Under the pieces are notes generated by a model. The model worked only from the letters and a program-made list of their open reading frames with translations. It did not search any database and was not told where the DNA came from. Both the position numbers and the translations under genes were made by a program. A stretch of 63,230 nt of DNA, the filler included. It is 13 parts of 13 records of this genome, joined end to end, with 100 filler letters (N's around TTAATTAATTAA, not from the genome) between each part and the next. Parts side by side here need not be neighbours in the genome. Positions count along the whole stretch, not along the records: positions 41,779 to 44,127 come from SRR11831585_996; 12 more parts are not named here. One strand, written 5' to 3'. Every line of letters begins with the position of its first letter. Position 1 is the first letter of the stretch. Below, piece by piece: positions 1 to 63,230 of this stretch.

Positions 1-30
1 ATAAGACGCGGCAAGCGTCGCATCAGGCAT
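1..30. repeat. REP (PU) element, truncated at window start
   Basis: ATAAGACGCGGCAAGCGTCGCATCAGGCA matches the enterobacterial REP consensus. Confidence 0.85.
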
Positions 31-53
31 GATGCGCCAATTGCCTACGTTTT

Positions 54-962
54 TTACTCTTGTGGCCATAACCACGCAGCGCCGCGTACGCCGCTGGAAT
101 CACCGTGCTTCGCCTTACGCACCGGCGTTTCACATTCGCCGCCGAAGACAAATTGTTTAATCAACTGCCCAACCGTTTGATATAAACGGTCTACATTGCT
201 CATCCCGCCCCCCAGGACAATCACATCCGGATCGAGAATATTCACGACATGTGCCAGCGATTTTGCCAGCCGCAGCTCGTAGCGACGCAATGCCAGTTCC
301 GCTACCGGATCGCTTTCTTCAACCAGGCGGATAATTTCACTGCCTTTCAGCGCATGTCCGCTCAAACGACGATAATCCATCGCGAATCCCGTGCCCGAAA
401 TAAAGGTTTCAATACAACCTTGTTTACCGCAATAACAAGGGACTTCCTCGCGATAACGCAGTTCGTCTTCGTCCATCCACGGTAGCGGATTGTGTCCCCA
501 CTCACCTGCCGTGCCATTGCCGCCGATATGCGCCCGCCCATTGAATGCCACGCCCGCGCCGCATCCCGTGCCGATAATCACGGCAAATACCGTCTGCGCT
601 CCCGCTGCCGCGCCATCTACTGCTTCTGAAACCGCCAGACAGTTAGCGTCATTTGCCAGCCGCACTTCCCGCTGCAACCTCGCGCTTAAGTCTTTATCGA
701 ATGGCTGACCGTTGAGCCAGGTTGAATTGGCATTCTTCACCACACCGGTGTAAGGCGAAATTGAGCCAGGAATGCCCATACCTACCGTTCCGCGCTGCCC
801 CGTCGCCTGCTCCGCCATATCAACCAACGTGGCGATCGTTTCAATAGTCTGCCGGTAATCATCACGCGGCGTGGGCAGACGATGGCGGTACAACTGCTCC
901 CCTGCATCGCCCAGTGCAATCACTTCAGTTTTGGTGCCGCCTAAATCGATACCTATACGCAC
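54..962 (-). CDS. mak: Fructokinase / manno(fructo)kinase, ROK family
   Basis: GTG start gives [11 protein letters not shown], 302 aa; ROK motif GEWGH...CYCGKQGC; divergent from rdgC. Confidence 0.95.
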
Positions 963-1086
963 GGTACTCTCCTTATTTTTTTCAATATCAATAGCGTAGA
1001 GACGGACAACCGGATTGGCAATGCAAGGCCGCCGACAATTCGTTATCATGCCCGCTAAATTTAACGACAAGGCCGTGGAAATTATC

Positions 1087-1998
1087 ATGCTGTGGTTCAA
1101 AAATTTAATGGTTTACCGTCTTAGCCGCGAGATTTCGCTGCGTGCAGAAGAGATGGAAAAACAGCTAGCCTCGATGGCATTTACCCCATGCGGCAGCCAG
1201 GACATGGCGAAGATGGGCTGGGTTCCTCCGATGGGATCGCACAGCGATGCGTTAACGCACGTTGCCAATGGTCAAATTGTTATCTGCGCGCGCAAAGAAG
1301 AAAAAATCCTCCCGTCTCCGGTGATTAAACAGGCGCTGGAAGCGAAAATCGCCAAACTGGAAGCGGAACAGGCGCGTAAGCTGAAGAAAACCGAAAAAGA
1401 TTCGCTGAAAGACGAAGTGCTGCACTCTCTGCTGCCGCGTGCTTTCAGCCGTTTTAGCCAGACAATGATGTGGATCGACACGGTTAACGGTTTGATTATG
1501 GTGGACTGCGCCAGTGCCAAAAAAGCGGAAGATACGCTGGCATTACTGCGTAAAAGCCTGGGGTCGTTACCGGTTGTACCATTGAGCATGGAAAACCCGA
1601 TTGAACTGACGCTGACCGAATGGGTTCGCTCCGGTAGTGCGGCACAGGGCTTCCAGCTGCTTGATGAAGCCGAGCTGAAATCGTTGCTGGAAGATGGCGG
1701 CGTGATCCGCGCGAAGAAACAAGATCTGACCAGCGAAGAGATCACCAATCACATTGAAGCCGGAAAAGTGGTGACTAAACTGGCGCTCGACTGGCAGCAG
1801 CGCATTCAGTTTGTGATGTGCGACGATGGTTCGCTCAAGCGTCTGAAGTTCTGCGACGAGCTGCGCGATCAAAACGAAGATATCGACCGTGAAGATTTCG
1901 CCCAGCGTTTTGATGCCGATTTCATCCTGATGACTGGTGAACTGGCAGCGTTAATTCAAAACCTGATTGAAGGATTAGGTGGCGAAGCACAACGTTAA
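1087..1998 (+). CDS. rdgC: Recombination-associated nucleoid protein RdgC
   Basis: [12 protein letters not shown] start, 303 aa, C-terminal RFDADFILM motif. Confidence 0.97.
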
Positions 1999-2014
1999 TT
2001 GCTGATTTTCCTTT

Positions 2015-2057
2015 AATGCCGGATGCGACGCCTGCCGCGTCTTATCCGGCGTACGAA
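2015..2057. repeat. REP element
   Basis: GCCGGATGCGACGCCTGCCGCGTCTTATCCGGCGTACG. Confidence 0.9.
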
Positions 2058-2155
2058 GCCACACCAGGCATATAATTATTCGCTACGGCGAGCAATAATT
2101 TTTAGCGCAGCAATATTATGCGTTTTACGCTGTAACTTGCTCCATGGACGTTGTG

Positions 2156-2437
2156 TCATTGTTTTTCCTCAAGCCGGTGACGCGCTTCACTGCGAATTTT
2201 CCGCGTTGCCCCGGTTTTCACTAAATCACGTAACAGCGAAAGATCGGGTTGTTCGACAAATAAGAGTAATGATGGATCCTCTTTTAACCACGCCGTTTTC
2301 ACATCGGCAGCCAGCTGTGGATTATTAATAGCCAGCGACCGATCCTGAGGCTCAGTCAATGTCGTTAACAACAACGCCGGGGTATGTGCGTTGCGCAATG
2401 CCGTTTGGCGTAAATGATCATTGCGACTTTGCAGCAA
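2156..2437 (-). CDS. ykiA: Uncharacterised protein YkiA (possibly a gene remnant)
   Basis: 93-aa ORF MLQSRNDHLRQ at the K-12 position between ppnP and rdgC. Confidence 0.75.
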   Translation of the reverse strand: MLQSRNDHLRQTALRNAHTPALLLTTLTEPQDRSLAINNPQLAADVKTAWLKEDPSLLLFVEQPDLSLLRDLVKTGATRKIRSEARHRLEEKQ

Positions 2438-2644
2438 TGCACGCCACCATTCATCATCTGATTTATCTTTTATCGTAGCCAGTTCCGCAACAATATCTGG
2501 AGATCTTCACTGATATTTATATCAACCTTGATAAATTATGAATATATCGGAAATTGAAAAAATCGCAGCAAAGGAAATATTATTATGGGCTAAAGAAAGG
2601 ATATTTCAGAAAAATGCCCTCCCGTTCAAGGGGAAGGCGAGGAA

Positions 2645-2929
2645 TTACAGATAGCGGCACAGATAAGAGGTGGGTTCGGCAACTTGCAGATGAAACTCAC
2701 TGTGACCGGGAACATTAAACACCGAACCGGCTTCATACACCTGCCAGTCGGTCGCGTCAGGCAGTAACACATTCAGCGCGCCACTGATTACCGTCATCTC
2801 TTCCGGCTCAGCGGTGCTGAAGGTGTATTCGCCTTCAACCATAACACCCACGCTGGCGCGACCAGTGCTGCTGCTGGAAAAGCCGATTGATTTCACTTTG
2901 CCGGAAAAGTACTCATTACTTTGAAGCAT
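2645..2929 (-). CDS. ppnP: Pyrimidine/purine nucleoside phosphorylase PpnP (YaiE)
   Basis: 94 aa, [17 protein letters not shown], cupin-like. Confidence 0.95.
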
Positions 2930-3000
2930 AAACTGGCCCTGTTTGGTAGTTGAACATCTACTTCACTATAGGGGCCAGAGGCGCTGGCTGTCACGCAAAA

Positions 3001-3678
3001 TTACACCAGTAATTCCGCAGCCAGCCGTGCAATCAATACGTTAGACAGCAAGACAGGAACATCGAGCTGTTTTTGCAGTAAATCGCGATGACGTTGGTGA
3101 AATCCTAAACAATCCAGCATGATGACATCAGCCCCTTTTGCCAGTAATTCTTTCCCGGCATCAATGATTTTTTGTTCTGAATCATGAATGGGGTTACCCA
3201 ATGAAAATACCGGCGATTTCTGCAAAATTTGCCATTTTTGCGCCTGAACGGGCAGCATCTCCTCAACCGGAACGATAACCCCCACCTGATGATCTTCAAC
3301 AATAGAGGAAACCAGTGGAGGCAATATTCGCGACGGCTCAAGAAAGATCGTATTACGCGCAGTCATACTACTAATGTTTGCTGTACTCATTAATAAAATG
3401 ACGTCATAACCCTGATTATCGAGCACTTCAACCACACCTTGCAGGTCACGCTCCACTTTGCGACGCGAAACATGGGCCAGCTGGTTGTCATTTAATAATG
3501 TGAGAATGGTGTCTTCGCCTGCTTCTGGCGCGTACTCCGCCATCACTTCTTCACGACTTAACTTCCCCAGCAGGCTATGATGGGAAATATTATCTTCGTC
3601 AATGTATTCCGTCAGGAGCGGCAAAACTTCCTGCATAGGTACAATGCCGATGGTCAGGATCGCCAACGACGCACTCAT
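3001..3678 (-). CDS. aroM: AroM family protein
   Basis: 225 aa with DCLGF motif; aroL-yaiA-aroM order. Confidence 0.95.
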
Positions 3679-3935
3679 TGTTCATCCACCTTACTTTTCT
3701 TTCGTCGTTAATTACCGGGCAAGTGTGAAGCACCACTGCTGACACTTACTTGTGCTACAAATGACAAAAAGCGTAGCAGCAGACGTGCACGGCATAATGT
3801 AAAGATTCCAAATGATTCCAGTAATGGATTGTTATTGTTTAATATTCTAATTATTAGAAAAACATGAATTATGAAAAATGTGACGCAGATCCCTTGTAGT
3901 GGCACTCAGAATCCCTTCCGAGCAGTCTGATGCGG

Positions 3936-4136
<201 letters not shown>

Positions 4137-4176
4137 TTATTTCACGGGATGAACGTTAAGTATAGGCGCTCGAAAA

Positions 4177-4701
4177 TCAACAATTGATCGTCTGTGCCAG
4201 GGCGCTGCGAATTTCAGAAATCACCTGGCTGGGTTCGTTTGTTGCGTCGATGATAATATGCGCAACTTCGCGATATAGCGCATCGCGTTCTTCCAGCACT
4301 TCCTGAACTTCTTCGCTCAGCGGTTTTCCCGTTAAGGTTGGCCGTAAATCTTCTTCCGGTGCAGCTTGCAGTCGGTTAACCAGGACTGATACTGGCGCAC
4401 ACAAATAAACCACGATCCCGTTATTTTGCATGAAGTGACGATTAAATTCCGTCAGAATAATGCCGCCGCCTGTAGCGATAACGGTGGATGGCGCAGTTAC
4501 CGCTTCCAGCGCCGCCGTTTCTCTGGCGCGAAATCCCGCCCACTCTTCCCTTTCGACGATCTCCGCGACCGTCATATTGAGCTGTGATTGCAACCACTGA
4601 TCGGTATCGACAAACCGACGGTTAAGCGAATCGGCAAGGGCCATTCCGACCGTTGTTTTACCACAGCCCCGAGGCCCGATCAGAAAAAGAGGTTGTGTCA
4701 T
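4177..4701 (-). CDS. aroL: Shikimate kinase II
   Basis: P-loop GPRGCGKTT, 174 aa. Confidence 0.97.
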
Positions 4702-4767
4702 CGTGGGTTTTCCCCAATAGGTCGCAATGCGGCGAAAGCCGGTGTCATGAGAATAGCGATCATACCA

Positions 4768-4882
4768 TCAAACTAGTACAATTTCGATTGTAAAGAAAAA
4801 ATTCCACTTAAAGTGAAAATCTCAATACACCCCTTACTATACCAATAAATATTCAAGAATGAAGTGTAAATAATAAATTACA
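4768..4882 (-). promoter_or_regulatory. aroL control region: TrpR operator-like site and TyrR boxes
   Basis: GTACTAGTT on the minus strand near 4771-4779; TGTAAA-N6-ATTACA at 4865-4882 and TGTAAA-N6-ATTCCA at 4789-4806; TyrR/TrpR control of aroL is established. Confidence 0.75.
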
Positions 4883-4883
4883 T

Positions 4884-5342
4884 TTAGCCACGACTACGTT
4901 GCACTTCCAGCCACCACTTCTCCAGCTCCGCGGCAAAGGCCTGGCGGTCACGTTGTGAAAGGCTATCTGGTCCGCCGGTCTGGATCCCACTGGCACGTAA
5001 GGTATCCATAAAATCGCGCATCGTCAGGCGCTCACGAATGGTCGCTGGCGTGTAACGTTCGCCGCGCGGATTAAGCGCCGCAGCGCCTTTCTCGATGGCT
5101 TCAGCAGCCAAAGGTATATCTGCGGTGATCACCAAATCGCCCGCTTCACACTGCCGGACAATTTCGTTATCGGCAACGTCGAAACCTGCCGCGACGCGCA
5201 GCGTACGAATAAATCGCGATGGCGGCACGCGTAAACTCTGGTTTGCTACCAGTACCAGCGGCATCTGCATACGTTCCGCCGCGCGATACAAAATCTCTTT
5301 AATTACATTGGGACACGCGTCGGCATCCACCCAAATTGTCAT
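4884..5342 (-). CDS. yaiI: YaiI/YqxD family (UPF0178) protein
   Basis: [11 protein letters not shown] start, 152 aa. Confidence 0.93.
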
Positions 5343-5461
5343 AAAGTCATCCTTTGTTGGGTAATCCTCTATTGTGTCGCGCTTTTGCCTTCCGGCATAG
5401 TTCTGTTTATGCTTCTGCCAGCGATTATCAAAACAATGAATTTCACGGCAGGAGTGAGGCA

Positions 5462-6271
5462 ATGGAAAAGAAAATCGGTTTTATTGGCTGCGGCAATATG
5501 GGAAAAGCCATTCTCGGCGGTCTGATTGCCAGCGGTCAGGTGCTTCCAGGGCAAATCTGGGTATACACCCCCTCCCCGGATAAAGTCGCCGCCCTGCATG
5601 ACCAGTTCGGCATCAACGCCGCAGAATCGGCGCAAGAAGTGGCGCAAATCGCCGACATCATTTTTGCTGCCGTTAAACCTGGCATCATGATTAAAGTGCT
5701 TAGCGAAATCACCTCCAGCCTGAATAAAGACTCTCTGGTCGTTTCTATTGCTGCAGGTGTCACGCTCGACCAGCTTGCCCGCGCGCTGGGCCATGACCGG
5801 AAAATTATCCGCGCCATGCCGAACACTCCCGCACTGGTTAATGCCGGGATGACCTCCGTAACGCCAAACGCGCTGGTAACCCCAGAAGATACCGCTGATG
5901 TGCTGAATATTTTCCGCTGCTTTGGCGAAGCGGAAGTAATTGCTGAGCCGATGATCCACCCGGTGGTCGGTGTGAGCGGTTCTTCGCCAGCCTACGTATT
6001 TATGTTTATCGAAGCGATGGCCGACGCCGCCGTGCTGGGCGGGATGCCACGCGCCCAGGCGTATAAATTTGCCGCTCAGGCGGTAATGGGTTCCGCAAAA
6101 ATGGTGCTGGAAACGGGAGAACATCCGGGGGCACTGAAAGATATGGTCTGCTCACCGGGAGGCACCACCATTGAAGCGGTACGCGTACTGGAAGAGAAAG
6201 GCTTCCGTGCTGCAGTGATCGAAGCGATGACGAAGTGTATGGAAAAATCAGAAAAACTCAGCAAATCCTGA
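5462..6271 (+). CDS. proC: Pyrroline-5-carboxylate reductase
   Basis: [16 protein letters not shown] and CSPGGTT motifs; 269 aa. Confidence 0.98.
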
Positions 6272-6287
6272 TGACTTTCGCCGGACG

Positions 6288-7403
6288 TCAGGCCGCCACT
6301 TCGGTGCGGTTACGTCCGGCTTTCTTTGCTTTGTAAAGCGCCAAATCTGCCGATTTCAACCACTCACGATAGTGACTCATTTGTGGGTTCAGCGGCGCAA
6401 CCCCCACACTAATCCGTAAAGTTACCTGTGGCGTATTCGGCAAACGTAATGTATTTAGCCCTTCATGCACCCGTAACATGGCGGTAATGGCGCTCTCAGC
6501 TGGCGTACCGGACATGATTACTGCAAACTCATCGCCGCCAAACCGACCAATCACATCGCTACCGCGCAGGGTAATTTGTAACTGTCGGGTAAGCGCCACA
6601 ATCGCTTCATCGCCCACATCATGGCCCCAGGTATCGTTGATGCTCTTGAAATGGTCGATATCGATAATCAGTAACGTTGCATCGCGATTATGCCGCCGAC
6701 AGTTATCAAATTCATTGCGTAACATAGTTTCCCAATGACGTCGGTTATACACGCCCGTCATGCCGTCGCGGGTACTCATGACCTGCAACCTGCGTTTATG
6801 TTCCGCCAGTTTGGTTGCCGTCTGGTAGCTGACCCAGCCAAACAGCAGAGGATAAATGACAATAATGGGAAGGGAGAGCCACCATTCCAGCGGCGCACTA
6901 TTGAACGACACGGTAATGCCCGTCAGCTCGAGGGTGACAAGGCAGGAAACCACCATCAACACCAGACCCGCGACAAACAGACGGGGGCCGCCTGCCCCCA
7001 TCAAATTCAGACACATAATCATCAACATCGCGGTGGAAGGCAGCACGTTTACGCCCATTACGCCTACCCACATTCCCGCTAATACTGCATCGGTTTTTAA
7101 GTTGTAAATTTCCCGGCTAAGCGGATCGACGGCCCTGCTCGCTATCTGCCAGGCTAAATGCGGCCAGACGAACGCCCAGCCGACCAACACCAGCCACCAC
7201 CAGCCCGGCGGCGGGTGTGAAACCAGCGTTGAAGCAATCGGTAAGAACATGCCAGCCAGGCCAACCGCACGGGGTAGTCTGACGCGACGGGCGAAGCGCA
7301 GCCCGGACCGCTGATGTTCGTTTTGAGGAGTTAAAGGAGGTTCCTCCCCGTGCGCCGCCGCTTTTTTGAAAAAGTTTTCATCATTCATTATTTTTGGGAA
7401 CAT
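6288..7403 (-). CDS. dgcC: Diguanylate cyclase DgcC (AdrA/YaiC), MASE2-GGDEF
   Basis: N-terminal TM segments, RFGGDEF motif, 371 aa. Confidence 0.96.
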   Translation of the reverse strand: MFPKIMNDENFFKKAAAHGEEPPLTPQNEHQRSGLRFARRVRLPRAVGLAGMFLPIASTLVSHPPPGWWWLVLVGWAFVWPHLAWQIASRAVDPLSREIYNLKTDAVLAGMWVGVMGVNVLPSTAMLMIMCLNLMGAGGPRLFVAGLVLMVVSCLVTLELTGITVSFNSAPLEWWLSLPIIVIYPLLFGWVSYQTATKLAEHKRRLQVMSTRDGMTGVYNRRHWETMLRNEFDNCRRHNRDATLLIIDIDHFKSINDTWGHDVGDEAIVALTRQLQITLRGSDVIGRFGGDEFAVIMSGTPAESAITAMLRVHEGLNTLRLPNTPQVTLRISVGVAPLNPQMSHYREWLKSADLALYKAKKAGRNRTEVAA

Positions 7404-7504
7404 TCAGAAACAATTTTCCCAAATTATAGAGACGGAGCTAAAGGCAGAAGTATGATATTTCGGGTGAGCCATTTTCGTAGCTCACCCGTTAGCACTATCA
7501 GGTA

Positions 7505-7825
7505 TCAGGCGGCTTTCTTGAGGCAGGCACTCATAAACTTATTACGATCATCACCTTTCAGAGATTGTTGTGTTGCTTGATTATTGCATTCGCGCATCTT
7601 TTGCTGCTGTGGCGTCAAACTTTTTTCGCCAGGCGCAGACTTGCTGTTCTTCAGGCAATCACTCATGTAGGTCTTACGAGCATCCCCTTTCAACGCCTGC
7701 GCCGTCGCCTGCTGATTACAGGAGGTCATACGCTGTTGTTGTGGGGTTAAAGTTCTCTCGGCAGCGCCGACGGTGGTTAAAAAAACCAGACCGAAAAGCA
7801 AGGTAACCAGTAATGTTATTTTCAT
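7505..7825 (-). CDS. psiF: Phosphate-starvation-inducible protein PsiF
   Basis: Signal peptide plus two TPQQQ.M..CN.QA repeats; downstream of phoA. Confidence 0.95.
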   Translation of the reverse strand: MKITLLVTLLFGLVFLTTVGAAERTLTPQQQRMTSCNQQATAQALKGDARKTYMSDCLKNSKSAPGEKSLTPQQQKMRECNNQATQQSLKGDDRNKFMSACLKKAA

Positions 7826-7899
7826 AGCACCATCCCTCTTCATGTTTTAACCATGAGCGTATGCGCCCGTGATCTGCCATTAAGTCTGGTTGCTAACAG

Positions 7900-7945
7900 C
7901 AAAAAAACCACCCGGCAGCGAAAATTCACTGCCGGGCGCGGTTTT
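7900..7945 (-). terminator. Hairpin/U-tract after phoA
   Basis: CCCGGCAG...CTGCCGGG stem followed by a T run on the minus strand. Confidence 0.7.
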
Positions 7946-8636
7946 ATTTCAGCCCCAGAGCGGCTTTCATGGTGTAGAAGAGATCGGTCTGGTCGGTAAT
8001 CGATCCTTTTCCGCCTTTTTCCAGAGCGTTACCCGGACATTTTTCACTGGTCGCGCTCGGACCGTAGCATTTGCGCGAGGTCACATGTGCCACCAGCGCA
8101 GCGGGCGTGGCATCCTGCAACTCTGCGGTAGAAACGTTACCGGTCGCCAGACCTGCGGCTTTTGCCATTTCCAGAATCGTTGGGTGATCTTTTTCGTGAA
8201 TATCGACGCCCAGCGCGCCGTTATAGGTTTTGACACCGGTTGACCAGGCGGTTGCTGATGCAGCCGAGTCGGTGACGTAGTCCGGTTTGCCGGTTTTTTT
8301 ATTCAGCGCATAGTGAGTGTATTGCCCGGTAAGCGGTAAGGCATCTATACCTTTAAAAAAGCCGCCCGCACCTTCGGCATAATTACGTGCGGCAGTAATT
8401 TCCGAGTCCCCCATCCCATCGCCAATCAGCAAAATAATATTTTTTGCAGGTTTATCGCTAAGAGAATCACGCAGAGCGGCAGTCTGATCACCCGTTAAAC
8501 GGCGAGCACCGCCGGGTGCAGTAATATCGCCCTGAGCAGCCCGGTTTTCCAGAACAGGCATTTCTGGTGTCCGGGCTTTTGTCACAGGGGTAAACAGTAA
8601 CGGTAAGAGTGCCAGTGCAATAGTGCTTTGTTTCAC
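7944..8636 (-). pseudogene. phoA: Alkaline phosphatase with a large internal in-frame deletion (230 aa versus 471 aa)
   Basis: Signal peptide (M)[10 protein letters not shown] and active-site DSAAS are present, but GKGSIT is fused directly to the C-terminal [16 protein letters not shown]. Confidence 0.93.
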
Positions 8637-8683
8637 TTTATTTTCTCCATGTACAAATACATTAAAAAATAAAAACAAAAGCG

Positions 8684-8705
8684 ACTATAAGTCTCGGCCG
8701 TGACA
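8684..8705 (-). promoter_or_regulatory. phoA promoter: -10 element and 3' half of the Pho box (cut by contig end)
   Basis: Minus strand reads TGTCACGGCCGAGACTTATAGT. Confidence 0.7.
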
Positions 8706-8805
8706 NNNNNNNNNNNNNNNNNNNNNNNNNNNNNNNNNNNNNNNNNNNNTTAATTAATTAANNNNNNNNNNNNNNNNNNNNNNNNNNNNNNNNNNNNNNN
8801 NNNNN
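8706..8805. other. Artificial contig spacer (first of 12)
   Basis: N-run, TTAATTAATTAA, N-run; same 100-nt spacer at 18072, 26116, 35115, 39462, 41679, 44128, 46391, 48927, 51140, 57956 and 60427. Confidence 0.99.
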
Positions 8806-8897
8806 GCGGCGTGAACGCCTTATCCGGCCTACATAATCACGCAAATTCAATATATTGCAGAGATCATGTAGGCCGGATAAACGTAGTGCATCAGGCA
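8806..8897. repeat. REP pair / BIME
   Basis: GCGGCGTGAACGCCTTATCCGGCCTAC ... GTAGGCCGGATAA with an AT-rich linker (AAATTCAATATATTG). Confidence 0.9.
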
Positions 8898-8920
8898 AAA
8901 CGTAAACAACGAGTACATTA

Positions 8921-9652
8921 ATGAGCGAAATGATTTACGGCATCCACGCAGTGCAGGCCCTGCTGGAGCGCGCCCCTGAACGTTTTCAGGAAGTCTTTAT
9001 TTTAAAAGGCCGTGAAGATAAACGTCTGTTACCGCTGATTCACGCCCTTGAGTCTCAGGGCGTGGTTATCCAGTTGGCAAACCGCCAATATCTCGACGAG
9101 AAAAGCGACGGTGCCGTGCATCAGGGCATTATCGCCCGCGTGAAGCCAGGACGTCAGTATCAGGAAAACGATCTGCCGGATCTGATCGCTTCGCTCGATC
9201 AACCGTTCCTGCTGATCCTCGACGGCGTAACCGATCCGCACAACCTCGGCGCGTGCCTGCGTAGTGCGGACGCCGCAGGCGTTCATGCGGTGATTGTGCC
9301 GAAAGATCGCTCCGCACAGCTCAACGCTACGGCGAAAAAAGTAGCCTGCGGCGCGGCAGAAAGCGTTCCGCTGATTCGGGTGACTAACCTTGCGCGCACC
9401 ATGCGTATGTTGCAGGAAGAGAATATCTGGATCGTCGGTACGGCAGGCGAGGCGGATCATACACTCTATCAGAGCAAAATGACCGGACGCCTGGCGCTGG
9501 TGATGGGTGCGGAAGGTGAAGGTATGCGTCGCCTGACTCGTGAACATTGCGATGAGTTGATCAGCATCCCGATGGCTGGAAGCGTTTCTTCCCTGAACGT
9601 TTCGGTTGCGACCGGAATTTGCTTATTTGAAGCGGTGCGCCAGCGCAGCTAA
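8921..9652 (+). CDS. rlmB: 23S rRNA Gm2251 2'-O-methyltransferase
   Basis: SPOUT motifs [23 protein letters not shown]; 243 aa. Confidence 0.97.
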
Positions 9653-9667
9653 TTTCTCAGAATTATG

Positions 9668-9700
9668 AAAAGCCATCCAGATTTGGATGGTTTTTTTTTG
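9668..9700 (+). terminator. Rho-independent terminator after rlmB
   Basis: GCCATCCAGATTTGGATGGT followed by a long T run. Confidence 0.85.
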
Positions 9701-9779
9701 TTCTATAGCTGGTAAGATAATTACGTATTGCAAATATTCATTTTATTAATATTTAAACTTAATCTATATGGAATAATAT

Positions 9780-10181
9780 ATGACATGGAATCCGTTGGCG
9801 CTAGCGACGGCGCTGCAAACTGTACCTGAACAAAATATTGATGTAACAAATAGCGAGAACGCATTAATTATTAAAATGAATGATTATGGCGATTTGCAAA
9901 TCAATATTCTTTTTACTTCCCGCCAAATGATTATCGAAACCTTTATTTGTCCGGTGAGTAGTATCAGCAATCCAGATGAATTTAATACCTTCTTATTAAG
10001 AAATCAGAAGATGATGCCGTTGTCATCGGTAGGGATCTCCAGCGTACAACAGGAAGAGTATTACATTGTTTTCGGGGCGTTATCGCTTAAATCTTCTCTT
10101 GAAGATATCCTGCTTGAGATAACCTCGCTGGTAGATAACGCATTGGATCTGGCTGAAATTACAGAAGAATATTCACACTAA
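9780..10181 (+). CDS. yjfI: YjfI (DUF2170)
   Basis: 133 aa; PLSSVGI and FGALS motifs; synteny. Confidence 0.92.
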   Translation: MTWNPLALATALQTVPEQNIDVTNSENALIIKMNDYGDLQINILFTSRQMIIETFICPVSSISNPDEFNTFLLRNQKMMPLSSVGISSVQQEEYYIVFGALSLKSSLEDILLEITSLVDNALDLAEITEEYSH

Positions 10182-10199
10182 TTACAAGGACGGGTATTT

Positions 10200-10898
10200 A
10201 TGGGAATTTTAAAAAGTTTATTTACGCTGGGGAAATCGTTTATCTCCCAGGCGGAAGAATCCATTGAAGAAACCCAGGGCGTGCGCATGCTGGAACAGCA
10301 TATTCGTGACGCTAAAGCTGAACTCGATAAAGCCGGAAAATCTCGCGTTGATCTGCTGGCGCGGGTGAAATTAAGTCACGATAAGCTGAAAGATTTACGT
10401 GAGCGCAAAGCCAGTCTGGAAGCCCGTGCGCTGGAAGCGTTAAGCAAGAACGTTAATCCGTCGTTGATTAACGAAGTTGCTGAAGAAATCGCGCGCCTTG
10501 AGAATCTCATTACCGCTGAAGAGCAAGTGTTGTCGAATCTGGAAGTCTCCCGTGATGGCGTGGAAAAAGCAGTTACAGCGACAGCGCAGCGTATCGCTCA
10601 GTTTGAGCAGCAAATGGAAGTCGTTAAAGCCACTGAAGCCATGCAGCGTGCACAACAGGCTGTAACAACCTCTACCGTTGGCGCATCTTCCAGCGTTTCG
10701 ACAGCGGCAGAATCCTTAAAACGCCTGCAAACGCGTCAGGCCGAACGTCAGGCTCGCCTGGATGCTGCCGCACAGTTGGAGAAAGTCGCAGACGGTCGCG
10801 ACCTTGACGAAAAGCTGGCGGAAGCCGGAATTGGCGGTAGCAATAAAAGTAGCGCCCAGGATGTATTAGCAAGACTGCAACGCCAACAGGGCGAGTAA
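10200..10898 (+). CDS. yjfJ: PspA/IM30 family protein YjfJ
   Basis: 232-aa coiled coil with PspA-like ends. Confidence 0.93.
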   Translation: MGILKSLFTLGKSFISQAEESIEETQGVRMLEQHIRDAKAELDKAGKSRVDLLARVKLSHDKLKDLRERKASLEARALEALSKNVNPSLINEVAEEIARLENLITAEEQVLSNLEVSRDGVEKAVTATAQRIAQFEQQMEVVKATEAMQRAQQAVTTSTVGASSSVSTAAESLKRLQTRQAERQARLDAAAQLEKVADGRDLDEKLAEAGIGGSNKSSAQDVLARLQRQQGE

Positions 10899-10947
10899 TT
10901 TTTTGCCAGCCTCGCTAAAAGGCTGGCAACTATTTTAAGGATAAAAT

Positions 10948-11607
10948 ATGTCTGGTTTTTTCCAGCGTCTGTTTGGCAAGGATAATAAGCCAGCTATCGC
11001 TCGTGGTCCGCTGGGACTTCATCTCAATAGTGGCTTTACGCTCGACACGTTAGCGTTTCGTTTGCTGGAAGATGAATTGCTGATTGCGCTGCCGGGTGAG
11101 GAATTTACGGTAGCCGCCGTCAGCCACATCGATCTGGGCGGCGGTAGTCAGATTTTCCGCTACTACACTTCAGGCGATGAGTTTCTGCAAATCAATACCA
11201 CCGGCGGCGAAGATATTGATGACATTGATGATATCAAGCTCTTTGTCTATGAAGAGAGCTACGGTATCAGTAAAGAGAGTCACTGGCGCGAGGCGATCAA
11301 CGCCAAAGCGATGGGAGCAATGACCTTAAACTGGCAGGAAAAACGCTGGCAGCGATTTTTTAACAGCGAAGAACCGGGAAATATCGAACCCGTCTACATG
11401 CTGGAAAAAGTAGAAAATCAAAACCATGCCAAATGGGAGGTCCATAATTTTACCATGGGCTACCAACGGCAAGTAACCGAAGATACTTACGAATATTTGC
11501 TGCTAAATGGTGAGGAATCTTTTAACGATCTCGGCGAGCCAGAGTGGTTATTTTCGCGCGCGTTGGGTGTCGATATCCCGCTGACATCACTTCATATTAT
11601 TGGTTAA
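10948..11607 (+). CDS. yjfK: YjfK (DUF2491)
   Basis: 219 aa; synteny. Confidence 0.92.
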   Translation: MSGFFQRLFGKDNKPAIARGPLGLHLNSGFTLDTLAFRLLEDELLIALPGEEFTVAAVSHIDLGGGSQIFRYYTSGDEFLQINTTGGEDIDDIDDIKLFVYEESYGISKESHWREAINAKAMGAMTLNWQEKRWQRFFNSEEPGNIEPVYMLEKVENQNHAKWEVHNFTMGYQRQVTEDTYEYLLLNGEESFNDLGEPEWLFSRALGVDIPLTSLHIIG

Positions 11608-11624
11608 TTACAAGGACGTTTACA

Positions 11625-12023
11625 ATGCATATACTGGATTCACTTCTTGCCTTTAGCGCCTATTTTTTTATTGGCGTGGCTATGGTGATTATTTTTCTGT
11701 TTATCTATTCTAAAATTACACCGCACAACGAATGGCAGTTAATCAAAAACAATAATACCGCGGCGTCACTGGCGTTCAGCGGTACATTGTTGGGTTACGT
11801 TATCCCCTTATCCAGTGCGGCAATCAATGCGGTGAGTATTCCAGACTATTTCGCCTGGGGCGGGATTGCACTGGTGATTCAGTTACTCGTTTTTGCTGGT
11901 GTCAGACTTTATATGCCCGCATTAAGCGAAAAAATTATTAATCACAATACCGCAGCAGGAATGTTTATGGGAACCGCCGCGCTGGCTGGCGGTATTTTTA
12001 ACGCAGCTTGTATGACATGGTAA
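11625..12023 (+). CDS. yjfL: Inner membrane protein YjfL (DUF350)
   Basis: 132 aa, 4 TM segments, ITPHNEW..I..NN.AA motif. Confidence 0.92.
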   Translation: MHILDSLLAFSAYFFIGVAMVIIFLFIYSKITPHNEWQLIKNNNTAASLAFSGTLLGYVIPLSSAAINAVSIPDYFAWGGIALVIQLLVFAGVRLYMPALSEKIINHNTAAGMFMGTAALAGGIFNAACMTW

Positions 12024-12032
12024 TGGACGATC

Positions 12033-12671
12033 ATGGCCAGAAAACGCAAATCAAGAAATAACAGTAAAATTGGTCACGGAGCGATTAGTCGCATTGGTAG
12101 ACCGAATAATCCTTTTGAACCGTGCCGCAATCGCTACGCACAAAAATACTTAACGTTGGCGCTAATGGGCGGTGCCGCTTTTTTCGTATTGAAAGGTTGT
12201 AGCGATAGTAGCGATGTCGATAACGACGGCGACGGAACGTTTTACGCGACAGTGCAGGATTGTATTGATGACGGTAATAATGCCGACATTTGCGCGCGTG
12301 GCTGGAACAACGCCAAAACGGCATTTTATGCCGATGTTCCGAAGAATATGACTCAGCAGAACTGTCAGTCTAAGTACGAAAATTGCTACTACGACAATGT
12401 TGAACAGAGTTGGATCCCGGTCGTTTCTGGATTTTTGTTAAGCCGGGTTATTCGTAAAGATCGCGATGAGCCGTTTGTTTATAACAGCGGCGGTTCCTCT
12501 TTTGCTTCGCGCCCAGTCTGGCGCAGCACTTCTGGTGATTACTCCTGGCGCTCCGGTTCTGGCAAAAAAGAGTCTTACTCTTCGGGCGGCTTTACCACCA
12601 AAAAAGCGTCTACCGTTTCTCGCGGCGGCTATGGTCGTTCTTCCAGCGCCCGTGGGCATTGGGGAGGCTAA
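12033..12671 (+). CDS. yjfM: YjfM (DUF1190)
   Basis: 212 aa; Cys pattern and SRGGYG tail. Confidence 0.92.
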   Translation: MARKRKSRNNSKIGHGAISRIGRPNNPFEPCRNRYAQKYLTLALMGGAAFFVLKGCSDSSDVDNDGDGTFYATVQDCIDDGNNADICARGWNNAKTAFYADVPKNMTQQNCQSKYENCYYDNVEQSWIPVVSGFLLSRVIRKDRDEPFVYNSGGSSFASRPVWRSTSGDYSWRSGSGKKESYSSGGFTTKKASTVSRGGYGRSSSARGHWGG

Positions 12672-12673
12672 TC

Positions 12674-13836
12674 ATGCTGAGACACAACGTTCCTGTGCGA
12701 CGGGATCTGGACCAGATCGCCGCTGACAACGGTTTCGACTTTCATATCATCGACAATGAAATCTATTGGGATGAGAGTCGGGCTTACCGTTTTACTCTGC
12801 GCCAGATTGAAGAGCAGATCGAAAAACCGCTGCGGAACTGCATCAGATGTGCCTTGAGGTGGTGGATCGCGCGGTAAAAGATGAAGAGATCCTGACGCAA
12901 CTGGCGATCCCGCCGTTGTACTGGGATGTGATCGCTGAAAGCTGGCGCGCCCGCGATCCTTCGCTGTATGGACGGATGGATTTTGCCTGGTGTGGCAATG
13001 CGCCGGTGAAGCTGCTGGAGTACAACGCCGATACGCCAACTTCATTGTACGAGTCGGCTTATTTCCAGTGGCTGTGGCTGGAGGATGCCCGGCGCAGCGG
13101 CATTATTCCGCGTGATGCCGATCAGTACAATGCTATTCAGGAACGCCTGATTTCACGCTTTAGCGAGCTTTACAGTCGGGAACCGTTTTATTTTTGCTGC
13201 TGTCAGGACACCGATGAAGACAGGAGTACCGTGCTGTACTTGCAGGACTGCGCCCAGCAGGCAGGGCAGGAGTCGCGGTTTATCTACATTGAAGATCTCG
13301 GTTTGGGCGTCGGCGGCGTACTGACCGATCTTGATGATAATGTCATCCAGCGTGCATTTAAGCTGTATCCGCTGGAGTGGATGATGCGTGACGATAACGG
13401 TCCGCTGCTGCGCAAGCGTCGCGAGCAATGGGTGGAGCCGTTATGGAAAAGTATCTTGAGTAATAAAGGGCTAATGCCGCTGCTTTGGCGCTTCTTCCCT
13501 GGTCATCCTAATCTTCTTGCGTCCTGGTTCGATGGCGAGAAACCGCAGATTGCCGCTGGCGAAAGCTATGTGCGTAAACCAATCTATTCGCGCGAAGGCG
13601 GCAACGTCACCATTTTTGACGGCAAGAATAACGTTGTTGACCACGCTGATGGTGATTACGCCGATGAACCGATGATCTACCAGGCGTTTCAACCTCTGCC
13701 GCGGTTTGGCGATAGCTACACACTCATCGGTAGCTGGATTGTCGATGATGAAGCGTGCGGAATGGGGATCCGTGAAGATAACACACTGATCACCAAAGAC
13801 ACCTCACGTTTCGTTCCGCATTACATTGCTGGATAA
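12674..13836 (+). pseudogene. yjfC: Glutathionylspermidine-synthase-like ATP-grasp ligase YjfC, split by a -1 frameshift
   Basis: MLRHNVPV...EKP (one frame) continues as AELHQMCLE...HYIAG in another; span is 1163 nt, one short of a multiple of 3. Confidence 0.85.
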
Positions 13837-13919
13837 GAATGTTTTAGCAATCTCTTTCTGTCATGAATCCATGGCAGTGACCATACTAATGGTGACTGCC
13901 ATTGATGGAGGGAGACACA

Positions 13920-15545
13920 GTGCACTGGCAAACTCACACCGTTTTTAATCAACCTATACCATTAAATAACAGCAACTTATACCTGTCTGATGGCGCGCTC
14001 TGCGAAGCGGTAACGCGTGAAGGTGCTGGCTGGGATAGCGATTTTCTAGCCAGTATTGGTCAGCAGTTAGGAACGGCTGAATCCCTTGAACTGGGGCGGC
14101 TGGCGAATGTGAATCCGCCTGAATTATTGCGCTACGATGCGCAAGGACGCCGTCTGGACGATGTGCGTTTTCACCCCGCCTGGCACCTGCTGATGCAGGC
14201 GCTATGTACCAATCGGGTGCACAATCTTGCCTGGGAAGAAGACGCTCGCTCCGGCGCATTTGTGGCGCGTGCGGCGCGTTTTATGTTACATGCGCAGGTT
14301 GAGGCAGGGTCGTTATGTCCGATAACCATGACCTTTGCCGCCACGCCATTGTTGTTACAGATGTTACCCGCGCCGTTTCAGGACTGGACCACGCCGCTAT
14401 TGAGCGATCGCTACGATTCTCACTTATTGCCAGGTGGGCAAAAACGCGGTTTGTTGATTGGCATGGGAATGACGGAAAAGCAGGGCGGTTCCGATGTTAT
14501 GAGCAACACCACCCGTGCAGAGCGTCTGGAAGATGGCTCTTATCGGCTGGTGGGGCATAAATGGTTTTTCTCGGTTCCGCAAAGCGATGCGCATCTGGTG
14601 CTGGCGCAGACCGCGGGTGGTCTGTCCTGCTTTTTTGTGCCGCGCTTTTTGCCTGACGGGCAACGCAACGCGATTCGCCTCGAGCGGCTGAAAGATAAGC
14701 TGGGTAATCGCTCTAACGCCAGTTGCGAAGTGGAGTTTCAGGATGCCATTGGTTGGTTGTTGGGGCTGGAAGGGGAAGGAATTCGTCTGATCCTGAAAAT
14801 GGGTGGGATGACGCGTTTTGATTGCGCCCTGGGTAGCCATGCCATGATGCGCCGTGCATTTTCGCTGGCGATTTATCATGCACATCAACGCCATGTTTTT
14901 GGTAATCCATTGATCCAACAGCCCCTTATGCGTCATGTCTTAAGTCGCATGGCACTTCAGCTTGAAGGGCAAACGGCGTTGCTGTTTCGTCTTGCGCGAG
15001 CGTGGGACCGGCGTGCCGATGCCAAAGAAGCCCTGTGGGCGCGTTTATTTACGCCTGCGGCAAAATTTGTGATCTGCAAAAGAGGTATGCCGTTTGTGGC
15101 CGAAGCGATGGAGGTGCTGGGCGGCATTGGTTATTGCGAGGAGAGTGAGCTGCCGCGGCTTTACCGGGAGATGCCGGTAAACAGTATTTGGGAAGGTTCC
15201 GGCAATATTATGTGCCTGGATGTGTTGCGCGTTCTCAATAAGCAAGCGGGCGTATACGACTTATTGTCGGAAGCATTTGTGGAAGTGAAAGGGCAGGATC
15301 GCTATTTTGATCGCGCGGTTCGTCGTTTACAGCAGCAGCTGCGTAAGCCAGCTGAAGAACTGGGGCGAGAGATTACTCATCAGCTATTCCTGCTGGGCTG
15401 CGGTGCGCAAATGTTGAAATATGCTTCTCCGCCAATGGCGCAGGCGTGGTGTCAGGTGATGTTAGATACGCGCGGCGGCGTACGGTTGTCAGAGCAGATC
15501 CAGAATGATTTATTGCTGCGGGCGACGGGGGGAGTGTGTGTGTAA
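13920..15545 (+). CDS. aidB: Acyl-CoA dehydrogenase-like adaptive-response protein AidB
   Basis: GTG start, 541 aa, MTEKQGGSD and IWEGSGN motifs. Confidence 0.96.
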   Translation: MHWQTHTVFNQPIPLNNSNLYLSDGALCEAVTREGAGWDSDFLASIGQQLGTAESLELGRLANVNPPELLRYDAQGRRLDDVRFHPAWHLLMQALCTNRVHNLAWEEDARSGAFVARAARFMLHAQVEAGSLCPITMTFAATPLLLQMLPAPFQDWTTPLLSDRYDSHLLPGGQKRGLLIGMGMTEKQGGSDVMSNTTRAERLEDGSYRLVGHKWFFSVPQSDAHLVLAQTAGGLSCFFVPRFLPDGQRNAIRLERLKDKLGNRSNASCEVEFQDAIGWLLGLEGEGIRLILKMGGMTRFDCALGSHAMMRRAFSLAIYHAHQRHVFGNPLIQQPLMRHVLSRMALQLEGQTALLFRLARAWDRRADAKEALWARLFTPAAKFVICKRGMPFVAEAMEVLGGIGYCEESELPRLYREMPVNSIWEGSGNIMCLDVLRVLNKQAGVYDLLSEAFVEVKGQDRYFDRAVRRLQQQLRKPAEELGREITHQLFLLGCGAQMLKYASPPMAQAWCQVMLDTRGGVRLSEQIQNDLLLRATGGVCV

Positions 15546-15599
15546 GCGTATACGACTGATGCGACGCTGGTTTCGATTAACTAAATGAAATATGTGAAA

Positions 15600-15640
15600 A
15601 TTGTAGGCCGGACAAGGCGCTCGCGCCGCATCCGGCATTG
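15600..15640. repeat. REP element
   Basis: TTGTAGGCCGGACAAGGCGCTCGCGCCGCATCCGGCA. Confidence 0.9.
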
Positions 15641-15661
15641 TTCATTTGCTGTAGATGACAC

Positions 15662-15937
15662 TCATGCATACAGTATCGCCTGTACGCGCCAGTTATCAGG
15701 CTGCTGGTCTTCGTACATGGTAATAATGCGGTACCATGACGCACCTTGTTCATCGGCCTTTAACGCCACGATACGTTCCACGTCCTGCGGATCCCCTGAA
15801 ATATTGCTAACTGAGATCTGACCTATTTCATTCAGGCCCGTCACGCAGTCAGCACTGGCGAATTCTGCAGACTGTGCCGTGGCGCTCGCAGGATAAGTCA
15901 CTAATTGCAGCGAGGGTGAGGCAAGTAATTGTTTCAT
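15662..15937 (-). CDS. yjfN: DUF1471 family protein YjfN
   Basis: KADEQGASWYRII...AILYA, DUF1471 pattern. Confidence 0.9.
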   Translation of the reverse strand: MKQLLASPSLQLVTYPASATAQSAEFASADCVTGLNEIGQISVSNISGDPQDVERIVALKADEQGASWYRIITMYEDQQPDNWRVQAILYA

Positions 15938-16085
15938 CGTCAGCTCCATTTTTCGTTTCCCCACATGTTGCAGGGCATTCCATCGCGGTAATAAACGCCC
16001 AGGCTTCCAGCCGGTAATTTATTGTGCACAGGTAAACGCATAGGGACGCAAAGCAATGTAAAGCTGACTATGTAAGTTGTCTGAT

Positions 16086-16415
16086 TTATTTACGGTACAA
16101 AATGGCTTGTGAATACCACTGTCCTGTCACGATGGTTTCGTCCACCATGACGACAACGTAATAATCAGCTTTTGCAGCGACAGCTTTCGCTTTGATTTCT
16201 GCTAATGCGTCATCCGGAGAACCCCGAACCATCGTGCTTACGCTACCTATTCGCTGTAACCCTTGCGTCTGGTCGCGGCGAATCTCTTGCGGATGGTCCG
16301 TTACTGGCGGTGCTGGCTGTGGCGTACCTTGCAGTGCGCTACAGGCACTTAACATCAACACCAATAATAAACTGGCAAACCGGTAAATAACGCTATTACG
16401 TTTCCTGCTAACCAT
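16086..16415 (-). CDS. bsmA: Lipoprotein BsmA (YjfO), DUF1471
   Basis: Lipobox LSAC, AILYR tail, 109 aa. Confidence 0.93.
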   Translation of the reverse strand: MVSRKRNSVIYRFASLLLVLMLSACSALQGTPQPAPPVTDHPQEIRRDQTQGLQRIGSVSTMVRGSPDDALAEIKAKAVAAKADYYVVVMVDETIVTGQWYSQAILYRK

Positions 16416-16596
16416 AGTGTAGTGCCTTATTAATTTAACTTTGGGGGAATGTTCCCGAATTGTTACCTGGTACGCGATTTTCGAATGAAAACGTGACGAA
16501 AGCGTAACCCACATCTCAACATTATGAACTAATACCGCCAGCAGAAACTTGTGCTAAGGATTTCTTCATGTCATACCAGACAAAAAGGAGAGACAG

Positions 16597-17346
16597 ATGA
16601 TTGAAATAGAATCACGCGAGCTGGCAGATATTCCCGTTCTTCATGCTTATCCTGTCGGGCAAAAAGATACCCCGTTACCGTGCGTAATTTTTTATCACGG
16701 CTTTACTTCATCCAGTCTGGTGTATAGCTATTTTGCCGTTGCGCTGGCGCAGGCTGGTTTGCGGGTGATCATGCCGGATGCGCCCGATCACGGTAGCCGT
16801 TTTAGTGGTGACGCAGCGCGGCGGTTAAATCAATTCTGGCAAATCTTGCTACAAAGTATGCAGGAATTCACTACTTTACGTGCGGCAATAGCCGAAGAAA
16901 ACTGGCTGCTTGATGACCGTCTGGCAGTCGGTGGCGCGTCGATGGGCGCGATGACGGCACTGGGGATTACCGCTCGCCACCCCACGGTGAGATGTACCGC
17001 CAGCATGATGGGATCGGGCTATTTTACATCACTCGCCCGTTCACTGTTTCCACCGCTGATACCTGAAACGGCAGCACAGCAGAATGAATTCAATAACATT
17101 GTCGCGCCACTGGCAGAGTGGGAAGCGACAAACCACCTGGAACAACTTAGTGACAGACCTCTACTGCTGTGGCATGGCCTCGACGATGACGTTGTGCCTG
17201 CCGACGAATCACTACGTTTGCAGCAGGCCTTAAGCGAGACGGGACGGGATAAACTGCTAACCTGTTCATGGCAGCCAGGCGTGCGTCACCGCATTACGCC
17301 TGAGGCGTTAGATGCTGCCGTGACATTTTTCCGCCAGCATCTTTAA
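16597..17346 (+). CDS. yjfP: Esterase YjfP
   Basis: GASMG nucleophile motif, HG.DD.VV; 249 aa. Confidence 0.95.
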
Positions 17347-18071
17347 ACACGCAGAATGCTGACCCCTTGCGCTTCCAGTTGTTGCAGGATTTCCGGGTTA
17401 GCATTTTTGCCGGTGATAAGCATATCGATTTGATCGGCACGGCTAAAAAGCATTCCCGCGCGTTCGCCAATCTTACTGCTATCAACCAGTACCACCAGTT
17501 TCCCTACCACGCTCAGCATCTTCTGCTCTGCCATTGCTGTCAGCATATCGGTTTTATACAACCCTTCTGCGGTCAGCCCTTTTCCGCTGGTAAACATCCA
17601 GTGCCCGGCATAGAGACTGTTTTCGCTGCCCTGCGGGCTTAAAGTGATGGACTGACTTTTGTTGTACTGTCCGCCCATAATGATCACGCTGTCATGTTCT
17701 TGATCGATCAGGTAATTTGCCAGCGGTAGATAATTAGTGATGATTTGCACTGGCTTGCCACACATTTCCCGCCCAAGCAGAAACGCGGTGGAGCCGCAGT
17801 TGATGACTACGCTTTCGCCCGGATTAACCAGCTGCGAGGCCGCTTTAGCGATACGTACTTTTTCATCGTGATTCTGCGCCTGATGCAGATTCATCGGCGT
17901 CCAGCGCGGGCGCTGTTGGGTAATAGCTTCTGCGCCATTGCGCACTTTTTTCAGTTTGCCGCTTTCGTCAAGTTTATTGATATCGCGTCGCGCAGTGGCA
18001 GGCGAAATTCCCAGACGCTCAACGACTTTCTCAACGGTCACAAAGCCCAATTGTGCGAGCATTTCCAGGAG
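17343..18071 (-). CDS. ulaR: DeoR-family repressor UlaR (5' end cut by contig edge)
   Basis: [10 protein letters not shown] helix-turn-helix and DeoR C-terminal domain. Confidence 0.93.
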
Positions 18072-18171
18072 NNNNNNNNNNNNNNNNNNNNNNNNNNNNN
18101 NNNNNNNNNNNNNNNTTAATTAATTAANNNNNNNNNNNNNNNNNNNNNNNNNNNNNNNNNNNNNNNNNNNN

Positions 18172-20420
18172 AAAAAATTACATTTACCGCCAATGCAGAG
18201 CAACTTCTGCAGCCACAGTTTACGGTAGAACAACTACGTGAGCTGGGTATTAAGGTGGATGAAATCCCGGCGCTGGCTGAAAAAGATGACGATAGCGTGA
18301 TCAACTCGCTTGAACAAATCATTCCCGGTACAGCTGCTGAATTTGATTTCAATCATCAGCAACTTAATTTGAGCATTCCCCAAATTGCACTGTACCGTGA
18401 TGCAAGAGGTTACGTCTCCCCTTCTCGTTGGGACGATGGTATACCAACGCTGTTTACCAACTACTCGTTTACAGGTTCTGATAACCGTTACCGCCAGGGC
18501 AATCGTAGCCAACGACAGTACCTGAATATGCAAAATGGTGCTAATTTTGGCCCCTGGCGATTACGCAACTATTCCACATGGACACGCAACGATCAGACAT
18601 CAAGCTGGAATACCATCAGTAGTTATTTACAACGTGATATCAAGGCGTTGAAGTCTCAGTTGCTTCTGGGAGAAAGCGCCACCAGCGGCAGTATTTTTTC
18701 CAGCTACACCTTTACTGGCGTGCAACTCGCTTCCGACGATAATATGTTGCCAAACAGCCAGCGCGGATTTGCCCCAACGGTACGCGGTATCGCAAACAGT
18801 AGTGCAATCGTGACTATCAGGCAAAATGGTTATGTGATCTATCAAAGCAACGTGTCAGCGGGTGCCTTTGAAATTAACGATCTCTACCCCTCTTCCAACA
18901 GCGGCGATTTAGAAGTCACGATTGAAGAAAGTGACGGTACACAACGTCGCTTTATCCAGCCTTATTCTTCATTACCCATGATGCAGCGACCTGGGCATCT
19001 AAAGTATAGCGCGACCGCTGGACGCTATCGCGCTGATGCAAACAGTGATAGCAAGGAACCCGAATTTGCTGAAGCCACGGCAATATATGGTTTGAATAAT
19101 ACTTTTACGCTGTATGGCGGCCTGCTCGGTTCTGAAGATTATTATGCGCTGGGGATCGGTATCGGCGGCACACTTGGCGCACTGGGCGCGTTGTCGATGG
19201 ATATCAACAGAGCTGACACCCAATTCGATAACCAGCACTCTTTTCATGGCTATCAATGGCGTACGCAGTACATCAAAGATATCCCGGAAACCAACACCAA
19301 TATCGCTGTCAGCTACTATCGCTATACCAACGATGGCTATTTTAGTTTTAATGAAGCCAATACCCGCAATTGGGACTATAACAGTCGCCAAAAAAGTGAA
19401 ATTCAATTCAACATCAGCCAGACAATATTTGATGGGGTAAGTCTGTATGCCTCCGGTTCGCAGCAAGACTATTGGGGCAATAACGATAAAAACAGGAATA
19501 TCTCTGTTGGGGTTTCCGGCCAGCAATGGGGAGTTGGTTACAGCCTGAATTATCAATACAGCCGCTACACTGATCAAAATAATGACCGCGCACTCTCTTT
19601 GAATCTCAGTATTCCGTTAGAACGCTGGTTACCGCGTAGCCGGGTTTCCTATCAGATGACCAGCCAGAAAGATCGCCCAACCCAACATGAAATGCGTCTT
19701 GATGGCTCACTGCTGGATGATGGTCGCCTGAGCTATAGCCTGGAACAAAGTCTGGATGACGATAACAACCATAACAGTAGCCTGAACGCCAGTTACCGTT
19801 CACCTTATGGCACCTTCAGTGCCGGATACAGCTACGGTAATGACAGCAGCCAATACAATTACGGCGTTACCGGCGGCGTGGTTATCCATCCTCATGGCGT
19901 GACGCTCTCGCAATATCTGGGCAACGCTTTTGCGCTTATCGATGCTAACGGAGCATCTGGCGTGAGGATACAAAACTATCCGGGGATTGCTACCGATCCT
20001 TTTGGCTATGCAGTGGTTCCTTATCTCACAACTTATCAGGAAAACCGTCTCTCGGTAGATACTACGCAGCTGCCCGATAACGTCGATCTTGAACAAACAA
20101 CACAGTTTGTGGTGCCCAACAGAGGTGCAATGGTAGCGGCGCGTTTCAACGCCAATATCGGTTATCGCGTACTTGTTACAGTCAGCGATCGCAACGGTAA
20201 ACCGTTGCCCTTTGGCGCTCTTGCCAGCAACGATGATACGGGGCAACAAAGTATCGTCGATGAGGGCGGCATACTATATCTCTCTGGGATATCGAGTAAA
20301 TCACAAAGCTGGACTGTACGCTGGGGAAATCAGGCAGATCAACAATGTCAGTTTGCTTTCAGTACACCGGATTCAGAACCTACAACCTCTGTATTACAAG
20401 GCACAGCGCAGTGCCATTAA
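18172..20420 (+). CDS. yraJ: Fimbrial outer-membrane usher YraJ (5' partial)
   Basis: Usher motifs LSIPQ, NFGPWRLRN, FAPTVRG, LPFGA. Confidence 0.93.
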
Positions 20421-20430
20421 GGATAAAAAA

Positions 20431-21522
20431 ATGAAAAGAGCGCCTCTTATAACAGGTCTTTTGTTGATATCCACATCCTGCGCTTATGCCTCCTCAGGAG
20501 GGTGTGGAGCCGACAGCACTAGCGGTGCGACAAATTACAGCAGTGTGGTTGATGATGTTACGGTGAACCAGACAGATAACGTGACAGGACGGGAGTTTAC
20601 CTCTGCAACGCTAAGTAGCACTAACTGGCAATACGCCTGTTCCTGCTCTGCGGGTAAGGCAGTTAAACTTGTCTATATGGTCAGCCCCGTACTTACCACC
20701 ACTGGACATCAGACAGGATATTACAAACTCAATGACAGCCTGGATATTAAAACCACATTACAGGCAAACGACATTCCAGGACTCACAACCGACCAGGTTG
20801 TCTCTGTTAACACCCGATTCACACAGATAAAAAACAACACGGTATATTCTGCTGCAACCCAAACGGGTGTTTGCCAGGGTGATACGTCTCGTTATGGACC
20901 CGTTAATATTGGTGCGAACACCACCTTTACCCTGTATGTCACCAAGCCATTTCTCGGCTCGATGACCATTCCGAAAACGGATATTGCCGTCATTAAAGGC
21001 GCGTGGGTCGATGGAATGGGAAGCCCGTCTACAGGTGACTTCCATGATTTAGTCAAGTTATCGATTCAGGGAAATCTCACCGCCCCACAGTCGTGCAAAA
21101 TTAATCAGGGCGATGTTATTAAGGTTAATTTTGGATTCATCAATGGTCAGAAGTTTACCACCCGCAATGCCATGCCAGACGGTTTTACTCCAGTAGACTT
21201 TGATATCACTTATGACTGTGGTGATACTTCAAAGATTAAAAACTCGTTGCAAATGCGCATCGACGGTACAACTGGGGTAGTAGACCAGTACAACCTGGTC
21301 GCCAGGCGAAGAAGTTCAGACAATGTGCCCGATGTCGGTATTCGTATTGAAAATCTCGGCGGCGGAGTTGCAAATATTCCTTTTCAGAACGGTATCCTTC
21401 CTGTTGATCCTTCCGGGCATGGCACCGTCAATATGCGCGCCTGGCCAGTTAATCTGGTCGGTGGTGAGCTGGAAACAGGAAAATTTCAGGGCACAGCCAC
21501 CATTACCGTCATCGTGCGGTAA
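20431..21522 (+). CDS. yraK: Fimbrial adhesin YraK
   Basis: Signal peptide MKRAPLITG, 363 aa, pilin tail GKFQGTATITV. Confidence 0.92.
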   Translation: MKRAPLITGLLLISTSCAYASSGGCGADSTSGATNYSSVVDDVTVNQTDNVTGREFTSATLSSTNWQYACSCSAGKAVKLVYMVSPVLTTTGHQTGYYKLNDSLDIKTTLQANDIPGLTTDQVVSVNTRFTQIKNNTVYSAATQTGVCQGDTSRYGPVNIGANTTFTLYVTKPFLGSMTIPKTDIAVIKGAWVDGMGSPSTGDFHDLVKLSIQGNLTAPQSCKINQGDVIKVNFGFINGQKFTTRNAMPDGFTPVDFDITYDCGDTSKIKNSLQMRIDGTTGVVDQYNLVARRRSSDNVPDVGIRIENLGGGVANIPFQNGILPVDPSGHGTVNMRAWPVNLVGGELETGKFQGTATITVIVR

Positions 21523-21560
21523 AAGAAGACGTTGCGTTTTGATTAACGCAACGCTTCGGC
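21523..21560. terminator. Hairpin between convergent yraK and rsmI
   Basis: CGTTGCGTT...AACGCAACG inverted repeat. Confidence 0.6.
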
Positions 21561-21564
21561 ACTG

Positions 21565-22425
21565 TTACCCCTGCTGCTCCAGCGCATACTTATACAGCGC
21601 ATTTTTCTTCACGCCGTGAATTTCTGCGGCCAGCGCCGCCGCTTTTTTCAGCGGCAGTTCTGCCTGTAGCAGCGCCAGCGTGCGCAGGGCATCGGCGGGT
21701 AAGTCTTCTTCCTGTGCTTTATGACCTTCGACAATCAGCACCATTTCGCCTTTGCGACGGTTTTCATCTTCCTTTACCCACGCCAGCAGCTCGCCAACGG
21801 GCGCGCCGTGAATGGTTTCCCAGGTTTTGGTCAGCTCACGCGCCAGAACCACGTAGCGGGATTCGCCTAATACCGCAACGATATCTTCCAGGCTATCTAA
21901 CAGACGGTGGGTAGATTCATAAAAAATCAGCGTGCGCGGCTCCGCTTCAATGGCTTTTAGCGCATCACGGCGGCCTTTTGATTTGGCAGGTAAAAAGCCT
22001 TCGTAACAGAAACGGTCAGAGGGTAAACCCGCTGCGCTTAACGCAGTGATAGCAGCACACGGCCCGGGTAGCGGCACCACGCGGATCCCCGCTTCACGGC
22101 AGGTACGCACCAGATGGTAGCCAGGATCGTTAATTAGCGGCGTTCCGGCATCGGAAACCAGCGCAATGTTTTGCCCCTCTTGCAGCTTCGCCAGCAGCGT
22201 TTCAGCTTTTTGTTGTTCGTTATGGTCGTGCAGCGCAAACAACCGGGCATTAATCCCAAAATGTTGCAGCAATAAACCGGTGTGACGAGTATCCTCGGCG
22301 GCAATCAGATCAACGGCCTGTAATACCTCTAACGCACGCTGGGTGATATCCGCCAGATTGCCGATTGGCGTCGGTACAATGTAAAGCTGGCCCTGAGAAT
22401 TATCCGCCGATTGGTGTTGTTTCAT
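21565..22425 (-). CDS. rsmI: 16S rRNA Cm1402 2'-O-methyltransferase
   Basis: [26 protein letters not shown] motifs. Confidence 0.97.
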
Positions 22426-22489
22426 TGTGTCGTCCGTATTGCCGATTTAATATTGAGCATTGCGTAAAAAAAATATCACTGGATACATT

Positions 22490-24526
22490 ATGGTACCCTC
22501 AACATTTTCTCGTTTGAAAGCCGCGCGTTGTCTGCCTGTTGTTCTGGCAGCCCTGATTTTCGCCGGTTGTGGCACCCATACTCCCGATCAGTCCACTGCT
22601 TATATGCAGGGCACGGCGCAGGCTGATTCTGCCTTTTATCTTCAGCAGATGCAGCAAAGCTCTGATGATACCAGGATCAACTGGCAATTACTCGCCATTC
22701 GTGCACTGGTGAAAGAAGGTAAAACCGGGCAGGCGGTTGAGTTGTTTAACCAACTACCGCAAGAACTGAACGATGCTCAGCGTCGCGAGAAAACACTGCT
22801 GGCGGTAGAGATTAAACTGGCGCAGAAAGATTTTGCTGGCGCGCAAAACTTGCTGGCGAAAATCACACCTGCCGATTTAGAACAAAACCAGCAAGCGCGT
22901 TACTGGCAGGCAAAAATCGATGCCAGCCAGGGGCGTCCTTCCATTGATTTACTGCGCGCGTTAATTGCTCAGGAACCGCTGCTTGGCGCGAAAGAAAAAC
23001 AGCAGAATATTGATGCCACCTGGCAGGCGCTCTCCTCCATGACTCAGGAACAGGCGAATACGCTGGTGATCAACGCCGACGAAAATATTCTGCAAGGCTG
23101 GCTGGATCTGCAGCGCGTCTGGTTTGATAACCGTAACGATCCCGACATGATGAAAGCCGGGATCGCCGACTGGCAGAAACGTTATCCGAACAATCCGGGC
23201 GCGAAAATGCTGCCAACGCAGTTGGTTAACGTAAAAGCGTTTAAACCAGCCTCGACCAACAAAATCGCCCTGCTGTTGCCACTGAATGGCCAGGCAGCGG
23301 TATTTGGTCGCACTATTCAGCAAGGCTTTGAAGCGGCGAAAAATATCGGCACTCAGCCAGTGGCAGCTCAGGTAGCTGCCGCACCTGCCGCAGACGTAGC
23401 TGAACAACCTCAGCCGCAAACCGTGGATGGCGTTGCCAGCCCGGCACAAGCCTCGGTTAGCGATCTGACCGGTGAACAGCCTGCAGCCCAGCCGGTGCCT
23501 GTAAGCGCCCCGGCGACAAGCACCGCAGCGGTAAGCGCACCCGCAAATCCATCCGCAGAGCTGAAAATCTACGATACCTCATCACAACCACTTAGCCAGA
23601 TCTTAAGCCAGGTTCAGCAGGATGGCGCGAGTATTGTGGTCGGTCCGTTGCTGAAAAATAACGTTGAAGAGTTGCTGAAGAGCAACACTCCGCTGAACGT
23701 ACTGGCACTGAACCAGCCGGAGAATATCGAAAATCGCGTCAATATTTGTTACTTCGCGCTTTCACCGGAAGACGAAGCGCGCGATGCAGCGCGTCATATT
23801 CGTGACCAGGGTAAACAAGCGCCGCTGGTGCTGATCCCACGCAGTTCATTGGGCGATCGCGTAGCCAATGCGTTTGCGCAAGAGTGGCAGAAACTGGGCG
23901 GCGGCACCGTTCTGCAACAAAAATTTGGTTCCACCAGCGAATTACGCGCGGGTGTTAACGGCGGTTCTGGTATTGCTTTAACGGGTAGCCCGATTACTCT
24001 CAGAGCGACAACCGACTCCGGCATGACGACCAACAATCCAACGCTGCAAACCACGCCAACCGATGACCAGTTCACCAATAATGGCGGTCGTGTCGATGCG
24101 GTGTACATTGTGGCAACGCCGGGTGAAATCGCTTTTATCAAACCGATGATCGCCATGCGTAACGGTAGCCAGAGCGGTGCAACGCTGTACGCCAGCTCCC
24201 GCAGTGCGCAAGGGACCGCTGGCCCGGATTTCCGACTGGAGATGGAAGGCTTGCAGTACAGCGAAATCCCGATGCTGGCAGGCGGTAATCTACCGTTAAT
24301 GCAGCAGGCACTCAGCGCGGTGAATAACGATTATTCACTGGCTCGCATGTATGCGATGGGCGTCGATGCCTGGTCGCTGGCAAATCATTTCTCACAAATG
24401 CGCCAGGTTCAGGGTTTTGAAATCAACGGTAATACCGGAAGCCTGACGGCTAACCCGGATTGCGTGATTAACAGGAACTTATCATGGCTACAGTACCAAC
24501 AAGGTCAGGTAGTCCCCGTCAGTTAA
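22490..24526 (+). CDS. lpoA: PBP1a activator lipoprotein LpoA
   Basis: Lipobox [19 protein letters not shown]; 678 aa. Confidence 0.96.
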
Positions 24527-24879
24527 CCACCAAACAGACCGGCGATGCGTGGGAAGCACAAGCGCGTCGCTGGCTGGAAGGCAAAGGACTGCGGTTTATC
24601 GCCGCTAACGTGAACGAGCGTGGCGGCGAGATCGATCTGATAATGCGTGAAGGCCGGACCACCATTTTTGTCGAGGTACGCTATCGCCGCTCTGCGCTTT
24701 ATGGCGGCGCGGCAGCCAGTGTGACCCGCAGCAAACAACACAAATTATTACAGACTGCCCGCTTGTGGCTCGCGCGTCATAATGGGAGTTTTGATACTGT
24801 GGATTGCCGGTTCGATGTGGTAGCCTTCACCGGGAATGAGGTTGAGTGGATTAAGGATGCCTTTAATGACCACTCATAA
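24484..24879 (+). CDS. yraN: YraN (UPF0102) endonuclease-like protein
   Basis: GEIDLIM...FVEVR...RFDVV. Confidence 0.95.
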
Positions 24880-24898
24880 TTAAGGTTTAAGGATTAGC

Positions 24899-25489
24899 GT
24901 GCAAGAAAGAATTAAAGCTTGCTTCACTGAAAGCATTCAAACTCAAATTGCGGCGGCAGAGGCGCTTCCGGATGCCATCTCCCGTGCAGCCATGACGCTG
25001 GTTCAGTCTCTGCTCAATGGCAACAAAATCCTCTGTTGTGGTAATGGAACTTCCGCTGCCAATGCACAGCATTTTGCTGCCAGCATGATCAACCGTTTCG
25101 AAACGGAGCGGCCCAGCTTACCTGCCATTGCACTAAATACTGATAATGTTGTCTTAACGGCGATTGCCAACGATCGCTTACATGATGAAGTGTATGCAAA
25201 ACAGGTGCGGGCGCTGGGTCATGCGGGAGATGTATTGTTAGCCATTTCCACCCGTGGCAACAGCCGCGATATTGTTAAAGCAGTTGAAGCCGCCGTTACG
25301 CGTGATATGACCATTGTGGCATTGACCGGCTATGACGGCGGCGAACTTGCAGGTTTGTTAGGGCCACAGGATGTGGAGATCCGCATTCCTTCGCATCGTA
25401 GTGCTCGCATTCAGGAAATGCATATGCTGACGGTAAATTGCCTGTGCGATCTGATCGATAACACGCTTTTCCCTCACCAGGATGATTAA
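24899..25489 (+). CDS. diaA: DnaA initiator-associating protein DiaA
   Basis: SIS fold, [14 protein letters not shown]; 196 aa. Confidence 0.97.
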
Positions 25490-25498
25490 GGAGAATAC

Positions 25499-26074
25499 AT
25501 GAAGGCATTATCGCCAATCGCAGTCCTTATTTCCGCGCTGCTGTTGCAAGGTTGTGTTGCCGCTGCCGTAGTGGGTACCGCTGCTGTGGGTACCAAAGCC
25601 GCAACTGACCCACGCAGTGTCGGCACCCAGGTGGACGATGGTACCCTGGAAGTGCGCGTGAACAGCGCATTGTCGAAAGACGAACAGATTAAGAAAGAAG
25701 CGCGCATTAATGTAACGGCCTATCAGGGCAAAGTGCTGCTGGTTGGGCAGTCACCAAATGCTGAACTTTCGGCTCGCGCCAAACAGATTGCTATGGGCGT
25801 AGACGGTGCCAACGAAGTGTATAACGAGATTCGTCAGGGCCAGCCGATTGGTCTGGGCGAAGCATCTAACGATACGTGGATCACCACCAAAGTGCGTTCG
25901 CAGCTCTTAACCAGCGACCTGGTGAAATCGTCCAACGTGAAAGTGACCACCGAAAACGGTGAAGTGTTCCTGATGGGGCTGGTGACTGAACGTGAAGCGA
26001 AAGCGGCGGCAGATATTGCCAGCCGGGTGAGCGGCGTGAAGCGGGTAACTACGGCGTTTACGTTTATTAAATAG
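25499..26074 (+). CDS. dolP: Dual-BON-domain lipoprotein DolP (YraP)
   Basis: Lipobox LQGC, two BON domains; 191 aa. Confidence 0.95.
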   Translation: MKALSPIAVLISALLLQGCVAAAVVGTAAVGTKAATDPRSVGTQVDDGTLEVRVNSALSKDEQIKKEARINVTAYQGKVLLVGQSPNAELSARAKQIAMGVDGANEVYNEIRQGQPIGLGEASNDTWITTKVRSQLLTSDLVKSSNVKVTTENGEVFLMGLVTEREAKAAADIASRVSGVKRVTTAFTFIK

Positions 26075-26084
26075 CAGCCCCTTG

Positions 26085-26115
26085 TAATGCCTGATGCGAC
26101 GCTTGCCGCGTCTTA
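26085..26115. repeat. REP element truncated at contig end
   Basis: ATGCCTGATGCGACGCTTGCCGCGTCTTA. Confidence 0.85.
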
Positions 26116-26215
26116 NNNNNNNNNNNNNNNNNNNNNNNNNNNNNNNNNNNNNNNNNNNNTTAATTAATTAANNNNNNNNNNNNNNNNNNNNNNNNNNNNN
26201 NNNNNNNNNNNNNNN

Positions 26216-26341
<126 letters not shown>

Positions 26342-26354
26342 TTAACCCTTAGGC

Positions 26355-28481
<2,127 letters not shown>

Positions 28482-28496
28482 TTATCTTTTAGGCGT

Positions 28497-29051
<555 letters not shown>

Positions 29052-29132
29052 TTAATTCAGGATTGTCCAAAACTCTACGAGTTTAGTTTGACATTTAAGT
29101 TAAAACGTTTGGCCTTACTTAACGGAGAACCA

Positions 29133-29606
<474 letters not shown>

Positions 29607-29632
29607 TCAAGAAATATACAACGATCCCGCCA

Positions 29633-29920
29633 TCACCAGGCCATCTGGCTGGGGTGCTTAACCGTAAGTCTGACGAAATCAGTATAGTCAATGAGAATGA
29701 TGTCGTTCGAAATTTGACCAGTCAAACCGCGGGCAATAAGGTCTTCGTTCAGGGCATAGACCTTAATGGGGGCATTACGCAGACTTTCAAGGTAGCGGTT
29801 ACCGTCAACTGCGGCAGTTACGCCATCTTGCAATAATAGCAGTTCGTCTCCTTCACTGAGCAGACGCAGCAGCGCAGCAAAATCCGTCAGCCAGGGTGAG
29901 CGATGTAATGTGTGCAGCAT
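29633..29920 (-). CDS. tusB: Sulfur relay protein TusB
   Basis: 95 aa, DsrH-like. Confidence 0.96.
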
Positions 29921-29927
29921 AAACGCC

Positions 29928-30286
29928 TCAAAACCTCAAAATAACATCGTAGTTGGCGAGTTCGCGGCGTAAGGCATCTGCTTCGAGCGGCGTGGCTTCG
30001 ACAACAAAGGGTGTCTGCGGATCTAACCCGCGTTCGCGCAGTGAAGCCGCACAAACCCAGCACTGTTCAATGTCGTACAGACCCAACAATTTAAAAGTGG
30101 CAATGTAATCACGCGCCAGCACTGCATCGGGCTTTTGTCCTGGCAGCAGCTGAAAAACGCCATCAGCTATAAAGAAGACAGCCAGATCGTCAGTTAATGC
30201 GGAAGTTGCCAGTAAAGCATCTAAACCTTCCCGGCCTGCGGCTGTACCATGAGGTGCAGTAGAAAAAACAAACGCAATTCGTTTCA

Positions 30287-30287
<1 letters not shown>
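29928..30287 (-). CDS. tusC: Sulfur relay protein TusC
   Basis: 119 aa, DsrF-like. Confidence 0.96.
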
Positions 30288-31395
<1,108 letters not shown>

Positions 31396-31521
31396 GAAAA
31401 AAAACACTCCTTTTCAGGAGCCTGTCGTTAACTTTTCAGGGCAGGCTCATTAATGATGCGGGTAACTAAATTAATACAGCGGAGGTTCCGCTTTCCAGCA
31501 CTAATTATATCCGGCCTGTAA

Positions 31522-31556
31522 TAAAAAAACCGCCGCCTGGTCAGGCGGCGGTTCTT
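31522..31556 (-). terminator. Terminator after fkpA
   Basis: AACCGCCGCCTG...CAGGCGGCGGTT stem plus T run on the minus strand. Confidence 0.85.
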
Positions 31557-31561
31557 AATGC

Positions 31562-32374
31562 TTATTTTTTAGCAGAATCTGCGGCTTTCGCATCAGCTTC
31601 CGGCTTTGCATCAGCCTTCGGCGCTGGTTTCACATCCAGCAGCTCTACGTCAAACACCAGGGTAGAATTCGGTGGGATCCCCGGAACACCCGCTTTGCCG
31701 TAAGCCAGTTCTGGTGGAATAACCAGTTTGATCTTACCGCCTTTCTTGATGTTCTTCAGACCTTCTGTCCAACCCGGGATAACACCGTCCAGACGGAAAG
31801 AAAGCGGTTCACCACGGGTGTAAGAGTTGTCGAACTCTTTACCGTCGATCAGCGTACCTTTGTAGTTCACTACAACAGTATCGCTGTCTTTCGGTGCTTC
31901 GCCTTTACCGGCTTCTACTACCTGATAAACCAGACCAGTTGAAGAGGTTTTCACACCTTTCTCTTTGGCAAATTTCTCGCGGTACTCTTTACCTTTTGCT
32001 TCGTTATCAGCCGCGTCTTTTTCCATCTTCGCCTGAGCAGAAGACTTCACGCGAGCTTCGAATGCTTGTAGAGTCTGTTCGATCTCTTGGTCGGAGAGTT
32101 TGCTCTTATCAGCAAATGCATCCTGAACACCAGCGATCAGCTGATCTTTATCCAGTTTGATGCCCAGTTTTTCTTGTTCTTTTAGAGAGTTTTCCATGTA
32201 ACGACCCAGCGAGGCACCCAGTGCATAAGCTGATTTCTGATCGTCATTTTTGAACGCTGCTTTGCTGTCAGCAGCTGTAGCAGGTTTTGCAGCTTCAGCA
32301 GCAAAAGTGATTGGTGCATGCAGGGCAACGGCCATTGTGGTCGCCAGCAGCGTTACTTTAAACAGTGATTTCAT
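31562..32374 (-). CDS. fkpA: Periplasmic FKBP-type PPIase FkpA
   Basis: Signal peptide, VIPGWTEGL FKBP motif; 270 aa. Confidence 0.98.
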   Translation of the reverse strand: MKSLFKVTLLATTMAVALHAPITFAAEAAKPATAADSKAAFKNDDQKSAYALGASLGRYMENSLKEQEKLGIKLDKDQLIAGVQDAFADKSKLSDQEIEQTLQAFEARVKSSAQAKMEKDAADNEAKGKEYREKFAKEKGVKTSSTGLVYQVVEAGKGEAPKDSDTVVVNYKGTLIDGKEFDNSYTRGEPLSFRLDGVIPGWTEGLKNIKKGGKIKLVIPPELAYGKAGVPGIPPNSTLVFDVELLDVKPAPKADAKPEADAKAADSAKK

Positions 32375-32594
32375 CCATATCTCCAGGATCGGGGCATCTC
32401 ACCCCAGGGTTAACTATTATCAGAAGGGTACTATAAAGCGTTGTCGAACAAATCTACATACAGACACGCCCTATTATCATCTATTTTCAGACTCTTTTTG
32501 TTTAAATTAGTTTCGATGACCGCGAAATGAGTGCTGTCTCGGGCAGCAAAGTTAAGTAGAATCCGCGGCGACCATTCGACAAAAGAGGTGAATC

Positions 32595-32813
32595 ATGCAG
32601 GATTTATCATTGGAAGCACGCCTGGCAGAGCTGGAGAGCCGACTGGCTTTTCAGGAAATCACCATTGAAGAACTGAACGTCACGGTGACCGCTCATGAAA
32701 TGGAGATGGCGAAACTGCGCGATCATCTGCGTCTGCTGACCGAGAAGTTAAAAGCCAGCCAGCCGTCGAACATCGCGTCGCAGGCTGAAGAAACGCCACC
32801 GCCACATTATTGA
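32595..32813 (+). CDS. slyX: SlyX
   Basis: 72 aa ending ETPPPHY. Confidence 0.96.
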
Positions 32814-32818
32814 GGCGT

Positions 32819-32847
32819 AAAAAAAGCGGGGATTCCCCGCTTTTTTG
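32819..32847. terminator. Bidirectional terminator between slyX and slyD
   Basis: AAAAAAAGCGGGGATTCCCCGCTTTTTT. Confidence 0.9.
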
Positions 32848-32861
32848 TCACTTTTTCGGTA

Positions 32862-33452
32862 TTAGTGGCAACCGCAACCGCCGTTGCCTTTACCGCCACA
32901 GCAGCCTTCGCCACCGTGTTCATGACCGTGATCGTGGCCATGACCGCCGCAGCAACCGTCGTGGTCGTGATCGTGGTGGTGATCGTGCGCGCCGTGAACG
33001 TGACCATGAGCCAGTTCTTCTTCAGTCGCTTCGCGAATCGCCACAACTTCAACGTTGAATTTCAGGTTCTGACCGGCCAGCATGTGGTTACCATCAACCA
33101 CGACGTGATCGTCTTCAACCGCAGTGATTTCAACCGGTACCGGACCCTGGTCGGTTTCAGCCAGGAAACGCATACCTACCTGCAGTTCATCAACGCCCAT
33201 AAATACGTCTTTAGGAACACGTTGCACCAGGTTTTCGTCGTACTGACCGTAAGCGTCGTTCGCGCCAACAGCGACATCAAATTTGTCGCCAACTTCATGA
33301 CCTTCCAGCGCCGTTTCCAGGCCAGAGATCAGGGAACCGTGACCATGCAGGTAGTCCAGCGGCGCACTCACCGGAGACTCATCAACCAACACACCGTCTT
33401 CTGTACGTACCTGATAGGCCAGGCTGACCACCAGGTCTTTTGCTACTTTCAT
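32862..33452 (-). CDS. slyD: FKBP-type PPIase / metallochaperone SlyD
   Basis: 196 aa with His/Cys-rich tail. Confidence 0.98.
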   Translation of the reverse strand: MKVAKDLVVSLAYQVRTEDGVLVDESPVSAPLDYLHGHGSLISGLETALEGHEVGDKFDVAVGANDAYGQYDENLVQRVPKDVFMGVDELQVGMRFLAETDQGPVPVEITAVEDDHVVVDGNHMLAGQNLKFNVEVVAIREATEEELAHGHVHGAHDHHHDHDHDGCCGGHGHDHGHEHGGEGCCGGKGNGGCGCH

Positions 33453-33546
33453 GATATCTCCTGAGCATGGGAAGAATAGTGGCGCAGATTGTAGCGGAAT
33501 TCTGCAGCCGTGTACTCACTAGCTTAAAAAAACTCGGCGCATATCG

Positions 33547-33747
33547 CTAGTCCGGATGAAAAATCCCGATCACTTGCTCATCTTTGCGAACGTGATCGCG
33601 GGCTTCTTTGTCTGCTTCTCGCATCTGATGTCCGCACTTAACACATTCAACAATATCAATATTATTTTCGCGCCACATCGCCATTGAATCCTGCGCCTGA
33701 CAGGCCGGGCATTTTGCGCCCGCAATAAAACGTTTTCGGATTGCCAT
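33547..33747 (-). CDS. yheV: Zn-ribbon protein YheV
   Basis: KRFIAGAKCPAC...ECVKCG; 66 aa. Confidence 0.93.
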   Translation of the reverse strand: MAIRKRFIAGAKCPACQAQDSMAMWRENNIDIVECVKCGHQMREADKEARDHVRKDEQVIGIFHPD

Positions 33748-33756
33748 CTTTACCCT

Positions 33757-35114
33757 CTACTCAAATTCATCCCAGCCGTCCAGCTGGCGTCGTTCTTGTT
33801 GCATTTCACGCTGGAAAATCTCTTCCAGTTCGCGTCGGGCTTCCCTGGCGCGAGAAATTTGTACGGTATCGGCATGCATTGGGATGAGCTCTCGCAGCAT
33901 CCGCATATCCAGGCGGCGAAAATGCAGTTGCGCTCGCTGTGCCTGATGCGGATGCATGCCAAGCGTGACCAGCGTCTTGCGCCCCAGCTCTAACGCACTG
34001 GAGAATGTTTCACGGGAAAACTGCGTCACCCCTGCCTGTAATAACTCATGCGCTTCCACACGTCCGCGCGCTCGCGCAAGAATATGCAAATGCGGAAAGT
34101 GCTGTTGGCATATTTCCACCAGCTTCATGGTGTCTTCCGGCTCGTTACAGGTAATGACGATAGACTCAGCGGCCTCTGCACCCGCAGAACGTAAAAGATC
34201 GACCTGCGTGGCGTCGCCGTAATAAACTTTGTAGCCGTATTTACGCATCAGGTTAACGGCGCTGATATCCCGCTCCAGCACGGTAATGCGCATTTTATTT
34301 GCCATCAGCAAACGACCAATCACCTGACCAAAACGCCCGAAGCCCACGACAATGACCTGGGGTTTATCATCGTTGACCCACGGTTTTTCGTCTTCTTCTT
34401 CCGGTCCGTTAAACTGGCGGGATAGCCATTTATCCACCAGCTTCATCAGCAACGGCGTGGTCATCATGGAAAGCGTCACCGTCACCAGCAACAACGCCAT
34501 CTGGTCGCCCTGGAATAAGCGTTGTGAAGAAGCGGTAGAAAAGAGGACAAAGGCAAACTCACCACCCTGACTCAACACGCCAGCAAACTGCATCCGCTCT
34601 GAGCTACGCACGCCATACAATCGCGCCAGCAGATACAGCACGAGAATTTTCACCGCCACCAGCACAACCACGCTTATCACTACCCACAACAGATGGGTAT
34701 AAAGCACCCCGAGGTTGAGTGACATGCCGACAGAGATAAAGAACAAACCGAGCAGCAAGCCTTTGAAGGGATCGATAGCCGTTTCCAGTTCATGGCGATA
34801 TTCACTTTCCGCCAGCAGCACGCCCGCAATAAATGTACCGAGCGCCATCGACAGCCCCAGCGCATCCATAAACAATGCGGAACCCAACACCAGCAGCAGC
34901 GTCGCGGCGGTGAACACTTCCCGCACGCCAGAAGCTGCAATAAAGCGGAATACCGGACGCAGTAAATAGCGCCCACCAATCAGCATGCCGACAAACGCCA
35001 GCACCTTCATGCCGACCTTCATCCAGTCGAAATGTTCGTCTGCCGACCCCGCCAACAACGGCACTAACGCCAGTGCTGGGATTACTGCCAGATCCTGAAA
35101 CAGCAGAACCGAAA
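33757..35114 (-). CDS. kefB: Glutathione-gated K+ efflux protein KefB (5' partial)
   Basis: [11 protein letters not shown] loop and KTN domain GFGRFG. Confidence 0.95.
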
Positions 35115-35214
35115 NNNNNNNNNNNNNNNNNNNNNNNNNNNNNNNNNNNNNNNNNNNNTTAATTAATTAANNNNNNNNNNNNNNNNNNNNNNNNNNNNNN
35201 NNNNNNNNNNNNNN

Positions 35215-35242
35215 GGCCTGATAAGCGTAGCGCATCAGGCAA
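35215..35242. repeat. REP element at contig start
   Basis: GGCCTGATAAGCGTAGCGCATCAGGCAA. Confidence 0.85.
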
Positions 35243-35281
35243 TTAACCCCACCTTCTCCATGTGGAGAGGGTGGGATTGGA

Positions 35282-37195
35282 TTACTTACGACCTGCCAGC
35301 AGTTCCAGCACTTCATCCACGCTGGTGGTGTGTGCCAGACGCTCGATGACGGACTCATCATCCAGTGCATTGGTCAGGCTGGTGATAACCTGAATGTGCT
35401 CGTTGTTACGGGCAGCAATACCAATCACCAGACGGGCAATGTCATCTTCTTCTTCACCGAAGCGCACGCCTTCCGGGTACTGGCAGAACACGACGCCCGT
35501 TTTCAGTACGCGATCTTTCGCTTCAACCGTACCGTGTGGCACCGCGATAGACTCACCCAGATAAGTCGGGGTCAGTTTTTCACGATCCAGCATCGCCTGA
35601 ACGTATTCCGGCTCAACGTAACCGCCTTTCACCAGCTGCTCGCCAGCAAAACGAATCGCTTCTTCTTTGGTTGCCGCTTTGCGACCGAGGAAGATGTTCT
35701 CCGCGCCTAGCTTGAACAGGTTAGCACTGGAATCGTCAAAGCTGTCTTTCAGGCTGTCTTTTACTTTCTCTTCGTTTGCCGTGTGGCGTTGGGCAGCAAC
35801 CAGACGTTCGGTCAGGCTGGTGTACAGGCCGCTGTCGAGGAAGTTGGTCAGCGAAATATGCTGTGCCTGCGGAACCTGGCGCATAGCGCGTTCGGTCAGG
35901 TCACGGTGAGTGATGACGAGGTCCACATCTGGCGGCAGGTTGTTGATCGCGCTGTTAGTAACAGAAATCTGCGACAGACCTGCATCCTGAATTTTCTTAC
36001 GCAGAACGCCTGCGCCCATCGCACTGGAACCCATACCGGCGTCACAGGCAACGATGATTTTACGTACGTGGCTCAGGTCGTTAGTCACATCGCCAGCAGA
36101 CAGCGGAGATGCGCCTTTAGACTCAGCTTTCATGTCCTGCATACGACGAGTTGCTGCTTCAATATCATCTTCTTCTTTCACTTTGCTGGTTTTCAGCAAA
36201 ATAGCAGAGACAACGAAGGAGACAGCCATCGCCGCACACACACCCGCGATGTTAGCGAAGTAAGCACCTTTTGGTGTCATCGCCAGTACAGCAAGGATAG
36301 AACCCGGAGATGCCGGAGAAACCAGACCACCGCCCAGGATAGTCAGCGTGAACACGCCAGTCATACCGCCGAGGATGACTGCGAGGATCAGACGCGGATT
36401 CATCAGCACATACGGGAAGTAGATTTCGTGGATACCCCCCAGGAAGTGGATGATTGCCGCACCGCCCGCAGACTGTTTAGCGCTACCACGACCAAAGAAC
36501 ATGTACGCCAGCAGCACGCCCATACCTGGACCTGGGTTAGCTTCAATCAGGAAGAAGATTGATTTACCCAGTTCATGGGACTGCTGAATACCCAGCGGCG
36601 AGAAGATACCGTGGTTAATGGCGTTGTTGAGGAACAGGATTTTCGCCGGTTCAACAAAGATAGACGCCAGCGGCAGCATGTCATGGACAACCATGAAGTT
36701 AACGCCCGCAGCCAGCATTTTGGACAGGGCTTCAACAATCGGGCCAATGCCGAGGAATGCCAGAATAGCGAGGATCATCCCGATGATGCCTGCGGAGAAG
36801 TTATTCACCAGCATCTCAAAACCGGATTTGATCTTACCGTCTACCCAGCGGTCGAAGTGCTTAATGCACCAGCCGCCCAGCGGACCTGCAATCATAGAAC
36901 CGAGGAACATCGGCATGTCTGCGCCGACGATAACGCCCATGGTGGTGATGGCACCGACTACGCCGCCACGTTCGCCGCCTACCAGCTTACCACCGGTATA
37001 ACCGATCAGCAGCGGCAGGAGATAAGTGATCATCGGCCCGACCAGCTTCGCCAGCGTCTCGTTCGGTAACCACCCTGTTGGAATAAATAACGCGGTGATG
37101 ATACCCCACGCGATAAACGCGCCGATATTTGGCATCACCATGTTGCTGAGGAAACGACCAAAGCTTTGCACTTTGATCTTAATATCGGATGACAT
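35282..37195 (-). CDS. mtlA: PTS mannitol EIICBA
   Basis: GGIHEIYF, ACDAGMGSS, AVPHG; 637 aa. Confidence 0.98.
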   Translation of the reverse strand: MSSDIKIKVQSFGRFLSNMVMPNIGAFIAWGIITALFIPTGWLPNETLAKLVGPMITYLLPLLIGYTGGKLVGGERGGVVGAITTMGVIVGADMPMFLGSMIAGPLGGWCIKHFDRWVDGKIKSGFEMLVNNFSAGIIGMILAILAFLGIGPIVEALSKMLAAGVNFMVVHDMLPLASIFVEPAKILFLNNAINHGIFSPLGIQQSHELGKSIFFLIEANPGPGMGVLLAYMFFGRGSAKQSAGGAAIIHFLGGIHEIYFPYVLMNPRLILAVILGGMTGVFTLTILGGGLVSPASPGSILAVLAMTPKGAYFANIAGVCAAMAVSFVVSAILLKTSKVKEEDDIEAATRRMQDMKAESKGASPLSAGDVTNDLSHVRKIIVACDAGMGSSAMGAGVLRKKIQDAGLSQISVTNSAINNLPPDVDLVITHRDLTERAMRQVPQAQHISLTNFLDSGLYTSLTERLVAAQRHTANEEKVKDSLKDSFDDSSANLFKLGAENIFLGRKAATKEEAIRFAGEQLVKGGYVEPEYVQAMLDREKLTPTYLGESIAVPHGTVEAKDRVLKTGVVFCQYPEGVRFGEEEDDIARLVIGIAARNNEHIQVITSLTNALDDESVIERLAHTTSVDEVLELLAGRK

Positions 37196-37300
37196 AAAAA
37201 CACCCCTTCTTATGTTTGCTGTCGCGCAGGCTGGAAGCCCGAGGTTTTTTGTTAATGTGGCGGCAGAGGTAGCCGGACCTTGTAGATACTGCGAAATCTG

Positions 37301-37558
37301 GCACTGAATCGGTTAACTGTCCAGTCGACGGCCTTTTGTGTGATATCAATCACATAAATATAGGGGGTAGAGAGGTAATTGACGTGACGTTCATCACAAA
37401 ACGCTTGTGTAAAAAAGCAACAAGGCGGCGATTTTCGCTAAAAATGGCATTTAAATGTGAGTAGTGTCACATTTTTGTTTTGATGGTTTGTTGAATCTTT
37501 GTGATCTGAATCACAAGATATTTTCTTACGGCGTTCACCTGATGTGATCTACAGCATG
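37301..37558 (-). promoter_or_regulatory. mtlA promoter with clustered CRP sites and a Cra-like site
   Basis: TGTGA-N6-TCACA at 37339, 37456 and 37500; CGTGA-N6-TCACA at 37383; half site at 37543; CTGAATCGGTTAA near 37304. Confidence 0.85.
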
Positions 37559-37731
37559 TTATGCCTTCGTCATACAATCGTTATGTAACTAAGCAACTCA
37601 TCACCTCTAAAAATTATTCTTTGGTGTTATGGCGAGAATCGCGAACCCGGATTATTGTCAAAATATCAGCCTGACTCCCTTCTGGCTGCCAGCCCAAAAA
37701 CAACACTGATAAACGTGAATCCGAGGCAGAT

Positions 37732-38094
37732 ATGTTTCTAAACTATTTCGCGTTGGGAGTGCTGATCTTCGTCTTTCTGGTGATTTTTTATGGAATCATC
37801 GCGATACATGACATCCCTTATCTGATTGCCAAAAAGCGCAACCATCCCCATGCCGACGCTATTCATACGGCGGGCTGGGTGAGCCTGTTTACTCTGCATG
37901 TTATCTGGCCGTTTCTGTGGATCTGGGCGACGCTCTATCAACCGGAGCGTGGCTGGGGTATGCAGTCACATGTTGCGTCGCAGGAGAAAGCGACTGACCC
38001 GGAAATCGCCGCACTTTCTGACCGAATTTCCCGGCTGGAGCATCAACTCGCCGCCGAGAAAAAGACTGACTATTCCACGTTCCCGGAGATCTAA
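37732..38094 (+). CDS. yibI: Membrane protein YibI (DUF3302)
   Basis: 120 aa, [13 protein letters not shown]. Confidence 0.93.
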
Positions 38095-38096
38095 TT

Positions 38097-39233
38097 ATGG
38101 ATCTATTGATTGTTTTAACTTACGTGGCGCTGGCGTGGGCGGTCTTTAAAATCTTCCGCATTCCGGTAAATCAGTGGACGCTGGCGACGGCGGCGCTGGG
38201 AGGCGTGTTTCTGGTGAGTGGTTTGATTTTGTTGATGAACTACAACCACCCTTACACTTTTACCGCGCAAAAGGCAGTGATAGCGATCCCTATCACGCCA
38301 CAGGTGACGGGAATTGTTACTGAAGTCACTGACAAGAATAATCAGCTTATTCAAAAGGGCGAGGTGCTTTTTAAGCTCGACCCGGTTCGTTACCAGGCGC
38401 GAGTTGACAGACTTCAGGCTGACCTGATGACGGCGACGCATAATATAAAGACGCTGCGTGCGCAGCTCACTGAAGCGCAGGCCAACACCACCCAGGTTTC
38501 AGCGGAGCGCGACCGTCTGTTTAAAAATTATCAACGTTACTTGAAAGGCAGCCAGGCGGCGGTGAATCCGTTCTCGGAACGTGACATCGACGATGCGCGG
38601 CAAAATTTCCTCGCGCAGGATGCGCTGGTGAAAGGCTCGGTGGCGGAGCAGGCGCAGATCCAGAGCCAGCTCGACAGTATGGTTAACGGCGAGCAATCGC
38701 AGATTGTGAGCTTAAGAGCGCAACTTACTGAAGCAAAATATAACCTTGAGCAGACTGTCATTCGCGCGCCGAGCAATGGCTACGTTACTCAGGTACTGAT
38801 CCGCCCAGGTACATACGCAGCTGCCTTGCCGCTGCGTCCGGTGATGGTCTTCATCCCCGAGCAAAAACGGCAAATTGTCGCCCAATTTCGGCAAAACTCG
38901 CTGTTACGTCTGAAACCTGGCGATGATGCGGAAGTGGTGTTTAACGCGCTACCTGGGCAGGTGTTTCACGGCAAACTGACTAGTATTTTACCTGTCGTGC
39001 CAGGCGGTTCTTATCAGGCGCAGGGGGTATTGCAATCATTAACGGTCGTGCCCGGCACGGACGGTGTGCTGGGAACCATTGAACTGGACCCTAACGATGA
39101 TATCGATGCCTTACCCGACGGCATCTACGCCCAGGTGGCGGTTTACTCCGACCATTTCAGCCATGTTTCGGTGATGCGGAAAGTGCTGCTAAGAATGACC
39201 AGCTGGATGCATTATCTTTATTTGGATCATTGA
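38097..39233 (+). CDS. yibH: HlyD-family membrane fusion protein YibH
   Basis: 378 aa, [10 protein letters not shown] and IRAPSNG motifs. Confidence 0.93.
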
Positions 39234-39654
39234 GGGGGAGGGGGGAGGATTATGGAACTTTGCTCCTTGTAAGGACTAATTATTTTTGCATATTACTTCA
39301 TTAGCTTCGATGATTTTTCTTTAATATTCATTATGTTAATAAGTTCTGGATGAGTGTGCTCTCATTGGATTTTTTATCCGTCTTGTTCTGCCGCAGGATG
39401 AGACTATACATCGTCGAGATCGCAATGATGATATGAGTTGTTCCTCCTGCGACGGCTCTAANNNNNNNNNNNNNNNNNNNNNNNNNNNNNNNNNNNNNNN
39501 NNNNNTTAATTAATTAANNNNNNNNNNNNNNNNNNNNNNNNNNNNNNNNNNNNNNNNNNNNGGTCACCCCATTACCACCCAGATGGTGTACGATATATTG
39601 GAAAGTGCGACACTCGGGGTAGACACGAGACAATGCACACGCACACTAACATAC

Positions 39655-40318
39655 CTGCTGATCAGGTGCCATCAGATCGAGAAACTCGGACGCCGCGTGA
39701 TGGTTGTACCCCGGTTTCAAGCCCAGAAGAGTAGACCAATTCACGCAGGCATCAATCTGCAGACAACATGATTAGTCTCTCAACATCAATACATGGCACA
39801 CGTACGTAGTTTTCGCGAAGATCCCACTCAAACAGCGCATCCGATTGCAACTGCAATGCATAGGGCAAGCGCTGCGCCATCCATATTTTCTCTTCCTGCC
39901 AAGTTCGCTGCCGTCGCGAACGAGAAGACGGGATCGTGAGCGGAAAGGAAACATCGCAGGTGTTTGTGGAATTCTCTGATTGCTCTGCATTCGTGATTGG
40001 TGGAATCGCACACGGCATGGCCGGAGATATCATGACCACGCGATGGTGAACGTCGGCCACAGGCGAAACAGAGATGTTCCAGAGGGAGCCTTCGCGTTGC
40101 AAGTGGATTACGGAGCAGTCACTCCCGACATCTGACAGTGCAGTTGTGGACAGGGCATGAAGCACATCCGAGGCCAGCTGGTTCTCCACATCAACGAACG
40201 CGCCGAGCGTATCAGCGTGTGCTGCTTTGTTCGCCCACACGACACCCCATGCGGCGTCAACAACGATCGTGGGAAGCGGGGCATGCTCGAACGCCAACAC
40301 CGCAAGATCCCGCTCCAT
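39655..40318 (-). CDS. Eukaryotic tandem-PAS-domain protein, 3' partial; exons 40318-39806 and 39756-39655
   Basis: FEHAPLPTIVVD...VVWANKAA (PAS 1) and DALFEWDLRENY/IDACVNWSTLLG...EFLDLMAPDQ (PAS 2) joined in frame by a 49-nt GTACGT..CTAAT..CAG intron; start codon uncertain. Confidence 0.7.
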
Positions 40319-41328
40319 ACGCGTTTGGCACACCCAGTGAGGCGCGGTGGCTGCGACAACAACAACACAGATAACGAATCCACGCAAGATGCGACGCTCA
40401 CGCCCCCGAGCAAACCACCGCATAGGAAAGAGAGACGCGGTAAGTGGGTTCATTGTGTGACACGTCATCGTATGTGTGTGTTCGTGTTTGCAAAGACAGA
40501 TCACCACCGATTCGTACGCACATAACAGGCGCCGTGGCAGCGATTGAGGCGGTGAAACCACCAGAACCATATTGAAAACGCAGAAACCGCAGAGCAGCTC
40601 TCTGGCTGACGGCTTGCATTGGTAAAGTTCGTAGCTGTCGAGTTGGCGCGGCGTTGATTGGCGAAAAGGAAAACCGAAAGTGATGCAGCGACTTGGGGGG
40701 GATCGCAGGCTTCGAGACGTGAACAGATGAGACGCAATACTGTGCAAGCTGCTCATGTGAGGGAGACTCACAGTCACTCACAGTCGTGATCCAGTTACAC
40801 TCCAACCTCGAGTCTTCAGTCTTGACAATGACATGCGTGGATTCACGTAGGCTCGAAACAAAGCCCCGATCCTTCAACGTCATATCGTCGGCTCGCTCTA
40901 GCAAGGTGCCCACGGCTAACGGCTGCAAATCAAATGGTACACGCTCGTCTGTCCGAAGCCTCGTACATCGACTGCCTCATGGAGCTTCCAAGGTTGGTTA
41001 TCAGGACACGTTCAATGTTGATAGTACAACAAAACAGCAACAAAAGCAGTGCAGTGTGTTTTCAAGTATGTTCTCAGCCTGTGCATCGGTCGTGTCGTCC
41101 AAGTACGAAATCTCAGCGACTACGATTTCGAAGGAGGCGACCCCCGTAGAACACATGCACTCACACTGTCACACCGTTAATATACACCAATATACATCCA
41201 CACGCACACGCATAATAGATCGACACATTTCGATATATCAAAATAGGTTCCTGTTCAAGAGTCACCTGTGCAAGTCTGTGGTGATCTCATAAGTAGTTAG
41301 ATAGCTCTGTTGAAAAGAGTGATTCGAC

Positions 41329-41615
41329 ATGAACTCCGCCCGTGTGTCCTTGCTGCTCGTGTGCGCCTGTTTGGTGCTGATCGTGCATGGACTGAATCCC
41401 GGTGTCCACCTTGCTCCGTTGGTTAGCGGCGGAAATCCGACAGTGGATGAGGTTCATGTATGTGTTTTGTTAAGATGCTGCCTGCAACTGCGAAAATATG
41501 ATTGCTGAAGTGTGCATCTGCTATGGGAGTAGTGCCTAATGTCGGTGCTTCTGTAGGATCTGGGCGCGACGTGGGTCAGGGTCGAATTTATCGATGGAAG
41601 CGACGCGTTCAGCTT
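41329..41615 (+). CDS. Eukaryotic secreted glycoside-hydrolase-like protein, 3' partial; exons 41329-41457 and 41557-41615
   Basis: Signal peptide MNSARVSLLLVCACLVLIVHG; splicing a 99-nt GTATGT..CTAAT..TAG intron gives EVH/DLGATWVRVEF. Confidence 0.6.
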
Positions 41616-42472
41616 GTATGTCTCTCCTGTTTATCTTCATCTGTTATCACGTTTCTGGCATCGTGTGCGGGGGAAACGNNNNNNNNNNNNNNNNNNNNNN
41701 NNNNNNNNNNNNNNNNNNNNNNTTAATTAATTAANNNNNNNNNNNNNNNNNNNNNNNNNNNNNNNNNNNNNNNNNNNNCCCCGCTGCGGAGGCGCCGCCA
41801 CAGATTGATATGGGGGCGTTCTTTAAATTCTAGTAGCGCATGGTGTTGGGTTTCTGGTTGTGGGTGTGTGTTTTACTAGATGAGGTGTTATTTGTAAATG
41901 TACTAAGATGAGTACCCTTTGGTTTGGTACATTGATTTGCTTATGTGTACGCTTGTGTTTGAGTGTGTCTCTACTGTTTGTGTGTCGTTGGTGTTGTTTT
42001 GTTATGCGGGTATGTATGTATGTATCGATAAACAGGATCATAAATAGCGCTGTAATCGTGATTAGATTGTCGACTGCAACACCTACTCTGCGGACAAAAA
42101 AAACAGATACACAGCACGATTAACATAAAATAGACCCAAACCACGTGCCGCGGATCGTCATGAAAAACAAACTTCACCTTCCAAGGCATCCCCCTCGCAC
42201 AGAAATGCATGCATCACGCATACGCCCGGAGCACGACAAACAACAAAATCAAATAAACAACAATAATAAGTGGTATACAAATCGGCGATAAGCAGGACAA
42301 ACGTCCCATAAATATACGCACCATCCGCAGAAGGAGCGATCATACAAACCACACAACAACACCACACCTCCATCACCACCAACAACCACCACGACAGCTT
42401 AGTATCCCTCTCCTGCGTCACACAAAAACACCATTCGGCATAACAGCGCGGTCTAGATGATAGGGTGCGTTA

Positions 42473-43846
42473 TCACGAGCAGCAGCCACCCTTAGTGGTT
42501 TCGATGGAGTCCTCGGCCCCGGTCAAAATCACCGAGTCGCTACGCTGCTGCGGGGATGCGACCTGGGAAGAGGGGCGCAGTTTCGACTGCTGCAGGACAG
42601 AGAAGAACGGGGGAAAGTCAGTGAAACGCATGAGGAAACAGCACAACAAACCATCACAATCATAACACTGCAAGGCATCACAAGCAAGCAAAACACGATC
42701 GCTGTATCAGCAAGAAACAAGAAACACGCTCCGCCCAGCAAAACGGGGCGCATCGATGTAATCCCAGTAATCGCACGCACGCGCACCAGTATCGCCAAAC
42801 AAAACAACAAAAAAGCAGCCATCACGCACAACACACACACATACGCGACATATTCCACAAACAACAGCGCACATACCACCAGACGGTTGCCGATATACTC
42901 AAACACTTCCTGTACGTTGACACCGGTCTTGGCACTCGTCTCATAGTATACGCCGTTCACCGAACTGGCGAACTGCGTCGCTTCCGACTGCTCGACCCGA
43001 CGTTGCTTGATGTGAGACTCGATCAGATCCGCTGCGCACAAGACGGACAGATAAGCACACCAAGTGAGAGAAAGATGCATGAAGAAACAGCAAGATACCA
43101 TAAAAAACACAACACTCCAGAAAGCTTCACTATCTTTATGTTACCGCAGAAGCAGTCGCACGCGTGGACCCACATACACTTTGTACCGACCACCACCACA
43201 ATAGCGTCCTTGTCACAGTGCTCCAAGCGATCAGCCTGTCGCTGCACCTCCATAAAGGAGGTTCGGTCCGAAATATGTACGCCGCAGTTAAGGAGTGCAC
43301 ATGCGATACAGAGTGAAACAGATAGCGCACAGAGCACTCATAGTGAAGACCACCACGCACCACACTGTGCAACAGAAACCCAAGAAATACACAGGAAACA
43401 CAATGTTAGAAGGAAAGGATATCAAAACATAGCAAAGCTGCGCCTGATCCGCGTAGGTACAAAGTTGATAAGGAATCGTATTGCTCTACCGTTCATATCA
43501 TTAACGAAGAACTGCTATGAACATTTGTATCACAGGGTCACGCACCTTGTCCTGCGGTATCCTGCGATAGCAAATGAGGTTAGAACAGTAGAAGTGACAC
43601 ACACAGACAGCCACATACCCAGATGCCTAAAATGAATCCCTGGCATGTTTTGGTCCCATAAGAAACACCCAGAGTCTACACAGCGTTACAACTGTGATCA
43701 TCATCTAGGATCAGTCATACCGCAGCGGTCGTTCCAAACTCGTCACGAAGATATCGCGTTAGCAATGAGGTCTTACCGGCACTCGTGGGGCCAAGAACGA
43801 TCACTTTAACATCCACTTTCTTACCCGATCTACCCGATGTAGACAT
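42473..43846 (-). CDS. Rab GTPase (Rab24/Rab20-like), complete, 210 aa; exons 43846-43721, 43675-43619, 43561-43546, 43485-43423, 43276-43178, 43031-42877, 42589-42473
   Basis: Spliced ORF of 633 nt contains G1 GPTSAGKTS, G2 T, G3 WDTAGQE, G4 TKSD, G5 ETSAK and the GGCCS prenylation tail. Confidence 0.93.
43277..43422 (-). other. U12-type (minor spliceosome) AT-AC intron, 146 nt
   Basis: Donor ATATCCTTT, branch point CTCCTTAAC (43295-43287), TAC acceptor 10 nt later; removal restores LLCF-D-ISDRTSF. Confidence 0.92.
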
Positions 43847-44227
43847 TATCGAAAGCAAGGATGGATCGGATTTTAGTTCCACGCACGCGACAATGCGAAC
43901 CCAGCCAAAAGAATTCAGGTCATATATATGCAAACTGAGGCAAGCGGAGCCTCGCCTTCAGATTCGTGTCAGACTCTGTAACTCTGACAGTGCCACGACA
44001 CCATGTTCGAATGCTCGTTTGCTCGACCCAGGATCTCGCTTGCTGCGCACGAGTTCCGCAACAGAACCCGCGGTGTTCGTGTTCCTCTGCACGTGTGTTG
44101 CGCACGACTGTGCGTAAATCCTAGCCANNNNNNNNNNNNNNNNNNNNNNNNNNNNNNNNNNNNNNNNNNNNTTAATTAATTAANNNNNNNNNNNNNNNNN
44201 NNNNNNNNNNNNNNNNNNNNNNNNNNN

Positions 44228-44676
44228 CGGGGATCTGCCAGATCTACACAGAAATTGTCACACACATCGTTGCGAACACCACAGCGCAGAGCGGCATACT
44301 CGAACAGTGCTATCCTCAGAGCCGGATGCAATGATATTCTCATTGAAAGGGTGGAAATCGAAATCAAGCACAGGGCGAGTATGGCCTAAATTCAGTTGCA
44401 TGAGCATCATTCCCAGATACAGTTTCATTACGGAATACATATACACATACCGAGGAACAAAGGCTGATCTACGGGCAGGCGACCAGTCGCTGAATGGGGT
44501 ACCACAGCGAATGCTCCACCTCCGGCAGTCTTCCATGAAACGGCGAAGTACGTGGTATTGGCCTTGATAAAGTTCCCGTCCCACGCGTTTTCAGTCGCAC
44601 GGACATTATCGTACGAGAAATCACGCTTGAAAGCAGTGCCAAAAACGTGTCGGAACTTGGATGTGCGCTGGGTCAT
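44228..44676 (-). CDS. Coronin (WD40 actin-binding protein), 3' partial; exons 44676-44451, 44385-44300, 44243-44228
   Basis: SKFRHVFG, GGGAFAV and [34 protein letters not shown] after removing two GT-AG introns. Confidence 0.93.
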
Positions 44677-44944
44677 TGTTCAGTGAGTTTGCCCCGCTAT
44701 GCAACGAAGCAGAAACAGTGAAAGATAAGTGTGTTTGCGCTGCCTGTCGGCATGTATGTGCCGAGCTCGGGTCCCTAGTCATCGTGAAGCGTCAAGACGC
44801 AATCTAGCAGCTGGGAGTACGTCGACACGCAACAAGATCCTCGGGATTTTTCGGTGCCTTCAACTCTGTAGAATTTCCTAGAAAGTTGCCGCAACATTGG
44901 TCGCATTTGTCATCTTTGGTACGAAAGTGTTGCAAGGAACGCAA

Positions 44945-45839
44945 ATGAGCGCTAAATCAGGAGCAACATACGACTATTTATTGGTTCTGGATTTTGAAGC
45001 CACTTGTCTCGATGGTGTTCGAATTTCTCCGCAGGAGATTATCGAGTTCCCCACGGTTTTATTAGATGTTCACGAGAACAAAGTTATCGACGAGTTTCGT
45101 ACCTTCGTTCGACCTGTAGCTCATCCGAAGCTCAGCGCATTCTGCACCAGTTTGACCGGAATCACGCAAGTATGACCTGCTTCGTTCCTTTAAATCGTAT
45201 CACTAATGCTCTTTGCTTAGGACCAGGTTGGTGACGCCCCATGTTTCGCGGAGGCGTTAGATCTCTACATGAAGTGGTTCGAGAAGCACGAGCTCGACCG
45301 CAAATCTTTCATGTTTGTTACATGTGGAGACTGGTGCGTTTCCTCTACTGCAGCCCGTTCAGCACGATCATGTACTCACAAGCAACGTTGTTTTGTGTGC
45401 GTGCTGTAGGGACTTGAAAACTGCCTTCCCTGATCAGTGTAAGCAGAGTGGTGAACGGCCGCCAGAGATATTCTCACGCTGGATCAACATCAAGCATGTT
45501 GCTGCGGATTTTTACAAGAAGCGAACCGTGCACGGCATGACCGGACTGCTGCAGCTAGCGCATCTGCAACTGCAGGGTACGCGTATACGTGTGTTGCATG
45601 GTATGTGCATCAGTGCCGCATATAGTATTAATATGTACATTCTTGTGCTCATATCATGCATGTTCATTTGTTCATTGCACACCCATCTGATGTGTCTTCT
45701 TCTCTGCGTGTTTGCAGGGCGGCATCATAGCGGCCTCGACGACTGTCGCAACATCGCGCGCTGTGCACAGGCCATGATCGCCGCCGGTTGCGTGTTCTCA
45801 GGCTCACACGTGCAGCCCCGAAGAAGGAAAGCGCAGTAG
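44945..45839 (+). CDS. ERI1/ERI3-family DEDDh 3'-5' exonuclease, complete, 208 aa; exons 44945-45169, 45221-45333, 45410-45576, 45718-45839
   Basis: LVLDFEATC, EIIEFP, LTGITQ, VTCGDWDL and GRHHSGLDDC in a 627-nt spliced ORF. Confidence 0.92.
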
Positions 45840-46619
45840 CATACACATATGCATGAAATCACAACATTGCCTGCCGCATATCCATGTGCCAGAGTGTAGC
45901 TACAGTGCGATGTATATGTATGTGTGCCGTACCCGTACGGGGTGTGTCTAAGTGGGCATGCATGTACCGTGAGTGTTGCGGTTCTCTCGCTCCCTTCGCA
46001 CGTGAGACCGCTGACATGTACCTCACACGTAAGTGGAGTTGCGGCGCCGGCTTATACGTATGGTAGTCACTGTTATGCATGCCCGCGTATGCGTGAGTCC
46101 TTTCTCTGGGCTTTTTAAGAGAGGAGTAGAGTATCGAAGCAGGAAAAGTATCTAAAAGTGTCTCAGATCGATCAACTCACATATCAAGTCTCCTGCTCTC
46201 ATGTGGGTGCATGAACTGTCCGTGCCTGTCACACGGACAGACAGCACATAGCTAGAGCTTCCGCATATCGCATAAGTACTCTCGGCGTAAATATATCCGA
46301 ACCTGAAATCTGACTGATTCTGACACAAATCGAAGGTGGCTCAGAGCGCTGCTGCGGGAGAAGATGGGAGAGCGAGAGCTAGGTATTTTCNNNNNNNNNN
46401 NNNNNNNNNNNNNNNNNNNNNNNNNNNNNNNNNNTTAATTAATTAANNNNNNNNNNNNNNNNNNNNNNNNNNNNNNNNNNNNNNNNNNNNGGAGGGGGGG
46501 ATCGTATACGTACATTTCGGCAAAATGAAGACGACACGCACACACGTACGCATCACGCACATACGGAGATACACGAACACCACGCGACACAGTTCCGGGC
46601 CCGAGTTGTAAACACGTAC

Positions 46620-48881
46620 TGCTGGTGTAGCACACACTGCCGATCGCCTCACACGCCTGCAAACGAACAGAATCCAAGCGGGAATGCAGGAGTTGCACAA
46701 GAGGGGGTATGCCACGGCCTTGTCGCACCGCATTGCGGTTCAACACTGCGTTGGGGGACAAACACAGACACGTGGTTGAGTATGCACACAGTTAAAAACT
46801 GGGTGGTGGTACGGCGTACAGGGGCAATAGACACAGAAGCAGGAACTCATGGACGCGGAGAAAGAGAGAGACACGAAGAAACGTTCAAAAGCACAAAGTA
46901 AGCCTCGACAGTAGAAGGACAGAAAAAGAGTGCAGATCGTACCATCACACAGCTATGCTCCACACGAAAAGAACTTCACGGAGGAAACTCGCATAAAGGC
47001 ACGTACGATTGTGTACACACAAATTCTTGACAGCGCGGGCCGCCTGACTCGCAATAAGCTCATTCTTCGAACGCAACAGTGTCAGCAGATGAGCAAAGCC
47101 GTGTGCATCGCGAAAGGCGTTACGGTTCTCCTCTGTTGTGAGAGAGAGCACAAAACATAAGAAACGAAAGTGTAGGAGACTATTATAGGAGAATGTGGGG
47201 AATGGGTAACGCATAAAGAGCGAGACCAGAAGATGCACTGATGCTGTTCCGTGAGATTGATTCGTATATTGCCTTGGTTAGTGTATGCGCGGCAGCGGGA
47301 ACGCGAAATAAACGAGAACAGAAACGACATTCAAACGAATAGAATACGCAAACACGAATAGGGGCCATTACCGCAGACAGCATGTTGATGTGTGTATGGT
47401 GACGCATGATAAACCAGCAAAACGCACAAAGAAAACACAAAAACACTGAACAAGTACGGTTATCACTCACGGCATGTTGATGTGTGCACGAAGAGTGGCC
47501 GGTGCCGCGTGATAAATGAGATGTTTGCAAAGAACACACCAACGAAAACACACTGAACGGTACCATTATCGCAGACGGCGTTAGCGAGCAGCCACAGAGT
47601 TTGTTCCTGCACGTCCGCGTCCGAGTGCTGCAGCAGCTGTGTGATGAGCGTGATCCCGTTGAACTTGGCGATGTCTTGTCGCACATGATCTGCAATTCGG
47701 CAAACACACAAACACACACAGACATATACACACGCCAGCGTGGGCACGGTCGCACACAGCGCAAATAGTTAGAATAACGGCGCATACGAATCGGGCAAGG
47801 TGGCGGACGAAAATGTTAGCAGAAAAGAATTGACTCGCAATTTGAATAGATACCAGCCATAGGTGTGTGCGGTTGAATGGTGTATGTGAGGGGGGAGCTG
47901 TCCGTGATGTTACTGCACAGCGTACCGTTGTGATGAGCTGCGTTCGCCAGTGCCCACAGGGCCTGCTTCTGCACACGCATATCCGGGTGTTGGGCGCATT
48001 GCAATAACACCGGGACGGCTCCTGCGCGACGCAGCGCTTGCCTGTTCTTATCTGTAATAACGTACTCCGTTACTTAGAACGCATCCCGACTGACATACAC
48101 ACACGCACACACATGCACATACATACACATACACGCACACATATACATACACACCTCGACACCCGCAGCACCGTTTGTGACACAAACCATCACATTTCGG
48201 CTCTGTATTTTTAGCAATCCGCAGCGATAAAACAACAAACACAAAAGTACATAACGAGGCAACCATGCTATGAACGTACCCGAACAAGCAAGATTCTTCA
48301 TCAACCAGCAACAGAGCGCCAGCAACTGCACCGATTCCGTGCTGCAGATGACTGACAGAATTGCTGCAATACCACCATGTTCCCGAAAAGAATTGCGATA
48401 TACCACTGCATGACACACAGGGAAACACATGGAAACGATGAGATCCGTGAGGTGTACATGAACCGAAACTTGCGTATGCGATTGTTTACACTGGTATGTA
48501 CGTGTACGTTCAGATAGAGCGATATGCATACATATATGTAAGTATGTTTTCTACAACATGTTCGTTGGAGTTGTAATGCACACAAACACACGAAATGACG
48601 ACCATACAGTCAGAACATCAGCGTGAAGTATGAGTGCGTAGGAAGCGCAATGCAGAACGGAAACACAACGCCACGAACAAATATATGCGTCTAATGAAGA
48701 GGAGTACCCACGCAAGTAAGTCTGTTCCTGCTTGTTTCAAGTATGGGGTAAACGGATTAGTACGTACAGTCTTCATCGCGTGCAGTCAAATTAATGAGTG
48801 CCTTGCAGCATGCGAGTTGTGTTCGTTCATCCGATGCGGAGAGCGCCTTAATGAGGGACGGTACGTCCGTGGTGTTGATCA
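46620..48881 (-). CDS. Armadillo-repeat protein, internal fragment; exons 48881-48768, 48405-48280, 48051-47926, 47689-47564, 47132-47007, 46745-46620
   Basis: Each exon reads as an ARM unit, e.g. NRQALRRAGAVPVLLQCAQHPDMRVQKQALWALANAA; all introns are GTAC..CAG, phase 1. Confidence 0.9.
48090..48160. repeat. Degenerate (CA)n/(TG)n microsatellite inside an ARM-gene intron
   Basis: CATACACACACGCACACACATGCACATACATACAC...; similar tracts at 48901-48926 and 60570-60625. Confidence 0.85.
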
Positions 48882-49026
48882 CTGCAAAGACACACGACGT
48901 ACACACATACACACACACACACACACNNNNNNNNNNNNNNNNNNNNNNNNNNNNNNNNNNNNNNNNNNNNTTAATTAATTAANNNNNNNNNNNNNNNNNN
49001 NNNNNNNNNNNNNNNNNNNNNNNNNN

Positions 49027-49606
49027 CCGGCAGCTCTTGTGCATCCACGGCGTCCTCATATTCCACCATCTCGTACTGGAACTCGAAATCCTCGGCGCTG
49101 CGAACACCCACGGTCATAGGGCCTACGGGCTCGGCGGCAATGGCGTCGCCGTTCTCATCAAACACCCACCGCTTCACGTCTGATGAGGCGATCAGGGGCA
49201 GCTCCTCCATCGGCTCGTCGACAACAACGGGAGCCTCCGCAAAGACAGCCTCGGTGGCATTGCTGATGGGGGTTTCCTCCACGGCAGCGGGCGACACTTC
49301 CTCCGGGGCAGCATCGGCTTCCTGAGGAACGGGATCGGCAGATTCTGCAATCACAGTAGGCTCAGGTTCTTCGACGACAGTCTTCTTGGTGCGCGTCCGA
49401 GCTAATGATAGGTATAAGATTCATGCTTCGATGCTACTCGCAGGATACATACGCGCAGCTTTCTTGGCAGCAACCTTGGGTGCTTCCTCCACGATCTCAT
49501 TGGTTACGTCGGCCAGCACATCCTTCTGGCGCCGAGTCGATCGACGAGTAGACAGGGTAGAGACAGGATCTTCCGCAACCACCGCTTGCTTTCGTGTGTT
49601 TACCAT
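49027..49606 (-). CDS. Eukaryotic acidic low-complexity protein with a D-box-like motif, 3' partial; exons 49606-49453 and 49401-49027
   Basis: MVNTRK start; a 51-nt GTATGT..TAG intron joins the two ORF-track fragments in frame; KDVLADVTN motif. Confidence 0.7.
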
Positions 49607-49712
49607 AGCTATTTGTTAAATCGCAACTGTTTCACGCGCTCTGTTTCTTCAGCAATGAATGTAGACTCGACCGGCCTCAACCACGATCGATTCGTTTACA
49701 AATTTTCATCAA

Positions 49713-49728
49713 TTCAAATTTCCCGCGC
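49713..49728 (-). promoter_or_regulatory. Composite E2F + CHR-like element
   Basis: Minus strand GCGCGGGAAATTTGAA (TTTCCCGC abutting TTTGAA), about 110 nt upstream of the ATG at 49606; second E2F-like TTTGGCGC at 49878-49885. Confidence 0.5.
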
Positions 49729-49926
49729 TCCTCTACTTCAGCTGAATTGTTGCTGCACAGCGGCGTGCTGAAACGAGCTCAACGTCAGATGCCCATAAAA
49801 GGCAGGCGACTGACAAAGAACCCACTGCGCTTGCAAAGTAGCGGTTCTGAATGCTCAGCACATTTCATTCTGCGTGCTTTGGCGCACCCGCGTTTCGTCC
49901 CCTTCGTACTCCGTTTCAGATCATCG

Positions 49927-50506
49927 ATGGACGTCCTCGCGAGTGAGCTAGAGCTTTTCGAGACCTACGATTTGGAGTCGACATGGTGTGACCCAGATGT
50001 CTACACGTTGTCTGTTTTCGAGGATGACCCCCAATTTGGCTCGTATGTTACTGTTTCCTATCCTACGCGCGTGTTCTCACTCTCATCATGCGCGCAGCAA
50101 TGTCTTCTACAACTTGGAAGAAGAAGCCTACGTTTCGTCCCTGGCTGGGATGTACGAGCAGCAGGCTGCCTTGGCCGAGGAAGGCAATAATCTGGAGGTT
50201 GTCGAGGTTGTCCAGGTTGTGGTCGCGGATGCCATGCCAACGTGCATCTCCCCTGCCTCGCTCATATCTTCGAGCAGCTCGCCGTCTTCGGTTCTGGGCA
50301 AGCGCCACGCTTTCCGGGACGATGTCGACGCCAGCGAGAATGAGCTCTGCGTGGTGCCCAGCACGCCTGTCCGCACGAAGAAATCTAGTCCCCGCAAGAC
50401 CGCGTTCTCGAAACGATCGCGTCGTGATGAGCTTTTCCATCGAGAAGAGCGCATCACGGTGACGGTGGTTGCGGAAGACGAAGACGAAGACGTGGATGTT
50501 TGCTGA
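49927..50506 (+). CDS. Eukaryotic hypothetical protein, 174 aa, acidic and probably disordered; exons 49927-50042 and 50098-50506
   Basis: A 55-nt GTATGT..CAG intron joins MDVLASEL...FGS to NVFYNLEEE...EDEDEDVDVC* in frame (525 nt). Confidence 0.7.
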
Positions 50507-50833
50507 GATTTGCCTTGTCAATTTGTTTGAAGGACACAAGTACGCGACATCATAGTTGCGATTTGTGTCACTTGAATTGCTCTTTAGATTAGATGTGCAT
50601 TTTTGCACACTGGTTTTGCGTTTCGCAACATTTGTTATTGGCGTCGTTTTTCAAGTAGACGCAGTCGGATCGTATTTATGGGGTTTTACATATTGCTATT
50701 TATCAGAGATTATTTATAAACTGAACAGTATACAATAACTCACTGCAGCCCCTCCTGCCGTCCGTGTCCTCTCTCTCTCTCTTTCGGCACGTGTGTTTTT
50801 CACGTCCCCCGTGCGCGCATCTGTGCACACCTT

Positions 50834-50965
50834 TCATGTGCGGTTGAGCCGGACCAAGTCGCCGCCCGCTGCGTGAAGCACAGTCACCTCGTTGGAGCCG
50901 AGCAGGTCGCGCATGTGAAACGCAGTGCCAAGCTTGCTACGGCGCAGCTTTCGATTCTCCAAATC
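50834..50965 (-). CDS. Probable last exon of an unidentified eukaryotic gene
   Basis: GC-rich codon-like stretch DLENRKLRRSKLGTAFHMRDLLG...RLNRT* after a TG-rich intron-like tract; acceptor uncertain. Confidence 0.4.
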   Translation of the reverse strand, partial: DLENRKLRRSKLGTAFHMRDLLGSNEVTVLHAAGGDLVRLNRT

Positions 50966-51239
50966 CTTCACATAGTGTGCACACATACGGTTACAGAGGG
51001 ACGCCACGAAGGATCCAACGGAGAACAAGAGTAGGCGACAGACCTCCACACACACGCAAAGACAGTACAGCACACGCACACACATGCATACGGATAAACA
51101 CGTACACACACCCATACGATTATCACCCCCCCTCCAACANNNNNNNNNNNNNNNNNNNNNNNNNNNNNNNNNNNNNNNNNNNNTTAATTAATTAANNNNN
51201 NNNNNNNNNNNNNNNNNNNNNNNNNNNNNNNNNNNNNNN

Positions 51240-51631
51240 AAATGAAGGTCGATGAAATGGTCACCGTGCGCGATATCACTCTGACCAGCACCTGTGAACA
51301 CCATTTTGTTACCATCGATGGCAAAGCGACGGTGGCCTATATCCCGAAAGATTCGGTGATCGGTCTGTCAAAAATTAACCGCATTGTGCAGTTCTTTGCC
51401 CAGCGTCCGCAGGTGCAGGAACGTCTGACGCAGCAAATTCTTATTGCGCTACAAACGCTGCTGGGCACCAATAACGTGGCTGTCTCGATCGACGCGGTGC
51501 ATTACTGCGTGAAGGCGCGTGGCATCCGCGATGCAACCAGTGCCACGACAACGACCTCTCTTGGTGGATTGTTCAAATCCAGTCAGAATACGCGCCACGA
51601 GTTTCTGCGCGCTGTGCGTCATCACAACTGA
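51240..51631 (+). CDS. folE: GTP cyclohydrolase I (5' partial)
   Basis: [28 protein letters not shown]. Confidence 0.97.
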
Positions 51632-51647
51632 TTAAAAGGCAGGAACC

Positions 51648-52805
51648 ATGGAGCGCAACGTCACGCTCGATTTTGTTCGCGGCGTCGCCATTCTGGGGAT
51701 CCTGCTATTAAACATCAGCGCCTTTGGGCTACCAAAGGCGGCTTATCTCAATCCCGCCTGGTACGGTGCTATTACGCCGCGGGATGCATGGACTTGGGCA
51801 TTTCTTGATCTCATCGGCCAGGTGAAATTCCTCACGCTTTTTGCGCTACTGTTTGGTGCGGGCCTGCAAATGTTGCTGCCCCGTGGCAGACGCTGGATCC
51901 AGTCGCGGTTAACGCTGTTAGTCTTGTTGGGCTTTATTCACGGTTTATTGTTCTGGGACGGCGATATTTTGCTGGCTTACGGGCTGGTGGGCTTAATCTG
52001 CTGGCGGCTGGTGCGCGATGCGCCATCGGTAAAAAGCCTGTTTAATACAGGCGTCATGCTTTATCTGGTGGGGCTTGGCGTTTTGCTGTTATTGGGGCTG
52101 ATTTCCGACAGCCAGACCAGCCGCGCCTGGACGCCGGATGCATCGGCTATTTTGTATGAAAAATACTGGAAGCTTCACGGCGGCGTTGAAGCGATCAGTA
52201 ATCGTGCCGATGGTGTTGGCAACAGTTTACTGGCACTGGGCGCACAGTATGGCTGGCAACTGGCAGGGATGATGCTCATTGGTGCGGCGCTGATGCGCAG
52301 CGGCTGGCTGAAAGGGCAGTTCAGCTTACGTCACTATCGTCGTACTGGTTTTGTGCTGGTGGCGATTGGGGTGACCATTAACCTTCCTGCCATCGCCCTG
52401 CAATGGCAGCTGGACTGGGCGTATCGCTGGTGTGCCTTCTTACTTCAAATGCCGCGGGAACTGAGTGCGCCGTTTCAGGCGATTGGCTATGCGTCGCTGT
52501 TTTATGGCTTCTGGCCGCAATTGAGCCGCTTTAAGCTGGTGCTTGCGATCGCCTGCGTCGGACGGATGGCGCTGACCAACTATCTATTGCAAACGCTGAT
52601 TTGTACCACGCTTTTTTACCACCTCGGTTTGTTTATGCATTTTGACCGCCTGGAGCTGCTGGCGTTTGTTATTCCGGTATGGCTGGCGAATATCCTCTTC
52701 TCTGTTATCTGGCTGCGTTACTTCCGCCAGGGGCCGGTGGAATGGCTCTGGCGTCAGTTAACTTTGCGTGCTGCCGGACCGGCAATATCTAAAACATCAA
52801 GATAA
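51648..52805 (+). CDS. yeiB: DUF418 membrane protein YeiB
   Basis: LDFVRGVAILGI, GRMALTNY, QGPVEWLWR. Confidence 0.95.
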   Translation: MERNVTLDFVRGVAILGILLLNISAFGLPKAAYLNPAWYGAITPRDAWTWAFLDLIGQVKFLTLFALLFGAGLQMLLPRGRRWIQSRLTLLVLLGFIHGLLFWDGDILLAYGLVGLICWRLVRDAPSVKSLFNTGVMLYLVGLGVLLLLGLISDSQTSRAWTPDASAILYEKYWKLHGGVEAISNRADGVGNSLLALGAQYGWQLAGMMLIGAALMRSGWLKGQFSLRHYRRTGFVLVAIGVTINLPAIALQWQLDWAYRWCAFLLQMPRELSAPFQAIGYASLFYGFWPQLSRFKLVLAIACVGRMALTNYLLQTLICTTLFYHLGLFMHFDRLELLAFVIPVWLANILFSVIWLRYFRQGPVEWLWRQLTLRAAGPAISKTSR

Positions 52806-52835
52806 CGATCTGGATCACATTCGTTAACAAAACGG

Positions 52836-52870
52836 CTGTAACCGTTTCCATTGCTGTGACTCGATTCACG
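52836..52870 (+). promoter_or_regulatory. galS operator and CRP site
   Basis: CTGTAACCGTTTCCAT (gal operator-like) and TGTGA-N6-TCACG. Confidence 0.7.
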
Positions 52871-52946
52871 AAGTCCTGTATTCAGTGCTGACAAAATAGC
52901 CGCCAGCAAGCAGTCATTTACTGCAATCTCATAACAGGTAGTGAAT

Positions 52947-53987
52947 ATGATCACCATTCGTGATGTAGCGCGTCAGGCTGGCGTCTCTGTGGCAACGGTT
53001 TCCCGGGTGCTCAATAACAGCACGCTGGTCAGTGCCGACACGCGTGAAGCAGTAATGAAAGCCGTGAGTGAGCTGGATTATCGGCCAAACGCCAATGCCC
53101 AGGCGCTGGCAACTCAGGTTAGCGACACCATTGGCGTGGTGGTGATGGACGTTTCTGATGCGTTTTTCGGCGCGCTGGTAAAAGCGGTGGATCTGGTCGC
53201 TCAGCAGCATCAGAAATACGTGCTAATCGGCAATAGCTATCATGAAGCGGAAAAAGAGCGTCACGCCATTGAGGTGTTAATTCGCCAGCGTTGTAATGCG
53301 TTGATTGTTCACTCAAAAGCATTGAGTGACGATGAACTGGCGCAATTTATGGATAACATTCCCGGTATGGTGTTAATCAACCGCGTTGTGCCGGGGTACG
53401 CCCATCGTTGCGTTTGCCTGGATAATCTCAGCGGTGCCCGAATGGCGACGCGCATGTTGCTGAATAACGGTCATCAACGTATTGGTTATCTTTCTTCCAG
53501 CCACGGCATTGAAGATGACGCCATGCGTAAAGCAGGCTGGATGAGTGCGTTGAAAGAGCAGGATATTATTCCGCCGGAAAGCTGGATTGGCGCTGGTACG
53601 CCGGACATGCCGGGCGGTGAGGCGGCGATGGTTGAACTGCTGGGGCGCAATCTACAACTTACCGCTGTATTTGCTTATAACGACAATATGGCCGCTGGCG
53701 CACTGACAGCATTAAAAGATAATGGCATTGCGATTCCGTTACATCTCTCAATCATCGGTTTCGATGATATTCCCATCGCCCGTTACACCGACCCGCAATT
53801 AACGACCGTGCGTTATCCCATTGCTTCAATGGCGAAATTAGCCACCGAACTGGCCTTGCAGGGGGCAGCAGGCAATATTGATCCTCGTGCCAGCCACTGT
53901 TTTATGCCGACGTTAGTGCGTCGCCATTCTGTCGCAACACGCCAGAATGCGGCGGCGATCACTAACTCAACAAATCAGGCGATGTAA
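52947..53987 (+). CDS. galS: LacI-family isorepressor GalS
   Basis: [21 protein letters not shown]; 346 aa; upstream of mglB. Confidence 0.96.
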
Positions 53988-54015
53988 CCGCTTTCAATCT
54001 GTGAGTGATTTCACA
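53981..54015 (+). promoter_or_regulatory. mgl operator and CRP site
   Basis: ATGTAACCGCTTTCAA and TGTGA-GTGATT-TCACA. Confidence 0.75.
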
Positions 54016-54266
54016 GTATCTTAACAATGTGATAGCTATGATTGCACCGTTTTAACGTTGTAACCCGTATGTAACAGTGAATAATCACTTTTGCCGAGGT
54101 AACAGCGTCATAACAACAATTAAAGCCGTTTTCTGGAGCGTTACCGGGCATGGAAGAACGAATTTTAAAAAGTGAGCTTCGGCGTTCAGTAACACTTCAT
54201 TAACTCTACTGCCCCGCCGAGCATTTATCTCAAGCACTACCCTGCATAAGAAAAACCGGAGATACC

Positions 54267-55265
54267 ATGAATAAGAAGGTGTTAACCCTGTCTGCTGTGA
54301 TGGCCAGCATGTTATTCGGTGCCGCTGCACACGCTGCTGATACTCGCATTGGTGTAACAATCTATAAGTACGACGATAACTTTATGTCTGTAGTGCGCAA
54401 GGCTATTGAGCAAGATGCGAAAGCCGCGCCAGATGTTCAGCTGCTGATGAATGATTCTCAGAATGACCAGTCCAAGCAGAACGATCAGATCGACGTATTG
54501 CTGGCGAAAGGGGTGAAGGCACTGGCAATCAACCTGGTTGACCCGGCAGCTGCGGGTACGGTGATTGAGAAAGCGCGTGGGCAAAACGTGCCGGTGGTTT
54601 TCTTCAACAAAGAACCGTCTCGTAAGGCGCTGGATAGCTACGACAAAGCCTACTACGTTGGCACTGACTCCAAAGAGTCCGGCATTATTCAAGGCGATTT
54701 GATTGCTAAACACTGGGCGGCGAATCAGGGTTGGGATCTGAACAAAGACGGTCAGATTCAGTTCGTACTGCTGAAAGGTGAACCGGGCCATCCGGATGCA
54801 GAAGCACGTACCACTTACGTGATTAAAGAATTGAACGATAAAGGCATCAAAACTGAACAGTTACAGTTAGATACCGCAATGTGGGACACCGCTCAGGCGA
54901 AAGATAAGATGGACGCCTGGCTGTCTGGCCCGAACGCCAACAAAATCGAAGTGGTTATCGCCAACAACGATGCGATGGCAATGGGCGCGGTTGAAGCGCT
55001 GAAAGCACACAACAAGTCCAGCATTCCGGTGTTTGGCGTCGATGCGCTGCCAGAAGCGCTGGCGCTGGTGAAATCCGGTGCACTGGCGGGCACCGTACTG
55101 AACGATGCTAACAACCAGGCGAAAGCGACCTTTGATCTGGCGAAAAACCTGGCCGATGGTAAAGGTGCGGCTGATGGCACCAACTGGAAAATCGACAACA
55201 AAGTGGTCCGCGTACCTTATGTTGGCGTAGATAAAGACAACCTGGCTGAATTCAGCAAGAAATAA
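54267..55265 (+). CDS. mglB: Galactose/glucose-binding periplasmic protein
   Basis: Mature start [16 protein letters not shown]; Ca loop DLNKDG; 332 aa. Confidence 0.98.
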
Positions 55266-55325
55266 GACTGATTGGGCGCAGTCTATTACTGCGCCCTTAT
55301 TGTATGGCCAACAAGGTAAAATTAT

Positions 55326-56846
55326 ATGGTCAGCTCAACGACTCCGTCCTCCGGGGAATACTTGTTGGAAATGAGCGGTATCAACAAGTCCTTTCCTGGT
55401 GTTAAGGCACTTGATAACGTTAATTTAAAAGTCCGGCCACATTCTATCCATGCATTAATGGGGGAAAACGGTGCAGGAAAATCGACATTATTAAAATGCC
55501 TGTTTGGTATTTATCAAAAAGACTCCGGCACCATTTTATTCCAGGGTAAAGAGATCGATTTCCATTCTGCAAAAGAAGCCCTGGAAAATGGTATTTCGAT
55601 GGTACACCAGGAGTTAAACCTGGTATTACAACGTTCGGTGATGGATAACATGTGGCTGGGGCGATATCCCACCAAAGGCATGTTTGTCGATCAGGACAAA
55701 ATGTACCGCGAAACCAAAGCGATTTTTGACGAACTGGATATTGATATCGATCCGCGTGCGCGCGTCGGCACATTATCCGTTTCGCAAATGCAGATGATCG
55801 AAATCGCCAAAGCGTTTTCCTATAACGCGAAAATTGTGATTATGGATGAACCGACTTCTTCGTTAACCGAAAAAGAGGTCAATCATCTGTTCACTATTAT
55901 TCGTAAATTAAAAGAGCGCGGCTGCGGTATTGTTTATATCTCGCATAAAATGGAAGAAATCTTCCAGTTATGTGATGAAGTTACCGTATTGCGCGACGGT
56001 CAGTGGATCGCCACCGAACCGCTGGCAGGACTGACGATGGACAAGATCATCGCCATGATGGTTGGGCGTTCTCTTAACCAGCGTTTCCCTGACAAAGAAA
56101 ACAAACCGGGCGAAGTCATCCTCGAGGTACGTAACCTGACGTCACTGCGCCAGCCGTCGATTCGCGATGTCTCGTTTGATCTGCATAAAGGGGAGATCCT
56201 CGGTATTGCCGGTCTGGTGGGGGCGAAACGTACCGATATTGTTGAGACGTTATTTGGTATTCGCGAGAAATCGGCTGGCACCATAACGTTGCACGGCAAA
56301 CAGATCAATAACCATAATGCCAACGAAGCCATAAACCATGGATTTGCACTGGTAACTGAGGAGCGCCGCTCAACGGGAATTTATGCCTATCTGGATATTG
56401 GTTTTAACTCGTTAATTTCCAATATTCGCAACTACAAAAATAAAGTTGGTTTACTGGATAACTCGCGGATGAAAAGCGATACCCAGTGGGTGATTGATTC
56501 GATGCGGGTAAAAACGCCGGGTCATCGGACGCAAATTGGTTCGCTCTCCGGTGGTAATCAGCAAAAGGTGATTATTGGTCGCTGGCTACTAACGCAACCA
56601 GAAATATTAATGCTCGATGAACCGACGCGCGGTATTGATGTCGGGGCGAAGTTTGAAATTTATCAGTTAATTGCCGAACTGGCGAAGAAAGGCAAGGGGA
56701 TTATTATTATCTCCTCTGAAATGCCTGAGTTGTTAGGGATAACAGACCGTATTCTGGTCATGAGCAATGGTCTCGTTTCCGGAATTGTCGATACAAAAAC
56801 AACAACGCAAAACGAAATTCTGCGTCTTGCGTCTTTGCACCTTTAA
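55326..56846 (+). CDS. mglA: Galactoside ABC transporter ATPase
   Basis: GENGAGKST and LSGGNQQK; 506 aa. Confidence 0.97.
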
Positions 56847-56861
56847 GATTAGGGGCTTCCC

Positions 56862-57872
56862 ATGAGTGCGTTAAATAAGAAAAGTTTTCTTACTTACCTG
56901 AAAGAGGGCGGTATTTACGTCGTTCTTTTAGTTTTGCTGGCGATTATTATTTTCCAGGACCCAACATTTTTAAGTCTGTTGAACTTAAGTAATATTCTCA
57001 CCCAGTCATCGGTGCGTATTATTATCGCGCTCGGTGTGGCAGGGTTAATTGTCACCCAGGGGACCGATCTTTCTGCTGGTCGTCAGGTAGGGCTGGCGGC
57101 AGTGGTGGCTGCGACATTATTGCAGTCCATGGATAACGCCAACAAAGTGTTCCCGGAAATGGCGACGATGCCGATTGCGCTGGTTATTCTGATTGTCTGT
57201 GCCATTGGTGCGGTGATCGGTTTGATCAACGGTCTGATTATCGCTTATCTCAACGTGACGCCGTTCATTACCACGCTCGGCACGATGATCATCGTCTATG
57301 GCATCAACTCGCTCTATTACGACTTTGTCGGGGCGTCGCCAATTTCTGGTTTTGACAGTGGCTTCTCTACCTTTGCTCAGGGCTTTGTCGCGCTGGGGAG
57401 TTTCCGTCTCTCTTACATCACCTTCTACGCGTTGATTGCGGTGGCGTTCGTCTGGGTGTTGTGGAACAAAACCCGCTTCGGTAAGAACATTTTTGCCATT
57501 GGCGGTAACCCGGAAGCGGCAAAAGTATCTGGTGTCAACGTCGGCCTGAACCTGCTGATGATCTACGCGTTGTCTGGCGTGTTCTATGCCTTTGGCGGGA
57601 TGTTAGAAGCCGGACGTATCGGCTCTGCCACCAACAACCTCGGCTTTATGTATGAGCTGGATGCTATCGCGGCGTGCGTGGTAGGCGGTGTATCGTTCAG
57701 CGGCGGTGTGGGGACGGTGATTGGCGTGGTGACCGGGGTAATTATTTTTACCGTCATCAACTATGGCCTGACGTATATCGGCGTAAACCCATACTGGCAG
57801 TACATCATCAAAGGGGCGATTATTATCTTCGCCGTAGCGCTGGATTCACTGAAATACGCGCGTAAGAAATGA
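56862..57872 (+). CDS. mglC: Galactoside ABC transporter permease
   Basis: 336 aa, GGNPEAAKVSG and YELDAIAA. Confidence 0.97.
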   Translation: MSALNKKSFLTYLKEGGIYVVLLVLLAIIIFQDPTFLSLLNLSNILTQSSVRIIIALGVAGLIVTQGTDLSAGRQVGLAAVVAATLLQSMDNANKVFPEMATMPIALVILIVCAIGAVIGLINGLIIAYLNVTPFITTLGTMIIVYGINSLYYDFVGASPISGFDSGFSTFAQGFVALGSFRLSYITFYALIAVAFVWVLWNKTRFGKNIFAIGGNPEAAKVSGVNVGLNLLMIYALSGVFYAFGGMLEAGRIGSATNNLGFMYELDAIAACVVGGVSFSGGVGTVIGVVTGVIIFTVINYGLTYIGVNPYWQYIIKGAIIIFAVALDSLKYARKK

Positions 57873-57928
57873 TGTGAATGTGGTCCGCATTCGGTCATAA
57901 ACGCACATAACATCATGATCTGTGTGGT

Positions 57929-57955
57929 TTTGTAGGCCGGATAAGGCGTTCACGC
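57929..57955. repeat. REP element truncated at contig end
   Basis: TTGTAGGCCGGATAAGGCGTTCACGC. Confidence 0.88.
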
Positions 57956-58055
57956 NNNNNNNNNNNNNNNNNNNNNNNNNNNNNNNNNNNNNNNNNNNNT
58001 TAATTAATTAANNNNNNNNNNNNNNNNNNNNNNNNNNNNNNNNNNNNNNNNNNNN

Positions 58056-58135
58056 ATAAGACGCGTCAGCGTCGCATCAGGCAAATGTGCCGGCCATTGT
58101 CGGATGCGGCGCGACCGCCTTATTCGACCTACACG
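58056..58135. repeat. REP cluster / BIME at contig start
   Basis: ATAAGACGCGTCAGCGTCGCATCAGGCA and GTCGGATGCGGCGCGACCGCCTTATTCGACCTAC. Confidence 0.85.
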
Positions 58136-58667
58136 ACACACATTTCCCTGCCAAATTTGCGCCCCATATCTCACTATCCATTAACGGATTTGTGACAGAA
58201 ACCATTGTCTTTTTTTATATTTGCTTAAATCTTTTTTTGCGTTACTTATGGCTGGCCCTGGCATTTTCCGCTGTGCGTTTTAGCGTTCATGGTATTAATC
58301 GCTCAGATATCCACCTTTTCCTCAGATTTTTTTCATTAAATGCATAAAACTTAATCACCAAATGTTGCTAAATATTAAGCTGATTGTTCTGGTCATGTTG
58401 GAGTAGCACAAATTTCTCTGCTGCAAATAGCTGTTTGAAGTTTTTTTAATCTTTGTTTGTGGATTCTCACCGTTGGTGTAAATCCCGGTTGGCTGTATTG
58501 ACGTTTTCACATTCTGTTGACAGATTGTAGGTCACGAGGGGCATTTTATGGAGGATCCGCACTGTTACACTGATGTTAATTAGTACGGCATCCCCACCTC
58601 ATAACGTTGACCCGACCGGGCAAAAAACAAAAAAGGTCAGGCAGCGACAACCCACTGCAAAGGGTTA

Positions 58668-58692
58668 AAACAACAAACATCACAATTGGAGC
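58668..58692 (+). promoter_or_regulatory. C/A-rich translational enhancer (GcvB target) and RBS of dppA
   Basis: AACAACAAACATCACAATTGGAG before the start codon; GcvB pairing with this type of element in dppA is established. Confidence 0.6.
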
Positions 58693-58698
58693 AGAATA

Positions 58699-60306
58699 AT
58701 GCGTATTTCCTTGAAAAAGTCAGGGATGCTGAAGCTTGGTCTCAGCCTGGTGGCTATGACCGTCGCAGCAAGTGTTCAGGCTAAAACTCTGGTTTATTGC
58801 TCAGAAGGATCTCCGGAAGGGTTTAACCCGCAGCTGTTTACCTCCGGCACCACCTATGACGCCTCTTCCGTCCCGCTTTATAACCGTCTGGTTGAATTTA
58901 AAATCGGCACCACCGAAGTGATCCCGGGCCTCGCTGAAAAGTGGGAAGTCAGCGAAGACGGTAAAACCTATACCTTCCATCTGCGTAAAGGTGTGAAGTG
59001 GCACGACAATAAAGAATTCAAACCGACGCGTGAACTGAACGCCGATGATGTGGTGTTCTCGTTCGATCGTCAGAAAAACGCGCAAAACCCGTACCATAAA
59101 GTTTCTGGCGGCAGCTACGAATACTTCGAAGGCATGGGCTTGCCAGAGCTGATCAGTGAAGTGAAAAAGGTGGACGACAACACCGTTCAGTTTGTGCTGA
59201 CTCGCCCGGAAGCGCCGTTCCTCGCTGACCTGGCAATGGACTTCGCCTCTATTCTGTCAAAAGAATATGCTGATGCGATGATGAAAGCCGGTACACCGGA
59301 AAAACTGGACCTCAACCCAATCGGAACCGGTCCGTTCCAGTTACAGCAGTATCAAAAAGATTCCCGTATCCGCTACAAAGCGTTTGATGGCTACTGGGGC
59401 ACCAAACCGCAGATCGATACGCTGGTTTTCTCTATTACCCCTGACGCTTCCGTGCGTTACGCGAAATTGCAGAAGAATGAATGCCAGGTGATGCCGTACC
59501 CGAACCCGGCAGATATCGCTCGCATGAAGCAGGATAAATCCATCAATCTGATGGAAATGCCGGGGCTGAACGTCGGTTATCTCTCGTATAACGTGCAGAA
59601 AAAACCACTCGATGACGTGAAAGTTCGCCAGGCTCTGACCTACGCGGTGAACAAAGACGCGATCATCAAAGCGGTTTATCAGGGCGCGGGCGTATCAGCG
59701 AAAAACCTGATCCCGCCAACCATGTGGGGCTATAACGACGACGTTCAGGACTACACCTACGATCCTGAAAAAGCGAAAGCCTTGCTGAAAGAAGCGGGTC
59801 TGGAAAAAGGTTTCTCCATCGACCTGTGGGCGATGCCGGTACAACGTCCGTATAACCCGAACGCTCGCCGCATGGCGGAGATGATTCAGGCAGACTGGGC
59901 GAAAGTCGGCGTGCAGGCCAAAATTGTCACCTACGAATGGGGTGAGTACCTCAAGCGTGCGAAAGATGGCGAGCACCAGACGGTAATGATGGGCTGGACT
60001 GGCGATAACGGGGATCCGGATAACTTCTTCGCCACCCTGTTCAGCTGCGCCGCCTCTGAACAAGGCTCCAACTACTCAAAATGGTGCTACAAACCGTTTG
60101 AAGATCTGATTCAACCGGCGCGTGCTACCGACGACCACAATAAACGCGTTGAACTGTACAAACAAGCGCAGGTGGTGATGCACGATCAGGCTCCGGCACT
60201 GATCATCGCTCACTCCACCGTGTTTGAACCGGTACGTAAAGAAGTTAAAGGCTATGTGGTTGATCCATTAGGCAAACATCACTTCGAAAACGTCTCTATC
60301 GAATAA
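58699..60306 (+). CDS. dppA: Dipeptide ABC transporter periplasmic binding protein
   Basis: Mature start KTLVYCSEGSPEGFNPQ; 535 aa. Confidence 0.98.
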   Translation: MRISLKKSGMLKLGLSLVAMTVAASVQAKTLVYCSEGSPEGFNPQLFTSGTTYDASSVPLYNRLVEFKIGTTEVIPGLAEKWEVSEDGKTYTFHLRKGVKWHDNKEFKPTRELNADDVVFSFDRQKNAQNPYHKVSGGSYEYFEGMGLPELISEVKKVDDNTVQFVLTRPEAPFLADLAMDFASILSKEYADAMMKAGTPEKLDLNPIGTGPFQLQQYQKDSRIRYKAFDGYWGTKPQIDTLVFSITPDASVRYAKLQKNECQVMPYPNPADIARMKQDKSINLMEMPGLNVGYLSYNVQKKPLDDVKVRQALTYAVNKDAIIKAVYQGAGVSAKNLIPPTMWGYNDDVQDYTYDPEKAKALLKEAGLEKGFSIDLWAMPVQRPYNPNARRMAEMIQADWAKVGVQAKIVTYEWGEYLKRAKDGEHQTVMMGWTGDNGDPDNFFATLFSCAASEQGSNYSKWCYKPFEDLIQPARATDDHNKRVELYKQAQVVMHDQAPALIIAHSTVFEPVRKEVKGYVVDPLGKHHFENVSIE

Positions 60307-60340
60307 TTAAAAGCCATACAAGACTGATGGCAAAGGCAAA

Positions 60341-60426
60341 AATGCCTGATGCGCTCCGCTTATCAGGCCTACGAAAATTCTGCAATGTATTGAATTTGCA
60401 CGATTTTGTAGGCCGGATAAGGCGTT
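60341..60426. repeat. REP pair / BIME after dppA
   Basis: GCCTGATGCGCTCCGCTTATCAGGCCTAC ... GTAGGCCGGATAAGGCGTT. Confidence 0.9.
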
Positions 60427-60763
60427 NNNNNNNNNNNNNNNNNNNNNNNNNNNNNNNNNNNNNNNNNNNNTTAATTAATTAANNNNNNNNNNNNNNNNNN
60501 NNNNNNNNNNNNNNNNNNNNNNNNNNGGGGGAGGGGTTGTTCGGGAATTGTGGTGGTGGTGGTTGTGGATATGTATGAATGTGTGTGTTCGTGTATATAT
60601 ATATATATAGTGTGTGTGTGTATGTTGTGCATGAACTTCCTGCGTTCTTGAAGTGACGCCGCGCAACGTGATCTTTCTTTGTGTCGCGGACGTTGATGTC
60701 TGTTTCTTGTTTCCGCCCCTTCGTCCGTCTTACACAGTCCGTGTTTTGTTCTCTTGTTCACAG

Positions 60764-62505
60764 GCGTCCGTTCGGTTACCGCTTGCGTCTTCGCTACACG
60801 AAATTGCGCGTGTGCTCGGCCCAGATACATCAGCGCAGAAACTGCAGCTCGGGTTTCATATGTTACTTGACGATGTCGACGAGGTGTGTGTTGAGTGTGT
60901 GTGCGTTGTCGTTCTGCTCGATGCGATATGTCCGTGTGTTGTATGTGTACGGTGTGTGTTTATGTTGTATCGGGATGTGTATGTGTATGCGTCCGGTTTG
61001 TGCGAGTGAGGGTTTGTAAATGTAGGGAAATGATGTGCCGAGTTCTGGTGATGCTTTACAATACTGTGTCTCATGCGAGTGTGTTTGCAGAAAGTCAAAA
61101 AGGCCATGCTGCAACATTTTGCGGATTTTATTGCACAGCTACCGCCGTCGTTGCACGCCACGTATGTGGATTCTGTATTGGAAATTTGTCAGACCCCGCA
61201 GACGGCATGGCGGCCGCGGAAGCTCATGGCGAAGTACGTTTCATGACACCACAAAGAGTATACTTATATATATTCTTATAAATATGTAGTGTACGGCTAG
61301 ATGTATATATGTATGTTTGTGTGTGTTTTGCCAACCATGTGGGGCGGAGCCAGTTCAACCTGTGACATACTTCTTGTTAATGCTGTAACTGTAACTCTGC
61401 ACTGTAGACAATTGCCCAAGTTTGCAAGATTATTTGGCGAACACGTGTGCCCCATTGCGGAGATGCTCATATCGGACAAAGTGGCCGCCGTACGGACCGC
61501 CACTCACCGCGGGGTACGTGTTGTGATGTCTGACGCGCCGTTATCGCACATGATATGTTTTCCCTCACACAATACTGCGTCTCCTGCGTGCATGGGATGG
61601 TATTTTGTGTTCTATCGCGGTGATGGTTGGTTGCTAGTCAACAAGAAGGTAGTGTGGTCACACTTGTATGTCTGCGTTATCCCAGTGTTCGTTTCGTCCG
61701 GAAACCGATTCGTTCGTCACACGCTGGTTGCACTGTATTCTCTTCACTACATAGTCACTTTGTGTGTTGTTGTTTTTCTTTCGCTGATGTTTTTGCACAG
61801 ATTGGCGAGATTCTGTCTACGTCGCCCACCTCTGTAAATTTGCTCCCGGTTGTGATACAACTGGCCTCGTCATCCAGTTCTGCGCACCATCTTATGTACG
61901 TCTTGTGCGGGATGATGGAATGTCAACGCGTTTGCTCGTGTGCGTTGTCTCCTTTCGGCTGCGGCGTGTTTCTTGGCGACATCCACCTACACTATGTGTT
62001 CAATCGTCATTCGCTCGTTTGTGTTCAAACCCGGAATCTGAACTCACACCTTTCTCTGTGTCTCTGTATGTGTGTTCTTTTTGCTGTATGTGCGCATAGA
62101 TTTGTGCAGCAGTGCGAGTTTGTAAAGGCCCAGTCTGCCATCTCTGCGCTTCTTCCCTCATTGCTCACACTGGTCTCGGACCCCGTCTCCAACGTCCGAC
62201 TAGCTGTGGCTCGCGTGTTGCGCTCGTGGTCTGCGTTAGGTACACGCCGCTACTGCTAATAGTTTTGTTTTGATGCGCACGCGCTTGTTGCCTCGAGATG
62301 TGTCGTGCTACGATCTGTCAGGCGAAATGTATGCAAATTTGGGTGCTGATAGGCTGTGTGTGCGTGTGTGTGTGCCCGTGTAGAGTATTTGCCACAACGC
62401 ACGCAAATTGAAGCTGCCTTAACCACTCTTCAGTCGGATTCCGATCGGGATGTTGCCGATGCTGCACTAAATACCGACCCACGGCCGCCACCCGGACGCT
62501 CATAA
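60764..62505 (+). CDS. HEAT-repeat phosphatase scaffold, PP4 regulatory subunit 1-like, 5' partial; exons 60764-60883, 61091-61233, 61408-61513, 61801-61895, 62100-62239, 62384-62505
   Basis: VRLPLASSLHEIARVLG, DDVDEKV, WRPRKLMAKQL, SDKVAAVR, LLTLVSDPVSNVRLAVAR and LQSDSDRDV follow the recalled PP4R1 C-terminal repeat order; all introns GT-AG and frame-consistent. Confidence 0.85.
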
Positions 62506-63230
62506 TCTTGTTCGCGTGTGTGCCTGTGTGCCTGTGTGTGTGAGTTGGTCCGCGGGTCGTATTTTATGAATGTAAACGTGTGGGGATGCGGGAGTTTCGC
62601 GTATGTATTGCGAGGTGTTTGCGGTGTCTCTGCCATTTGATGAGTGATGTGTTACCTAGGCCTAAGGCTTTTGATTATTCATATCTGCACCGATGTAATG
62701 GTTTGTGTGCGTGTCTGGGAGGTTTTTTCTTTTCTTTTTGGTGGGTTGGGTTGGTTGGCGTTGTCGCCGTGTATGTAGGTGCTATTGAGACACATGAGGT
62801 TAACCCCTCTGTTTGGTGTGTGGTGGGATGTGTGGGTGTGCGCACGTGTTTGGCTTGTCGTGTTTGTTTGCTGTTTCTTTTGATTGTTCTTTTTCGGGGG
62901 GGAGGGGGTTGGTGGGGATTCTCGGTTTTGCACAAAAGTCGCGCGATAATATTAGTGACGAAGTTATGCGAGATCAGATATGCGCCAGCATAACACGCGC
63001 TAGTGGTTATGTGGACGTACGATCATAAAAGCGGGAGAATCGTGCGAGGTAGCGTTATGAATAAGTGAGGTTTTTATTTTTTAGGTACACTGCACAATGC
63101 ATACGATAACCCGCGAAATATCACTGTATGCGGACCACAAGCCAACCCCCACGTTACAATAACATCGATATATATACAGGGTGATTTCAGGCTCCGTCGG
63201 CCTGGGACTCTCAACTACATCTTCAAAGAA

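Follow-up and report, generated by a model that had tools for sequence, protein, structure and literature searches.

The fourth intron of a Rab-like small GTPase gene is, in all likelihood, a genuine U12-type (minor-class) intron with AT-AC termini, as judged from its sequence. The gene lies on a non-bacterial contig of 2349 bases (41779-44127) within the window, the term used here for the whole stretch of 63,230 bases that was analysed. Joining the seven exons by their coordinates (Table 1) gives an open coding sequence of 633 nt, specifying a product of 210 amino acids followed by a stop codon. Pfam searches were carried out exon by exon, leaving aside exons 2 and 3, which fall below the minimum query size. 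Exon 1 matched the Ras family profile (PF00071) over positions 1-26 of 162 (21.8 bits, for a cut-off of 21.6) and exon 6 matched it over positions 118-158 (33.1 bits); searched singly, exons 4, 5 and 7 had no Pfam match at E values up to 1. The two Ras matches are collinear, and the full product aligns with Rab-like proteins. In the PDB, the best matches of exons 1 and 6 were Rab7, Rab6, Rab5, Rab22 and R-Ras; exons 4 and 5 found none at E values up to 10. The product ends in two cysteines and one further residue (a GGCCS tail), which we take to be the prenylation motif of the Rab type. Its G4 motif reads TKxD rather than NKxD, presumably a Rab24 trait, and the same is seen in the three homologues described below (the L001 product, P0021 and P0031). 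The best relatives bear no subfamily label. The "protist" host and the Rab24/Rab20 identity proposed in a preliminary description of this DNA are best regarded as plausible. With its open frame, Ras matches at the correct ends of the profile and C-terminal double cysteine, the gene is intact.

Table 1. Positions of the features discussed in the text. Coordinates are those of the window, except for the last line.
Feature	Position	Strand	Remarks
Gene for the Rab-like small GTPase, from start to stop codon	42473-43846	-	seven exons joined by coordinates, open and in frame
Exon 1	43846-43721	-	
Exon 2	43675-43619	-	
Exon 3	43561-43546	-	micro-exon of 16 nt coding for the greater part of the G3 (switch II) motif; neighbouring introns GT-AG, 57 and 60 nt long
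Exon 4	43485-43423	-	upstream of the AT-AC intron; last base is first base of an Asp codon
Exon 5	43276-43178	-	downstream of the AT-AC intron
Exon 6	43031-42877	-	
Exon 7	42589-42473	-	
Intron 1	43676-43720	-	GT-AG, 45 nt, phase 0; position common to L001 intron 1
Intron 2	43562-43618	-	GT-AG, 57 nt, phase 0; position common to L001 intron 2
Intron 3	43486-43545	-	GT-AG, 60 nt, phase 1; absent from L001
Intron 4	43277-43422	-	146 nt, phase 1, AT-AC termini; putative U12-type by sequence
5′ splice site of intron 4, ATATCCTTT	43414-43422	-	9/9 matches to RTATCCTTT
Branch-point sequence of intron 4, TCCTTAAC	43287-43294	-	8/8 matches to consensus TCCTTRAY
Last ten bases of intron 4, after the branch-point sequence, TGCGGCGTAC	43277-43286	-	pyrimidine runs of at most 1 base; ends in AC
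Intron 5	43032-43177	-	GT-AG, 146 nt, phase 1; position common to L001 intron 4
Intron 6	42590-42876	-	GT-AG, 287 nt, phase 0
Coronin gene, 5′ part	44228-46390	-	DUF1899 (E 4.6e-30), then WD40 repeat; split by introns
RNase_T-type exonuclease gene	44228-46390	+	E 1.2e-13
Armadillo-repeat protein, split gene	46491-48926	-	
HEAT-repeat protein, split gene	60527-63230	+	
Spacers, first six	8706-8805, 18072-18171, 26116-26215, 35115-35214, 39462-39561, 41679-41778		
Spacers, last six	44128-44227, 46391-46490, 48927-49026, 51140-51239, 57956-58055, 60427-60526		
Stretches matching genome G001	1-8705, 8806-18071, 21569-26115, 26216-35114		
Stretches matching genome G001	35215-39461 (to 39234), 51240-57955, 58056-60426 (to 60319)		
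Rab relative in L001	269-1038	+	metagenome contig (own coordinates); four GT-AG introns of 36-50 nt

On the minus strand, exon 4 ends in ...CTATGTTTTG and is followed by ATATCCTTTCC; at the other side, the intron (composition A19 C34 G34 T59) closes with CTCCTTAAC, TGCGGCGT and AC, after which exon 5 starts with ATATTTCGGACCGA. The donor consensus of U12-type introns is RTATCCTTT, also the form quoted in the preliminary description, and both the donor and the branch-point sequence agree with their consensus at every position. The two branch-site adenosines, 43289 and 43288, precede the final base of the intron by 12 and 11 nt, inside the 11-13 nt range given as the optimal distance between branch point and 3′ splice site in U12-type introns (excerpt of PMC3584512). 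The ten bases preceding the 3′ splice site contain no polypyrimidine tract; the same excerpt describes U12-type introns as being devoid of such a tract and either adenosine as a possible branch point (PMC3584512). Thus donor, branch site, spacing, lack of a tract and termini all bear out the initial proposal of a U12-type AT-AC intron in this Rab gene. Reading through past exon 4 does lead to a stop at the sixth codon (GAT ATC CTT TCC TTC TAA), as had been claimed, and the last 60 nt of the intron were confirmed, on the minus strand, to be free of AG: the intron has just two AGs, starting at its positions 57 and 85. Since the other five introns of the gene are all GT-AG, with different donors (GTATGA, GTATGT in three cases and GTGCGT), intron 4 is a true outlier and not the norm of the organism.

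We consider it very unlikely that intron 4 belongs to a divergent AT-AC subclass that the major (U2-dependent) spliceosome processes. U12-type introns are not alone in having AT-AC ends (PMC3584512, in the part citing Wu and Krainer 1997), and no minor snRNA was detected in the DNA searched (the window at gathering scores, 39562-51139 also under lax conditions). However, the class of an intron is defined by its donor and branch-site sequences, not by its termini (PMC3584512, excerpt), and here both match the U12 consensus in full. Furthermore, 11-12 nt separate the branch site from the 3′ end, no pyrimidine tract is present, and the U2-type introns of the Rab gene look quite different.

All GT-AG, GC-AG and AT-AC pairs around the site that keep the frame open were collected (24 combinations: 1 GT-AG, 12 GC-AG and 11 AT-AC) and scored against an HMM of six homologues, namely five database proteins and the L001 product, itself a gene model built in this analysis. 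The 43422/43277 splice obtained the highest score of the 24 choices (221.4 bits), followed by an AT-AC pair bearing neither consensus motif (211.6 bits). The sole open GT-AG pair, 43428/43337, scored 191.5 bits and the highest GC-AG pair 188.3 bits, the latter among the best eight of the 24 choices. The product of the 43422/43277 splice aligns without a break across the exon 4/exon 5 junction with P0021, P0031 and the L001 product; support for the junction is drawn from these full-length alignments since exons 4, 5 and 7 have no Pfam match of their own. The junction peptide predicted at the outset is indeed present in the joined seven-exon product, and the frame continues through the junction to the GGCCS tail.

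With one GT-AG and 12 GC-AG combinations open and in frame, the gene could in principle be spliced at 43428/43337 or at a GC-AG pair, the U12-like motifs being coincidental. This we find scarcely credible. The GT donor, GTTTTG, is unlike the other donors of the gene, and use of this pair inserts 18 mostly hydrophobic residues in the GTPase core at a cost of 30 bits against the homologues; with the GC-AG options, conserved residues of the core would be lost or exchanged. The GCACAG acceptor ending at 43365, previously put forward as a conceivable alternative, is used by 0 of the 24 in-frame open combinations, whether GT-AG, GC-AG or AT-AC. In addition, the L001 intron sits exactly at the AT-AC site, and chance rarely produces the two motifs together. 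In windows simulated from a first-order Markov model of the real one, a strict pair (ATATCCTTT and then TCCTTAAC, with 6-16 nt left to an AC) turned up once in 1000 cases, and a relaxed version of the motif pair in 71 of 1000. The real donor/branch pair is the sole one in the window and coincides exactly with the site at which an intron is required to keep the frame open.

The single motifs were also inspected throughout the window in a search for further minor introns. RTATCCTT alone was found 3 times, for 2.1 expected, hence it is not rare; TCCTTRAY has a single occurrence in the 13,882 non-bacterial bases, both strands considered. Two of the RTATCCTT sites were discarded as intron donors: the one at 2597 (minus strand) sits in a contig matching the nearest genome (G001) at 97-98%, and the one at 21392 (plus strand) in a stretch with long ORFs and no match to that genome. 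Allowing one mismatch in the donor gave three further sites, of which just one, at 61947 (plus strand), is followed by a branch-like sequence. This second candidate (donor GTCTCCTTT, with GCCTTAAC 10 nt before an AG, 469 nt downstream) was rejected on inspection: its donor is internal to a GT-AG intron of the ordinary kind, the presumed branch site reads as coding, and removal of the span would delete a HEAT-repeat exon. The relaxed motif search of the 13,882 non-bacterial bases thus left no second U12-type candidate. Six introns were verified in the Rab gene and two more were observed in the HEAT-repeat gene. Physarum polycephalum is a minor-intron-rich lineage; a comparably high density of minor introns, as suggested in the preliminary description, rests here on n = 1, an intron picked up by a survey that favours unusual features, and no density claim is possible. 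A share of about 0.1-0.5% of all introns would be ordinary, whereas one at the percent level would amount to an expansion.

Homologues of the product were found in databases and in metagenomes. Residues 6-185 align with protein P0021 (43.9% identity over 187 amino acids, E 1.3e-56); the closest named relative is P0031, a transcript product of Fabomonas tropica (41.6% identity), and a protein of Anaeramoeba flamelloides is 37.8% identical. An exhaustive protein search with exon 6 returned 46 matches, the best being P0001, a 122-residue fragment from a read assembly with 62% identity. The flanks of P0001 resemble translated intron sequence, which suggests that a closer relative of the organism, with the same exon boundaries, exists in public reads. 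Word-index searches against longer proteins, with exons 6 and 1 as queries, gave no match, nor did scans of genome contigs (an exact 30-mer, then alignment A1). Scanning metagenomes with exon 6 and its closest relative identified five loci, L001 to L005. L002 and L003 were rejected as orthologues, being other Rabs, about 31% identical, that match without introns; L004 and L005 were dismissed as relatives, the matches covering 19-21 residues at chance level.

The remaining locus, L001, encodes the closest full-length relative (52.3% identity over 174 amino acids). All four of its introns coincide, in codon and phase, with introns of the window gene (introns 1, 2, 4 and 5), and the two proteins align without gaps over the four shared positions, the offset staying at four residues throughout. 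Intron positions in Rab genes are reported to be conserved and subfamily-specific (excerpt of PMC3504004); the shared positions therefore support both the orthology of the two genes and the exact placement of intron 4, and we take the L001 gene to be the orthologue of the window Rab. At the AT-AC site, L001 carries a GT-AG intron of 50 nt, which starts with GTATTCTGC, matches RTATCCTTT at 6 of 9 donor positions and has TTCTTAT 11 nt before the AG. From these signals it is best read as a U2-type intron. Since the L001 counterpart is GT-AG with 6/9 donor matches, it lends no support to a conserved U12 character of the site; the idea that it arose by conversion of a minor intron is speculative.

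Two further explanations concern the state of the gene and of the contig. One is that intron 4 is a relic: minor splicing would have been lost, the 146 nt would be retained in the transcript and the gene would be dead or dying. Eukaryotes have indeed lost minor splicing on many occasions (PMC3584512 and PMC10639083, both in excerpt), but the seven exons are without exception open and conserved, their product reaches 221 bits in the comparison with its homologues, and a donor and a branch site without a single mismatch are not expected in the absence of selection. A relic is accordingly highly improbable. The other is an artefact of sequencing or assembly in a short, low-coverage contig. Although the contig has just 2349 bases and comes from a fragmented, mixed assembly, an error would have had to produce both consensus motifs in full and correctly spaced while keeping the frame, within flanking exons that are collinear with the homologues; we find this hardly conceivable.

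The mixed nature of the assembly is apparent from the make-up of the window, in which spacers of 100 bases (44 N, TTAATTAATTAA, 44 N) separate 13 contigs measuring 2.1-9.3 kb. Because the contigs are chained by these spacers, adjacency in the window is uninformative on linkage. Seven contigs are bacterial (E. coli) and match the nearest genome, G001, at 97-99%. One of the seven, 26216-35114, was compared with E. coli genomes at large: it is 100% identical to E. coli strains including the laboratory strain J53 and is present in all of the 5426 complete E. coli genomes. The first 3.4 kb of an otherwise E. coli contig (18172-21568) has no match to G001 at E 1e-60; this stretch, with long ORFs of 721 (18255-20420) and 449 amino acids (20173-21522), is probably accessory bacterial DNA. 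At the end of another E. coli contig, Rfam identified the ES036 (CssrF) sRNA (60365-60407, minus strand, 56.7 bits).

The six non-bacterial contigs (39562-41678, 41779-44127, 44228-46390, 46491-48926, 49027-51139 and 60527-63230) have no match in G001, at a threshold of 1e-60 for five of them and of 1e-3 for the Rab contig, and the latter has no match in E. coli genomes. The Rab finding is thus on a short eukaryotic contig of an assembly that also contains E. coli DNA resembling that of laboratory strains. Split genes of eukaryotic type are recognisable on four of the six (Table 1); the ORFs tested from the other two, 39562-41678 and 49027-51139, had no Pfam match. Introns and spacers of contigs 46491-48926 and 60527-63230 are rich in TG/CA tracts, and a weak match to mir-297, far below the gathering score, was noted at 48104-48153.

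Among the relatives of the coronin exon, the best are metagenome proteins, 71-72% identical, followed by proteins of Syncephalis (61%) and of Modicella and Rozella (57-59%). Rab24 is reported to have been lost in basal fungi (PMC3425129, excerpt), so that a fungal origin would be less likely if the GTPase is of the Rab24 type. No Blastocystis protein was found among the named Rab relatives (names being obtained for 6 of the 46 matches) or among the coronin relatives, and for this reason the organism is probably not Blastocystis. The best matches of the Rab exon (62%) and of the coronin exon (72%) all come from metagenome or read assemblies. A broader reading, in which the organism belongs to an unsampled lineage, its genome is perhaps rich in minor introns at the percent level seen in Physarum or Blastocystis, and the intron at this site was ancestrally of the minor class and became U2-type in the L001 lineage, appears unlikely to us.

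Because an intact and conserved gene needs intron 4 removed, and because both motifs are free of mismatches, the organism very probably keeps a minor spliceosome, whose use at intron 4 we infer from the same signals. The steps would be those established for the U12-type class. U11 would pair with the donor ATATCCTTT and U12 with TCCTTAAC, leaving one of the two adenosines bulged; U4atac/U6atac.U5 would then take the place of U11. Cleavage at TTTTG|AT...AC|AT would give an mRNA in which ...TGTTTTG is joined to ATATTTCGG, restoring the codon for Asp and, with it, the conserved strand that follows switch II. Searches for the machinery itself gave no Rfam match to minor snRNAs in the window at gathering scores (the sole setting applied to 60527-63230), and none at E values up to 10 in 39562-51139, which comprises 11.6 kb of non-bacterial contigs; the lax search of this region returned weak mir-297, mir-3149 and sno_ZL1 matches on a TG-rich tract, far below gathering scores. 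Neither minor snRNAs nor minor-specific proteins were found in the approximately 14 kb of eukaryotic DNA, an amount too small to inform either way.

The intron has consequences for annotation and for comparative work. Gene callers restricted to GT-AG introns would mis-model the Rab gene, either reading through to the stop after six codons or adding the 18-residue insertion. The sharing of its position with a GT-AG intron in L001 provides, given further orthologues, a concrete case for the study of conversion between U12-type and U2-type introns. In a literature search, Rab24 did not occur together with "U12-type" or "minor intron" in any paper (supplementary gene lists being outside its scope). 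Minor introns have been surveyed in over 3000 genomes (PMC10639083, excerpt) and documented in all major eukaryotic groups, several protists included (PMC3584512, excerpt).

Intron 4 resembles the U12-type AT-AC introns of animals and plants, as portrayed in the excerpt of PMC3584512, in its conserved donor and branch site, its short distance from branch point to 3′ end, the lack of a pyrimidine tract, its AT-AC termini and its non-zero phase; vesicular transport, to which a Rab gene belongs, is a functional class noted there for such introns. Unlike these, it resides in a microbial eukaryote and is known from its sequence alone. AT-AC termini are shared with a U2-dependent group of introns (part of PMC3584512, citing Wu and Krainer 1997), which are without the U12-type donor and branch-site consensus that intron 4 has in full. 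Blastocystis offers the likeness of a microbial eukaryote with many, mostly AT-AC minor introns: 346 minor introns were reported in Blastocystis sp. ST1 by one study (PMC5608401, excerpt), and 196 of 253 are AT-AC in another (PMC10639083, excerpt). However, minor introns of Blastocystis average about 42 bp and about half are in phase 0, according to the portions of these sources consulted, whereas intron 4 has 146 nt and is in phase 1. Rhizophagus irregularis has 205 predicted minor introns (PMC10639083, excerpt), and a parallel with this species and with Physarum polycephalum would hold if one in about 25 introns were representative, n being 1 in the present case. Set against these systems, the Rab intron is a well-supported yet unremarkable member of a known intron class, one that would not surprise a specialist, and it contributes a further point to what is a patchy record of minor splicing in microbial eukaryotes.
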